Shown: one piece after another, positions 1 through 64,000 of the stretch
Layout of the letters: every line of letters starts with the position of its first letter
How positions within the stretch are numbered: position 1 is the first letter of the stretch
NCBI GenBank assembly: GCA_951406725.2
Contig: OX597814.1
Location: 82,460,001 to 82,524,000 of the forward strand
DNA length: 64,000 nucleotides
Direction: 5' to 3'
DNA from: Octopus vulgaris
Taxonomy: Eukaryota
The notes under the pieces: model-generated
What the model saw: only the letters and a program-made list of their open reading frames with translations
The model's database searches: none
What the model was told of the DNA's origin: nothing
Made by a program: the position numbers and the translations under genes

Positions 1-915
1 CTTGTCTTCGTTTCTGCCCTTCATAACACCAACTATTCCACAGAGTGTACTGTGTGCATTTTATATGGGACCATCACCCACACCAATACTTTTCTGTTGT
101 GGTGGGTGGGTCTTCTTGAGTACAGCAATGTGCCACATATCTTGGTCTTCTGTCATCTCCTTTGTAAGGTTCAGCATTTTGAGATCAGCCTTCAATACTT
201 CTTTTTTCCCCAAGTTTTCCTAGGTCTCCTTCTTCCACAACTTTCTTCCACATTTAAGTGATCAGCACTTCTTTATGCAACTATCCTCATCCATGTGCAT
301 CACATGACAAAACCAATGCAGTAAACTCTCTTGCACACTGCATCTAATTCCTTTTATGCCCAACTTCTCTCTCTATACACCAATGCTCTGTCACACATAC
401 ACAACTAATTAACCTATTAAAATTCAAACTGATTGAATTCATGATAATGCTATTTGTTGAAATCATCTATCCATTCTATAAATCTTAGTGGCAGTTTTTG
501 TTAGAATGAAAATGCTTACTGAAATCATGCAGTTGGTCAAATTAGCATTTATGTAAGGAATACATTGACATACCAAATACCATTAGCATATTAGCATTAT
601 CTAAGTCAAATGTTTAATCCTTTTGACATCAATTTTACCTGAGTCCTGTAAAGTGATTGGTGTTCAGAAGGGCTTCCAGCTGTCAAAACTATATCAAAAC
701 TGACCCTGTTTGTGCTTGTGCCATGTAAAAAGCACTCAGCCCACTCTGCTGGGTGGTTGGTGTTAGGAAAGACATCCAGTTGTAAAAACGCTGCCAAAAC
801 AGACACAGAAGTTTGGTGCAGGCTCCTGTCAAACCATCCAACCCATGCCAGCATGGAAGGCGAACGTTAAACGATAATGATGATGAAATTGAAAAGAAAG
901 CCTGTTGTGTGTGGT

Positions 916-993
<78 letters not shown>

Positions 994-1241
994 TTAGTTA
1001 TGTATGAATGTACGTATGTATGTATGCGTGCATGAGTGTATGTATCTTTGGGTCTCCTTGCCTTCACATAATGTTGCAAATGAATGTCATTCATTTTTAG
1101 TATTCTGTGAAAATGTCTGGCCATGGGGAAATATTACCTTGTTTGGAAAGAGGTAAGGAGAGGATCCAGCTGCAGAAAACCAGCCACAGTAAAACTTCCA
1201 CCAACCCATGCAAGTATAGAAAAGTAGACATTATAACGATA

Positions 1242-1276
<35 letters not shown>

Positions 1277-1325
1277 AAGCATTGTATTTCAACAGAAATA
1301 GAAAAGTATTAAGCACAGTACTTAC

Positions 1326-2295
1326 TACATAACCAGATGGGACCTCTCCAGTTGCTGTTGCCACCAAACATATTAGTAGGTGATTCTCCTGGAGAATATC
1401 TCAGGATTCTGTTGTTAGCTCTCTTTACAGGTATATCATCATCACTTTCCTCTTCTTCTATTACATTTTTATCATCCATTTGCATGTCACTTTCAAGATT
1501 TGTAGAACTCTCCTCTTGATCGGCTTCAGTCTGTTCAGCAGTTGCCATAATAATTATAGATGACTTCTCATCTTCACTCTCCTCTTCCTCCTCCTCCTCC
1601 TCTTCTTCTTCTTCTTCTTCTATTTCTTCCTCTTCTTCTTCTTCTTCCTCACTAACTTTCTCACTTTCTTCCTCACTAACTTTCTCACTTTCTTCCTCAC
1701 TAACTTTCTCACTTTCTTCCTCATTTTCTTTCTTGCTTTCTTCCTCATTTTCTTTCTTGCTTTCTTCCTCATTTTCTTTCTTGCTTTCTTCCTCATTTTC
1801 TTTCTTGCTTTCTTCCTCATTTTCTTCCTCTTTTTCCTTTTTTTCCTCTGTTTCATTTTCTTTCTCCTTTTCTTTCTCTCTCTCTTTTCTCTCTCTCTCT
1901 CTTTCTTCTCGCTCTCTTTTTTTTTTCTCTTTCTTTTCTTTTATTCTTTCTTCTCTCTCTCTCTTTTTTCTTTCTCTCTTTTCTCGCATTCTTTCTTCTC
2001 TCTCTCTCTTTTTTTTCTCTCTCCTTTCTTTCGCTCTTTCTTGTCTCTCTCTTTCTTGTCTCTCTCTTTCTTCTCTCTCTCTTTCTTCTCTCTCTCTTTT
2101 CTGTCTCTCTCTTTCTTGTCTCTCTCTTTCTTTTCTCTCTCTCTCTTCTCTCTCTCTTTCCTCTCTCCGTTTTTGTTTCTCTCTTTCTTTTGCTTCCTCT
2201 CTCTCTCTACAATGACATTCTTCATCAATGTCGTGGAAACTACTTTGACTCATCCCCAACTGTACTGGGGCTCTGTAAGGATTTTGTTCATGGTG
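1326..2295 (-). CDS. GH63-like exon 16 (HHEQNPY - 291-aa mostly E/R/K-rich segment - [25 protein letters not shown])
   Basis: Strong poly-T acceptor (tttttag at 2296), donor GTAAGT at 1325, 970-nt open frame continuous with ORF 1309..2259; conserved motifs at both ends in the same frame. Confidence 0.82.
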
Positions 2296-5200
2296 CTAAA
2301 AAAAAAATAAAAAAAATAAAAAAAACCACATAAATCTCTGTTGAGTGGTTTTGAAAAGAAGTGAGAAATGTATCTTCATTCTTTCAAGTCACACATATAC
2401 TCCTGAAAATTATACTGTTTATTATTGAGTTTAAATCCTACAGAAATCAAGCTTTGCCTGTCATTCCTCCAGGACTGGTAAAATAAAACACTACTTGGAT
2501 AGACGATATCAACTAACACCTTCCCTCAAAATTATTGGCCTCATGCCTAAATTGTTATCATCATTGTCATCATGATCACAGAAGTTCAAATCCTGTTGTA
2601 GTCAACTTTGTTTTTCATTTTTCTGAAGTCAATAAAATAAGTATCATTCAATTCACTGCTAAGAAAGTTCACCATGAGGGAAGTTTACCAAGAAAATATA
2701 TCCATAGTACCTCACCATTAATAGTTAATCTATTTTATAGCATAAAAAGCAAACAAAAAAAAAAACAACAAAAAAAACCAACAAAAAAAAACGGTGTATT
2801 GATGACGCTGAACTTTAACTTTTCCTGTAGTGAACTGATGATGGTGAACTTTCCCTGTGGTGAATTGATGACAGTGAACTTAGTGGGCATGTCTTTTCAG
2901 GATTGATAGAATAAAGTATCTGTCAAGCACTAGGGATTGAGTAATTGACTGTATGCTCCCCTTAAAACTAATGGTCTGGTGCCAAAATTAGAAAGAGCTA
3001 TAATAATACTTATTTCTATAGTGGATGGAACATGTGGAAGAGGAAGACTTAGGAAGACATAGGATGAATTACTGAAGGATGACCTCCAGACACTGACCCT
3101 CTCACATGAGATGACAAAGGAACAAGATACCTGGCATCTTGCTGTACTCAAGAAGACCTGTCCTCCACAGCAGATGTGTTAAGGTCGCTACCCCTGGTGA
3201 AGAGGATTGGCCTGCAAGAGTTATGTGCCAATGCCATGTAAAAAGAATTTGTGCCAGTGTCACGTTAAAAACATTCAACAAACACTGTAAAGTGGTTGGC
3301 ATTAGGAAGGGCATCCAGTCACAGAAACCAAACCAGTCAGACTAGAACTTGGTGCAGCTCTCTAGCTTACCAGCTCTGGTCAAATCATTCAACCCATACT
3401 AGCATGGGAAATGGATGTTAAGAGATTATTATTATTGTTGTTATTATTATTATTATTATTCAGTAGTTTTATTTTTATAGCGTGCTTTCACTTCACTACC
3501 GAGTGCAGCTTTGTGTGCCTTGGGTATGTGCTGTGATTTGTTGTGATGCTCTGATGGTTATTGTATGGAAAGTGTTCTGTGTAGGATGTGTGCAGTGCCT
3601 AGTAGTGCAATTTTCTGTATGTTATATGTGTTTGTAAGTCCTGGTGTTTTTGTTATGTATTTGTCTGAATATTTTTTTATCATGCCTAATGCACCTACTA
3701 TGATAGGAATTGTTTCTGTTTTCAGATTCCACATTCTAGTTACCTCTATTTCCAGGTCTTTGTATTTTGAGAGTTTCTCCATTTCTTTTAGAGACACGTT
3801 GTCATCTGCCGGTATTGATACATCAATTAGAAAGCGTTTTTTTCTTCATGATCTCTGACAACTATATCTGGTCTGTTGGCCTTAATTTCTCTATCTGTGT
3901 GTATCGGCATATCCCAGAGTATGGTTGCTTTCTCGTTTTCTGTGACCTTTTCTGGTGTGTGCCTATACCATCTTTTTCTGTTGTTATTCCATAATGTTGG
4001 CATAGCTTCCAATGTATGTAGGTTCCAACTCTGTCATGTCTGTGAATATATTCCTTCTTAGCCAGGACTGGGCAGCTAGAGATAATATGATTTATTGTTT
4101 CTTGTCCATCTCCACATATTCTGCAGTTACTTGTTATATTTCTTTTCATTACATGTTTTTGGCAATTTCTGGTGGGGAGGCTTTGGTCTTGTGCTGCAAT
4201 TAAAAATCCCTCTGTTTCTGCTTTGAGTCCTGAGCTTCTCAACCATTGCTGGGATTTTTCTTTGTCTATTTCTTTTGCGTTTAGTTTAGTCCAGTATTTA
4301 CCATGAAGGGGCTTTTCTTGCCATCGTTTTATCATGGTTCGTTGCTGTTCTATTTTTAGTTTGGATTTCATTTGTTTTATAGCTTTTGTTGTTTCTTCAT
4401 CTTCTTCTTCTTCTTCATATTTATTAGGTGGTATGATTTCTTGTTTGTATTTGTCAGCTTCCTTAAATACTGAGAACAGTATTTTGTTTTGCTCGTGTTT
4501 TGCCGCTATTTGTATCAGTCTTCCTTCCTTCTGAAGGAGATATTTTTGCAGTCCTATGGTGGTTATTTTATAGTAGTTTTCCAGCTGTATAAGGCCTCTA
4601 CCACCTTCTATACATTGTATATATAGTCTTTCTATGTCAGATTTTGGGTGATGCATCCTAGATCCTGTCATTATTTTTCTTGTTTTCCTATCTATTTTGG
4701 TCAGTTCATTTCGTGTCCAGTTAAGGATATTGTAGCTGTAACTTATAACTGGGACAGCTAAAGTGTTAATACCTATTATCTTGTTTTTAGCATTGAGCTC
4801 TGTTTTTAGTATTGATCTAACTCGTTTATAATATTCTTTTTTTATTTTCTCTTTCATTTGTGTGTGTTGTGTCTTATCTAGTTCATGGATTCCTAAGTAT
4901 TTGTAAGTTTGGCTTTGGTCTAATTCTTTTATTTCATTGGTTTTATCTAGTGTGATGTTGCTACTCTTAACTAGTTTTCCTCTTTTCATGGTTACTTTGG
5001 CGCATTTTTCTAATCCAAATTTCATATCTATTTCTTTGGTAAATCCATGAACTGTCTTTAATAGTGTTTCCAGCTGTTTGTCATTTGCAGCGTATAGTTT
5101 TAGGTCATCCATATATAAAAGGTGGCTGATCGTTTTGCCGTAACATTTATATCCGCATCCAGTTCTATTTAGTATATCAGATAGAGGTGACCGTGCCAAG

Positions 5201-6732
5201 CAGAAAAGGAGTGGAGAGAGTGTGTCTCCCTGGAATATTCCTCTTCTAATGGGGATGTCTTTGGTTTTCATGAGTCCCTCTTTTGTTTGGAGGTGTAGGA
5301 CTGTTTGCCATTTATTCATAGAGTGCTCTATGAATTTTATGATTGTTGGTGCTACTTTGTTAATGGCTAGTGTTTCGAGGATCCATGTGTGGGGGATGCT
5401 ATCAAACGCCTTTTTGTAGTCAATCCAGGCCATACTGAGGCCTTTCTTCTTTCTGTGGCTGTCTTCAGTTATGGCTTTATTAATCATTAGTTGATCTTTA
5501 CAGCCATATGAGCCTTTGCGGCATCCTTTCTGCTCTTCTGGGAACAGTTTGTTTTCGTCCAGGTGCTTGTTCAACCTTTGCGATATCACTGCAGTAAATG
5601 CCTTGAACATTGTAGGGAGGCAGGTTATTGGTCTGTAGTTTTCTGGTTTTGCTGTCTCATTTGATTTGGGAATTAAGATGGTTTTCCCCTTCGTGAGCCA
5701 TTCAGGCATTGTCTCTGGCTCTGCTAGTATGCTGTTAAAGTTTTCAGCCAGCTTTTTGTGCATTCCTGTTAGATATTTCAACCAGAAGTTGGGGATCTTG
5801 TCATGCCCAGGTGCCTTCCAGTTGCTTAGTCTTTGCAGTGCCTGGGTGACCTCTTCAGTTGTTATGGGGGTCCAAAGTTGTTCAGATGCCGAGTTTGTTA
5901 TTTTGATACTCCTTTTTTTGGTTGTTCGTTCACCGACCATATTTCTCTCCAGAATTCTTCCAATTCTTCTGCCGTTGGTGCTGCAGTGACTTCTATTTTA
6001 TTTTTGCCAAGTTCTTGGTAGAACTTTTGGGGTTGGAGTTGAACTTTTTGTTTTGTTCAAAGAAGCGCTGGCGTTTCTCGTACCGGCGGATCCTTTGTGC
6101 TTTGGCAAGGATATCTTGCTTCAGCAAATCTTTCTCTGTGATGTTATATTTGTGGAGTATTTTTGTTTTCTTTTTGTTGCTCAGTAGCGTTGATTGTTTG
6201 CTGATTTCATTAAGAATCGACAGATCTTTTCTCATTTTTTGTATTTTGTTTTGGATGTTATTTATCCACAGGGTTTGTTTGGGTGGTGGTACTCCTGTTT
6301 ATTATTATTATTATTATTATTATTATTGGCAAGCTGGTAAAATGCTTAGTGGTATTTCGCCTGAAGCTAGCTTCTGAGTTTAAATTCCACTGAGGTCAAC
6401 TATGCTTTTCAACCTTTTGGGGTTGATAAATTAGGTACCAGTGAAACACTGGGGTTAATGTACTCGACTAGTACCCTCCCCCCAAATTTGGAGCCTTGTG
6501 CCTTCAATAAAAAGGATTATTATTATTATTATTGGTGAGCTGTAGAATTGTTAGCATGCTGGATGAAATGCTTAGCGGCAATTCACCAGTTACTATGTTG
6601 AGTTCAAATTCTGCCAAGGTTGACTTTGCCTTTCATCCTTTCAGGGTGGATAAATTAAGTACCAGTTAAACACTGGGGTTGATGTAATTGACTAATACCC
6701 TCCCACAAGATTTCAGGCCTTCAGTAGAAAGG

Positions 6733-6789
<57 letters not shown>

Positions 6790-9700
6790 GTTTAGGTAGC
6801 AAGCTGGCAGAATCATTAGCATGCTGGGCGAAATGCTGCTAAGCATTTTGTCTGTCTTCGAGTTCAAATTCTGTCAAGGTCAACTTTGCTTTTCTTCTTT
6901 TTAGGATTGATGAAATAAGTACCAGTCAAGCACTGGGATCAGTATAAACAACTAGCGCTCACCCTTCAAAATTGCTTGCCTTATGTCAAAAATTAGAAAG
7001 TATTATTATTATTATTAAAGCAAAGAGTTGGCAGAATCATTAGTACGCTGGGCAAAATGCTTAGCAGTATTTCACTCATCTTAACAAATTCTGCCGAGGT
7101 CAATTTAGCCTTTCATCCTTTAGGGCCCAATGAAATAAGTACCAGTTACATACTGAGGTTGATATAATCAACAATCCACCTCTCCCGAAATTTCAGTCCT
7201 TATGCCTATAGTTGAAAGGATCATTATTATTATTATCATTATTGACATGATGATGGCTCACTTGCATCTAATGAGGCTGCAAAGAGAGAGACTTGGAGAT
7301 GCCACTATGAAAGGTTGCTAAATGAAGAAAATGGGAGAAAGAGAGTCTGCCAAATGTTGACCCAACAGAGGGACCAGCTATCTGAATTGACAGTACTTTG
7401 GTAGATAAAGCAATTAAAGGCGTGAAAACAGGAAAAGCCCCTGGACCATAGGTAATCACCACAGAGATGCTTAAAATATCTGGCAGTGTAGGTTATAGTG
7501 TAGTTGCCCATATAGTCAATCAGGAGATACATGAAGGAGTCATGCACAATGACTGGTGTAGCGGCACCATGGTCAAGTGCTACAAAGGTAAAGGTGACGC
7601 ATTAGATATGAATAATTACAGAGGTATCAAGTTGTTGGACCTGGTGATGAAAGTCATGGAGAGGGTCATAGCCCAACTAATTAGGGAGAGAGTTAGTTTA
7701 GATGAGAGGCAGTTTGGGTTTGTACAAGGGAGAAGCACATCTGATGCTATATTTCTGGTAAGACAGCTGCAAGAGAAATACTTAGCCAAAGATGAACCTC
7801 TGTACTTGGCTTACATTGACATGGAGAAAGCCTTTGACAGGGTCCCCCGATCCCTTATCAAGTGGTCAATGTGGAAACTAGGGATAGATGAATGGTAAGT
7901 GAGAGCTGTACAAACCATGTACAGGGATGCTGTCAGTAAGGTGAGGGTTGGCAGCGAGTATAGCGAAGAATTCTGGGTAGGGGTAGAGGTCTACCAAGGA
8001 TCAGTCCTCAGCCCCCTTTTTATTCATCATAGTCCTCCTGGCAATAACAGAGGAATTCAAGACAGGATGCTCCTGGGAGTTCCTCTATGCTGATGACCTT
8101 GCTTTAATTACTGAGTCACTATCAGAACTAGAGGAGAAGCTTCAGATGTGGAAGCAAGGATTAGAATTGAACGGCCTTGGAGTCAATCTAGCAATAACCA
8201 AAGTCTTTGGTAGAAACTCCATAAGATGTACCCAGTGTAAGCTTTGGACACATAAAAAGTGCAGCAATATCAAAGGAAGGCTAACTAGGAAGATAGTATT
8301 TGTATGTCACAAATGCTCAGGTGCTATAAACACTGAAAATGTGTGGAAAACAGCTTCCATCAATATGCCAGGGGGGAAAACTAGATGTAGTTGATAGCTT
8401 CCATTACCTAGGTGACCAAGTCAGTAGCAGGGGCAGATGCTCTGAGAGTGTAGCTGCTAGAATAAGAATAGCCTGGGCAAAGTTCAGAGAGCTCCTACCT
8501 CTGTTGGACCGAAAGGTAGCCTGTACGACACGTGTGCGAACAGTCATGCTTCACAGCAGTGAAATATGGGCTGAGACTGCTGAGGACATTCGTAAGCTTG
8601 CAAAAAAATGAAGCCAGTATGCTCTGCTGGATGTGTAATATCAGTGTGCATACACGACAGAGTGTAAGTTCCCTGAGAGAAAAGTTGGACATACGAAATA
8701 ATATTTACCAGAGACAAATATAATTCACAGGGAATGAAAGAGAGTTTATCTAAAATGAAGACTGAGATAGAGGAATGAATCTGTGGAGCAGTTGCTCAAC
8801 TAATAAGACCCCTTTTTCAGGCATAGCATTAAGGGAGAAAAATTTGGTGATGTCTGTTTCAGATCAACTTGATCATACTGAGTTAACCCTTTAGTTTTCA
8901 GATTATTCTATTAAGCATATCCTTTATTTATTTAAATTGTTTTGAATTACTCATGTATTATCCCATAGCTTCAAGATTTTAATGATGTGGTAGTTTATTT
9001 TTAGAATGATATTGTAGGGTAAGTGTGAGAGGCCAGATCTGGCCTGTTTGAACATAAAGTAAGGAGAATATTTTGGTCTGATATGGCTGGTTTAAATGCT
9101 AAAGGGTTAAAGAAAAACACAACAACAATCCCACCAAAAAAAAAAAAAAAAAGCAATGATGAAGCCAGAAAGAAAACTTTGTTTCTGTGACAACCAGTGA
9201 GTGGACAACACAGTCACTCAGTAACAAGGAAGAATGTGTAAAAAATATCTATGCAATGTTATGCATTCCAGAATCATGAAACTTCCAATCAGAGATGTAC
9301 TTAGCATTCAGAAAGAAGAAGAAAAAATGGTTATAGGAACAGGCATGGCTCTGTGATAATAAGTTTGTTTCCCAACCACATGATTCCAGGTTCAGTCACA
9401 CTGCATGACACCTTGGGCAAATGTCTTCTATAATCTCAAGCCACTAAAGCCTTGTGAGTGGATTTGGTAGAAGGAAACTGAAAAAAACTTGTCATATATA
9501 CATTTATATGTATATATATGCATGTGTTGCTTTTGTTTTTGACTTTGCCCCCCCCCCCCCCAACAAGCTGAAAACTGGCATTGGTTTGTTTATGTCCCTA
9601 AAACTTGGTTCAGTAAAAAGACCAATAGTATAAGTACTAAGCTTTAAAAAAAAGAAAAAACAAAAGTACTTGGCAGTAGTTTTTCCTTCTGTATTGCATA

Positions 9701-12700
9701 GATACTCTCTTGCCATTCTTGCTATTAAAAAATACAGTGATTCAGTGACTGACTTGTTGGAAATCTATAACCACTAGTGCCACTGCTCACAAAAACCAAA
9801 AGGCAGTGGAGTGACGTAAACAAAATGCCTTGAACTATTTAACTAAACTTTTCTTGGTTTTCATTTTTTTATGCTTTAGCCAAAAGAGGAAGGGCAGAGC
9901 ATATGACCTTTTTTAGGTTTTCCAAGATTGGGTGAGAGGAGGGGAAGAAGTTTGCAGACTAAAGACATGATCTGAATGCTTGCAACAGATTGGAATCTGC
10001 TAAAACCAGAGGAGAGGTAGGTGGTGGTGTTAAGCCAGACATCAGAGTAATTCCACCACCTATTCTAAATTCAGATATTGTCAGAGTTAACTTTCCATTT
10101 CAAGAGTGATGCTCCTTATTGTGTCCCATATTTCTGATTTTTGCTTTGTAAAAGTGCCTGTGTGGTGCTACATAAAAGCATCTATGCAGTGCCACATAAA
10201 AGCACCCAGCACACTTCATAAAGCGGTTGATATTAGGAAGGGCATCCAGCTGAAGAAACCATGACAAATTAGACTGGTGTCAGGTGGAGCTCTCCAGCTC
10301 TGGCCAAACCATCCAACCCATGCCAGCATGGACAATGGACATTAAATGTTGATAATGATGGTAATTTTACCAGGTTTGGTAAAATAAGTGCACTTACATA
10401 AACATATAGGTATGTGGGTATTTTGAAAATAACTCAAGGGGTGATGACTGTGCCCAGCATAGTTATGGGTTGTCCTTTGGCAAGGCATAACACCCATTCA
10501 GCCACCCTGCCAGGGATATAGCAGATTGGCAGATGTGATGAGGCAGTATAAGAGCTCAACTGAACCAACAGTGCTTCCTACATTGATGTTGAGCAGAGGA
10601 ATCCTAGAAGGTCAACGGTCAGGATCACCCAGGTCTATCAAGAGAGTAACTGCAACACATCCATTGTTGTGTAATCAGCTGATGAAAGACTCGTGATTCA
10701 AGCTTCCAATTCAAATATGAATAGTAGAACTGGGTAGCAACAGGGAGTCATGGGAATCTGTGCAAGCAGCACAACCAAGCTATATAAACATACAAGCAAA
10801 AACATGCACACATCCACACATGCATATACATGCATGCAAGCACAGGCAGTTTGTTTAATTCAAACTTTGAAGATTTTATTTTATGAATAGGATGTAAAAG
10901 AAAAGTAACAACAAACCTTTGAAAGAGATCTAATTCCAAAGGGAGACAAGAATTCTGTCTCACTGAATAGGTAACCCAGAATATGTTGGAGCTGTTCAGA
11001 AGAAACGAATGATAAAAATAGCTTGTTGTTGTCGATATGCACCTAAAAGAAAAGAAAAGAAAGCAATGAAGCAGCTGCAGCCATAGACTTTGAATGAAAC
11101 GGATATCTGGAGATAATTGATATATTAACCCTTTCATTACCAAGCTGGCTGAAACTGGCTCTGGCTCTGAGTACAAATGTCTTGTTTTCGTAAGTTTTGA
11201 ATTAAAATCTTCCACCAAACCTTAGTTACAATTTATGTTCCTAACACTAGCTGAATGATAATTAAGTTATTTTACTAAATTCTTTGTTATATTTAAAGTA
11301 ATTGAAAGAAACACAGAACATTTCAAAATAAATATAATAATGAAAGGGTTAACAGCTATTGTTATGGTTTAACTCCAGGTCAAGCATAATCAAGGAGACG
11401 TGTGATCAAAAGTATTCCAGTTGTAACCAACCTGTTTTTCTCTTTTTAAGCTCAGATTACATTGTCGAATTTCTCCCTTTCGTTTTTGTTTTATTAAAGA
11501 TGGTGAGATTTGGCTACTATCTTTAGCAAGTTCAGTGACATCATAGTATTTCCTTCATTGACTCATGTTGATGTACTTGTAGTGTATAGTGGTAACAACC
11601 TGGGTTGGCAAGATGCAGTGGTATTGTATGTAGTTGTAACTGCATACATTAGTGGAATGATGAAGAGGTAGTAATTATTGTTGTCTTACCCTAGGTCAGT
11701 CTTGATACAGCAGACCATTCCAACTGTGACCATACCACCTTTTATTCAGACATAGAATTATATTATCTAATGTACTCATCCTTTTTAAGTTTGGTAAAAA
11801 TATGATGTACGGGTGATTTAGCTGCTATTACTAGAAGTTGAGGGACTATGTAAAGACTTCCTAGTAGTAGGCAATGGTAATGGTAAAAGATGAAATATAT
11901 ATCAATTAATCAATGCAGTGTAGTAAGATGGCAGTGGTGGTAGTGGTTGTTAGTGTTGTTTTGTCCTAGATCAGCCTTAACAGAACAGATTTATGACTAA
12001 AAGCATGACCATCGCATTCCTTTTTTTTAAAGGGAGATTTAGCAACTGTTTCTCTCAGGGAAAGTGACCATTTAAAGGCTGTATGAAGTGTAGTGATAGG
12101 TGTATCCAATAGAGATACAGTGTAGATGCAGCTGTAGTTGTGTAACCACAGGTCAGCTCTGATCAAGCAGTCCTGTTGTATGTAGAAAGTTGATCAAACT
12201 ACCAGGCATGAACCACAAGTCTTAGTTATGCCATTATACCATGTGTCTACCTAGCTGAGGACAATAGAGCTTGCTCTGATACATAGTGACAAAATGTATG
12301 AGGTGCTGCAGCGTTGATAGCCTGGACATATTGCACTCAAACTACTATCAAGTTAATTTCTATATGCTTAGAAATTCTGGTGGTGGTTACAGTGGAAGTA
12401 GGCAAAATGGACTTGGTTAGACTATGAAAGTTGCTATTCCTCTGCTCTAATTGTTTCTGTTTTAGACTAGGGAAGCTATTCATGCCACAGCTACTTCTGG
12501 TGTGTCTGTGTTTTTTATGTTTGTCTAGGTCAGTGGTTCTCAACCATTTTGTCCCAGTGGACCCATTTCATTGCTATTTTACTCAGTGGGTGGGATTCTC
12601 AAAAACATTCGATATCAAAAACTCCTATTATACTTTTGTGATTAAATATTATTAGGAATTGTATACAAAATTGTTTAAATATTTTGTGTATAACCAGCAC

Positions 12701-13266
12701 ATAAGTTGCAAATAATATAACCATCTTATCTATATATATAAAACTGAGAATGTGTGTGTGTCTGTCTGTTACCATTCTGTTGATATGCTTATGTCTTTTT
12801 CTTGGGATGTCTACTGTATCAGGAATTTAACCCACATGGATATACATAGGATTGCACCTAAAGACTTACGCTCATGGATCTATGTAGGATTGCACCTAGG
12901 GATTCATTCTTTGGTTTCTATAACTTTGGAAAGTTGAACTATAAACTTCTTTGCTTCTGTCTCCTTCTCTCTTTCCATCTCCTTATTCTTTTACTCCCTT
13001 CCTCAATGTTGTCAGTGATGTATAGCATTCTCATTTTCTATATCTTTTTTTTCTCAATTTGTCTCTGATGACAGAATATCCCATACCTGGGGATATCCCA
13101 GAAAGAGCTGTAAGATTTTAAATTCCTTCCTGTAACAATATTGTATATGACTTGAGATGTTTGCTTTACCATAATGTTTGATGCCCTGTTTAACAATTAT
13201 ATATATATATATCGATATGTAGATATGTATATATTTGTGTGTGTGTATGTATATGTATGTGGGTGT

Positions 13267-13318
<52 letters not shown>

Positions 13319-13848
13319 TATTGGTGAATTGAAGAAATGGAGCTGAATGCAGATTGAACAGAAATCGTTTTATTTCATTCTACACGTGTTTCGAAAGGCA
13401 CAATTTACCAAAATCCGATTGAATAATGGGACCATATTGTGTCTTTCTCTTCAGGAAGAAATAGGAAATCCGTTGGAAAAAACAAAAACAGAACAGAGGC
13501 GGAGCAAAAACAAATCGAACTAGGCTCCTAAGAGCCCATGGCGAAACTGTTTATCAGTGTATGTTGAGAACCGGTGGCTGAAGAATTTAGCGGGTCAGGC
13601 ATCGGTCAATCATGTGGGTGAGGGTGTGTAGATGTTCTTTGTGACCGAGAATAAAGTTCTGACTATTTAAGGAATATTGGATGTTTTATAAGGGGCGAGA
13701 AAAAATCTACTTAGAGACGTGTGTGTGTATACTGTTCTATATATGTGTGTGCTGGCGTAGGGGTAGAAAACATTTTTTGTGTACGTGTGTGCGTTTGATC
13801 GTTCGGCTGTCAGTGGCTACTGCAGTGAGAACCGTTGGGTGGCAGAGG

Positions 13849-13882
<34 letters not shown>

Positions 13883-14633
13883 TATTATGTTTTATGTGTG
13901 TGTGTGTTCATCTAAGCCTGCCTTGTCAGGGAAACCCCCGTTGTGAAAGAACCAAGCCCCGTTTATCTTACAGGAGTAATTCCCCTTGCAGTGGTTAATT
14001 GTAGATATCTTAAAGGCTATTTCAGAATTTGTTACCAAGGGCTATGGGTGCCGGTATTATTTATAAACGCTATTTAAAAGCCAGATAAGTGTAACGCCGC
14101 CAATGAAATAAAACATCCAATATTCCTTAAATAGTCAGAACTTTATTCTCGGTCACAAAGAACATCTACACACCCTCACCCACATGATTGACCGATGCCT
14201 GACCCGCTAAATTCTTCAGCCACCGGTTCTCAACATACACTGATAAACAGTTTCGCCATGGGCTCTTAGGAGCCTAGTTCGATTTGTTTTTGCTCCGCCT
14301 CTGTTCTGTTTTTGTTTTTTCCAACGGATTTCCTATTTCTTCCTGAAGAGAAAGACACAATATGGTCCCATTATTCAATCGGATTTTGGTAAATTGTGCC
14401 TTTCGAAACACGTGTAGAATGAAAGAAACGATTTCTGTTCAATCTGCGTTCAGCTCCATTTCTTCAATTCACCAATAATATTTTAATTTCAATTATGTCG
14501 ATACCAACGCACGGTTGCAACACCATATGGTTGTACCTCCAACCGTGCTGTTTACTGCTGTGATTTTTGCTACCAAGGTATCGGTTAAACTTTTGATTAA
14601 TCTACTACAAGATTATTCATCTTTCTATTTCAC

Positions 14634-14682
<49 letters not shown>

Positions 14683-15261
14683 CAATGAAATTAGACATTA
14701 ATACAGTACAATAATTACAATCAATATGGTGAGATATAACTAAATAAATATAACAAGATATAAAAATACATTTACATTATAACTGACAGCTATTTCGGCC
14801 ATTAAGATAGGTATGTCTCATTTAACCTATTAGCCATATATTGCAGGTATAAATGAGACATTAACAAGAATATATTACGGCCTCTTCGGAGATTCTAATG
14901 CAAGTATGAGTACAAACCCTAAAATAATTTACATATAAATATGAATATGAGTGCATACATACTCATATTCTTACATACATATACATATACACAATAATAC
15001 AATATAAACAATATAAATCAATATACATCAACAAACACAATAATGTTCCATATTGAATGCCACAGCTCCTCAACCAAAATCAAGAAACCACAACAGACAC
15101 ACTCACACTCAATGCAGGAATATATATTAAACAGTTCAATATATTAAAATGTGTCACTTCACAAAAAGCCAATAAAGTTAATACCACCACCATAGTACCA
15201 TTCAAGGCAAATGGATAGATATATGTTATCCCATGGAGGGTTGAATTTACAACCCCTATCT

Positions 15262-15303
<42 letters not shown>

Positions 15304-15326
15304 GTGTGTGTGTGTGTGTATATATA

Positions 15327-15365
<39 letters not shown>

Positions 15366-15405
15366 TATGTATATATATATATATATGTATATATATATGT
15401 ATATG

Positions 15406-15436
<31 letters not shown>

Positions 15437-15457
15437 GTATATGTATATATATATATG

Positions 15458-15504
<47 letters not shown>

Positions 15505-17105
15505 ATGTATATATATATACATATCATCATCATCATCATCATCATCATTTAGCGTCCGTTTTCCATGCTAGCATGGGTTAGACGGTTCAACGCCAACCAC
15601 TCCGAGAGTGTAGTGGGTGATTTTATGTGCCACCGACACAGGTGCCAGACGAGGCTGGCGAACGGCCACGCTTGGATGGTGTTTTTATGTGCCACCGACA
15701 CAGGTGCCAGACGAGGCTGGCAGACGGCCACGCTCGGATGGTGTTTTTATGTGCCACCGACACAGGTGCCAGATGAGGCTGGCGGACGGCCACGATCGGA
15801 TGGTGTTTGTTACGTCCCCAAAGCACAGAGGCCAGTCTATGCGGTACTGGCTACGGCCACGTTCGGATGATTTTCTTGTGTGCCACCGGCACTGGTACCA
15901 CAAAGATACAAATTCCATTGATGTTCATCTATTTTGATTTGTTTTGATTTGATTTGATTTTCACTTGCCTCAACAGGTCTTCACAAGTGTCACAAGAAGG
16001 AAGGTATGCACAGGTGGACTGACTACGTCCCAGGTAGGGGCCACGGGTTATGGCCTGACTAGTCTTGCCGGGTCTTCGGATGGTGTTTTTATGTGCCACC
16101 GACACAGGTGCCAGATGAGGCTGGCGAACGGCCACGATCGGATGGTGTTTGTTATGTGCCCACAGCATGGAGGCCAGTCGATGCGGTACTGGCTACGGCC
16201 ACGTTTGGATGGTTTTCTTGTGTGCCACCGGCACTGGTACCACAAAGATACAAATTCCATTGATGTTCATCTATTTTGATTTGATTTGATTTGATTTTCA
16301 CTTGCCTCAACAGGTCTTCACAAGTGTCACAAGAAGGAAGGAAGGTATGCACAGGTGGACTGACTACGTCCCAAGTAGGGGCCACGGGTTATGGCCTGAC
16401 TAGTCTTGCCGGGTCTTCGGTTGGTGTTTTTATGTGCCACTGACACAGGTGCCAGATGAGGCTGGCGAACGGCCACGATCGGATGGTGTTTGTTATGTGC
16501 CCACATCACAGAGGCCAGTCGATGCGGTACTGGCTACGGCCACGTTCGGATGGTTTTCTTGTGTGCCACCGGTACTGGTACCACAAAGATACAAATTCCA
16601 TTGATGTTCATCTATTTTGATTTGGTTTGATTTGATTTGATTTGATTTTCACTTGCCTCAACAAGTCTACACAAGTGTCACACACTTGCCTCAACAGGTC
16701 TTCACAAGTGTCATAAGTAGGAAGGTATGCACAGGTGGACTGACTACGTCGCCGGGTCTTCGGATGGTGTTTTTATGTGCCACCGACACAGGTGCCAGAT
16801 GAGGCTGGCAAACGGCCACGATCAGATGGTGTTTGTTGTGCCCACAGCACGGAGGCCAGTCGATGCGGTACTGGCTACGGCCACGTTCGGATGGTTTTCT
16901 TGTGTGCCACCGGTACTGGAACCACAAAGATACAAATTCCATTGATGTTCATCTATTTTGATTTGGTTTGATTTTTACTTGCCTCAACAGGTCTTCACAA
17001 GTGTCACACGTGTCACACACTTGCCTCAACAGGTCTCCACAAGTGTCACACACTTGCCTCTGCCTCAACAGGTCTTCACAAAGTGTCACACACTTGCCTT
17101 TGTAT

Positions 17106-17136
<31 letters not shown>

Positions 17137-18495
17137 CTTTATTTTAAGCAGCAGAAAATTCAACAAAATCTGTTACTCTGAGTTTCTCGTTGCCGTTCAT
17201 CAGACAGTTTTTGCTAGAATGGAACATATATATTAATTCAATCTATACTCTTACAAACACTACACCTTTAAAAAGAAATGGACTTGTTTGATTGGCCCTT
17301 TAGAAAAAACGGTCAATCTTCGAGCGATAAACAAAAAGGTCAAAAATATATGTATATATATATATAAAAACTTATAAAAATTATAAAATCCGAGGAAAAT
17401 ACCGAGGAAAAAACCTGTTGCCGTTAATGAAGACAGTACAAATTAATGCATAGAAATTAAACCTGTTATAAATACTGCAATACATATTTATATTAAAATC
17501 CACATATATATATCAACATACACAAAAGGATGCGCGTAAACGCCATACATACACATACAGACGTATGAATATGAATCTAAATTATACACATAAAAGCATG
17601 TGTACATATATTCACGCAAACCGTCTCGCACTTGCGTGCGAGACGGTTTGCGTGAATATATGTACACATGCTTTTATGTGTATAATTTAGATTCATATTC
17701 ATACGTCTGTATGTGTATGTATGGCGTTTACGCGCATCCTTTTGTGTATGTTGATATATATATGTGGATTTTAATATAAATATGTATTGCAGTATTTATA
17801 ACAGGTTTAATTTCTATGCATTAATTTGTACTGTCTTCATTAACGGAACATTTTTCCTCGGTATTTTCCTCGGATTTTATAATTTTTATAAGTTTTTATA
17901 TATATATATACATATATTTTTGACCTTTTGTTTATCGCTCGAAGATTGACCGTTTTTTCTAAAGGGCCAATCAAACAAGTCCATTTCTTTTTAAAGGTGT
18001 AGCGTTTGTAAGAGTATAGATTGAATTAATATATATGTTCCATTCTAGCAAAAACTGTCTGATGAACGGCAACGAAACTCAGAGTAACAGATTTTGTTGA
18101 ATTTTCTGCTGCTTAAAATAAAGCATATTACTCTACCACTGGTATCTTGATGTTGTAACATTGTAATTGCCGTATAAACTGTTGTTTGAATATAAGCCAG
18201 TGTTGCCAGTTGTTGCCTTGCCTCTTTGGGTTGTATCTCGGGTTGTGCCTCTGTATCTCTGTGCTGTTGAGGTTGTGGCAGTATCTATCTGTATCTCCTC
18301 TCTCCGCCTCTTTGGGTTCCGTGGCGGAACTAGTGAGTGTGCGAGCCGTTCGGGACGAGCGACGACGGGCGATTCCAGTCCGTTCCGTAACAATATATAG
18401 CCGTATATATATATTATATATATATATAGCCTATATATCACATATATAGTATATATATACCCATAGCATGGATATATACGGATATAACGATGATA

Positions 18496-18562
<67 letters not shown>

Positions 18563-21500
18563 TATATATATGTAATATGTATATATATTTGACAGCCAAA
18601 TGTGGAGTCCTGTATGGAACAGTGCTATTGATGTTTATAGCCCCACGAAGACATCTCTTCCAGCTAGCTAATGATACACATTCCGATTAGTATTTGCGAG
18701 GGGAAGTCATCGCTTCTATCCCTAGCCTTACATGATACACATGGACTCAAGTTCCTGGGTGGTTACCCGCACTCAACGTATGCTAATCACCAGCTAGTGA
18801 TGGAAACTCACCCCACTCACAAAATATTATATGCTTTTTCCAGCTAGTGATTAACACATGCTGAAGAAGGGTAACCACCCAGAAACTCGAGTCCTTCATC
18901 ATCATCATCATCATTGTTTAATGTCCACCTTCCATGCTGGCATGGGTTTGACTGAGGACTGGTGAGCCAGATGGCTGCACCAGGCTCAGTCTGATCTGGC
19001 AAAGTTTCTACAGCTGGATGCCCTTCCTAACGCCAACCACTCCAAGAGTGTAGTGGGTGCTTTCACATGCCACTGGCATGAGGGCCAGTCAGGTGGTTCT
19101 GGCAACAACCACGCTCAAAAGGTGTTTTTTACGTGCTACCTGTATGGGAGCCAGAAATGTTGTTTCTCACGTGCCACCAGCACATGTCCCAGTAAGGTGA
19201 TGCTGGCAATGATCACACTTGAATGGTGCTTTTTACATGCCACTGGCACAGGAGCCAATCCATGGCCCTGGCAATTATCACGTTCAGATGTGCTTTTAAT
19301 GATCCACTGGCATGAGTGCCAATCAGGCAGTACTGTCATTGGCCACATCAGCAATTTTGATTTCACTTGCCTCAATAGGTCTTTGCAAGCAAAGTTTATT
19401 GTCCAATGAATAAGGGGTACTCATAAGTGGACTCATTACACCCACTGGCATAGGCCATGGGCTATGGTCTCATTTGGCTTGTCAGGTCTTCTCAAGCACA
19501 GCATATCTCCAAAAGTTTCAGTCACTAGTCATTGCCTCAGTAAGGCCCAATGTTCGAAGGTCATGCTTTACCACCTCATCCCAGGTCTTCCTGAGTCTAC
19601 CTCTTCCACAGGTTCCCTCAACTGTTAGGGTGTGACACTTTTTCACACAGCTGTGCTTATTCATTCCCAACACATGACCATATCTGCACAGTCATCTATC
19701 TTGCACACCACATCTGATGTTTCTTAAATCCAACTTTTCTCTCAAGGTGCTTACATCCAGCATAACATACTGGCTTCATTCCTTGCAAGCTTATGCATGT
19801 CCTCAGCAGTCACAACCCATGTTTCACTGCGATGTAGCATGGCTGTTTGTACACATATGTCATACAGTCTACATTTTATTCTGAGCGAGAGGCCTTTTGT
19901 CACCAGCAGAGGTAGGAGATCTCTGAACTTTGCCCAGGCTATTCTTATTCTCGCAGCTACATTTTTAGAGCATTCACCCCTGCTACAGACTTGGTCACCT
20001 AGGTAACGGAAGCTATCAACTACTAGTTTTTCACCCTGGAATGTGGCAGAAGCTGTTCTCTGCACATTTTCATTGTTTATAGTACCTAAGCATTTGTCGC
20101 ATACAAAAACTATCTTCCTTTGATATTGCTGCACCTCTTATGTGTCCATAGCTTACACTAGGTACATATTATGGTGTTTCTACCTATGCCTTTTCTAAAG
20201 ATCGAGCAGGGCAATTTACTTGAAGGGATTTGTGATTTGTTTGCCTTCCTACTTATTAAGACTTTGATTTTAGCTAAGTTGACTCCAAAGCCCTTCGATT
20301 CTAATTCTTGCTTCCACGCCTGCAACTTTTCCTCTAGTTCTGACAGTGACTCAGCAATTAAAGCAAGGTCATCAGCATAGAGGAGCTCCTGGGAGCATCC
20401 TGTCTTGAATTCTTCTGTTATTGCCAGGAGGACTATGATGAATAAAAAGGGGGTTGAGGACTGATCCTTGGTGGACCCCTACCCCTACCAGAAATTCTTA
20501 CTGACAGCATCCCTGTACATGGCTTGTACAGCTCTCATTTACCATTCCTCTATCCCTAGTTTCCACATTGACCACCAGATAAGGGATCAGGGGACCCTGT
20601 CAAAGGCTTTCTCCATGTCAACAAAAGCCAGGTACAAAGGTTTATCTTTGGCTAGGTATTTTTCCTGCAGCTGTCTTACCAGAAATATAGCATCAGTGGT
20701 GCTTTTCCCTTGTACGAACCCAAATTGCATCTCGTCTAAACTGACTCTCTCCCTAATTACCTGATTCAACAACTTGATACTTCTGTAATTATTTGTATCT
20801 AAAGTGTCACCTTTACCTTTGTAGCAGTTGACTATCATGTTGCTACACCAGTCATTGGGTATGACTCCTTCGTGTATCACCTGGTTAACTATGCGGGTGA
20901 CTAGCTATAGCCGACACTGCCAGATATTTTGAGCATCTCTGCAGTAATTTCTGATGGGCTGGGGGCTTTCCCTGTCGTCATACTTTTAATTGCTTTATCT
21001 ACCAAGGTACTGTCAACTCGGATAACTGGTCCCTCTGTTGGGTCGACATTTGGCAGACTCTCCAAACCTCTCTCTTTGCATCCTCATTTGGCGTAAGTGA
21101 ACCATCATCCATGTGAACACATTTCTCTCCTACATCACAATTCTCTCTCACACACTGTCTTGCAACACGAAATACCTCAAGTCTTTGGTCTTCACGGCGC
21201 AGAACATTGGCAAAGTTTTTCTTATCTGCTTCCCCTCTGGTTAAATAAACCTGTCTCCTAGCTTCCCTTCAAGCAATCTGATACAATTCCCTGCTTCCAT
21301 CATTCTTCCAGTCCTTCCAAGCCTGTTTCTTTTCCTTAATGGCCCTGTCAACAACATTGTTCCACCACCACATTAACTTGGGTCAAGAGGGGACTTTGCA
21401 CCATCCGTAGATCTGGTCAGTGGCCCTCAGCAGGTTGTCCCATAAAAACTTCCAGTTGTCTTCCACATCATGTGATGCTATATCCCCCTCTATTTCATCA

Positions 21501-22566
21501 AAAGCTTTGAGTAATACGTCTCTAAATCTGTCCATTCGCAGGATCTTTAAGCTTCCAGACCCTTCTTCTCCATGCTGGTTGTCTTCTGGGCATCCACTTA
21601 GCCCTGATCCTGAAGTTGCTAACTACTAGTCTATGTTGTGGGGTACATTTTTCGCCTGGGAAGGTTTTGGCATTTATAAGCAGCGATCTTTCCTTTTTCC
21701 TGGCAAGGATGTAGTCAATTTGGCTAGTGTGCCTACCAGATCGGTAGGTGACTGGCAGGTTTCCTGAAGTTAGTATTGCAAACCATAAGATCATTTGTAT
21801 CACAGAACTCCAGCAGCCTGGTTCTCTCCATATTGTGGGAACCAAAACCATAACCTCCATGTATGCCATAGGAGCCCCCTGCATGTTGTCCAACATGTCC
21901 ATTGAAGTCACCAGCCACAAAGAGAAGGTCCTTGTCAATCGTCAATGAGGTAGTCTGCAAGAGGGTGTCATAAGATCGGTCTTTCTGTCCATCAGGTTTT
22001 CTGGGAAGAGTGGAATACAGTTTATCACAGGTCTGCTCTATCAGAAATGACCTGGGGATAAACAATAACAACTTAATGTTGGTATTAATAGTATCGTTTG
22101 TTAATTTAGTATATGTATAATGATAAGATTAATAGTAATATCTGTTATAGTAATACCATTTGTAACATTAGATAACAAAGATAATAATAATTTGTACCTT
22201 GCTACTGCTGCAAGAAGCATCACTCAGGACAACAAAAAGCTCAGGATAATTCATCCTTATTGATGAAAGATCAATAACAGTTGTAGCAAGCAAAGGAACA
22301 AGGCCTACTAGTGATCGTATGCAGAGTGGAATGATTGTGTCAGATTCTTGTGAAAGCAGCATATCATAGAAGAATTTATCGTCCTCATGCCAAAATCCTG
22401 GAAAAGTGAGAAAGTATTACAACTACAACAGACAGAGTAGTCTTAATGCTTCAAATACAAAACACTAATATGGCATGATTAAAAAATAACCAGTTCATAT
22501 CCATACTGTACTGCAAATGGTTGGTGATAGGAAGGGCATTAAGCTGTAAAAATCATGCACCCTCCT

Positions 22567-22605
<39 letters not shown>

Positions 22606-25600
22606 ACAGTATATACAACAACAAAAACTGGAACACCACTGCTTTCAGAAGGAGCCTCTAAATCAGGGTTCTTTAATCTTTGTATGATTCCAGACTCCCA
22701 AAGGATTGTTATTCACTGTGGCTCATGACATCCCTTCTTTAGACTTTCAAAAAAAAAATCATCCTCATTACCATCAGTCCTATCAGTTGCCAGTACTTGA
22801 AAGTATGGGTAACAAAATACTGTCTCATCACAACACCACTGTTAACCAACATTAGCACCAATGTTTCTGCAGAGAACCTCAACAACATAAAGCCAGAACA
22901 AATAATATCTTTATTCACTGCTCTAGAAATTTCATTACTCCACAGCTCTTTGTCTGAAGCTCGAACAATTCTGCCAGCTCAACACTCTAATTGAATTATG
23001 TGACAAAACTATATATTATCACTCACTGGACATCACTATTGCAAATTTCAAATCACTAGGATTCATAAGGACTGTCTGTTAGTAAACCCATAATCTGAGC
23101 AATTATTGATACAGATAATATACATATCACCAGCTGTTTAGATTCAGGATTATCAATGAACAAATATATATTAGTGACAGAGACAGTATTAAATCAGGAA
23201 GTAATACTTATCAGCACTTAAATGTGGATGTTCTGTTAGAGAATAAACTATATTGCAGTAGTTACCAGGACGGAAACTCTCCTATTGGCTGTTTGACTCG
23301 TTTATATCATTAGTGAGGAAATAAATCCCCACTACCTCCAACACTGAGACCACTAGATCATGTGATTTCAACCTTGTTTGGTCTTGACTGCTAGAGGCAA
23401 CAGCAATTCATATCCCCACCACTGATATATATATTGACAGTGCCAGAACAGGAACTGGTGTCATGATTAGCCGGTTAGCTTGTAAAAAAAATATATTAGC
23501 AACAGAGGCATTATTAATACCAAGAGGTAATATCTATCCCCACTTAAAAGTGGATGTTCTATTAGACAAGATCAAACAAAGTCAAAATCATGTGATCTGG
23601 TGGTAGTGGAGATTTATCTTCCCACTAGCTATATAAACAAGAAGCCAGTATGAGAGTTTCTGTCATGGCAACTATCGCAGTATAATTTGTTCTAATAGAA
23701 CATCCATGTTTAAGTGGGAACAAATATTACTAATGAACAATCCTGACGAAAGTCTACTTTCCCTGCTAGCTTAAAACTTCCAGCAGAAATGTCAATAAGT
23801 GGTTTTTAAAAATGAAATGAAATGGTAAATTATTTTCTTAGTTTTGAAAATATGTTCTAAATAAAATAAAAATAAAATGCCCCCCCCCCCTCACTCACTC
23901 ACCCTCTCTTTGTGTCTGACGGCCTCAAAAATGTCCCACAAGCTAATTATTATATGCAAACCTACATAATAAATATACAAATTTGACAAATTTAACTATT
24001 TCCCTGTAGATTGAAAAAAATGATGTGGCTGTGTGGTAAGTAGCTTGTTTACCAACCACATGGTTCCGGGTTCAGTCCCACTGCGTGGCACCTTGGGCAA
24101 GTGTCTTCTACTATAGCCTCGGGCCGACCAAAGCCTTGTGAGTGGATTTGGTAGACGGAAACTGAAAGAAGTCAATAGTATATATGTATTTATATATATA
24201 TGCGTGTGTGTGTTTGTGTGTCTGTGTTTGTCCCCCTAGCATTGCTTGACAACCGATGCTGGTGTGTTTATGTCGCCGTTACTTAGCGGTTCAGCAAAAG
24301 AGACCGATAGAATAAGTACTGGGCTTACAAAAGAATAAGTCCCGGGGTCGAGTTGCTCGATTAAAGGTGGTGCTCCAGCATGGCCACAGTCAAATGACTG
24401 AAACAAGTAAAAGAGAGAAAAAAAGAGAGAGAGTCTGTATCAATTTTTGAACAGTCAGAGGTGTCTACATCACTTGACCACTCCCTGACAAATAAGTAGC
24501 CAATTTGTTTATATGCACAAAAAATCTAGTGGCTTCAAAGAACTATAAGTATTCAACACTTTAAAGAAAATGAACTTACCAGCTTTGTTAGTAGATTGAG
24601 ATCCATTTTCAGCTATAAGTAAAAAATGTCTAAAAAATTGTGTTGCTATATCTGCATAATCTGGGTCAGTTTTAATGAGCTCAATAGCCATTTCAAACAT
24701 TTTCACACAAAAAAATGCCATCCATCCAGTGGCATCAGCCTATAGAAGAGATTAATCAAAATATTTGGTAAGCATCTCAGAAATAATAACTGAAATTATT
24801 GTTTTTTTTTTAAAAAGTTATGTTGAAAGTTAATTTTCACCAAAAAATGTAACACAAAATACAACCTGAGAATAAGCATAAGTCTAAATAAATTTAAAAA
24901 TAACTATTGCTAAAATTCCTTTCATTCACAAGGAGAGGTAATTGAAAGTATGACCAAAAAAATTTTCTTATGGTTAGGATACCAATTTAACTTAGGTAAC
25001 ACTCAAATGATTTGATGTCTATTCATTGTATCAATACCTTGTGAATGGAATTTGGTAAAAACAAACAGTGCAGGAGTTCATTGTATCTATATGTACACAT
25101 ATGTGTGTATGTATACCTGTGTATGCAAGTATGTGTGTATATAGATGTGCATAATGTGCTTGTGCTTACAGTTACAGTCGTTAAAACAAAACTGATCAAA
25201 AACAAAACCAGTACCAGACTGAAATAATTACTGGGATTAATATGATAAACAGAAAAAAAAACCCAAAACAAAAGAACTTAGCTATAGCCCAACAACTGAA
25301 ATCAGCAATGGATAAAATGAACAGAAACATGTATAATTAAATACTATGCAATAACACAACAAAACAACTGCAGTAGATTTGAAGTCAAGAATGATAAGCT
25401 GACTGCTTAGATCTTCATTTTACTTCTGTAAAGCTTATATTATGTAGGAAATGAGTAAATTATTCAAATTCACAAGAAAGTTATTTAAATTTTGAGGCAC
25501 AATTAACATGCTCAAACTTATTTAGCAGTTAAGGTTATATTCTATCTAATGGAGCAGATGTATATGAAATATAACATCTATGCATGCACACTTGTATATC

Positions 25601-28600
25601 ATGACTCATACACTGTTCACTTTTCTGACATTTGTACATAATTCTACATACTATACATGCACCCTTGATAAGTTGAAGTGCACCTGAGCACTATATACAA
25701 TAATTTCATTATAGTAGTAGTAGTAGTAGTGGTGATGGTGGTGGTGGTGGTGGTGAAACAGAAAAGAAGAGAGTATTGGTTTCAAAACCAGTTAGTGGCA
25801 ATAAAATGGATAAATTCATCGAAAATAGAAATTTCTCAATTATGAGTGAAGTTTACTACAAATAAAAACTCAAGTTTTGATTTTCAAAACAAGATTTATT
25901 TAGAATTATATAACAAAAATATCTAGAATAGAAACAAGGTGTATTCATTTACAAAACTTACCTGAGCAAGGATATATCCAGGTGGTGATCCAGTGGAACG
26001 GTTGAATATCGAAATATTGTCCATACCTAAGAAACCTCCAGAATATAGATGACCAGGGCCAGAAATTTTATTTGTGTTTGTCCACCTAGCAATAGAGCAT
26101 GGAAGAAAATTTCACAATATTTTGTTTTTTTATTTCTCATAATAATTATTAATAAAGAGGGTGGTAAAGTAATGAAATAGCAAGTAGCAAGTAATATCCA
26201 GGCTTGTCTCTCTGAGTTCAACCTATTATTGTTGATTTTATTTTTTATCTTTCTATTAGTCTATAATTACAATTTGATTCACATCTAGAATACATTATAG
26301 AAATTAACTCCAATGCTTGACTGGTACTTTATTGTATCATCCTGGAAAGGATAAAGATGATCATGGTAGGATTTGAACTCAGGACATAAAAAGCTGTAAT
26401 CAAATACTGTAGGTATTCTGTCTGATACTCTAATGAAGTCAAATCACTATCTCTAGTTTCAATCAGCTATAGACCTCTAAAATTATGCTAATATAAAAAA
26501 ATCATTGTTTAGAAATGACACATTAAATAACAGCCAAGAGATTTTGTGCTATGTTAGTATCCAACTTATGACTGTAAAATAAGTTCAAACATTAAGATTA
26601 CAACCTGTAATGTAGCTCAAAACTGTAATGTAGCTCAAAACTGTAATGTAGCTCAAAAGAAGGCTCTCAACTCCATATGATCTTCAGGAAATTTTACTCT
26701 TAGTTCATGATGAAGTATTTCAAAAAGAACACAAAAACCCTCCAGTTGTAAAAAAACAATTGCTCCAGCAGTCTGTCTAAATTTGTGTAAGTCACTCCAA
26801 CGTAGCAGAAAATAATAAATGCTGAATATAAGACAGTGGTTGTTAAATAACCGTAGATTGCCTAGGAGAGTCCTAACCGCTGTCATAATTTAAGAGATAG
26901 CAGAGGATACAAGAAATGTCATAGTTTACATCAGACTGCATCTAATGCAGAGCACGCAAACCATAGATACCATTATAATCATTTTCAACGATTATTTCAT
27001 GTTCATTTTTACATGACAGCTTGAGTTGGATGTTTTTTTTTCTTAAAGAGCATTTTATGCCCAGATACTTGTCCTGTTGCCAACCCTTTCAGTTGCATAT
27101 TAAGACATGCATCGATATAATGTACATAGTTCAAAACCAAGGTACACAGTGTAATAAAGATCATGATGGAAGTTAAAGCATTATGATAATAATTTTTGTG
27201 AATGATTAGTTGGTTTTACAATTTTGTGGTTAAACATATTGACTCCTGGTTTCAGTCAAAGAAGCTGATTCAGTCCATCTTATAATTATGTACAATGGAT
27301 AGTTAAAACACATAAGCAGCAAGGTAAACAGTAAAATTAAAATATATTTTCTTGGCTTAAAATATTGAGTTTAAGTGTTCCTGTGGGCTTGATCTATGAT
27401 ATAATGTTCAAATGAAAGCTCTCCCTATGACTTAGCAAGATATCACCAACAAAACTTACTTCCAGTTATTCTAACTCAGACTTTCTTCCCTATTCCTCTA
27501 AATTCATCTTCAGTCTTGACCATTCTCAACACTCCTCCAACCAGCATTTATTTGACTACCTTTCAGCCCGTGACAGAATTATCATTTATTTTATTCTCTT
27601 TACCTTTTATCTTTTTTCTTGTTTTAGTCATTAGACTGTGGCCATACTGGGGCATCATCTTGAAGAGTTTTAGTCAAACTAATTGACCCCAGTATTTTTT
27701 TAAAGTCTTGAACTTATTCTATCATTCTCTTTTACCAAACAACTAAGTAATGGGGACGTAAGTTATGGTTATCAAGTGGTGATGAGGGACAAACACAAGC
27801 ATAAAAACAAAAAACTAGGAAGAACAAAGGACATTGTTTACAAGTTGATGATCAAATGCTCTCTTTAATTTTTGTTTTAAAGTAATAAACTGCTAGAGTT
27901 TACTTACACCATATTCACTACATTATAAAGAAAAAAGAATTAGTATTTAATGTACAGAATTAGTGACAAAGTTGTAAACTTACCAGTTGTAATTCAATAA
28001 TAATCGGTGAAAACATTTCTTTAGAAAGCTCACATCATATGAACCACTATTATGATAAACAGAGAGACACGCCCAACAATGTACAGGGGGGTTTGTATCA
28101 CTGAAGTCAAATTCACAACCAGGAAGCTGCAGAAAAAAGTGAACAACTATGTTACAAATAGTAAATTAAAGAATGTTTCTTCTAGTATGTGTGCATGCAC
28201 ACATACATACATACATATGTATGTACATGTATGTGCATATATGTTTGCTCATTTGTTCTCTTTCTCTCTTTAATTTAGAATAAATTTTTACTGGCCACTA
28301 ACTTTGGTAGTAAGGTTGTGAAAGAACGCATCATGTTTTAACCATCATCCTTTAAATTTTAAGAAGGTCTTGTAGATTTTTATAATTCTAGATATTGCGA
28401 TCATTTGTAGCATATGAATTAAGGATTTGCGTTCTCTTCTCAAGACCCACAGTTCAGCCATACTTTGCTACAGATGAGTTAGTATGCATTCTATTGCTGC
28501 AATAACAATAAGTATGAAGCTGAAAGTGTATCTTGGGTACAGGATCTGCAAACCCCTTATCCATAAATGTCCTCTTTCACCTGTATTTTTCAACCACATG

Positions 28601-31430
28601 TAAGCATGCATGAATGTACACATGCAAAAATGTATTTATGCCTATCAGGGATACAACTTTTCCTCAAAAACATTTTTCTGTATCATATTTAGATGAGCTT
28701 TTATGCATAAGTAACTGAAGTGAACTCAATTTTGAGCTATCTTAAAAAAAGTTCACTCATGAATCCATGTTTGTATTCTTATGCAACACTTGTTTGACTA
28801 TGGGCAAGGCTGCATAGCGCTCTTGGCTTTCAATAAATTCTTAGCATTTATAAAACTTTAGTGGTGATAAGACTGTATTGCTAAGTCATCATGCTTAACC
28901 ATGAAGCAAATAATTAAGTTCTTCTTTCACTTTCACCCTTGTTGTTTCAGTTTCAGTGTGAGTTCTGCATGACTGCTAGCAGGATGTCATTCAAGAAAAG
29001 CTTCGAAGTTGTTCAGAAGAACAAGGAGAAATAGAAGAGAAATTTGGTGCAGTTCCAGTCCCATTCACCTAGAGGTTGTGTGTTAGAAGAAGCCTCACTG
29101 GCCAGCAGAAACCAAATGCCACCCAAAGAGCAGATTGTTGGTCAGTACCAGTTTCTTGGAAAATCAATTAAAGGCAGAAAGAAGAGAGTAGCAGAATTAT
29201 CAAGAGAGGTAACACAACTGTAGAGATATAAACTGAATTTTCCAATCATTTCTGAGCAAGCAATATAGTCCAAGCTCAAAAATGTGCTTCATTTGTATGA
29301 CAAACGGGCCAAGAAAGGAAAGTTCGAGCCATTAGAAGAACTGTTCAATATCACCAAAATTCATGGTGAATGGCTCAATGCTGATGACAAAAAGCTGTAC
29401 CAAAGTGAGCTATTTCTTTATAATGTAGTGTGCAAGCAAGCACACTATCCACCCTTCCAAGAGAAGATGCTCTGATGCTAAAGCCTCCCATTCTTTATCA
29501 AACCGAACAGCCCTGGATACTGACAGTGACTTTGAAGAACAAGAGATTGAAGAGTACAATCATGGTGAAGGTGACAGAGTTGATCAACATGATAGCGATA
29601 GTGATGGCACTTATTCCTCCACAAGAAGGCACAATAAATCTGCAATTGGTATGAGACTTGTAACTGGAACAAATGTCTCTACCAACAAAGCTGTGAGAAT
29701 CTGCAAACAGTTGATTAAGGAGGGCATTGATATCCCAGCTCCTAGTCAGCAAGGCATTTATAATGCACTCTTCAAGAAAGCTGGTGAAATGAAGAAACAC
29801 TTGATTGATATGCAATACAATCAGAAATAGAGCCTGCACTTCAATGGTAAACATATTGACGGAAATGAATGTCAAGCGGTTGTCATCAAAAATGAAACAA
29901 GTGAAATCAAGCTGGCTACTCTGAAGCTCTGTGATGGCAAGGCTGAGACCATTGCAGAAGGACTGAAAAGCATCTTGGATGAATTTCACTTGTGGGGCAC
30001 AATCTCAGTAATTATCGCTGATACACCAAGTGTGAATACAGGAATACAGGATGAAAGATTTGGGTAGTGGTTAGACTGCAAAGAATGTTCTTGAGCAAAA
30101 GCTATGACAAGTCACAATTCATGAGCTGCCAACACCGTATCTTGTACAGAATCTTGCATGTTGTTATGGATGAAGAGCTAGCAGGCACAAAAAATTCACC
30201 CAACATCGAATATTTTTTTGTCAAAGAACTCATGACAAGTTATGAAGAATTCCAAGGCTCCTTCCAGAATGGAGCTCATGTCATTGAAGATCAAGTTGGC
30301 TGGAGAGATGATATGAAGTTTCTGTTCCCTTAACCCATGCCTTCAGGTTCTTCCATGAAAATGGAGATCTACCTTTCATCAAGTTTCAGAAAATTCCAAA
30401 CATTAGTAATGTCAAATGGAATTCGCAAGCAATCTTAGCCCTTCTTGCATTTTTCCTCATGCCACATGTGAGAGAAAGATTGTAGATGGTCTGGCAGTTC
30501 ATCTCATGTGACTGGGCAGACCACTAGTTCAGTAACCAAATATATAGAGCTGAAGATTATGCAGGGCTATCACAAGCCTTACTACCCTATAAGACTGTTT
30601 TGAAATTCTTGACAAATCACAGGAAACAAGAGCCATCAAAAATAAACATCAGCAGAAACAGTCAATGCTGTGAGTGAGTAATTAAGGTCATTCAAGAACT
30701 ACATGCCACATGCAAGAACAAAGCAAACCTGCCATTGCATTTCATTCTCTCTAATGACTTGCTGCAACTTGACTATTGACTAATTTGATTTTATATAACT
30801 TACCTTCTTTTTATAGTTCTGGAATGCAGAATACAGTTCTTTTAATAGTTATGGATTAAACGATTTGGATATTTTAAACATTTTTTGTTTATTATTCAAC
30901 CAGGGTTCTAGTTTTTGGAAATCTACCCAAATGCAACCGAGTATAGAAATTTCAAAGTTAGTCATGAGTGAACTTTTTTTATCAAATACAAAAAAAAACA
31001 TTGATTTTCATTGCTTTCTAGCAAAAGCTCATCAGAATATGATACAAGACTATGGAGTTGCAAAAAAGTTGTATCCCTATTGTATATATGTATGTACATA
31101 TTTATGTATGTTTATTGGTTTGTTTATTTATTTATTTATCACAAGAGTGTAGTTCAGTTTACCTTTCTTCAGGTTTTCTAAAAATAAAAACAAGAGTAAG
31201 GAAGGAGCTTCTGAGGTCTGCATGTCTACAATGAAAGGAGATTGTGTAGTGCAGGACCTGAGAGGTGAGACACAGTAGGAATGATGAGTGGAGGGGCTCA
31301 TGTCCAGTGCAGTAGGTCATATTTAGTTCAATAGTTTAGAGGAGCAGAAGTGCTGTTATAGCTTCAGAAGAGGCAGAATGAAAAGGAAAAGCACATCTAT
31401 TGGTTAGCAGTTGTTGCATGTTGGTACACA

Positions 31431-31462
<32 letters not shown>

Positions 31463-34400
31463 AGTGAGAGAGAGAGAGAGTTGTAATTATACTATCTAAA
31501 ATATATGAACACTTTAATGATCACTTTCATTTGAATGATTATTTTCTTATGCTGGTATAGATTGGAGGAGACTGAAATAAATCATGCTACCACATCTTGC
31601 ATGAGCTGCTGACCTACTGAGATCTAGTATTTTGATATCTGTTTTCATCCTTCCTCCTATAACTTCACTATCTCACTCTGTCTGTCTGTCACTCTCACTT
31701 TTTTTACACTATGGATACCTTCCACGTGTACCTTTCTTTTATTTTTTATTTGTTTCAGTCATTGGACTGCCTTGAATGATTTAGTCAAACTAAAGAAATA
31801 TTTCTTACAAAAAGATGAATGTGGGGATTTGTTTTTTAGACCCAACTCAATTTTGATTGCACATGTAACATTAGGAAGGGCATCCAACTGTTGAAACCAT
31901 GGCACAACAGACAACTGGAGTCAGGACAGCTCCCTGCTAGCCAGTTCCATGTCAAACATCCAACCCATGCCAGCATGGAAAGCGGACATTAAATGATGAT
32001 GATGATATACGTAGATTGATATCAAAGTATTTTTCCCATGTCTTAAACTCACACAATACATTTCCAATGTAGTTCTCTTTCTGTTTTCATCTTCAGTAGT
32101 TTGTTTAATTAACTTATCCACTCAAATTCCACATATCTGCCTTTCACAAAGAGTGTTCTTCTCAAGAGTCTTGCCCAAATACCTTTTCCTTCTTCTAGAT
32201 ATTTACTATTTCAATGCTTGCTTCACTCTTCTCTTTTACTAAATTTTCAAATGGGAGCACTTTACATGTTTGTTGTAGAAAAATAGAACCCAAAACTAAA
32301 CAAAAACACAATTACTTAAAAAAACTCAATCATGTAGATTTTGCTTTGGAAATTTTTTTTAATTGTTTTAAAATAATTAACAAAAGAGAAAATGAATAAT
32401 CTTACCTGACCATTTGGATGTAGATATTTATCAGATAACAGTAAAAGAAGTTGCTTCTTGGAGAAATCAGGGTCAAGGAAACTGTATGGAATCATATGAA
32501 ATGCCAAATCCCAAGCAGCATACTGGAACAGCAGGTAAAAAATATAAGAGATAAGGAACTTATGATTGACATATTGCTAAAAGAAAACATTGAAAAATAA
32601 GAATCCACAAGAGTTATTGTATATGAAATATAGATATATTGATTAATAACTGAGGTTTGATGATAAGCTATTGAAAATTCTATCAAGTTGCATGGAATGT
32701 GGAAAGATTTGAACTTAACATTATAAGCTAACAAAACATTTGTCAATTATGCAGTACCTTAGTTTCTTACTTGTGGGTTGTAGATGCTATGATGCCTATT
32801 CATAACAAGGAAGACTAATTTTACTGAGTTAAATTTCACTAACAAATACAATGTATGAAGGTCAACTGAAAAGTTCATAGGTTGACCAAGTTATTCTCAT
32901 GGAATGTGACCAAATGGGGTTTATTTTTTCAACTTAGTCTCTTTTGCAGCCCACACACTTCTTCCATTGGTGTTGCAGTGCTTGGATCCTGTTGGTGAAG
33001 AAGCTTTCATCCTGTTGCTCAAGAAAGTCAACAGCAGATATAACATCATCATCACTGAGACACTGGTTCTCAGCCAAGTAGTTTTTCATGTTGGGAACAG
33101 ATAGTAGTCACACAAGGCTAAATAAGAATAATAGGGGCAGTGATGAGCCAGTTCAATGCCACGGTCATGCACAGCAGCCATTGAAACACAAGACTTGTGT
33201 ACTGGAGCATTGTCATGATAAGCCATGGCTGTTGTTGTGGACTGCTGCTTGTGTCTGTTTGCCGTCTGTGTACTGTGTCATCTCATGCTCTCTCTGCTAT
33301 ATCCCAAAGCTGTCTGTTTGGTAGTCACAATGTGTCAATTTTATACTGATTAGGGGAGGGGGGGCTCAAAAAGATGAGTGCTAAAAGTAGAAATTATCGC
33401 TGGAGACTATTTTACATGAAGTGGTGATCGATCAGATTTTGTTGATCACATGGGTAATATTCTTTCCACGCGAAGTTGTGATTGGTCAGTTTTCGTTGAT
33501 CATGAGGGTAATGTTCAAGTGAATCACAACATGGGTGATTGCTGCATATTCCTGCTGCACATCCATTGCATTTTAAATTCAATTAGCTGTAACTCTAAAA
33601 TATCATTTAGACACAAATTAGCTCCCAATTTATAATCAATTTTAATGAACATTTTGAATGGAAAGGAAATAATTATTAGACAAACCCAAGGGAACTCCCA
33701 TTTGTCAGGCATAGAAATAATATCACAGTTTTGGAGGTGAGATATCCAGTGCTGATTTCTCGAAGCATCAGTCCAGTTATTACAACCACTTGCACAAAAC
33801 AGACTTTCTGGGGACATTCTTTCTAAAATACAAATAGAACATCACAATGAAAATCAATCAATAAAGTTAATATATCAAGCCAAAGAAAGCATTTTATAGT
33901 TTTAAATTATTAACAAAAATATGTTCAAGAAACAGACAAACAATTCAAAACTATTTGTATTATTCATTCATACATATACATATATTCAAAAACACACACA
34001 ACACATCCACCTCTACTACCCCTAAACATCCAGCCATTTCTCACTCTTCATATTGTATATAAGACAATCCACCCAATTCTTACTTCTTTGAACTGTGTCT
34101 TGGGAACACTGTCTCTATTTATGTTTTCCTTTCAATCACTGATCATCATGTCCCAAGTGAATATTAACCATATTAATTTTACTCAAGTAACACTGTCTTA
34201 CTATCTTTTAGTCAAGGATCCATGGAAGTTGCAAGTATTATCCTTCATCCTCAAACTATATCATAGGTTTCAAATTTTGGCACAAGGCCAGCAATTTTGG
34301 GAAGTAGACAAGTCAACTATATTGATCCCAGTGTTCAACTGTTACTTATTTTATTCCTCCTGAAAAGATGTAAGGTAAAGTTGACCTCAGCAGAATTTGA

Positions 34401-37400
34401 ACTCAAGACATAATGATGGATGAAATGCTACTAAGCATTTTACCTGGATTGCTAACAATTCTGTCAGCTTGCCACCTTATCAAACAATATTATAAATTAT
34501 GAAACATATACACAGATGAATACATTAGTGTGTGTGTGTGTGAGAGAGTGAATTTGATTTTTAGTGACAACCCTAGATATGTTTCAATCTAATTAAACCT
34601 CATCAGCAAAACATAGTCTAGCCACGACCACTTTATCGTAAAATGATTAGAGAGATTATAGAATTTTTGAGAATGAACTGAATGGTGTTATACATTTAAA
34701 TGCACTCACAAGGCTTTGGTCGGCCTGAGGCTATAATAGAAGATACTTGCCCAAGGTACCATGCAGTGGGACTGAACCTGGACCCATGTGGTTGGGAAGC
34801 AAGCTTCTAACCACACAGCCATGTTATTTTTTACTTATTTCAGTCATTAGACTGCAGCCATGCTGGGGCACCACCTTGAATCTTTAGTCAAATTAATTGA
34901 CCCCAGTACTTATTTTTTTTTAAGACTGGTACTTATTCTATCAATCTCTTAACCACTCCAAGAGTGTAGTGGGGGCATTTTATGTGCTACCGGCACGAGG
35001 GCCAGTCAGGCGGTTCTGGCAATGACCACACTCACAGTCAAAAGGTGTTTTACATGCTACCTGCGCAGGAGCCAGTCTGGCGGCACTGGCAACAACCATG
35101 CTTGAATGTTGTTTTCACGTGCCAACAACACATGTGCTGGTTAGGCAACGCTGGCTATGATCATGCTTGAATGGTGCCTTTCACATGTCACCAAACAGGA
35201 GTCATTGCCTCAGTAAGGCCCAATGTTCAAAGGTCGTGCTTCACCACCTCATCCCAGGTCTTCTTGGGTCTACCTCTTCCACAGGTTCCCTCAACTGCTA
35301 GGGTGGTACACTTTTCCTCTAGTTCTGATAGTGACTCAGCAATTAGAGCATGGTCATCAGCATAGAGGAGCTCCAAGGGGCATCCTGTCTTGAATTCCTC
35401 TGTTATTGCCTGGAGCACTATAAGAGGAGGCTGAGGACTGATCCTTGGTGGACCCCTACCTCAACTCAGAATTCTTCAGTGTACTCATTGCTAACCCTCA
35501 CCTTACTGACAGTATCCCTGTACATGGCTTGCACAGCTCTCACTAACCATTCAGCTATCCCTAGTTTCCTCATTGACCACCAGATAAGGGATTAGGGGAC
35601 CCTGTCAAAGGCTTTCTCCATGTCAATGAAAGCCAGGTATAGAGGTTTATCTTTGGCTAGGTATTTCTCCTGCAGCTGTCTTACCAGCAATAATGCATCA
35701 GTGGTGCTTTTCCTTTGTACGAACCCAAACTGCATCTCATCTAAACTGACTCTCTCCCTAATTAGTTGGGCTATGACCCTCTCTGTGACCTTCATTATCT
35801 AATCCAACAACTTGATATCTCTGTAATTATTTGTATCTGGAGCATTACAAATACATACACACACAGACACATACATTACATACATACACACACACACACA
35901 ACACACACAATATATACACATACACACAATGAGTTTCTTTCAGTTTCCGTCTACCAAATCCACTCACATGGCTTTGGTTGGCCCAAGGCAGTAGTAGAAG
36001 ATACTTCCCCAGGGTACTATGCAGTGGGACTGAACCCATAACCATGTGGTTGGGAAGGAAGCTTCTTACCACACAGCCACCCTGTTTTCAATTATCAATG
36101 AGTCCTGAGGTTTCATTTTCCAAAGAATAAAAATCCTTACAAGCAGATATATCAGAGACATTTTTTTTTACCTGAACGTATAATAGTTGATTCTATCCAT
36201 TTACGAACATCATAACAATAAAACTGTTTGGACCAGAGGAGACCAGAGTATGCTTGACAGGCAATATTTCTTTCTTCTTCAGTCCAAGAGGGACTTAATA
36301 TCTAACAAAAGATAAATACAGTTCCTTTAAAATTTTAAAATTAATTTTGTAGACACAACATGAATAAATCATATTATATGATTTCAATAAAAATACAAAA
36401 AAACATAAAATTCTTCTTCTTCAAGTAGCCACAGCTGAGATGTGTTTTACCACAGCAAGACTACGTTTCTCATTAGTTTTGATAGGTTCTCAATTTTATG
36501 GTGAGTGTCTCTCTCTGCCAATAACATCTATGTCACAGCTCAGCACAATAGCAGTGGTTAGCAAAACTTATTTCCTTGAGCAACATTAGTAGAGATGAGT
36601 GGAATATCTCCATAAAACTTCTCTTTCATCTTGTACTCATGCCATGACATGTTTTAAACCTTCATGAGAAACCTGGTGTAAGCCTAAGTGAAAGTGCAAG
36701 GTTTAGTGGTTAGGGGATTCAGGTCATGATCATAGGGTCATAAGTTTGACTCCTGGTGGTGCGTTGTGTCCTTAAGCAAGACACTTTATTTTATGTTGCC
36801 CCTGTCCACTCAGCTGGCAAAAATGAGTAGTACCTGTATTTCAAAGGACCAGCCTTGTCACACTCTGTGCCACAGTGAATCTTCCTTAGAACTACATTAA
36901 GAGTATACGTGTCCGTGGAGAGCTCAGCCACTTGCACATTAATTTCAGGAGCAGGCTGTTCTGTTGATCAGATTAACTGAAACCCTTGTTGTTGTAACCG
37001 ACAGAGTGCTAGTTATACAATCTAAGTGATCTTGAAGATTCTCCTTCATAATCCTGGTTTTGACTCCATAAAGAGGAATGCTCTCAATATAAAATAAAGT
37101 AGCATAGTTCTTTAATATGGCTACCAGATATATAGTGATATGAAGGATATCCAACAATGAATGACTACATCAAATTTAGATACTATTGTATTCAAAATGT
37201 TTACTTCATTTCACAAATGTTAATGCAGTATTCATATTGTTGTGTTCATAATATTACCAAAGTATTTGACAGTACAGCTAGTAAAGTGACATAGTATAAT
37301 TCTTGGATCTTAACAACTATAATTGACATCTAATTTGATCTGAGTACACAAAAAAATCATATCATAGTATGGATGCTGGAAAAGTGAAGCTATGTCCTGA

Positions 37401-40400
37401 GGGTTGTTTAGCTTCTATCAAGAAGCAAAGAGTAAAGCTTTTAGTTTTTGGGTGTTCAGGAACATCTCTATGCAATATTAATAGCATTCTTTGAGGCACT
37501 GTGCCAAGTATTGAACAATTCTTTATTGTCCACTTGAACAGGCAAACATGCCTTCCTAATATTACAGTTATCTTAATTCACCCTCAACAGCCTAACATAT
37601 CTTGGACACTGTGAAACTAAACCCAAGACAGAGTTATATCATGAACTGTGTCCTCCTTGATAGTATTATTTCACTTTACTGGAAGAACAATTGTAGTACA
37701 TTTTCTCTCAAAAAATAAACAATCAAAAGCTGTAAGCACAGTTTAAAAGTTTTTTTTGATATTTTTTTCTTAAATTAGAAACCAGTCATTGGAAGTTATC
37801 AAGTGTCTTAAGGAACAACAAGATTGAAAAACCAAGTCTTCTTTTTCATTTGTATATTTTCCTTATCAGTAAAAATATTATTTTAAGAATGACTGAAGAA
37901 ATATTAGTAATAACAAAATATATTTGTGATGATAGTTTGGGTACATTTCATGAGAAGTTTATGGAAGTTTGAAAAGTTGACAGTACCATAGTATAAAAGT
38001 TTTTAGCATTTTTCTCTCTTTTCCTTAAAATCTCTTCAAATACCCATTTAAAGTTGCTGCATTCAGCAACAGCACTTTCTGAATACAAACACCATTGAAC
38101 AATTTGACTTTCTCCTGGGTCTACAGTTAAGCGATAAAGAGCACCACATTTGGTTCCTTGCATTTCTGGATTGACAGAAGTTAATTCATCTGAAAAAAAA
38201 ATACAGAGATAGGGAATAATACTTATTTCATTTAATTGTTTGTTGTTGTAAGGCATGAAACCTTTTAGCAAAACAAATACTGTTAAGTAACTTTCCCAAA
38301 TACAAAAATGTCTGCAGCATGATAAAGAAATGTGAGTTTCAAAGCAAAGAGGGGAGTATCCTCTTTTCAGCAATTGTGCTGTTCCAACACAAAAATGACT
38401 CCAATATGCATTTCCCATCTAAATATTTCACAGAAAAAATTAACTATAACAAACCCCTGGTTATTACAAACATTACAAGTATTAAACTAATTTTAATTAT
38501 TTTTATTCTAACTAAGCAATCCAAGTCTTTTAAAATTTGAATACTTTGTATGATTTGATTTTGATTTTGATTTTTCCAGTTTCAGCTAATGATATTTAAG
38601 AGGTCAGTTGAGCTGCAGTAGATATAGTGTCCACTTTGTCAGTCAATAAAATTCAAATTAGGCTTTAAAAAAACTTCAAATTAGTCAGCTGTAAAGGAAG
38701 GATATCAAATGTAAATGAGAATATCAGAATTGCAGAAGCAAAATAATCTGATAGCTAATGTGTTGGTTAAACAGCTTGTAGGCTGTGAGTTCATATTCAT
38801 GTGAAGCATAACATTATGTCTTTGGACAGGGCAAGTCTACTGCCACAACTTACTTAATCCAGAAATAGGTGCCAGATTTAGAAATATTTCTTGAGCTAGA
38901 GTTGACTTTCAGCCAAGAAGAATTATATCTTTGGATCATCTGATTCCAAAGAATTTGAGAACTAAGATGTGGAAGATCTCTACAGTACCAACTGTCCTTC
39001 AGAAAATGTTACTATTAAGTGTAAAAGAAAATAATTGAAATATTAGATTATTGCTTTAAAAATACCTCAGTACAACAATTTAATGGCATTTTACTATGCC
39101 TCAAGGTAAGTACTTTATCATATTTGCCTTAGGCAACATTAGATATCATTACTATTATTTCAAAGTTGAATGGCTTGTGTTAGAATTGACTTTCAGCTGT
39201 TGAATCTTCATTTCAAAATTATGTATAAATTTGGATTTATAGAGCAATTTCAATGGTGTTGATAAAAGAAAGAGATGAAAGAACATATTTTTTATAGCAT
39301 AGTCATGACAGTGAAAAAGGGCAGCATCAAAAGAAAAGCAACATCCAAAACCTTTTTCCAGTTTTCAGGGCATGTGGTGGTAGCAGTAGTGTTGGTGTAG
39401 GGTGGTTGGCACTTGTAAGGGTTGGAAAGGGAGTGGACATAATGTGATGTTTAATATAATTAAAATGGTTTTTAAACTTGTTCAGTACTATGGAAAAGAA
39501 AGAAGAGTAATATGGCAAAGAATATGGAAGCAAGCTCCATTTTGTCAACTCACTAATAAATAGTTGGGTAGAGCACAAAATTCTCATGAATTTTATTTTG
39601 GTGGGGAGATACTTAGTGTTTGTCAGTTTGAGAAAAATGAGATAGGAGGGGGAGGGAGAAATAAACAAAAGCTCATCGACTGTTGCAGTAGGAAGCAGAA
39701 CATCAATATATCAAGTTATTCTCAGATCAAAGCTCTTACTTGAATGCTTGCAACTTTGCCAAAAGGTACTCAAGGTTCAGGTGGTAGTGATAATCTGAAA
39801 AATGCATCAGCTCATAGCCCTTTAGCATTCAGTTAACTTTCTCAAATGTAATGCTTTGTTTTTAATTCACTTCATTTTGAATTAATTATGCATTGTCTCA
39901 TAGCTTCAAGATTTTGATGATGCAATTGCTTATTTTTAGAATGACATTGTAGGGTAGAGTGAGAGGTTGGATTTGGTTGGTTTGAACATAAAATAGCTAG
40001 AATATTTGAACTGGATGTGGCTGATTTAAATGCTGAAGGGTTAATTATCAATTGATTAATCAAATACCAAGTACATTGATATAAAGTGAAGAATTTATAA
40101 TTTTCACACTTAAATGCTTACTAGAAATAATATATCGATGGAAAGCGTCTTTGGTGTAATTAGATGTTTGGCTGTCGTTTTCAGTAAAAAGCATGGTTGG
40201 AAAACTACCATCAGGACCACAATCAAATTTGGCAACAAAACATCCTAGAAAGAAAAATATGATTGATAATATAGTAACACACACACATATATATGCAGTG
40301 GTGGGCACAGCTAACCAAAAAGTTAGCTTTGCTAACCGCTAATCTGTTAACTAAAAAAGTTAGCTTCACAAATGCTAAACCACTAAACAGGTAAAAAAAT

Positions 40401-43400
40401 TAGTGAAAACTAATGTAACTGATAACTGCAAATTTTTATCATATGAATTTAGCTTTGGTTTAGTTTTTTGGCTCTAAAATCCTTAAAAACAGACCTAGAG
40501 AGAGCTGACAATTTTATGTTGTAGCTTAGACAGAGCTTTCCAGAAAGGTATAGCATGCCAAGATCAGATGATGATCAAGGTGTACACAAATAATTAAATG
40601 AACGAGTGAAATTAAACATTAGTTTTTCAGTCAACATACACTTTATTTACTGTACAAAAAGTATTAAATTAATTAAAAAAGCATAGCATAGCATACAAAT
40701 CATGCCAAGATCAGATGATGATCAAAGTGTACTACTCTGACTGGGCCTTCTTCATTGCCTCAACATGATGCTGGTTGCCCTTCATAAACATCAGCCTCTC
40801 AGAGTTACCATATGACAGTGTGGCTTTCTAGGCCTTCAAAATATCTTTGCCTATAGAGAATAGGCATTCACTGCAGTACTGGATCAGATGGTGGTATTAT
40901 ATTTGGTGAACAGGTCAATCAAGACCTGCTCATCCAAAAAGGCGACTTCAGTTAGGACCCCCTTTGAAACAGCTTCTAGCCAGGTCTTCACCAAGTTCTG
41001 CACCTTGGATTTCAGTGACATGTGGATCCTGCTCTCCCAGGACCGAGTGATGTTGCTGAAGAAATCATCTTCCTCATCCTCATTGCTTGTGGTGCTGCTG
41101 TCCACTTCACTGGTCTCCATTAGGGCTATCTCTGTGACAGTCTCCATTGTGTTCCTTACTCTGCTAACCTGGCTATTATTATACTGCTCCAGTCAGAACA
41201 GGCGAAACTTGGGGTGAAAGGTAGTAGCCAGCTGGCATTCTAGGTCTCCTTTTAATGATGCCTGCCAGTATCGCATCTACTAGAGAACTGCAGTACAGAT
41301 GTTTGAACTTGGCCTCCTTCAACTTCATGACAGTAGCTGCTACAGTTGACAGAAAGCTCCCGAGATAGGCCTAGTCCTCCCATTGGATTTTATCCAAGAC
41401 CTTGGCAACATTAGATATCACTTGGGTGTACTCCATCAGGAAGCCGACATCAAAAGTAGTGAAGATCTGCAGCCTTCTGATAATGTACACTACTGTTGCT
41501 GACACTGTAAGACTATCTGTAATGTGACGAAGTCGAAAGTGAACACAACTCAAAACTGCAGAATTACACAATGATGCTCAGCTAGCTGCTGTTGTGTCAA
41601 TCAATCATGTCTTGTCATGTGTACACATAGTCAGCCAATAGCGTGCCTGACAGACTCTTCGAAATATGCCCACAACAGACAAGAACAAACATATGAATGT
41701 TGTTAATGGACTTAAAGTTAGTGGAATTAAATTCAGCAGAAACTAATTGGTCAGCTAATGGTTTCCAAAGTTAGTGAAAACACTAATCTGTTAAATGGAA
41801 AGTTAGCTTTGCTAATTAGCTGTTAGCAGAACTGTGCCCACTACTGCATATGTATATATATATATATATATATATATGTAAAACTATTCTTTGTCACATA
41901 CATTTTTCACATTTATCATATTCTTACAAATAAACATTATTTAGAATTGAGAGTGTACAGAGCATAGTTATGACTTTATTAAATTTACAACAGAGTGAAT
42001 AATGCTTATATAAGGTTATTTACAATACAGTACAAAATGCTTTATGATAATTAATTTCATACCTTTAAAGTCTTGGTTAAAATCATAGGATTGATAAAAT
42101 TAGTAACAGAAAATATACTAACATCAATTTGATTGACAATATCCAGTTCTCTATAAAATCAGTCTTGTGTATTACTGAAAGAAATCAGTCATCACCATCA
42201 TCCTCATCATCATTTAATGTCTGTTTTTCATGCTGGCATGCATTGGATGGTTCAATAAAAGCCAGCAGGCCAGAGGATTGCACTAAACCTCAAATGTCTG
42301 CTTTGGCATGGTTTCTTTGGCTTGATGCCTTTCCGAATGCCAACTACTTTACAGAGTGTCCACTCTGGGTGCTCTTTACATGACACTAGCATTAGTGAGG
42401 TCACCAAGTAATTCACAAGACAAGATCCCCTCAAATGAAGTAGGTAAAATATTAAGGGAGGTGGTTTTATTGCCAGGTAATGAGAAGAAATTATATGGTC
42501 AATTCATACGACAAACCAAGGACATTGGAACTAAAGAACACTGGCTGTGGATAATGGACAAAAACCTGAAACCAGAAACCAAATTGCTAATTGTCAGCCA
42601 CTCAGGAAGAAGCCATTAAGACAAATTTGATATAGGCAAAGATCAATAAAACTCAGAGAGCAAATCCAGAATCTGAGAGAAAGGAGACAAAAACATTAAC
42701 CATCTCTTGACTGAATGCAGTAATTTATCACAAAAAGTATATAAGTTCAGGCATGACTGTATAGGCAAAAGAGTGCTGAGTATGTGGATTAAAAGAAACA
42801 GAACATGAGTCAGTGGCTGTGATAGAGAATAAGAGTCACAGGATTTTATGGGATTTCCCCATATATATACTGACCATACTATGGAAATATGAAACAAGAA
42901 GACTAAATATGATTATAAAGGACAAAGGAAACTGTAAAATCACAGACTTTTCAATATCACATGATGATAGAGTGGGATACCAAAGAAATTTATAAAAAAC
43001 AACAAAAAACTGAGAAATATCAGGACCTAGCCAGAGAGAGGAAGAGATTGTGGAAGACAAAGACGACAATTATTCCTGTGGTAATTGGTGCACTTGCCAC
43101 AACACTGAAACTGCTACTTAAGAAGCTAAAGGATATTGGAATTGAGACACAAGTGCAATCCTTATTCTGCAAGAATCCTAAGAAAGATTCTTGAGATTTG
43201 AGGAAACTTGTTGTCACCACACCTCAACGATCCCTCAACTGAAAGGTGGGAAGAGGTATTGAGAGAGGTGGTTTTGTACCAGGTGATGAGAGATTAGAAT
43301 ATGACAGAGAAACAAAGACAAGATCTGGTTTGAAAATGTTTCCATACAAATTTTCTTTCTAATGAAAACGAAAATGAAAATTGTACTAGTACCTTCGGAA

Positions 43401-46400
43401 TAATGAACACAAATTTCGTTTTTATCATTATGCATTTTCATCGTTGGTTTTGAGAATGTGTGACATTTATCACAGCTATAATGGCTCCACGTATCTCTGA
43501 AAATAGCAAGCAATTAAATGTAAATAATTAAGAAAGAAAATTAGCTAAAAAAATTTTACATTTCATACACATAAAATTTTAGACTGATGTTACTTTTAAA
43601 GTGCATGAAAGTTGGTGAAAATCTTTTGAATACAGTTAAATGAGAATGTATGAGGTAGTATCAAAAGGTTGCTGGACTAGTTATGTTAAATAAAAAATAA
43701 CTTATTTACCTAAGTTTTAACATCATCTCCTTCTGAATAGTTACCTTGTACAGCAATACACTGCTCCCAACATTCCTACCACTTTTAGAATCTGGCCTGG
43801 AAGTTGTTTTCTGTAAGCGAGTTGAGGACCTTCTGTGATTTGCGCTGGATCTCAACAATTATGTTAAAATGGAGACCTCTGAGATGCATTTTCATCTTGG
43901 GGAAAAGATGGAAGTTTTTAGGTGCTAAATCTGGAAAATAGGGCAGGTGCAGAAGCAATACTATGTTGTTTTTGGCAAGAAACTCGTGAGTGAGGAGAGC
44001 TTGATGAAGAATCCAATTCTTTGCGCTCCACAGATCTAGTCACTTTTGCCAAATGTCCTCTCCCAAATGCTTCAAGACGTTGCAGTAGGACTCTCAATTA
44101 ATGATCTGGCCCTGGGGGATAAATTCTCGATGCACAGTACCATATTTCCAGGGATGGTGCATGTGGCAGGTCTTCTAGATCACTCATCATCTTCCAGGGA
44201 CATTCTTCCACTTTTGAAGTGCTTGTGCCACTTGAGACATTGTATATGCCCCATTGCCTTGTCAATGTAAGCTTGCTGAAGCATGCTCAATGTCTCTGTA
44301 GCAGACTTCCCAAGTTTAACACAAACTTTCACATTGGCTCTTTGTTCCTGTCCATGACAAAATTGCAGACTACATACACGTGATCACAAAAATACAAATT
44401 TCACAACTTGTGATGTAAACACAATAACGTCACTCAGCACACAGCCTCATGTAGGTCACTACTATCTCTCAATGCAAACACAACCATATGCTGACATCTG
44501 TTGGTGTGCTACAGAACTAGTCCAGGAAAGTTTTGATACCACCTCAGTTATGTTTATAGAGAAATACTGTTTATAAGGGGACAAAAGTAATGAATAAATT
44601 ATGCATTATTATGTATTTCTATAGCAATGAAAAATAGTTAATTAATAAACTAACCTCAACCATATTTGAGGTAGAATATACAGTGTTGCACGCTCACTTC
44701 CTTGATTATGTACAGTATAACGACAAAGACAGGTTTTTTCCTCTTCTTTAGCGAATTCCATGTAAATATCCCAATACCCAGAAACAAATGCACCTTGAAA
44801 AAAAATATTAGTAAATTGTAATAATGACATTATGATTACACAGAATGTACAAGTTTCAGATATCTAATCAGAGAAATCATAATATTGAAGATATATACAA
44901 TTTATTGTGCTGTTGTAAAAACAATAATCTTATAAACCTGGAACCTATATATATATCATCATCATCATTTAATGTTCATTGTCCATGCTGGCATGGGTTG
45001 GAGTGTTTGGCCAGAGTTGGCAAGCTGGGGAGCTGCACCAGACTCCAGTCTGATTTGGCATGGTTTCTATGATTGGATGCCCTACCTAATGCCAACCACT
45101 TTACAGAGTGTGCTGGGTGCTTTTATGTAGTACGACACTGACACTTTTATATGGCACTGCATGGGCGCTTTTACATGATGCCATACAGGTGCTTTTATGT
45201 GGTACCACATGGTCACTTTTATGTGGTACCACACAGGCTCAACTTACAACTATACATGTTGCTGCCATGAGTGCTTTACACCACCAGCAGGATCAGTCTT
45301 AATGCATCTGTTGCAGGGTACAGGTCTTCTTGAGTATGGCCAGGCACCAGATATCTCAGTCCTTTACCAACCAACAACCTCACAAACTAAATGCATTGCA
45401 ATCAAGTCAGTTACTAAGTCACAGCTAATGCAACAAAAATTTTCACACCAAATAATAAATGCTTCGGTGAAGTTAACAGTCTTTGTTTCCATTTTTGTTG
45501 AATGACAAATATGTGTCATCTGTGAGTCAGTGAGCTGGCAGAATTGTTAGCATGTTGGGCAAACTGCTTAGTGGCATTTATGTCTACCTTTACATTCTGA
45601 GTTCAAATTCATCCTTTCAAGGTCAATAAAATAAGTTGAGCACTGAGGTTGACTTAATTGACTTGGGCCCTCCCACAAAACTGCTGGTCTTGTGCCAAAA
45701 TTTGAAACCAATACGTGTCTCCTATTCTGCAATCATTTTAGTTTGAATACAGAATCTCATATCAAAATACCTGCAAATGCATCTCTGAAATGTGAATAAT
45801 TTTATATCTATCATATTGATTTTTGACATAAGCATGAACCACAAATTAGTGGGAATAAAAATGTTGAGTCAATTACATGAATCCCAGTACTTTATTTATT
45901 TATTGACCCTGAAAGACATGATTTGAACTCAGAACATAAAGGAAGAGAAGTATTGTTAAACATGTTATCCATTGATCAAGTATTGATCCAATACACATTG
46001 CATGGTATTGTTAAATCATACATCTAAATAAAATATCTATGAATATGTAATAAAGAGGTATTTTGTTGTAATATTTCTCAATTGTCAAAGTAAGGTTGGT
46101 TTAGTTTAATGGACAAGGTTCTTTTGAAATTACTTGTCTTATTTTATATCAGCCAACCTTCCTGTCCATTGGTCCATCCATTCAACTTCTCAAGTCACTA
46201 TTCCTGGGAGGGTTGTTGAAGTAGAGTCCTCTGGCACTTCCTCCATAGGATCCTATCAGAAGCAACCGTCATTAGACTTTCTGGCCAGATTTCCAAACAT
46301 GACTAACTGAAACTATGGATATTATCCAACTATCTCATTCTACCCCTAGGTCTCATGAAGAATCTTTCTCATGATTCTTTCCAGCAACATTCTCATTACA

Positions 46401-49400
46401 TGTTTGTAGGACTGTAGCTGTGACCTCTCAATGTGAAGAAGTTGTGGCTTGGCCTGGAAAGACTCTCTGGTCTCCGAGCTACATACCCTGTAAAATAACA
46501 TTACTCTAGAAATCCTTCAGAGAAACCCTAGTTTGGCTGCTTATATTTGCAATTCTATTATTTTGTAAATTACCCAACATTACCCAACATTCATGACCAT
46601 AGGTGAGAATAAGCATGAAAACTGAATTGAAGATAGTGAGTCTAGGATTTTTTTATCAAACTCCCCTATTCTGAGGATCAAATGCTGGAATTGGCACATC
46701 ATCCATTCACTTATTGAATGAAGTGAAATCAATTTTCATAAAGTTTTGCAGAAGCAAGTGGAGTTAAACAACTTATTTATGAGCAGAATTAGGTAAGTTG
46801 AAATATGTTTATCACATATTTCAACTGCTAAAAGGCAAATACACAGCAGTTACCATGGTAAAAAGGTGTGAAAACATCCAGTTCATTCAGTGTCACCATC
46901 TATAATTATTTATGAGCACAACATAAAACCAAATGCAGTTTGTTTTGAATTTATGATCCAGAAACTTAGCTCACGACGTCTCTTAAATACATCACAAAAT
47001 ATTTAACTATCTTAGTACTTGCTAACATTAGACAGTTAGAGAAAAATTGAACAAGTTTCTAATATTGCTATTATGATTATGAATAATATAGGTAACTATT
47101 CTGAAGTTACAAGACTAGCTACACAATACTGATTATCAATAGGACAGAGATTCTTGGTACTACAAATAGACTACATGATCTTATATGTCCTTTCTTTTTA
47201 TAAGATGGTTGGGTGTGATTTGAGGGAGCTTTTATTGCTATTTTTAATAGGTTGATCAAATACATAAAGGTGCCCTATTTGGCTTGAGAAGAAATTAGTT
47301 GACACTTTGATAATTTTGCCTTTAAAGCATGATTTCATTATAGTTAAAGAAACTACTTATTTAAACCAAAATTCTACATTAATATAAATGGATCAATGCG
47401 ATACAAACAAAAGAAAATAAAGAAGTTACCAACCTGTATCAACTATTTCATATTCTCGTTCAGCAAAACAACGTTTTCTATTTTGTTTGATTAATTTTTT
47501 ATATGGGAAATTTGTCTGTGGGTACTGATACAGAGCCTTCATATAGTTGTGGTTAGGGACATTACATAGATAGTAATATAGTTCTTTAACATCCTCGCCA
47601 TGGTTACCCTGAAAAAAATGAAGGGTTAATGTTTGCTTCCTTTTTATTTTTAGACTTCTGCAATTTTCAAAATTTGATGTAAAACTTTTGCTGTAAACAG
47701 GAATAAATAAAGTGATGATTTGTTTACAATAGGGAAAGCATGCTTTATTTAGTAAAAATTTTGATATCGTAACAACTTCCTGAGGACCAAGATATGTCTT
47801 TTCCACACATTGGTTCTGCCTGTCCACCTTTACAGAACTGAGACCTGGACCTCCCTCAAACAAGACCTGAACAAGCTCAAGGTGTTCCAAATGTGATTTC
47901 TTCATCAGATCCTTGATGCCTCTATGCAACCAAATCTCAAACAACATCCAAGAATAATGCCAGCTGCAGCAACCGACCATTGAAGACCAAGTCCAGCAGC
48001 ATAGGCTATAGTGGTTTGGCCATATCAGCAGGATGTGCACTGGAAGACTACCACACCAACTTTTGTGATGGCAGTGACCCACACACTGGAGAATCCAGTG
48101 CAGTGCACCAAAGAAAACATGGGTGAAATAAATAGAGGAAGACCTGAAGTGTGCAATGCCTTGACCTTGAGCATGGTAAGGTCAGTGCTACGGATTGAAA
48201 AGCATGGAATAACATCATCACCAGAGCCTGCCATCTAACAGGATATTGGTTGAGAGAATGGCTTCCCACTCTAGCCGTCAGTTAGGGAAAGAAGAAGAAG
48301 AAGAAGAAGAAGAAGAAGAAGAAGAAGAAGAAGAAGAAGAAGAAGAAGAAGAAGAAGAAGAAGACATTTTCTATACTATCATGTGACACATTATTTATAG
48401 TTATTGTGGTTTAGCTCCATATCAGCCATGGCTGAGCTCTGACTATCTGATTTATTTATGTAAGATTACATTATTTAATATGTTCTTCAGGCAGCAGGTA
48501 TGATTTGTAAAGATTTGGTTGCAATTTCTAGTATGTCAGCCTACCTCATAATGGCTCACTCATTGGCTCGTATAATTTTTAGTTATCATTGATATGGTCT
48601 ACACTGCATATAAAATTTCAGAACAAGAGAGACATTTTTTGTCACTAACATTAATGGAGTACAAGTCAGGCTAGGGATCATCTCATCACAGCCCAATGAG
48701 AGCTGCTACTGGTACCATGTAAACGGGAACTACCTGTTCTGTTATTGGTCAGTGACTAAACAGGTTCTCCCCACTGCCCCATGAGTAGCTTGCTATTCTT
48801 GTAAAGATGGTGTTTGGACACTCAGTAGGATTAAAAACAAGACCTGTCAATGGGTAGATGAGCTACTTGTGGGTCAACAGACATCCAATTGGGGGAGAGC
48901 AATGACAAACTACTTCAATATCGCTGTCAAGAAATCATTATGAGAAAGACAGAATGAAGTAATGCTATAGTTTCATTCAATGGGAGAACTTGCATTTAAT
49001 CAGGAAGACTTTTACTGTAGCATTATCATCTAGGCTAGTGCTGCACAACCTTTTTTCACTTGTGGTACATTTATATTCTTTTCAAAATTCGGTAGCATAC
49101 CTGAACTAGATATATAACTAAAAGTATTACACTGTGGCACACCCCCAGCATCGTCTCGTGGCACACCAGTGTGTCACTGCATACCAATTGTGCAGCTTTG
49201 ATGTAGACCAGTAGTTCTCAAACATTTTTTGCTTGTGGACCTCTCTGGTTCCTATTTTACTTGGGTGGACCTCATAGCCATTCAATGTTTAAAGAAATTC
49301 TCTTATATTTTTATAATGAAATATTATTAGCAATTGTATAAAAAAATGTGAAAATATTTTGTGTATTGGAGAAATATAACCAACTTCTTCTTCTTCTTCT

Positions 49401-51035
49401 TCACCACCACTACTTAATGGCCATTTTCTATGCTAGCATGAGTTGGACAGTTTGACAGAAGCTGTCAGGCTCCATGTCTGTTTTGGCATGGTTTCTATGA
49501 CTGATGCCCTTCTTAATGCCAACCACTTTACAGAGTGTACTAGGTGCTTTTACACAGTACTGGTGCAGGTGCACTTATGAGCACTTACGAGCCCATAAGA
49601 TTAGGGATGCTCAGCTGAAGGGGTTGCAAGGAACGAGCCTGCATGCAAGAGTAAACACATTTCTACTTAGCTTGATGTGTCTTTTCAAGCACAACAAACT
49701 GCTAGGAATGCCAGTCTCCTGTCATCCCCTCTGTGAGTCTCAAAATTTGTAGACCCTTTCTCACAACATTGCATATAAATTTTAACAACAAAATCTTGTA
49801 TGGACCCTGGTTGAGAACCACTGATTTACATGCTGTAAAATTGTATGATACATTATGGCAATGATTAATGGAATAAATATACTAGAATTTAGCTTTGACA
49901 AGGAAGTTGAATATTATGTACACATAGAAAAAAATGAAACAATGAAATAAAAATATTAAGTGTAAAGCATATTATCATTGGAGTCAGTATCATGATAATT
50001 AATTGAAAAGACAATATAAACAAACGATTAACAAGAAACTATTTTGTTTTAATTTTAAGATGAAAATTTATTATCTTCTTTTTTTCATGTCAAGAAACAT
50101 TGTATTTAAATTTCAAATTATTTTTTTTCCATTTTTGAAATGGATATTTGTAGGCATTTTATTAAAATTGCAACCTAAATAGTGAGCAAACTCTGCAGCT
50201 CAATTTTGATTTCTTTATTGTTATGTAAGAAACCCTTATTGTCCTTGTTTTAACATCTGTTTCTCATTCTAAGGTATGGGTTTGCAACGTCTGTCACACA
50301 ATACATTACCATTCTTTTCAATGTTATATCATCTCAATTGTGAAGCATAGAGGCACCATCTTTCATGCAAGTCAATGCAACATATCCAAAAGATTGTTCT
50401 CAACTCATTTCACTCTAGCTTCTGTTCTACAGGGGTGAGTGAGAAATGAGTCTATGTCCTATGTCCCATTACCATGTAGCCACACATACTTTACACCATA
50501 TACTTCCTGAACTTAGTGTGGACAACATGCAAAGATCTGCATCAACTGCACAACTATTCTAGAAACAGCTTTAAAGGCCTAGCTGCACATCATTTTCTGT
50601 CAATTCCAAGGTTTTCACCTCTGATACCACTGATCTGCACATCAAACTATGTCTCAGCAACACTATGGACTTCATATCCTGAAAAGTACCTATCTGCAGC
50701 TGAACTGTTATGAACTACTGTGCTTATTTTCAGGAAAAAGAAACTATTCACTACATTTTGTGATCCATCTGAAAGATTCCAGTTCACAGACTTCATTTCA
50801 TTGCAGCTCCTGCTGTTACTACTTCTGAAACAACATGAGGGAGTTTCTAAATGGTTTTTAGACCTACTAGAAGAAGTAATCAAATCTTACTCAACTGTCT
50901 GTTGTGGCATGGTTTCTATAGCTTGATGCCCTTCCTAATGCCAAATGATGTATATATACATATATATATACACAACTGTCTGTCCATCCATCCGCCCATA
51001 CATACATACATACATACATACATACATACATACAT

Positions 51036-51072
<37 letters not shown>

Positions 51073-51846
51073 TACATACACAGTAATGCCCCAACATATG
51101 AGTTAATTTGTTTGCTGAGGCCACTCAAAATGAAAATTCGTAAAGCAAAGCAATAATTTCCCATAGTAGCAATGTTCATCATCATCATCATCATCGTTTA
51201 ACGTCCGTTTTCCATGCTAGCATGGGTTGGACGGTTCAACTGGGGTCTGGGAAGCCAGAAGGCTGCACCAGGCCCAGTCAGATGTGGCAGTGTTTCTACA
51301 GCTGGATGCCCTTCCTAACGCCAACCACTCCGAGAGTGTAGTGGGTGATTTTATACGTGCCACCCGCACATAAATCATAATTTGTTCCCAGAAAAATATT
51401 TATAATACTCGTAAATAAATGGCAATAAAATAACAGTAGAATGTAAAGAATATTTTATGTAAAGCAGAAAGAGTATCAAGGTCATTTATAATAAAAAATA
51501 TTACTATTATAATCGTTTTCTGAATCATTTTCAGTTGCACTAGACTCTCACACACCATCACTTGTAGATGTGATTGCTGATTCACAAGCACTCATAGACG
51601 GACTTGTAGATTTCCTTTTTAAAAAAGCAAGCCGAAAGTTGTTTGCTTAGAAGAAGCTTTTTCTTTGCTCTCTATAAATTTCTTGGTAACATCCACTTTT
51701 CCATGACTAGATGCCCTTCCTGTTGCCAACTCTTACCTGTTTCCAAACAAGGTAATATTTCTCTGTGGCCAGACATGTTTTCACAGAATATCATAAATGA
51801 ATAACATCCTTGTATAACAATCATGTGACATCAAGATGAACAAGAT

Positions 51847-51879
<33 letters not shown>

Positions 51880-54800
51880 AATAGAAATATTAATATTTCT
51901 AAGTCTCTCTAAAGGAGACTACAGCAGCGGTACTGGATATTAATAGTTATTGCCAAGCTAACATGGCAGTCCAGAAAAATAGGACAAATGCTGCCATTGA
52001 TTAGCTCCAAGAGGCCATCACCTCTAGCTAGCTATGTGACACACGAACCTGTGTCCATTATAACCTTTGATCAGGGGAGGTCAGCTGCTTCCCCATGCTG
52101 GTCTGGCATCTACAGACTAGTTTCAGGCTATTTGACCCTTATCAATGTAGAGTAGCCAAACTCAGCAGGTGTCACTACTGACCGTCTGTTCGAAGGTTTA
52201 TTTACCTAAAATTCAGTGGAATACATCCACTGGTTTTCAAATATATATATATATATATTTACATGTATATATAGATGTACAATAGGCTTCTTTCAGTTTC
52301 CATCAAGCAAATCCACTCATAAAGTTTTGATTGACCCAGAGCAATAATAGAAGACACTTGCCCAAGGTGCCATGTACTGGGATTGAACCTGAAACCATGT
52401 GGTTAGGAAGCAAACTTCTTAACCAAACAACAAACATGCTTTCACACAGATCTTGTCTATAACATTTCAATCATAGTTAACCAAAAAGGGTATAGTAGAA
52501 AACACTTGGCTAAAGGTGTGTGTATTGAGTTTGAACTTGGAACCTGTTATGATCACAAAGCAAAGTTTTTAACCATATGGCCAGGCTCGAGTCCAAATAT
52601 ATCTCTTTTGCAAATTCAGATACTTAATCGTGAATAGTTGAGTGGGAATATTAACAATGGGATGAATGCTATTCTTACCATTAAATATTCAGCAATACAT
52701 TTTCAGCAAGATAAAAAGGAAAAGGTACAATGAACACAATAAATTCAATCAGAAAAATTTGGTACAATTATGTCATCTTGACAAATAACAGGTATTTTTC
52801 TTAGTTCATGCATGAGTGACTGAGAATAGGGAGTGCATTCAGGTGTAAAAAAAAAAATCTCACAATCATGTCAAAAAGTTAATGACATTCAGTGTGTAAA
52901 AAGTATATAAACAAACATGCCATTAAAAATGTTTATAAGGGAAAATATTGAAATACGAGGAGTGTATGAAAAGTTTTGAGCCTAACCTAGAAACAGGGCT
53001 GCAAGGTAGCTGAAACAATTTTTTCTGGTAAGTACAGTCTTTTTGAAGTATTCTTGCTCATTTTCATGATTCTGATATTTTATTTTTTTTGTTACAGATT
53101 TTTGAATAAACAAATGACGAGGTTACAAGGAAAATGGAGAAAACTGAGTATCGTTCTGTCATAAATACCTTCATTTGAAAGGTATGATTCCATCAGAAAT
53201 CCATGAAGATATGGTGAGAACCTTAACAGACAATGCTCTTTCATATGTATGCAACTGTCAAATGCTGGGTAATGAATTCCAGTGTGGCAGGGAGAGTGTG
53301 GAAGATGATCCCACACCAGGGAGGCCTCCAATTGCAACCACCGAGGACAACATTGACTTTGCTTTTGGTATGATAATGCAAGATCATCGAATATCATGTC
53401 GCCAGATAGCTGAGAGACTGGGTATCTCAAATGAAAGAGCAGACAACATTGTGACAAAAGAACTTGGGTTCTCAAAGGTTTCTGCAAGGTGGGTCCCTTG
53501 CCTTTTGACTCCTGAACAAAAACGCACCAGGTGCACTTTGTCCACGAGCAAACTGGAACCGTTTGAAGCCGATGAAGAGAATTTTCTTGCTTGTTTTATT
53601 ACTATGGACGAAAGTTGGGTTCATCACTACCAGCCTGAAACCAAAGAACAATTAAAGCAGTGGAAGCACACATTTTCTCCTACCCCAAAGAAGGCCAGCT
53701 CATTCCTTCAGCTGGCAAGGTCATGGTGTCATTTTTTTTTTGATTCTCAAGGTGTCTCGCTGATCGATTACCTTGAAAAAAGTCACACCATGACAGGGTT
53801 GTATTATTCTCAGCTACTGTAATGCCTCCAGGAAGCAATCAAAGAAAAAAGGCCAGGAATGCTCTCCAGAGGAGTCCTTTTTCATCATGACAATGCTCCA
53901 GCCCACACCTCAGTGGTTGCAATGGCAACAATTCGTGATTGTGGATATGAACTTGTTCCCCATCTGCCTTATTTGCCAGACTTAGCCCCCTCTGACTTTC
54001 ATCTATTCCCAAAAATGAAAAAAGCCCTGGCTGGTTGCCATTTTGCCACTGACAATGACGTCATAGACACTGTAGGAAGTTTCTTAGAGTCTCAAACAAA
54101 GGAGTTCCTCTATGCCGGGATAATGGCACTTGCACCGCTGGAGAAAGTGTTCAGCCATCAAAAGGGACTATGTTGAAAAATAAATCATCAGAAGTCTTGT
54201 ACTATGTTTTGTTTTTTTGAGGCTCAAGACTTTTGAGACACCCCTTGTATTGTACATTTTAGCACTGCATAAATATTTGTTTCAAATACAAACTTGTAAA
54301 ACAACAAAGATAAAAAATACTTCAAATGAATTACCTGAGGCCCAGTAAGCCCAAATAACCTCTCTTTAAGTATAGTATCTTTTCCATTCCACAATGCTAC
54401 AGATGCACATAATTTGGCTTTATAATCGGACCAGCCAAACAAGCCATCTTCTCCATGAAGGTAAACTGTGTTGAGAGAGTCATGATGTGTACAATATTTC
54501 CAACTGTTTAAATTATATAGAGGGAGATGAAAAAAATGAAATAGAAAAATAATTAAACATGTTAACATTTTTCATGTTTTAAATACTTTTCACAATCTCC
54601 TTTTCTTTAACGATAAATTGAACTTAAGTATTTTCAAGAATTGCTACACACACACATGTGCATAAATATGCATATACACATGTGTATGTATGTCATTGTT
54701 CAGTTTTATTTCAAGATTTCTTGCCAGTAAAGAACCAGTTTCTAACCTAGATTCAAGGCTCCTTCATTGGAATTTCAACATCAACAAAAGGGTATTTTTG

Positions 54801-55618
54801 TTTGTGTGTATGTATGTATATACGTATGTATATGTGTGCATGCGTGTGTATGTATGTATATGTGTATATCTATGTCTATGTATGTATATGTGTATATCTA
54901 TGTCTATATACACACATATATATATATATATAGACGCAGACCCAGGAAAACCTGGGACGAGGTGGTGAAGCACGACCTTCGAACTTTAGGTCTCACTAAG
55001 GAAATGACTAGAGACCGAGACCTCTGGAAGTGTGCTGTGCGCGAGAAGACCTGGCAGGACAAGTGAGTCCATAACCCGTGTATGCATACCTTCCCTTCTT
55101 GGGACACAAAACTCTACTTGTGAAGACCTGTTGAGGCAAGTGAGGATCAGAATCGAAATTGATCAATGGAAATTGCAGATGTGTTACCAGTGCCGGTGGC
55201 ATGTAAGAGAACCATCCATTGGCGACCGTTGCCAGCGCCGCCCCGACTGGCCTCGTGCCGGTGGCACGTAAAAAGCACCATCCGTTCGTGTCCGTTGCCA
55301 GCCTCGCCTGGTCCCCGTGCCGGTAGCACATTAAAAGCACCATCCGTTCGTGGCCGTTTGCCAGCTCTGTCTGGCACCTGTGCGGGTGGCACGTAAAAAG
55401 CACCCACTACACTCACGGAGTGGTTGGCGTTAGGAAGGGCATCCAACCATAGAAACACTGCCAGATCTGACTGGGCCTGATGAAGCCTTCTGACTTCACA
55501 GACCCCAGTTGAACCGTCCAACCCATGCTAGCATGGAAAATGGACGCTAAATGATGATGATGATGATATATATATATATATATATATATATTTGTGTGTG
55601 TGTATGTATATATATATG

Positions 55619-55656
<38 letters not shown>

Positions 55657-58600
55657 TGTAGGAGTGGCTGTGTGGTAAGTAGCTTGCTTACCAACCTCAT
55701 GGTTCCGGGTTCAGTCCCACTGAGTGGCACCTTGGGCAAGTGTCTTCTACTATAGCCTCGGGCTGACTAAAGCCTTGTGAGTGGATTTGGTAGACGGAAA
55801 CTGAAAGAAGCCCGTCGTATATATGGATGTATGTGTGTGCATGTGTATATGTTTGTGTGTCTGTGTTTGTCCCCCCAACATTGCTTGACAACCGATGCTG
55901 GTGTGTTTACATCCCCGTAACTTAGCGGTTCAACAGAAGAGACAGATAGAATAAGTGCTAGGCTTACAAAGAATAAGTCCTGGGGTTGATTTGCTCGACT
56001 AAAGGCGGTGCTCCAGCATGGCCACAGTCAAATGACTGTAACAAGTAAAAGAAAAGAGAAAGAATATCAAAATAAGCAACAGGATATCCAGAGGTAATGC
56101 AGTACGACTGTTTCAAGTGACTCCATTTAATTGAACAATGCAACCATTGCATCAATTTAAATGCTGTGCTATCCTCATCTGCATAAATAAATAAATAGAA
56201 TTAATTTAATCAGTTGGACACATTTGTATAATTTTACTTAAATCCTCTAAGAGGGTAAGAAGCGAGACAAAGTTAGCATGTTCTATAACCTCAATATTCC
56301 TCTAGTAAATACCAGGTATCAGTCTGTATAGATACCACCTAATAAATAAATAATTTAGTTTAAATGTTTGAATTATTAAACAAATTCTATATAATCTTCT
56401 CTTTTCTATTGATGATAATAAGGTATATATACTTCATCATGGTTTTTAGTGATTAAACTATTTCTTTCTTTCTATGGTGTTCTACCCTACTGATCATATT
56501 TATAATAGCCTTTATGTAAGTAAACCTAATTTTTGTATCCCTAGAAATTTATATCAGCTTATATATAACAGCACCAGTAACTTCACAACTTATAATATAC
56601 CTCTTAGATTATATTTATTATATAGTTAGCATGTTCTATCGCCCCAGTATTCCTTTATTAAATGCCAGTAAATGCCAGTGAAGCAATCTTCATAGATACC
56701 ACCTAATAAGTAAATATTTAAGTATATGAAAATATATTAAACTAACTCTATGTAATTTTTTTCTCTCTCTATTGTTGTAAATTACTCAAAATTGTATCCT
56801 TTTGGTTATAATATTTTCTTAATTTTTTCTTGATAACCCTAAATTTTATCTTTATATAATATAACAATATTGTTTAAATCGTTCAACTATAGTACCCCAT
56901 AATAAAAATTTCTTCTGTATCATTATCATTGGTTTTATTAGAATCTTGCCCCTTTAACTGGTAATTAACATCTTGATTTAAGATATTCCTTTACCAAACC
57001 TCATTATAGCTAGTTACTTTATACTACTTCAAAATAAACTTTGACAAGTTTTATGACTATACCCACTATGATCCTGTCAACTCACTCATGTCCTTTCTTA
57101 ACAGACATTGCTCTATAGTCTTAGATTTTGATATATAAAGATTTGATAAACAAGACTAAATCAAAACGACCCAAAAATTAGTGACAAGCTAGAACCCTAA
57201 CAAGTTTCTTTTTTTCCTGATGCCTTAGGAGCTTCTAAGCTAAAATGAAAACAGCATGGACTTTGTCTGTCTTCTTGCCCTCTTAGAGGATTTAAGTAAA
57301 ATTATACAAATGTGTCCGATTGACTACATTAATTCTATTTATTTATGCAGCTGCATTTAAATTGATGTAATGATTGCATTGTTCAATTAAATGGAGCCAC
57401 TTGAAATGGTCGCACTGCATCACCTCTGGATATCCTGTTGCTTATTTTGATTTTATTCACCTTATTTTGAAATTGTATGGATAATACCGCACTAATTTTT
57501 GGTGCCTCAACTTAAGTACCAAATTCATCTGAATCTCAATTTTTTGCTTTATATATATATATTCATCATATTCAGATTGCACCTTTATACCTGGACATCT
57601 TTTTTTTTTTATTAGCTTGATGATACAAGAGAATCTCTATGACAGTCATGGGCAAATTGCAGCCCAATAAGGGATACAGTGGATAATGTAGTCCTTGTTA
57701 TATAAAAACATGGGACAGTCATGGCTAGAACACCTTTGATCATAGATCTGCTCATTCAAGGTTAACTAATGGCTATACAATTGGTTTCAAATTCAGCACA
57801 GTTTAATTTAAACACTCTCTCACACTGGTAAAACTTCTTTCTGCTTCTCTTTTAGTTAGATTTTCCCTTAGTCTTAGATTAAGTCTCTACCTCCATTTTA
57901 TAAACCTGTTTTATCACTTGTTGCATATGTACTATGCTATACTACCATTAGTTTTGTTCAAATGACAATCCTATTGCAGGCTTCAGCTCTTTTAACTTTG
58001 TTGCTTTTAAACCGAAATAAACCTCAGTATACAGGACTGATTCAGTGCCATTACCCATTTTAACCTGTGAGGTATTTGGGTCAGAAATTTGAAGCTCACT
58101 GGACCAATAAGCGAGCAGTTGCTTGACTGGCTATTCAAAGCTTCAACCATGGACAGTAAAATGATTTATATCACTGAACTGAGAGGACTTTACACTTATT
58201 TTCTTTAATTATATCAAGACCTTATTCTCTGTATAACTGTGTACCAACTGTAGTGATTGACCATGTGAGATTGTATTGCAATAATCTCATAATGATAAGG
58301 TTGTTCTCAATAGTCATATAAAAGTGGTCCTATTTGTCTGTTAATTTTACTTATGGAACATGGGATCAACAGTTGCTGCCCAGTGGTCTAGTAATGACCT
58401 AAGTAGCAGTGTCATTTTACAAATAAAGAAAATAAGATTCAAAAATTATTTTCTTGAAGTAAGATTTAATTATGAAAAATTAATCTGAAGATTCTCAACA
58501 GAATTAAGGTTAGCCCATTATTAATGAAGCATTAATGGAAAATTGATTTATGAAGCTTTTAAACAGACTTAAGATAGCTCATTATAAAACAACTGAACAC

Positions 58601-59103
58601 ATACTTCTATTTCAAGCTGATAATGGTTGTGAGATAAGAAGTTTGCTTCCTAACCACATGGTTCCAGGTTCAGTCCAACTGCATGACACCTTGGGCAAAT
58701 GTCTTCTACTAAGCCTCAAGCTGACCAAAGCTTTGTATGTGGATTTGGTGGATGGAAACTGAAAGAAGCCTGTTGTATACATGTGTGAGTGTATGTGCCT
58801 GTATTTGTCCCCCCCCCCCAGCACTGTTTGACAACCAGTGTTGGCATGTTTACATCCCTGTAACTTAACAGTTTGCCAAAACAGACTGATAGAATAAGTA
58901 CCAGGCTTAAAAAAGATAAGTACAGAGGTTGATTCATTTCAACTAAAAATTCTTCAAGGTGATGCCCCAGCATGGCCACAGTCTAATAACTGAAACAAGT
59001 AAAAGATAAAAGATACTAACCAGTCTCCAGAAAATGAGTAGTCTTCACGGACGGTCCCCCACTGGCGTTCAGAGAGGTAGGGCCCAAAGAATTCGTCACC
59101 CAT
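1326..59103 (-). CDS. Spliced gene (16 coding exons in window, 3'-partial): GH63/MGH1-like glycoside hydrolase, YMR196W-like (alpha/alpha)6 glucosidase family
   Basis: Exons joined by hand, all GT-AG, with phases consistent over 3103 nt and no stop codon. Family motifs occur in order: [117 protein letters not shown]...[31 protein letters not shown]...[13 protein letters not shown]. An in-frame TAA lies 6 codons upstream of the ATG. Confidence 0.92.
1590..2210 (-). repeat. Coding purine-rich tandem repeats: (GA)n-derived ER/K units, 24-bp [16 protein letters not shown] units, (GAA/GAG)n poly-Glu
   Basis: Directly visible CT-rich tract on the + strand. Confidence 0.95.
3461..6298 (-). mobile_element. 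5'-truncated Dong/R4-like non-LTR retrotransposon (RT + CCHC knuckle + restriction-like endonuclease), frameshifted
   Basis: ORF 3862..5940 has [27 protein letters not shown] and [17 protein letters not shown]. The PD..D endonuclease pieces (NRPDIVV, KE.EK..KY.DL) are in adjacent frames. (TAA)n flanks both ends. Confidence 0.88.
6328..7222 (+). mobile_element. Four head-to-tail copies of a ~200-bp SINE separated by (TTA)n tracts
   Basis: Repeated gagctggcagaat..ttagcatgctgg..gaaatgcttag..gagttcaaattc (B-box-like)..aagtaccag..gaaaggattatt; other copies near 34250-34480(-), 45530-45710 and 59545-59760. Confidence 0.8.
7262..8695 (+). mobile_element. Decayed RTE-clade LINE RT fragment
   Basis: [47 protein letters not shown], with stops and frameshifts. 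Confidence 0.88.
8887..9106. mobile_element. piggyBac-like MITE (TTAA TSD, CCCTTTAG...CTAAAGGG TIR)
   Basis: TTAA|ccctttag ... ctaaaggg|TTAA; related copy at 39818-40040. Confidence 0.75.
10917..11042 (-). CDS. GH63-like exon 15 ([13 protein letters not shown]...[13 protein letters not shown])
   Basis: acceptor tcttttag, donor GTTTGT, 126 nt, phase 0 to 0. Confidence 0.92.
11129..11348. mobile_element. piggyBac-like MITE (TTAA TSD, CCCTTTCATTA TIR)
   Basis: TTAA|ccctttcatta ... taatgaaaggg|TTAA. Confidence 0.8.
13061..13116 (+). ncRNA. Degenerate type I hammerhead ribozyme motif
   Basis: tct-CTGATGA-..atatccc(atacctg)gggatat..-GAAA-gagct-GTA-aga; the first stem III pair is mutated. Confidence 0.5.
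13372..13462 (-). ncRNA. Type I hammerhead ribozyme (inverted copy, sense to the host pre-mRNA)
   Basis: Reverse complement of 14335-14425; stem I atttc/ttc pairs with gaa(t)gaaat. Confidence 0.8.
14335..14425 (+). ncRNA. Type I hammerhead ribozyme (intact core)
   Basis: atttcttc-CTGAAGA-gaaagacacaat...attgtgcctttc-GAAA-C-ACGT-GTA^gaatgaaa; predicted cleavage after 14416. Confidence 0.8.
14781..14894 (-). ncRNA. Degenerate hammerhead motif with long stem II
   Basis: Minus strand: CCGAAGA-ggcc..atgtctcattta..taaatgagacat..ggcc-GAAA-tagct-GTC-ag; core U4>C substitution. Confidence 0.55.
15525..17100 (-). repeat. RTE 3'UTR-derived tandem array: ~59-bp units nested in four ~341-bp units, with (GAT)n tail
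   Basis: Marker cacaaagatacaaattcc at 15899, 16241, 16582 and 16923; related UTR follows the RTE ORF end at 55066. Confidence 0.85.
17164..17213 (-). ncRNA. Minimal type I hammerhead ribozyme (sense to the host pre-mRNA)
   Basis: Minus strand caaaaactgt-CTGATGA-a-cg(gcaa)cg-a-GAAA-ctcaga-GTA-acagattttg. Confidence 0.78.
18049..18096 (+). ncRNA. Minimal type I hammerhead ribozyme
   Basis: caaaaactgt-CTGATGA-acggcaac-GAAA-ctcaga-GTA^acagattttg; stem I 9/10 bp; predicted cleavage after 18086. Confidence 0.75.
18855..18897 (+). ncRNA. Type I hammerhead motif with a degenerate inverted partner at ~18738-18785
   Basis: cacatg-CTGAAGA-a-gggt(aacc)accc-a-GAAA-ctcga-GTC; the 3' strand of stem I is cut off by an RTE tail but preserved (catgtg) in the inverted copy. 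Confidence 0.65.
18897..22000 (-). mobile_element. Decayed RTE-clade LINE (APE endonuclease remnant, RT, 3'UTR, (GAT)n tail)
   Basis: [63 protein letters not shown]. Confidence 0.9.
22198..22397 (-). CDS. GH63-like exon 14 ([13 protein letters not shown]...[11 protein letters not shown]...SSSK)
   Basis: acceptor tttccag, donor GTACAA, 200 nt, phase 1 to 0. Confidence 0.88.
23200..23731. mobile_element. Degenerate foldback/MITE-like element with long imperfect inverted repeats
   Basis: 23200-23390 is an imperfect reverse complement of ~23565-23731; the terminal motif also recurs as a direct copy at ~23525-23565. Confidence 0.55.
24025..24432 (+). mobile_element. tRNA-derived SINE (octopus-type)
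   Basis: A box TGGCTGTGTGG, B box GGTTCAGTCCC, ccttgggcaagt core; copies at 9346, 34705(-), 35935(-), 52285(-), 55665 and 58625. Confidence 0.85.
24580..24739 (-). CDS. GH63-like exon 13 ([11 protein letters not shown]...STNKA)
   Basis: acceptor ctatag, donor GTAAGT, 160 nt, phase 0 to 1. Confidence 0.92.
25962..26085 (-). CDS. GH63-like exon 12 (WTN...[15 protein letters not shown]...LAQ), contains the putative catalytic G-x-D-N Asp
   Basis: acceptor ttgctag, donor GTAAGT, 124 nt, phase 2 to 0. Confidence 0.92.
27984..28126 (-). CDS. GH63-like exon 11 ([20 protein letters not shown]...RLLLNYN)
   Basis: acceptor ttctgcag, donor GTAAGT, 143 nt, phase 0 to 2; not in ORF track. Confidence 0.92.
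28646..31079 (+). mobile_element. Decayed hAT-superfamily (hATm-like) DNA transposon, ~2.4 kb
   Basis: TIR AGGGATACAACTTTT/AAAAGTTGTATCCCT plus subterminal IR; broken transposase [25 protein letters not shown]. Confidence 0.7.
32406..32522 (-). CDS. GH63-like exon 10 ([12 protein letters not shown]...YLHPNGQ)
   Basis: acceptor ttccag, donor GTAAGA, 117 nt, phase 0 to 0. Confidence 0.93.
32854..33230 (-). mobile_element. mariner-derived fragment
   Basis: TA-tgaaggtcaactgaaaagttcata end; minus-strand HDNAP remnant. Confidence 0.55.
33686..33822 (-). CDS. GH63-like exon 9 (...RNQHW...[13 protein letters not shown])
   Basis: acceptor attttag, donor GTTTGT, 137 nt, phase 1 to 0. Confidence 0.9.
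34950..35840 (-). mobile_element. RTE LINE fragment with internal deletion
   Basis: [19 protein letters not shown] fused to [15 protein letters not shown]. Confidence 0.85.
36172..36301 (-). CDS. GH63-like exon 8 ([35 protein letters not shown]...)
   Basis: acceptor ttgttag, donor GTAAAA, 130 nt, phase 0 to 1; not in ORF track. Confidence 0.9.
36705..37012 (+). mobile_element. tRNA-derived SINE, second family
   Basis: ggtttagtggttaggg, gtttgactcc, ccttaagcaagacacttt core. Confidence 0.6.
37987..38189 (-). CDS. GH63-like exon 7 ([15 protein letters not shown]...AKNFYTM)
   Basis: acceptor ttttttcag, donor GTACTG, 203 nt, phase 1 to 0; VNP...GTK motif. Confidence 0.87.
40122..40244 (-). CDS. 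GH63-like exon 6 (CFVAKF...LFTEND...[10 protein letters not shown])
   Basis: acceptor tttctag, donor GTAAGC, 123 nt, phase 1 to 1. Confidence 0.9.
40296..41846 (-). mobile_element. Internally deleted hAT transposon
   Basis: TIR CAGTGGTGGGCACAG/CTGTGCCCACTACTG, subterminal GCTAA repeats; C-terminal dimerisation remnant LFTKYNT...[20 protein letters not shown]. Confidence 0.8.
42478..43210 (+). mobile_element. Old Dong/R4-like REL retrotransposon 3' fragment
   Basis: [33 protein letters not shown]; parallels the 3461-6298 element. Confidence 0.72.
43393..43496 (-). CDS. GH63-like exon 5 (DTWSHY...CVHYSE)
   Basis: acceptor ttttcag, donor GTACTA, 104 nt, phase 2 to 1; completes the WLRDTWS motif (family WFRNTWS). 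Confidence 0.82.
43651..44546 (-). mobile_element. Internally deleted mariner element
   Basis: TIR tgaggtagtatcaaaag..ctggactagtt / aactagtccag..ttttgataccacctca; minus-strand [10 protein letters not shown] remnant. Confidence 0.75.
44655..44793 (-). CDS. GH63-like exon 4 ([15 protein letters not shown]...LPQIWL)
   Basis: acceptor ttttcaag, donor GTTAGT, 139 nt, phase 1 to 2. Confidence 0.88.
47434..47608 (-). CDS. GH63-like exon 3 ([13 protein letters not shown]...EYEIVDT)
   Basis: acceptor ttttttcag, donor GTTGGT, 175 nt, phase 0 to 1. Confidence 0.92.
47780..48363 (+). mobile_element. LINE 3' fragment ending in a (GAA)n tract
   Basis: RL.WFGHI.RM-type C-terminal remnant followed by more than 20 GAA units. 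Confidence 0.55.
49209..49823. mobile_element. hAT/Charlie-like MITE interrupted by an RTE tail
   Basis: TIR cagtagttctcaa / ttgagaaccactg; related 5' part at 12531. Confidence 0.65.
52109..52151 (-). ncRNA. Degenerate hammerhead motif in a ~360-bp element between (TA)n tracts (51880-52240)
   Basis: Minus strand tctaca-TTGATAA-gggtcaaatagcct-GAAA-cta-GTC-tgtaga; perfect 6-bp stem I, core differs from CTGATGA at two positions. Confidence 0.55.
52956..54247 (+). mobile_element. Full-length (1292 bp) mariner (DD34D) element with pseudogenised transposase
   Basis: TA TSD; TIR cgaggagtgtatgaaaagttttgagcct / aggctcaagacttttgagacaccccttg; [29 protein letters not shown]; stop at ~53820 and frameshifts. 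Confidence 0.92.
54335..54503 (-). CDS. GH63-like exon 2 (WKYCTHHD...[11 protein letters not shown])
   Basis: acceptor aacag, donor GTAATT, 169 nt, phase 2 to 0. Confidence 0.92.
54935..55567 (+). mobile_element. RTE LINE 3' end with 3'UTR tandem repeats and (GAT)n tail
   Basis: [19 protein letters not shown]...DK* followed by UTR; many shorter tails elsewhere (e.g. 660-885, 3015-3425, 10150-10360, 44957, 51177). Confidence 0.85.
56066..57560. mobile_element. Older inverted-repeat element (arms ~56066-56280 and 57255-57451) with decayed hammerheads, ending at (TA)n
   Basis: Arms are imperfect reverse complements; combined consensus atgcag-CTGATGA-...catttaaattga..tcaattaaatg..-GAAA-c.gtc-GTA-ctgcat; internal ~350-bp-spaced direct repeat at 56272 and 56625. 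Confidence 0.65.
59021..59103 (-). CDS. GH63-like gene coding exon 1 ([27 protein letters not shown])
   Basis: ATG at 59103, donor GTTAGT, ends in phase 2; not in ORF track. Confidence 0.9.
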
Positions 59104-61959
59104 TGAAAATTCTTTGATTTACAGATTAATGGGTATAATAAACGTTGAAGTCCCAGTTATTGTTTTCTTATCTATAATTTTAGTGTTTGAAAGTTGATTC
59201 TTCTTGAAGGTTTAAGATATTTCAGCCAAAAATAAAAGAAAAATAATTTTTTAGTATATGCAAAAAAATATAAAATAAATAAATGAATAAATAAATAAAA
59301 GGCACAGAAGTTTTAAAAACAACAAACTTTTTAAAGTGCAACACTGAGTGAAACATGATAGAAGAAAGTATAATTATTACATATTTTATTCATCCCCACA
59401 GGATGAAAGATAAAGCCAACCCTGATAGGATTTAAACTTACAATTCAAAAGAACAAAATAAATATGACAATGCATCTGATCAAGTCCTCTGCTGTGTACA
59501 TGACTGCCAAAGCCCAAACTATAATCAATATTGTATATGTGGAAGGCGGCAAACTGGCAGAAACGTTAGCATGCCGGGTGAAATGCTTAGTGGTATTTTG
59601 TCTGTTTTTATGTTCTGAGTTGAAATTCTGCTGAGGTCGACTTTGTCTTTCTTCCTTTTAGGGTCAATAAATTAAGTACCAGTTGCATACTGGGGTCAAT
59701 CTAATCGACTGGCCCCCTCCCAAAAAACTTTGGGCCTTATGCCGAAAGTAGAAAAGAATATTGTATATGTGGGAAAATTCTTTGAAACAAAACAAAAATC
59801 TGGTTGATGTTGTTTAGTCCTTCGTCAGTTCAGTCTGAACAGACTTATGAGTCAAAAGCATTCCAGTGGTGACTATTCAATCTATTTATGAATATATCTA
59901 GGACTACGTTACTCATGTGTTATAGTTTTTTGAGGGAGACTTGTTATGCCAAGTAAATTGAGCAGAATATACTTAATAATATGTGTATTTCAAGAAAAAA
60001 GGAAATAGAGCTAATTTTTTGAAAGAATCTTTGACGAAGGGACTTCAATTGTTCTCTTACAGACCCTCATCGTAATAACAAGCTGCTTCAAAATGATATT
60101 TCTCTTTAAAGTGCACTGACACCTCTAGCTCTAAATAAGACTAACATCTGTCAAATAATAGAAGCATGAGAAATACAACCTTAATTCTAATATGAAATAA
60201 TTCATGATATGACCCAACTTGAATATGAAGAATATGTTATTCTTGTTAGAGATGGAAGAACAGTGGTATTATCGTCAAAAAATTTTTTATAGAAGTTGTG
60301 CATGTCTAGCATGGTGAGTATAGATGTCTGTTATTTGAAAAACTGTTATCAAGAAATGAAATATGCTTTCATCTGCATAGAACCACGTGCATGGTTAAAT
60401 GTAACAAGTAGGTCATAATGTAAAGAAGGAAGAGTGCAATGGTGAGGGGATACACTATACATATATAAGCTAGCAGAGGGAATATATTATATTTAGACAG
60501 AGACATGAAGCAATGCATAGATACACCCTATGTATGTGTGTGTATATGTGTGTACATGCCAAAATGATGCAAAACAATCAAACTGGAAAGGTATTTAGTT
60601 ACATTTAGGAGGAGATATTCTGTACCAACTTTAGCTTTACAGTAGCAAAAAATTCTCAATGTACTTGTATTAAAAAGCCTTAACCATCTTTACTGTAAAA
60701 GCTGTACATGTATGTGTGTATATGTATATATCAAGCATTGTGTGTATGAATATTTTTTGTGCATTTATGTGTGTTCTGCATAGATGATGAGTGTGTGCTG
60801 TGTATATATGACCACGTGTTGTATCTCCTAGTCGTTGTCATTTAATTGGACATCTTACTTTCAAAAGTTTGATCTACCTCTATCTTCACTAGTCTTTCTC
60901 AGCTTATGTACACCCAGTAGTTGTCCTTTTTCCATGGTCTCATTGCTATCCAACATGTACTACTTGCTGACATATATTCAACTCATATATATCAAATATT
61001 TTTCCAAATAATCAGTTATCTCTTCAATTCATTTATTTCCAACAAACTTACATTGAACATCTAATAAATTAAATACAGCTTATTCCTTCCTATTGCTACA
61101 GATAATCTACTTCTATTCCTGTTTTTTCATTTTCATATAGAATAATATTGTCCATCTTTTTTCTGAAAACTACAGCTGGATATACAATGAGGTAAAAATA
61201 TAGTTGAATATTAATCTCATTTATAGTTTGTAGTGATACAAGATATAAGTATAAAGTCCCCAAATTTTTAGTGGAAAGAAAACAAGTTCTTAAACCAAGC
61301 TATTTACAGGTTATAGACTGCACAATATTTCAAAAGGTTTAAATATTGTAGAGTAGAAATACAAAATATATAGTATATTTAACACTTAAAAATATATGTT
61401 AAATAGTTTGTTTACTATGACTTTTACAGAAGACCAATACTAATTTTAAAGTTGCCAATCATCATCTTTAACAACTGTTGTCCATGCTGGCATGAGTGTG
61501 TAGCAATTTGATAATTGCATAACTATATGCCTTATGCTGCCACAGATATATGTTATGAAAAGACACAGCTATTATACAAAGTAGGTCAAAGTTTCATTTA
61601 AGGTAGAATAGATGTGAAAGACATTGACTTTCTTTTGTAGTGACTTTAAATCCCTAAGCTTTAATAAATTGCTTTTCTCGTACAACTATTTCTTTCAGGG
61701 GAACCAATTAAGAAATGACTTGACCTGTTAGAACTAGCAAGCAAATCTCCATTAAATTATTCCCTATTGTCATGAAAAGAGTCAAGAAAATTCATACTAG
61801 AAAGTCAAGCCAAGTACTTTTGTTAATTGGCAGAAATATATATAGAGCAACTCATAATTAGCCTTATATCTCTTTGTAAGTTTGCCAGCATTGAAAATAA
61901 TGCTCTTCATGAAGATATATTGGTTAACTCTTGGTAATTCAAGTGATGGTTTTCTAGGT

Positions 61960-63110
61960 AGAGATTATTGATGTGTGTGCAGGTGAGTAAGTACTATCCT
62001 GATGGCATGGATCTTCTGACAGCTGGTTGAATGGGTTTTGGTAGTGAGTTTTGATTTTACTTGTCTTCCTCCTGCTATGAGATCATACATAGCAATCTAC
62101 TCCTTGATGAATGAAGAAACTTTAGGCTGTTTGATCATGAGCCAGAACTTTTCAGTTGTTCATGCTCATGCTACACCTTTTGAATGTTGCATTCAGGATG
62201 TTGTTCAGCTGTTTTCGTCTTGTTCATTTATATTCCCTCAGCTAGCTACAGATTTTCTAGAGGAAGCAGTTGCTCTCCCTTTGAAAGCAGTTCTTAGTGC
62301 TAGCTGCTTCAGTATTTCCTCTTTGTAGTATTTCCTCTTTGAAAGATGTTAATATTGGTTCTAAATCTTTCTTAGCTGATCATGAGAATGCTATGATGAC
62401 AGCGCTTGTGAAAGTCCCTCAATAAGGTCAGATGCCAATGGTAGATGGGATAACAACTATTTTACACAGGAACACTGAGAATACAAGGACTTTATAGCAA
62501 TCTGAATGTCTTGGTTGTGAAAAGTCCACATCCAAAGGTGCCTAAAAGCAGTTCTTGCATATTTCAAATGATGTTGGGATTTGCAATCATTGTTAACAGT
62601 GACCAAGAGATGACTCTCCATGTCATCAAAGTTGCTGAAGTTCTGAAGATGGCTGTGATAAATATAGTAAAACAAAAGCACTGGAATAATGCAACAACTC
62701 TGTTTAACTCTATGACAGACCAGAACAGCAGCAACCATGTTGCTATGAAGAAATCTTAGGATCGTGATGAACTTAGCAGAATATCAAAAAATATCAAGGA
62801 TCTTCTGAAGAAAATCACAGGAGACACTGCAGAAAGTCATGAAGAGGTTTTTAAGGATTATGTAGAGGATTTGATTCTGTTCTTAACACTTCACTTAGAT
62901 CTCACAGGTTTGAAAGGTCATATCCATATCTTCTCTTGATAGGTAAAAGCCAATTGAGTCTTATTAGAAACTTCTCTGTTAGTAGTTTAAGCCAATGATT
63001 AGGGATGCTGCCTACAATATTTCCAGTGACTAATAGTACAGAGATTTCTCTGTAGTCGCCACTATCTGCCCTATGTGCTTTCCTTTTGTAGAAAATGAAA
63101 ATACAAGCAT
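61960..63110 (-). mobile_element. Highly decayed RTE/BovB-like LINE fragment
   Basis: K....D.GDYREISVL..TGNI remnant in ORF 62902..63171; degraded RT-like sequence. Confidence 0.5.
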
Positions 63111-63292
63111 CTCTCAGGTTAAAAAAAAAAGACCATGCATAAGAAAAAAAAAAAAAAAAAACTAGATTCAAAGAGTTTATAGAGAGATTCGAATTATTAA
63201 CATGTAATGTAGCTTTATATCAGATTGAAAAATTTTGTGCAGTATATGTTTGATGTAATAAAATACTATATATATAGATATATATAAATATA

Positions 63293-63528
63293 CAGGGTAG
63301 GCCAAAAGTCACCCAACAGTAAATCAAAACTCCATAAATACTTAATATTCAATTTTATTTATTCATTCCAATTATGAATGTTTAATAATTGAACACTATG
63401 AGTTAAAATCATGTTTTTTTTCAACATTTGTCTGTTTATTAGCAAAATTTCATTCAGTTGTTAAACATAAATAGATGTTGGAATTACATGGTTTTGATTT
63501 ACTGTCAGGTGACTTTTGGCCAACCCTG
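63293..63528. mobile_element. Tc1/mariner-type MITE, 236 bp
   Basis: TA|cagggtaggccaaaagtcacc..cagtaaatcaaaac ... gttttgatttactg..ggtgacttttggccaaccctg|TA. Confidence 0.85.
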
Positions 63529-64000
63529 TATATGTCTGATGAATCACAACAGAAAACATAAGTGATTATACTTTCTTTTATTGATCCAGGACAGCAGGTA
63601 CCTATAAATTTCAATTGAAAATTACAAAGTCAATGAAAATCGATATTAAATGAAAAACTTACAAGTGAGTTGAACTGGAAGAGTAAAGGATTGTTTCAAA
63701 CTAAGCTGATGAAACTTCTTTACAATAATCAATTTTATATTAAAATCATTATATTTATTATTACAAATATATTGTCATTGGATTTACTTGTGTCAGATTC
63801 ATAATAATGATTGTTATATTAGTGTTAACATATTTAATGCAGGGAGCATTAAAAAGCTGACTAGAAATAATTAATCAGTAAAGAAAAAAAAAAACTATCA
63901 ATGACAAGTATTGTTTTCATTATTTTGGTAAATATGGAGAAGTGTAGACATAACCAAATTTACTAAAGAAATGACTTGTACTATCCTTTTTATAGTATGT

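Follow-up and report, generated by a model that had tools for sequence, protein, structure and literature searches.

The window analysed here, a stretch of 64,000 nt of the Octopus vulgaris genome, contains an exon that raises an unusual question. Exactly 291 residues, most of them encoded by purine-rich repeats, lie between HHEQNPY and RYSPGES, two conserved motifs of a glycosidase. Is this tract a translated part of the protein, how did it reach its length, and does it serve the enzyme that carries it? The original prediction, made from the DNA letters, had proposed an insertion of about 280 aa inside the catalytic domain, created by repeat expansion and forming a rod or a disordered appendage. 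Here, we follow up this proposal with comparisons among related proteins, structure prediction and searches for the tract in other sequence data.

The gene hosting the exon was identified by protein search. The 3′ part of the exon is 100% identical to the O. sinensis protein XP_036357618.1 (uncharacterized YMR196W), and the next matches come from O. bimaculoides and then from Argonauta hians. From 59103 to 1326, the window covers sixteen coding exons, and 903 of the 906 residues covered agree exactly with XP_036357618.1. In Octopus, the gene extends over more than 58 kb; the final ~110 aa of the protein, including the predicted catalytic base E985, fall beyond the window. A Pfam search with the exon alone returned no family. 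For the RefSeq protein, MGH1-like_GH scored 54.8 bits (curated cut-off 27) and Glyco_hydro_63 33.3 bits (cut-off 22.4), the Pfam families of the YMR196W-like GH63 and MGH1-like glycosidases being PF22422 and PF03200. No signal peptide was obvious at the N-terminus when judged by eye. The residues D426, D530 and E985, which we take to be the subsite -1 Asp, the acid and the base, are at least 90% conserved among 120 sequences. By profile they align with the MhGgH residues mutated in the PDB entries D43A, D182A and E419A, a match that depends on a presumed 2-residue tag offset. These roles of the residues at the catalytic positions are treated in PMC13671375. For the yeast protein Ymr196w, one source gives ties to iron and mitochondria by profiles only (10.1101/2024.02.29.582718).

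An AlphaFold model was calculated for the 1016-aa RefSeq form, that is, the shorter form of the insert and not the one in the window, with an alignment of 120 sequences. It reached a mean pLDDT of 87, with values of at least 90 at 771 of 1016 residues, and contains a predicted N-terminal beta-sandwich and an (alpha/alpha)6 barrel. The predicted fold matches that of ER glucosidase I (Foldseek E 4e-22; VIA Z 24.2, rmsd 3.2, 614 residues aligned). By every feature tested, in sequence and in the predicted model, the host protein is a member of the GH63/YMR196W-like glycosidases. It might be supposed that the insertion has disabled catalysis and that the gene is decaying or encodes a non-catalytic protein, since the loop stands immediately before a conserved motif of 11 protein letters and no activity is on record for any family member in the literature found. 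This appears extremely unlikely to us: all 16 exons of the window have an open frame and their product is nearly identical to RefSeq, the core is 93% identical to that of O. bimaculoides, D426, D530 and E985 are kept, and the barrel is predicted to be intact.

Other repeats are also present in the window. A 711-aa open frame with a reverse-transcriptase-like YMDD motif lies at 3862-5997 on the minus strand, in the intron that precedes the exon, and has further frames on its flanks; the region 3558-6298 (-) looks like a non-LTR retrotransposon copy in pieces. Frames at 53148-54173 (+) and 43788-44039 (-) resemble mariner/Tc1 transposase remnants, and intronic fragments at 7452-8608 (+), 19754-22128 (-) and 35230-35460 (-) resemble parts of another LINE family (reverse transcriptase and endonuclease). 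Related tandem arrays of 62-bp and 341-bp units, with a G+C content above their surroundings, are located at 15616-17099 and 55240-55404. A perfect (AAG)25 run, which shares its triplet class with the coding poly-Glu, occurs in an intron at 48289-48364.

The exon itself (Table 1) belongs to an open frame of 328 codons on the minus strand at 1309-2295 and starts in phase 0, in agreement with the phase-0 donor of the exon that finishes at 10917. As originally described, it is a single open 970-nt exon with a good T-rich AG acceptor and a GTAAGT donor, in frame with the conserved motifs at both ends. The tract within it is the sole one in the window of at least 100 bp with at least 90% purine or pyrimidine. 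With regard to GAA-rich sequence as an exonic splicing enhancer, an effect mentioned in the original prediction, GAAGAA hexamers were counted 25 times. It had been cautioned that purine tracts rarely contain stops and that frame preservation is merely 1-in-3 evidence. The two alternative frames contain 7 and 31 stops, respectively, and the acidic tail stayed free of stops in 0.3% of dinucleotide shuffles, the non-repetitive head in 29%; empirical intron values for staying open were 5.8% for the tail and 29% for the head. Base shuffling of the whole tract left 0 of 5000 sequences open, which overstates significance because the repeats are broken, so that only the head and tail values were used. 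Given the stops in the other frames and the tail shuffle, the frame evidence lies well above 1 in 3, a figure valid for the purine core only.

Table 1. Features of the YMR196W-like gene and of its insertion in the window (positions of the window)
Feature	Position	Strand	Remarks
First coding exon (ATG)	59023..59103	-	First of 16 coding exons in the window
Exon with GGFLGMDN, predicted catalytic acid D530 (RefSeq numbering)	25962..26084	-	
Upstream exon, end GIRSLSK, phase-0 GT donor	10917..11039	-	Precedes 970-nt exon
Splice acceptor	2296..2325	-	Poly-T tract, AG at 2296-2297; pyrimidines 18/20
970-nt coding exon of YMR196W-like GH63 gene	1326..2295	-	323 codons + 1 nt, HHEQNPY ... WRGPIWLC
291-codon insertion	1402..2274	-	Takes the place of a ~11-aa segment, predicted beta-hairpin in bivalve relative
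Non-repetitive head, 22 aa	2209..2274	-	Identical to O. bimaculoides model at 18/22
E/R/K block, 116 aa	1861..2208	-	Net charge +15; 97% purine, with a period of 15 nt (5 aa, EREER-type)
126 codons without counterpart in O. sinensis RefSeq model	1717..2094	-	No GT dinucleotides inside
24-nt (8-aa) minisatellite, 70 aa	1651..1860	-	Units EEESKKEN and EEESEKVS, net charge -22
Poly-Glu, 24 aa	1579..1650	-	E9-I-E14; RefSeq XP_036357618.1 has E10-I-E11
Acidic non-repetitive tail, 59 aa	1402..1578	-	Predicted disordered; matches O. bimaculoides at 47/59
Splice donor GTAAGT, phase 1	1320..1325	-	3′ border of 970-nt exon

The size of the insertion was assessed in 461 fetched proteins, of which 380 contained both anchor motifs and 81 were left out because one was missing. 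The distance from RSLSK to Y.PGES is at most 22 residues in 345 of the 380 proteins and 19 in 292, and a distance of 19 corresponds to 11 residues where the window has 291. The net insertion thus amounts to 280 aa, just as proposed, and the expectation of a usual spacing of 10-15 residues is borne out by relatives with mostly 10-11. Distances of 26-40 were found in 9 of the 380 proteins and distances above 40 in 26, all of them from cephalopods or acorn worms. Longer loops at this site occur in all five cephalopod sequence groups sampled; Nautilus was absent from the matches of the search for relatives. The insert comprises 291 residues in the window, 163 in the O. sinensis RefSeq protein, 159 in the O. 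bimaculoides model, 57 in Argonauta, 72 in the Sepia pharaonis cluster (13 of 15 members, the other two being N-terminal fragments), 126 in all 7 members of the cluster around P0058, and 46-55 in the acorn worms Ptychodera, Glandiceps and Saccoglossus. The O. bimaculoides model (P0002) is without the exon for residues 85-143 (47608-47432 in the window) and enters an intron past residue 84; it is therefore imperfect, and its loop length is uncertain. A second acidic expansion was observed in a different loop of the Sepia cluster and of P0058, with 115 and 102 aa between anchors. Five of 13 Sepia-cluster members (P0176, P0178, P0182, P0186 and P0187, as compared with P0057, P0177 and others) lack 76 aa of this second expansion in frame, probably through alternative splicing.

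In a quick tree of 36 proteins (SH-aLRT support only, midpoint root), the five cephalopod sequences group in a single clade (SH-aLRT 100), placed among proteins of bivalves and chitons whose loops have 19-20 residues, and P0058 is sister to Sepia. The proteins of Aplysia, Bulinus and Haliotis are placed away from this clade and likely represent a second paralog. The molluscan YMR196W-like proteins form two tree groups (P0001, P0003, P0057, P0085, P0061 and P0076 versus P0022, P0040 and P0050), which are likely two paralogs, with every cephalopod match in one of them. Aplysia and Haliotis, considered as an outgroup for dating, were discarded, as they group apart and the bivalve and chiton proteins are nearer to the cephalopods. 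As to the suggested comparison with mollusc orthologs, a long loop is found in the other cephalopods as well; the Aplysia and Haliotis matches probably belong to another paralog. Since the cephalopod clade is nested among short-loop bivalves and chitons, the expansion in acorn worms is likely independent of that in cephalopods. All five cephalopod loops start with x-x-Pro-Val/Ile and have an acidic Ser/Asp patch near their end; these common features suggest a single ancestral loss of the hairpin in coleoids. The loops are, however, unalignable among Octopus, Argonauta, the Sepia/P0058 pair and the acorn worms (z at most 1.4), and homology of the loops across lineages was rejected on this basis, the exceptions being two within-lineage pairs and an acorn-worm pair at 3.1.

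The internal composition of the Octopus insert was found as originally described, with an E/R/K block (116 aa, against an expected length of about 110), 8-aa repeats, poly-Glu and an acidic tail. The E/R/K block contains 46 E, 39 R and 22 K (K+R 61), is 92% E/K/R and contains neither Pro nor Gly. Purine-only codons encode just E, K, R or G, and the charged composition therefore needs no extra explanation. Autocorrelation peaks at lags of 45, 15 and 30 in the E/R block and at 24 and 48 in the block that follows it; as in a coding minisatellite, the tract has tandem units of periods 15 and 24 in the coding frame. The assumption of a microsatellite origin is right with respect to repeat expansion and wrong with respect to a plain microsatellite: the longest pure (GA)n run measures only 15 nt, which led us to reject a simple (GA)n origin, and the units are 15- and 24-nt minisatellites together with GAA/GAG triplets. 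Within the tract, the period is divisible by 3 in 8 of its 9 tandem-repeat rows, versus 17 of 49 elsewhere in the window, the rows being overlapping and non-independent; this bias fits slippage filtered for the reading frame. The view that repeat expansion created the appendage needs a correction, as 81 of the 291 residues are non-repetitive and the loop is already expanded in other cephalopods, so the Octopus repeats would have grown inside an existing long loop. Both Octopus reference models contain the head, the E/R block, the 8-aa repeats, the poly-Glu and the tail. The E/R block measures 33-38 aa in them versus 116 in the window, and O. sinensis and O. bimaculoides are 82% identical in the head and 80% in the tail versus 93% in the core.

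The same gene is thus already represented in RefSeq with a 163-aa version of the insert, and the window exon is longer than that of XP_036357618.1 by 128 codons net: 126 codons (2094-1717) are missing in the model, which furthermore differs by +1 and -3 Glu. Could the tract be spliced out of the mRNA, wholly or in part, to give a shorter, RefSeq-like protein? The O. sinensis protein indeed corresponds to the window exon minus an internal segment and the small poly-Glu differences, the O. bimaculoides model is similarly short, both the head and the 24-nt units contain GT, and 7 GC lie in or border the missing part. On the window sequence, however, a canonical intron cannot produce the RefSeq junction because the missing 126 codons contain no GT; internal YAG sites are preceded by at most 11 pyrimidines in 20 positions, whereas 18 of 20 precede the true acceptor, and no run of pyrimidines exceeds 6 nt. 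We therefore do not attribute the short form to a canonical intron; it more likely reflects a shorter allele or a difference of model or assembly.

Further evidence comes from other cephalopods. Eleven Sepia-cluster and 7 P0058-cluster proteins stem from contigs of 3.1-3.8 kb with frames of 790-1039 aa, which we infer to be spliced transcripts because the Octopus gene exceeds 58 kb. All 18 of these transcript-sized contigs that reach the loop retain it, among them 5 that skip the separate 76-aa segment. Removal of the tract by splicing seems quite improbable. The 291 codons, open and flanked by splice sites, are likely translated. Protein searches did not bring up the long form, or any fragment of it, from Octopus, and no short Octopus protein with the insert was seen among the best 120 of 454 matches (8000 candidates scored), a search in which fragments broken by the repeats are easily missed.

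Another explanation of the length difference is that the extra 126 codons are spurious and that the true loop comprises ~160 aa; both reference models are shorter, and tandem purine repeats are prone to assembly errors. To set against this, the extra part is degenerate instead of a perfect duplication, and the frame is kept. The presence of the tract in sequencing runs was examined with 93 sampled words, of which a share of 0.05 is expected if the insert is absent and 0.56-0.63 for the RefSeq-length form. Of the 24 runs listed, 19, from 7 studies with 2 organism labels, contained 0.67-0.79 of the words, and five added runs 0.00-0.02. The listed runs containing the words include no RNA run and speak for the presence of the tract while being silent on its expression. 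With shares above the expectation of 0.05, the tract exists outside this assembly, although one run may be the source sample. A share of 0.67 is indistinguishable from the short form (P 0.30). Shares of 0.73-0.79 were reached in 11 of the 24 listed runs, with binomial P values against 0.63 of 0.018 at 0.74 and 0.001 at 0.79 under the assumption of even word sampling, and at these higher shares more than the short form is probably present. An assembly artefact is therefore very hard to credit.

What the insert may look like was assessed with the check that had been proposed, an AlphaFold prediction, run on the RefSeq form. The model shows one isolated helix at 733-788 (pLDDT 79-96 over 741-780), which includes the first 38 aa of the E/R/K block, followed by an acidic arm with predicted disorder at 787-876 (pLDDT below 50), and the bridges at 717-718 and 880-881 are kept. 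In a control model of the Solemya protein, the corresponding segment forms a two-strand hairpin with strands at 714-718 and 721-725. The proposed appendage thus receives support from the prediction of a long isolated helix and a disordered acidic arm, and, given the composition and i,i+4 charges of the E/R block, the rod is physically plausible; selection for a rod is not supported.

According to a further interpretation, the insert is a selected appendage, either a single-alpha-helix rod or an Arg/Glu mixed-charge domain with an acidic arm, that would retarget the enzyme to the nucleus or condensates or bind basic partners. If the 116-aa block were one helix, the rod would be up to about 17 nm long. 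Besides the confident isolated helix and the composition without Pro and Gly, opposite charges in the block are enriched at i,i+4 (62 opposite versus 32 same-charge pairs, z 3.3), the architecture is common to two Octopus species, and long acidic loops occur in all cephalopod groups sampled. The alternating charge with a net value of +15 also resembles Arg-rich mixed-charge domains, which go to nuclear speckles according to PMC9324279. However, the +1 frame of the same DNA has an equally strong i,i+4 bias (z 4.2), i,i+3 pairs are not enriched (z -0.9), and the strongest signal is that at i,i+1 (z 5.0). We therefore rejected i,i+4 spacing as a sign that a single alpha helix has been selected for; to all appearances, the charge pattern simply follows from the 15-nt unit. 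Furthermore, the E/R block has just 33-38 aa in the reference models and is not found in Argonauta, Sepia or P0058, and the insert as a whole is strongly net acidic. A selected appendage of this kind appears unlikely. The insert is classed neither as a canonical single alpha helix nor as an exitron.

The explanation we prefer, with a probability of roughly 0.62, is a near-neutral expansion by slippage in an insertion-tolerant surface loop that is carried on a working enzyme, as suggested by the sequence comparisons and the predicted structure. An ancestral, predicted beta-hairpin of ~11 aa would have been lost in the coleoid ancestor and given way to an expanded loop. In Octopus, this loop then likely lengthened through frame-preserving slippage of codon-aligned purine repeats of 15, 24 and 3 nt. 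The predicted barrel would still fold and the two stems would still pair despite the insert, which presumably hangs off the intact catalytic barrel as an E/R helix plus a disordered acidic arm. Selection would act mainly on the reading frame and the solubility of the loop and not on its length or sequence, and the insert likely has little function of its own. Some observations do not sit easily with near-neutral expansion, namely that each of the two Octopus reference models falls short of the window by about 130 aa, that the protein searches yielded no long form from Octopus, and that the order of head, E/R block, 8-aa repeats, poly-Glu and tail is kept in two Octopus species and the acidic Ser/Asp patch before the loop end in all five cephalopod groups, for either of which selection is possible.

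The value of the locus lies in a graded series of lengths at one site, with 11, 57, 72, 126, about 160 and 291 residues, the acorn worms standing apart, and in showing how purine repeats alone can yield a helix-prone mixed-charge segment inside a catalytic domain. A more far-reaching idea, which we consider improbable, is that coleoids turned the beta-hairpin of an orphan glycosidase into a hypervariable charged appendage, and that a length-polymorphic minisatellite in Octopus tunes the rod and an acidic arm that retarget the enzyme to the nucleus or to condensates. If so, a targeting module would have been born of purine repeats in a catalytic domain, and alleles of about 160 and 290 residues would constitute a natural experiment. 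Should the long and short Octopus forms be true alleles that alter localisation or activity, the birth of a module by slippage would become testable; otherwise, the insert is best seen as a tolerated passenger that can serve as a length marker.

The insert is undescribed in the literature listed for YMR196W, MGH1 and octopus GH63, a collection that took in few subscription journals, and none of the YMR196W literature concerned cephalopods as judged by title or the start of the abstract. Among known enzymes, the best structural matches are ER alpha-glucosidase I (MOGS/Cwh41), YgjK and MhGgH. The acids at the catalytic positions align with theirs, but identity to the solved GH63 structures is only 16-18%, and in glucosidase I RSLS is joined straight to the FG..N.WRG motif, without the segment that bears the insert.

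For the insert itself, different systems can be compared. Single alpha-helix (ER/K) domains are described as ~80% E/K/R, with i,i+4 salt bridges and without tertiary contacts (10.1101/2022.02.18.481080). The E/R block resembles them in its composition, its i,i+4 enrichment and the long helix predicted in the short RefSeq form. Canonical single alpha helices also show a blocky E4K4 pattern with i,i+3 pairs. In the octopus block, by contrast, i,i+1 alternation with a 5-residue period dominates, i,i+3 pairs are not enriched, the pattern also occurs outside the coding frame, the length is unconserved, and the block is located inside a catalytic domain. Arg-enriched mixed-charge domains, as described for nuclear speckle targeting (PMC9324279), alternate Arg with acidic residues and have a small net positive charge. 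The block agrees with this in its Arg, Lys and Glu content and its net charge per residue of +0.13, and differs in having Glu for Asp, in belonging to a metabolic enzyme and in adjoining a larger acidic block.

The low-complexity insertions of Plasmodium falciparum are characterised in PMC3434054 as long and biased, of unknown function, believed to be non-globular and sometimes located inside a domain. The octopus insert is likewise long, compositionally biased and within a domain; unlike them, it occurs in an animal, is driven by purine minisatellites (E/K/R) and not by A+T bias, and marks a single site at which cephalopods and acorn worms likely each acquired their own expansion. Both charged tracts encoded by repeats and low-complexity insertions in the loops of enzymes are known, and the shorter form of the present insert is in RefSeq, so we do not regard the locus as a new system. 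It is a striking and extreme example of a known phenomenon, an insert that, by analogy, would behave like coding minisatellites and the within-domain insertions of Plasmodium.

Follow-up and report, generated by a model that had tools for sequence, protein, structure and literature searches.

Clustered hammerhead ribozyme motifs in an octopus intron as probable truncated ends of Penelope-like elements

Penelope-like element (PLE) insertions show a 5′-truncated inverted copy, a tail of 30–40 bp at one end, and a bias towards (TA)n (PMC8557442), and head-to-head palindromes of PLEs have been described (PMC3846280). Members of the Hydra clade share the preference for (TA)n, the 5′-truncated inverted copy, and a canonical hammerhead near the 3′ end, with a helix III palindrome interrupted by one letter and, in many members, a basal mismatch in helix II. 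The (TA)n preference is not diagnostic of the Hydra clade by itself, because Naiads have it as well (PMC8557442). Thirty-one recently active PLE families have been annotated in Octopus vulgaris, and Hydra-1_Obim is a published (TA)n-inserting, hammerhead-bearing element (Craig et al. 2021, PMC8557442). The available part of a paper on minimal type I hammerheads (PMC4209133) describes numerous families of sequence in each genome, most of them solo or in opposite-strand pairs from truncated PLEs, with dual motifs 100–700 bp apart; cephalopods are not mentioned in that part. Retrozymes have been reported from a mussel (Cervera and de la Pena 2020, PMC7229834), and it has been argued that they derive from PLE pLTRs (bioRxiv 10.64898/2026.07.22.740005). 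No publication dealing specifically with hammerheads of cephalopods came up in a literature search that covered sources other than subscription journals, Repbase, and Dfam, and the supplements of 10.64898/2026.07.22.740005 and Cervera 2014 might list the families described here; a text search of papers on repeats of the octopus lineage found no occurrence of ribozymes.

The window analyzed here is a 64,000-nucleotide stretch of the O. vulgaris genome (GCA_951406725.2, contig OX597814.1, positions 82,460,001–82,524,000). Its initial annotation had listed eight hammerhead motifs, intact or decayed, from about five families with differing stems, in intron 14 of a gene. All eight were recovered, each no more than about 10 nt from the position first assigned to it, and they belong to five insertions of unrelated sequence, A–E. 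In B, D, and E, two inverted arms stand head-to-head with their ribozymes facing outward, and A and C have one arm each. The initial annotation did not note that three single insertions account for six of the eight motifs, one motif per arm. The insertions are, with high probability, 5′-truncated 3′ ends (pLTR modules) of endonuclease-bearing PLEs, which would have been copied into (TA)n by target-primed reverse transcription. The intron number holds when coding exons are counted: tblastn with an Octopus sinensis protein places 14 coding segments upstream of the intron and the next one at 11042–10917, and GT and AG are present at the intron ends. The features are as follows, with hammerheads given from the start of the core to the cleavage site.

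11043–22197, minus strand: host intron, located after coding exon 14 of a YMR196W-like gene (glycoside hydrolase domain)
13058–13197, plus strand: insertion A as far as recognized, one decayed type I hammerhead and 85 nt leading into (TA)n; single copy observed
13065–13112, plus strand: hammerhead A, core intact, G·G mismatch at 15.2–16.2, helix II a 7-bp hairpin, loop AGCT
13198–13312: (TA)n/(TG)n tract, toward which A and the left arm of B point with their 3′ ends
13313–13848, minus strand: left arm of insertion B, terminating 68 nt beyond its hammerhead, in (TA)22
13454–13381, minus strand: hammerhead B-left, core intact, 5-bp proximal helix II inside a 55-nt arm, loop ACGT
13849–13889: head-to-head junction of B, an A-run and (TA)10
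13890–14636, plus strand: right arm of insertion B, comprising an upstream piece (13890–14105), a 379-bp part common with the left arm, the hammerhead, and a 151-nt extension
14343–14416, plus strand: hammerhead B-right, core intact, 5-bp proximal helix II inside a 55-nt arm, loop ACGT
14637–14681: (TA)22 tract, faced by the right arm of B and by C
14682–15266, minus strand: insertion C, a single arm flanked by two (TA)n tracts
14889–14785, minus strand: hammerhead C, U4C, helix II arm of 86 nt, loop AGCT
17132–18156: insertion D, a 1-kb palindrome with its center near 17633
17203–17174, minus strand: hammerhead D-left, core intact, 2-bp helix II behind an A·A mismatch (positions 10.1–11.1), helix III with an interrupted palindrome
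18059–18086, plus strand: hammerhead D-right, like D-left except for a 2-nt deletion in helix II
18404–18588: (TA)n/(CA)n tract, toward which the left arm of E points
18590–18896: insertion E, an old head-to-head pair with arms of ~65 bp
18776–18744, minus strand: hammerhead E-left, core destroyed, recognized solely via homology to E-right
18861–18893, plus strand: hammerhead E-right, core intact, loop TCGA, helix I broken beside the cut site

The sequences CUGANGA, GAAA, and UH of a type I hammerhead are present together with helices I, II, and III in B-left, B-right, and D-left. One defect apiece is found in A, C, D-right, and E-right, and five of the eight motifs are damaged overall. A descriptor of intact hammerheads has three matches in the window, every one inside the cluster region, and this number was equalled in none of 1000 shuffles of the region and none of 100 of the whole window. 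A second descriptor, written so as to admit A, matches A and both arms of B; any match to it occurred in 0 of 2000 shuffles of the region and 1 of 200 of the window. A looser descriptor that does not require helix I has, as raw counts, five matches inside the region and eight outside. Since the looser descriptor also matches outside the region, D-right and E-left are putative hammerheads that rest on homology to their partner arms. The folding z-scores of monomers are unremarkable (−0.15 to −2.55), and the minimum-energy fold is not clearly a hammerhead in six of seven. The covariance-model check of the whole window against Rfam, which the initial annotation had proposed, did not identify a hammerhead: there was no match at the gathering threshold, and the 64 matches at E ≤ 10 are hairpin-driven miRNA and similar chance matches, none of them to a hammerhead family. 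The motifs resemble those in the available part of PMC4209133 in their topology and in the palindromic 15.2–16.2 pair and loop 3; by contrast, helix II has 6–8 bp and a loop there, and it is extended into arms of 55 nt in B and 86 nt in C.

The paired arms are 99.2% identical over 379 bp in B (three differing columns), 97.8% in D, with several indels, and ~70% in E. The 151-nt extension of B is confined to the right arm, and it is longer than the published PLE tail of 30–40 bp. The left arm of D reaches (TA)n 37 nt past the cut site, and the right arm has about 30 extra nt, a putative tail that aligns weakly to the tail of its relatives. The right arm of E is directly adjoined by a (CAT)n-headed repeat, and its core is preceded by 7 nt that are reverse-complementary to those following the left cut site. 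The A-run and (TA)10 between the arms of B make two separate insertions possible at that position.

Copies of family B were compared using the query 13900–14630 in contigs from 4 of 24 sequencing runs. Several related organisms contain the family as a diverse repeat; two of the runs gave 1693 and 1737 distinct contigs, where contig depth does not equal copy number. Segment 13690–13848 of the left arm is the element's own upstream sequence, equal to loose ends before 14108 in runs X11 and X14. Other copies have loose ends on either side of 14105/14108 and joints that connect the upstream piece to the arm, and we infer an internal deletion at this position in the right arm. At its inner end, the right arm of B continues in other copies into the inner sequence of the left arm; therefore, the arm is a truncation and not a fixed repeat. 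Four contigs from run X3 terminate in (TA)n behind 14481, like the left arm of B, without the extension. Both arms of B have C at 14207, as opposed to T in 96–99.6% of the family depth, which points to a single event or to conversion between the arms. None of the 34 variable places lies in the 35-nt core and proximal stems, compared with about 1.6 expected, a difference that is not significant.

Similarly to non-LTR retrozymes (PMC7229834), the insertions combine type I hammerheads with a low GC content and no coding capacity. They could be stray monomers of such elements, which are tandem type I hammerhead units of 150–450 nt that make circular RNAs; the short palindromic helix III, the lack of an ORF in the insertions, and the presence of B in contigs from putative RNA runs, X14 among them, agree with this. 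However, no tandem array contains a ribozyme, and every paired copy is inverted, none being arranged head-to-tail. Furthermore, the three listed joints of B all skip forward and none back, although contigs lose rare forms, and the upstream piece, inner sequence, arm, and extension of B sum to more than 900 nt. The retrozyme option that the initial annotation had offered next to PLEs is therefore improbable.

A search pattern for the D ribozyme, in which helices I and III were fixed, identified 120 metagenome loci, with 124 of the 138 matches belonging to two near-identical variants; a metagenome scan with the B ribozyme pattern had no matches. Two motifs are present in 26 of the 120 loci, and all 26 pairs are head-to-head. 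Tails could be scored in 22 of these pairs: 20 have one tail, two have none, and none has both. A 714-residue Hydra-type ORF, which is Hydra-clade PLE coding sequence, is matched by 11 of the 120 loci, one of which is the query's own. The pairing of helix II in the D-type relatives is kept by compensatory change across four stem types, and one X11 contig of family B has another helix III palindrome, with a double change that preserves self-complementarity. Covariation of stems in other copies, another check proposed in the initial annotation, was thus found for D-type relatives and for one contig of B; for A, C, and E, a single locus each was available for comparison.

The likeness of D to the 120 loci is restricted to ~50 nt around the ribozyme. 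Helices I and III of D are identical to those of Hydra-2_aMil (PMC8557442) except for one loop letter. D and E depart from the Hydra clade in having A·A instead of U·U as the basal mismatch of helix II, and the octopus insertions described here lack an ORF. The distance from the ORF end to the motif is ~100–190 nt in Hydra-type loci L022, L013, and L064, whereas in D the 425 nt upstream of the core are non-coding. The ribozyme of Hydra-1_Obim equals none of the five. Judged by ribozyme likeness, D and probably E appear to be Hydra-like, and A, B, and C can be assigned as PLE-type, at no finer rank than PLE. The PLE-type nature of the hammerheads, as first proposed, is supported by the anatomy of the insertions together with the D-type relatives beside Hydra-clade coding sequence.

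The D-type loci also bear on two other origins of the palindromes. Long near-perfect terminal inverted arms and TA-rich targets would fit fold-back or MITE-like DNA transposons that carry a hammerhead by accident in their terminal inverted repeats. Nevertheless, the arm lengths and spacers vary among B, D, and E, the ends are asymmetric with the extension on one arm, and the arm of B is a truncation in other copies. Hydra-type loci show the same geometry with variable junctions (38–95 nt between the motifs). A DNA transposon is very improbable. Palindromes are difficult to assemble, and no listed contig covers the whole B stretch, which might indicate assembly artefacts that duplicated single copies. 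This is extremely unlikely, because the two arms differ in each of B, D, and E and end asymmetrically, and because the same geometry appears at 26 loci in independent short-read contigs.

As the initial annotation had claimed, the truncated PLE ends favored here do not encode protein. Of 76 stop-to-stop ORFs taken from the five insertions, none matched Pfam at the cut-off (six weak matches), a weak negative given that Pfam also missed three of three genuine Hydra-type ORFs. Searches of the window using tblastn and a profile of 60 Hydra-type proteins found no PLE coding sequence (best E 1.4). Such an absence would be expected of truncated ends. A linked ORF with a telomerase-like RT and a GIY-YIG endonuclease, as had been suggested, was not found in the window; Hydra-clade coding sequence stands beside the D-type motif in the 11 metagenome loci. 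Among the 120 listed of 2522 matches to a Hydra-type protein, none has an Octopus label, and the link of the five insertions to an octopus RT is indirect. It had also been proposed that the intron is a (TA)n-seeded landing zone for several non-autonomous families that are probably unannotated. The landing zone stands; non-autonomy is not established, because 5′-truncated ends of coding PLEs look identical. The proposal on annotation is right in part: PLEs of octopus, including Hydra-1_Obim, are already described, and the five sequences were not found in the supplement of PMC8557442 (0 of 12 short motifs; line breaks might mask matches).

A (TA)6+ tract is located 37–220 nt downstream of the cleavage site in six of the eight motifs, whereas the background for such proximity is 5.5% of positions window-wide and 37% within the TA-rich region. 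The earlier statement that most motifs abut (TA)n applies to the 3′ ends of the elements and has to be read against this regional background. By extension from the literature, a GIY-YIG/RT protein would cut AT-rich DNA, and reverse transcription would begin just 3′ of the ribozyme, at either of two sites, with or without a tail, and would halt early, leaving an inverted truncated second copy. Every insertion would divide one TA tract in two, so that targets stay available, which may explain the local pile-up.

The ribozymes are probably passengers at this locus. Two intact cores, B-left (13454−) and D-left (17203−), are on the transcribed strand of the host. Duplex prediction pairs 74 of 74 nt of the ribozyme with the opposite arm in B and 28 of 30 nt in D, within duplexes of ~380 and ~490 bp. 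The prediction is therefore that each of the two ribozymes lies hidden in a long duplex with its own antisense arm, which is transcribed first. The two cores and the predicted duplexes might instead reflect recruitment of the cluster by the host, as intronic ribozymes or long dsRNA editing substrates that regulate the YMR196W-like pre-mRNA, and RNA editing is heavy in cephalopods. However, the insertions are young, as indicated by arm identities of 97.8–99.2%, damage affects five of the eight motifs, and sequestration is predicted for the intact ones. Recruitment is very improbable. Within the reading of the insertions as PLE ends, we put forward a tentative extension, itself rather unlikely: B, and C, would be a very abundant non-autonomous retroposon of octopus, longer than 900 nt, mobilized by PLEs and with an extended helix II arm that is missed by Rfam models. 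In the same extension, head-to-head insertion would silence the ribozyme in read-through pre-mRNA, where the antisense arm always comes first, so that inverted pairs would be tolerated in introns and intact sense-strand singles purged.

The element type, ribozyme variants, inverted structure, and target bias are all already published, and the five families are octopus members of an already known kind of element. The insertions are likely to be ordinary truncated PLE ends and not a novel class of element. They add five hammerhead-bearing PLE end modules of octopus, one of them apparently of high copy number, and the locus is a compact example of pile-up at TA tracts. Beyond cataloguing, the locus provides a testable idea, that the head-to-head geometry may neutralize sense-strand ribozymes in introns.

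The hammerhead cluster is located in an intron of a YMR196W-like gene on the minus strand of the window, the exons of which are up to 100% identical to the Octopus sinensis protein. Its placement in intron 14 by the initial annotation is right if coding exons are counted, as 14 coding segments precede the intron. All eight motifs claimed there were located in the window sequence; however, self-comparison groups them into five insertions (A–E) rather than eight elements. B, D, and E are inverted pairs with left and right arms; A and C are single arms.

Features of the window discussed here
22197–11043, minus strand: host intron, with GT and AG ends
13311–13689 and 14108–14485, inverted: arms of B, 99.2% identical over 379 bp in self-comparison
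17132–18128: palindrome of D, 97.8% in self-comparison
15523–17100, 18894–19604, and near 886, 10360, 32006, 44955, 51176, and 55083–55654: abundant (CAT)n-headed repeat
3862–5997, minus strand, next intron: non-LTR retrotransposon, still fairly intact, with a 711-aa open frame that matches RVT_1 and zf-RVT

The (CAT)n-headed repeat has internal tandem units of 62 bp and 341 bp. A GC-rich segment to the right of the tail of D (18153–18387), which starts with TGTAAC and ends with GTAACA, resembles a solo LTR; no target duplication was seen around it. The interrupted frame at 53148–54176 (+) resembles that of a Tc1/mariner transposase. In the host exon 1309–2295 (−), conserved blocks are separated by a long low-complexity insertion of E/K/R, the flanks of which correspond to residues 712–736 and 830–909 of the O. 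sinensis protein.

With a descriptor in which the core, helices I and II, and a palindrome in helix III were all mandatory, three intact motifs were identified window-wide, all in the cluster (14343+, 13454−, and 17203−), a count reached in 0 of 1000 shuffles of the region and 0 of 100 shuffles of the window. Permitting one deviation adds a low-complexity match at 6907 and the motif of C (14889−), which carries U4C, a naturally occurring variant with reduced activity (PMC3088659). A long hairpin (14805–14870) branches within helix II of C, and the stability of the segment is above that of shuffles (z −2.55). Motif A has an intact core and a G·G mismatch in helix III; the descriptor written to admit it matched none of 2000 region shuffles and one of 200 window shuffles. 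The right motif of E has an intact core and a broken helix I, which is disrupted by an adjoining copy of the (CAT)n-headed repeat, and those of D-right and E-left were identified solely through homology to their partner arms. A looser descriptor also matches at eight places outside the cluster region; the matches at 23743+, 34606−, 47712+, and 62805+ are weak, have a poorly formed helix I, lack (TA)n in their vicinity, and are probably due to chance. The Rfam covariance search proposed in the initial annotation reported no hammerhead in the window at either the gathering threshold or E ≤ 10.

The ribozymes face outwards in all three inverted pairs. In B-left, the cut site is followed by 68 nt and the arm ends in (TA)22, while B-right extends 151 nt further before another (TA)22. 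D-left ends in (TA)n 37 nt after the cut site, and D-right has about 30 extra nucleotides. The motifs of E form an older inverted pair; the 7 nt that precede the right core are reverse-complementary to the 7 nt that follow the left cut site, which yields an ancestral helix I of 7 bp. Tracts of (TA)6 or longer occur within 37–220 nt of six of the eight cut sites, against a background of 5.5% window-wide and 37% locally. That the elements encode no protein is borne out: 0 of 76 open reading frames of A–E reached the Pfam cut-off, and no remnant of a Penelope-like element (PLE) protein was found within the window.

Insertions of endonuclease-bearing (EN+) PLEs contain an inverted 5′-truncated copy and a one-sided tail of 30–40 bp (PMC8557442); PLE insertions also occur as head-to-head palindromes (PMC3846280), and truncated PLEs have hammerhead pairs on opposite strands, 100–700 bp apart (PMC4209133). 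The anatomy of the cluster matches that published for EN+ PLE insertions. The alternative in the initial annotation, that the insertions are retrozymes, implies head-to-tail units of 150–450 nt and circular RNA (PMC7229834; bioRxiv 10.64898/2026.07.22.740005); it is not supported, as no tandem array of the window bears a ribozyme.

Family D is tied to the Hydra clade of PLEs by the likeness of its ribozyme. In ribozymes of this clade, the helix III palindrome is interrupted by one letter and the base of helix II is often mismatched, and (TA)n is given as the target for almost every member, Hydra-1_Obim from O. bimaculoides among them (PMC8557442 supplement). Helices I and III of D are identical to those of Hydra-2_aMil except for a loop letter, and E resembles Hydra-type motifs by eye (PMC8557442); A, B, and C were assigned to no clade. 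The pattern of the outer helices of D occurs in at least 120 metagenome loci, and the similarity is confined to about 50 nt. Among the matches listed, two near-identical variants make up 124 of 138, helix II pairing is kept across four stem types, and 26 loci contain two motifs, head-to-head in every case. Four of these 26 are cut by an end; in the 22 scorable loci the tail is on one arm in 20, on neither in two, and on both in none. One locus has a 714-aa open reading frame downstream of the motif that is similar to Hydra proteins (PMC8557442), matched by 11 of 120 loci among those listed. Locus L001 (2441–2529) and 25 other listed loci are minimal fold-back units with a tail on a single arm; the inversion point is within a few tens of nucleotides of the hammerhead 5′ edge, and 38–95 nt separate the 3′ half-motifs.

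Parts of the B stretch 13900–14630 are present in 20 of 24 listed sequencing runs, with six organism codes, and 13 of the 24 contain at least half of its words. The numbers of matching contigs in four runs (1693, 1737, 12, and 90), in which depth is not a copy number, indicate that B is a diverse multi-copy family. Of its 34 variable places, six lie distally in the helix II arm; the 35 nt that make up the core and proximal stems contain none, which is not significant alone because only about 1.6 were expected; in one contig the helix III sequence differs with the palindrome retained. Four contigs terminate in (TA)n behind 14481, which corresponds to the end of the left arm. Loose ends flank 14105/14108 on both sides, one being inner sequence of the left arm, and the joints skip forward, which indicates that the apparent spacer is probably further sequence of this element, from which an internal part has been deleted. 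At 14207, C is common to the two arms and 96–99.6% of the family have T, which favours their putative origin in one event; two events are allowed, given the A-run and (TA)10 between the arms. The A-run (13849–13865), which is about 17 nt long and lies where B-left ends internally, resembles a poly(A) tail if read on the strand opposite the ribozyme, and may be slippage beside (TA)n. Since more than 900 nt are visible without an open reading frame, family B may be non-autonomous.

In vitro, a PLE protein cuts both strands of AT-rich DNA and begins reverse transcription at two internal sites, which bound the tail; insertion is independent of ribozyme cleavage (PMC11167929). The cluster probably arose by five PLE-type insertions into TA tracts of the host intron, and each split tract would have provided fresh targets for later ones. 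For ribozymes in the sense orientation of the host gene, transcription would reach the antisense arm first. In predicted folds, the B-left ribozyme is within a duplex over 74 of 74 nt and that of D-left over 28 of 30 nt. The ribozyme of C, which carries U4C, is the only one on the sense strand that is unpaired.

The families were initially considered probably unannotated. Active PLEs have already been described in octopus, with 31 recently active families (PMC13282606; activity also in PMC8967140), and neither account mentions ribozymes. The sequences of A–E, looked for as short motifs, were not found in the PMC8557442 supplement, and Repbase, Dfam, or other supplements may contain them. A–E probably add to an element type already known in octopus, and their ribozyme copies in the host intron would be harmless passengers.

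Follow-up and report, generated by a model that had tools for sequence, protein, structure and literature searches.

Two likely Penelope-like copies joined head-to-head in an octopus intron, with hammerhead motifs predicted to be muted by pairing of the inverted arms

In a 64-kb stretch of the Octopus vulgaris genome (the window, contig OX597814.1), positions 13311-14636 are highly probably occupied by two 5'-truncated copies of a high-copy repeat, set head-to-head in an intronic (TA)n tract, likely by one insertion event of an EN-bearing Penelope-like element (PLE), whose hammerhead would work only as a dimer and would be muted at this locus. Both copies have their 3' ends outward, one at a tail-less family end and the other at a tail end 151 bp further (Table 1).

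Table 1. Coordinates of the element, its hammerhead motifs and the host intron in the window
Feature	Position	Strand	Evidence or remarks
Left (TA)n tract	13269-13312		TRF, 22 units, 100%; part of the likely target site
Longer copy, 5'-truncated, 797 bp	13311-14107	-	Upstream non-coding part and arm; tail-less 3' end at 13311
Left arm, pLTR-like, 379 bp	13311-13689	-	Inverted-repeat alignment
Left type I hammerhead motif	13371-13463	-	C3 13454, stem II 13447-13393, G12 13392, stem III palindrome 13389-13382, A17 13381
Family sequence upstream of the arm (former "spacer")	13690-14107	-	Internal (TG)n/A18/(TA)n microsatellites at 13846-13907, of variable length
Putative two-base AA filler at the inversion junction	14106-14107		X2 contigs diverge after 14105; arm match begins at 14108
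Shorter inverted copy, 529 bp	14108-14636	+	Arm and tail
Right type I hammerhead motif	14336-14424	+	C3 14343, stem II 14350-14404, G12 14405, stem III palindrome 14408-14415, A17 14416
One-sided tail, 151 bp, predicted branched hairpin	14486-14636	+	Folding versus shuffles
Right (TA)n tract	14637-14681		TRF, 22.5 units
Host intron, ~11.1 kb, YMR196W-like glycoside-hydrolase-63-type gene	11043-22188	-	tblastn of P0121

The left arm (13311-13689, 379 bp) and the inverted right arm (14108-14485, 378 bp) are identical in 376 of 379 aligned columns and enclose 418 bp (13690-14107). They differ by two mismatches (13348/14448 and 13372/14425) and a single indel near 13368, and the right copy extends 151 bp past the end of its arm (14486-14636), the left one having no such tail. 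An earlier interpretation made from the letters of the window (the sequence-only reading) had described arms of 379 and 378 bp with about three differences, (TA)n tracts on both sides and a one-sided extension of about 150 bp, and each of these was recovered, the tracts by TRF. It had also called the element young, and the 0.8% divergence of the arms supports a recent insertion, with the caveat that homogenisation may have kept them alike. The three arm differences are confined to the outer 62 bp, on the 3' side of the predicted cleavage site, and the inner 317 bp are identical; the post hoc probability of this clustering is about 0.006, and two templates, or homogenised inner arms, could be its cause. 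The arm repeat forms one locus only in the window, where repeat detection and self-comparison found no tandem or direct arm copy. A target-site duplication is unreadable within (TA)n, and no empty-site joint across the element appears among the 15 of 107 joints listed, for which microsatellites were skipped. The predicted fold of the tail is stable for its composition (z = -3.5, with 1 of 200 shuffles equally stable).

The repeat family was followed in contigs from four public runs aligned to the stretch (X1, X2, X4 and X13, of which X13 is only guessed to be RNA); a wastewater run, X20 (share 0.16), was left out. The stretch is present in 20 of the 24 listed runs, 19 of them under five organism codes with shares of 0.45-0.72. 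Summed contig depth in X1 reaches 1.2e5-1.2e6 in 16 of 17 element bins, versus 33-52 for the listed long contigs, the lone exceptional bin being the central microsatellite, and X2 and X4 show a like contrast (three to four orders above the listed long contigs). This depth, a rough sign and not a copy number, points to a dispersed family of thousands of copies, and the flanks of the element consist of older repeats at lower depth. A 3'-to-5' depth gradient (clear in X4, weak in X1 and X2) was left unused because depth is flat per contig.

These contigs change the meaning of the 418 bp between the arms, which the sequence-only reading had given as a non-coding spacer: the length stands, but the segment is the upstream part of the longer left copy rather than a neutral spacer. 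Both its halves are as deep as the arm, with high depth in all four runs, and an X13 contig of 358 nt spanning 13628-14003 crosses the boundary with the left arm and the central microsatellite; the left junction is inside a family contig, and the 418 bp therefore belong to the repeat family and continue the left arm. At the right junction, two X13 contigs end at 14075 and 14105 and seven X2 contigs leave the window sequence after 14105, family sequence upstream of this point being visible for 30 bases only. In four X2 contigs the family sequence gives way to (TA)n at 14481, which marks a second family 3' end without tail, matching the end of the left arm. The contig listing covers 24 of 1110 loose ends, 15 of 107 joints and 32 of 16,726 pieces, and none of the 32 listed pieces crosses 14105-14108 or spans the whole locus. 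The window differs from the X1 majority at nine listed sites within 13588-13965, two of which (13588 and 13590) lie in the arm and are common to both arms, and therefore go back to a single variant template or to homogenisation. In the tail, the window differs from the family contigs of all four runs at about six bases (14497-14502), and its version lengthens the basal stem of the predicted hairpin.

Each arm carries one hammerhead, facing outward and on opposite strands. The two intact cores, the stem II of 11 pairs in 12 and the palindromic stem III that the sequence-only reading had described were confirmed in both arms: each motif has CUGAAGA and GAAA, a GUA site, a stem II with one A.C among its 12 positions, and a stem III of 2 bp closed by an ACGU loop, together an 8-nt palindrome. 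GUA sites cleave in hammerheads. The type I features C3-A9, G12-A14, A15.1-U16.1, H17 and G10.1-C11.1 are present, with three stems and an open stem I. Stem I has 9 bp with one bulged U on the left and 7 contiguous pairs plus one bulged U on the right, where it is shorter because the arm difference 13372/14425 falls in it. Regarding a loop 1-loop 2 contact, inspection of the predicted fold found no terminal loop at the usual 4 bp in stem I, only an A.C mismatch after 5 bp and the bulged U. The stem II domain, including a further small hairpin, measures 55 nt, and stem II alone has z = -3.3; the whole 121-nt motif is not more stable than shuffles (z of -0.7 and -0.9).

A descriptor scan of both strands of the window returned exactly two hammerheads versus 0.03 expected per window (100 dinucleotide shuffles), and shuffle controls at the strict stem II setting gave no match; since the two are one sequence present twice, they count as one independent observation. 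The Rfam search returned no hammerhead at the gathering threshold or at E <= 5, and no twister or other credible family. Variation within the family touches no core position among the 40 of 230 substitutions and 12 of 79 indels listed, and one X13 loose end has A9 changed. The hammerhead pattern had no match in viral contigs, and 23 matches in metagenome contigs were taken as chance, none of them showing an extended stem II or, by blastn, any likeness to the element. A 60-base pyrimidine-rich tract (14283-14349, plus strand), mirrored in the left arm, runs into stem I and the core; since helix I is where an intron of the D. virilis Penelope ends (PMC4209133), the tract could by analogy be a splice acceptor.

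Whether these motifs can act was approached through folding, and all folding figures are thermodynamic predictions. As a monomer, the hammerhead fold has an ensemble probability of about 0.001 (right) or 0.015 (left) and lies 1-2 kcal/mol above the minimum free energy (MFE) in 121-nt constructs and 6-10 kcal/mol above it in whole single copies. For the left homodimer the hammerhead fold is the dimer MFE (-49.3 versus 2 x -18.2 kcal/mol, 12.9 below two monomers), and for the right homodimer it lies 2.0 kcal/mol above the dimer MFE; the rare monomer fold and the left dimer support the need for a dimer that the sequence-only reading had raised. When the whole element of 1326 nt is folded, on either strand, 74 of 74 motif bases are paired across the arms and it takes 122.8 kcal/mol to free them; without the antisense arm, freeing the hammerhead fold costs only 6-7 kcal/mol. 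Being on opposite strands, the two motifs cannot partner in cis. In read-through from either side the antisense arm is transcribed first, and this, with full arm-arm pairing, makes an active ribozyme at the locus unlikely. We judge the motif to be rather probably a competent ribozyme of its family and a hammerhead active at this locus to be very improbable: the model predicts cleavage only as a dimer, and muting here by arm-arm pairing. The description of the element as the best candidate for an active ribozyme in the window finds no support, as far as this locus goes, in these predictions, in which the motif is fully paired in the arm duplex and the monomer fold is rare (about 0.001-0.015). 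The construct proposed for cleavage assays (14320-14440) corresponds to the weaker copy (7 contiguous stem I pairs versus 9 pairs), which is antisense to the host gene.

This host gene was recognised from the frame 37951-38250, which matches YMR196W-like proteins of Octopus sinensis and O. bimaculoides. By tblastn, the O. sinensis protein (P0121) gave 17 ordered stretches on the minus strand, from 59103 to 1318, most exon cores being near identity; the DNA of the window accordingly stands close to O. sinensis. The flanking matches are at 22398-22189 (99%) and 11042-10917 (100%); no host-protein match falls between 22189 and 11042, and the element thus lies inside an intron of about 11.1 kb. 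The left hammerhead is sense to the host pre-mRNA and the right one antisense. The host protein carries Pfam PF03200/PF22422 according to its source, and the exon at 2295-1309 has a long E/R/K-rich low-complexity insert.

Cephalopods edit RNA heavily. At 13436-13459, two X13 contigs depart from the window in 4 of 24 positions, each time with G for A when read along the ribozyme strand; the bases concerned are core A9 and three adenosines of stem II. The cluster looks like ADAR editing, and a diverged copy is equally possible. A run-wide A-to-G excess was not seen in X13 over the whole stretch (A>G 16 and T>C 28, versus 17-20 and 32-36 in DNA runs). The X13 contigs differ from the window locus and so are not evidence of expression of the 13311-14636 copy.

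As expected of 5'-truncation, the copy contains no ORF, and it cannot move alone. Pfam found no GIY-YIG match in 196 window frames, six RVT_1 frames at least 4.9 kb from the element, and no match in the three element frames scanned, two of them in 13690-14107; six-frame translation of 13690-14107 and of the tail gave short frames only. A likeness to a GIY-YIG C-terminus in 13895-14041 was dropped for want of a Pfam match, as was a likeness to a Hydra N-terminus near 14110, which had no match and a motif order that, by eye, is not colinear with Hydra-1_Obim. From its structure the element is likely Penelope-like. It shows five structural features of EN+ PLEs, namely a hammerhead in a terminal repeat, an inverted 5'-truncated copy, a one-sided tail, multiple copies and a (TA)n target, together with their variable inversion point, the left junction being found in family contigs and the right one not being followed by the seven X2 contigs. 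The arms, tail and (TA)n flanks thus support the partial inverted pLTR architecture put forward by the sequence-only reading. The (TA)n target and the full hammerhead, common to both clades, suggest the Hydra or the Neptune clade. EN+ PLEs encode a telomerase-like RT and a GIY-YIG endonuclease, in which the clades differ: Hydra has RWK and DKT motifs, a CxCX5C linker and an EN without CCHH, Neptune CX2-5CxxC and CCHH. Other classes fit less well: Naiads lack a canonical hammerhead, and here the core is complete with three stems; retrozymes are head-to-tail tandem units with a hammerhead, an arrangement absent here; and a MITE or TIR element is at odds with the 151-bp overhang and with a right inner junction that family contigs do not follow. 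Four hammerhead motifs found no match in the supplement of PMC8557442, which offers Naiad, Chlamys and Hydra consensus sequences without Neptune or Penelope ones, and one 9-mer had two matches there, in unrelated GC-rich records. Penelope-like repeats make up 6.83% in O. vulgaris, in 190 families (supplement of PMC13282606), and the repeat library of that study, Repbase or Dfam may already contain the element's family.

Similar architectures have been described. For PLEs, these include an inverted 5'-truncated copy, a one-sided tail of 30-40 bp and a (TA)n bias (PMC8557442). In the Hydra clade, including one Octopus family, hammerheads are canonical, with a near-palindromic stem III and a stem II of 3-8 bp (PMC8557442). 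Elements of this clade, among them Hydra-1_Obim and Penelope-13_HM, resemble ours in the (TA)n target, an inverted 5'-truncated copy at the 5' end and a complete type I hammerhead lying no more than about 100-200 nt from the 3' end, and the clade is present in Octopus; Hydra-1_cRog and Penelope-17_HM share the near-palindromic stem III, of ACAC-GUGU type (PMC8557442). The octopus element departs from them by its stem II of 12 bp with a 31-nt structured loop, against 3-8 bp and short loops, by its sequence, which neither visual comparison nor motif search matched to Hydra-1_Obim, and by a much longer non-coding region. Neptune and Penelope/Poseidon PLEs (PMC4209133; PAc, PMC11167929; Pen1-6, PMC3846280) share with it a hammerhead in the terminal repeat, a palindromic helix III for dimers, a larger-than-usual helix II, opposite-strand pairs 100-700 bp apart and a head-to-head pLTR with optional tail. 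Such opposite-strand pairs, 100-700 bp apart, have a helix II of 7-8 bp and a palindromic helix III and show low activity even as dimers (PMC4209133); head-to-head inversions are documented in A. vaga Pen1-6 (PMC3846280), and dimers through a palindromic stem III are covered in PMC3088659 and PMC6765202. Compared with these PLEs, the octopus tail is 151 bp instead of 30-40 bp and helix II 12 bp instead of 6-8 bp, and, unlike min-HHRs, the motif has no bulged base between 9 and 10.1 and a stem I of 7-9 bp with a bulge rather than 4-5 bp.

A precedent for an expanded stem II exists in PLE-X1_sMoe of Selaginella (9 bp, loop of about 35 nt; PMC8557442 File S2), a plant, EN-minus and 28S rDNA-targeted element similar in the structure of its hammerhead. 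Naiads (Naiad_Ovul, Naiad_Obim) share the (TA)n target, inverted structures and presence in Octopus, but have no canonical hammerhead, carry an N-terminal EN and are described as old remnants in cephalopods; Naiad_Ovul is flagged "HHR_half_core", with halves 35-50 nt apart (all PMC8557442). The non-LTR retrozymes of animals (PMC7229834; bioRxiv 10.64898/2026.07.22.740005) are likewise non-coding and high-copy, with a type I hammerhead and a weak palindromic helix III; they are head-to-tail tandems of ~300-bp units, whereas the octopus locus is an inverted pair whose motifs are never both sense on one RNA. The inverted layout, opposite-strand pairs and larger-than-usual stem II were already in print (PMC8557442, PMC4209133). 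Slightly out of the ordinary, in an architecture that is itself known, are the stem II domain of 12 bp, the tail of 151 bp and the failure of Rfam to report the motif.

The window itself holds a second head-to-head element at 17132-18400, in the same intron and 2.5 kb away, with no homology to 13311-14636. Its arms (17132-17631 and 17636-18128; 493 aligned positions, 2 mismatches, 4 small indels) are separated by a 4-nt loop and carry outward hammerheads at 17174-17203 (-) and 18059-18086 (+), with a stem II of 1-2 bp and a stem III of 3 bp; it has a one-sided extension of ~270 bp and (TA)-rich tracts at 17103-17136 and 18404-18588. By eye, its hammerhead closely resembles Hydra-2_aMil of File S2 of PMC8557442. 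An unrelated element with the same layout at such short distance implies that the layout is common in the genome. A third hammerhead-like core (18861-18893, +), with a 4-bp stem II, a palindromic stem III and no stem I, runs into (CAT)n and is probably a decayed PLE end. Introns of the host gene also contain the frames 3865-5997 (-), 7452-8391 (+), 20161-20904 (-), 35595-35798 (-) and 53148-53819 (+), which comprise an uninterrupted non-LTR RT frame of 711 aa that includes zf-RVT, remnants of three more RTs and one of a mariner-type transposase; a search with the 3865-5997 frame assigned no taxon. A GC-richer repeat forms nested 62-bp and 341-bp tandem arrays at 15616-17008 and 55240-55404, directly behind a (TA)-rich tract at 15267-15524.

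How the pair may have arisen can be modelled on PAc, whose protein acts in vitro on both strands of AT-rich DNA, nicking and extending them, and whose RT starts at two internal sites, the interval between them being the tail (PMC11167929). By extension, the octopus element protein would nick both strands of its AT-rich target, and two cDNAs would be primed at two start sites of the element RNA, whose interval would become the tail; a tail that is predicted to fold well is in line with a structured RT start region. The cDNAs would stop after 797 and 529 nt and be joined head-to-head with the two-base filler. In a donor tandem transcript, or in trans, two motifs are predicted to pair through the 8-nt stem III palindrome and to cleave after A17. 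When the host gene is transcribed along the minus strand, the antisense arm would come first, the left motif would emerge into a 379-bp duplex and the pre-mRNA would stay uncut, the duplex presumably serving as a substrate for ADAR or small RNAs.

Several points weigh against this explanation. The element has no RT or GIY-YIG frame of its own, the four hammerhead motifs are without a match among the consensus sequences for Naiad, Chlamys and Hydra in PMC8557442, and the tail is four to five times as long as the published 30-40 bp. No target duplication is readable and no empty site is seen among the listed joints (15 of 107), no listed contig spans 14105-14108, and the hammerhead of PAc needed protein and was dispensable for insertion in vitro (PMC11167929). 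Upstream of the motif there are at least 650 non-coding nt, more than in the Hydra consensus sequences examined. This long stretch with its microsatellites, along with the very high contig depth, would also suit an amplified family that is itself a non-autonomous ORF-less PLE derivative (retrozyme- or SINE-like, more than 950 nt), inserted through the same two cDNAs by a PLE protein acting in trans and differing from our explanation only in what lies upstream of 14105. Non-LTR retrozymes have been reported as non-autonomous PLE derivatives (bioRxiv 10.64898/2026.07.22.740005), and Pen1_Av has captured host DNA beside its pLTR (PMC3846280). The locus has no tandem units, however, which are the defining trait of retrozymes, the family continues beyond 14105, and long 3' UTRs are compatible with an autonomous element; we regard this origin as possible, though somewhat unlikely.

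The other alternatives are far less probable. Long near-perfect inverted arms, a non-coding interior and TA flanks recall a DNA transposon of the MITE or foldback kind, non-autonomous and inserted at TA, whose terminal inverted repeats would be the 379-bp arms and whose hammerhead would be a captured passenger; we disfavour it as quite improbable, because the right repeat does not form the end of the element, contigs part from the window sequence at 14105 rather than entering the right arm, the family ends at both 14481 and ~14636, and a complete hammerhead lies near each outer end. Arms that are 99.2% identical and a right junction and locus uncrossed among the contigs listed (32 of 16,726 pieces) might also mean that assembly, or fold-back in long reads, turned a single repeat copy into a spurious inverted pair. 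The chance of this is slimmer still: each outer end falls on a family end at (TA)n, the tail is on one arm only, the loop is 418 bp, and the layout is published for PLEs and recurs in the unrelated family at 17132-18400. Least probable of all is that the left hammerhead works as a ribozyme within the intron, cutting the host pre-mRNA and tuning YMR196W-like expression. In its favour are the intact core, the 9-bp stem I, the sense orientation and a cost of only 6-7 kcal/mol to reach the fold in the absence of the antisense arm; against it, the antisense arm is transcribed first, opening the duplex takes 123 kcal/mol, stem III with its 2 bp depends on a second molecule, cleavage by metazoan PLE hammerheads is poor even in dimers (PMC4209133) and the insertion is young.

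Building on the preferred explanation of a muted PLE pair, we may speculate, though we hold it doubtful, that inversion is a built-in antisense mute for intronic PLE hammerheads, with ADAR editing, A9 included, as a second lock, and also that hammerheads with a 55-nt stem II form a class missed by Rfam and standard descriptors, so that some of the Naiad "half-core" motifs may be such ribozymes. Our search of the open-access literature found no paper on the family of the octopus element or on antisense muting or editing of intronic PLE hammerheads. If the antisense mute were true, inverted copies would be enriched over solo sense copies in octopus introns, and a single assembly with RNA-seq would allow a direct test of the predicted self-silencing of intronic inverted copies. 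For insertion in vitro, a PLE can dispense with its hammerhead (PMC11167929). The octopus family offers a test case, with a young, high-copy motif and an unusually large stem II, and with a structured tail of 151 nt separating its two 3' ends it would put the two-start-site model of the tail to the test at a larger scale.
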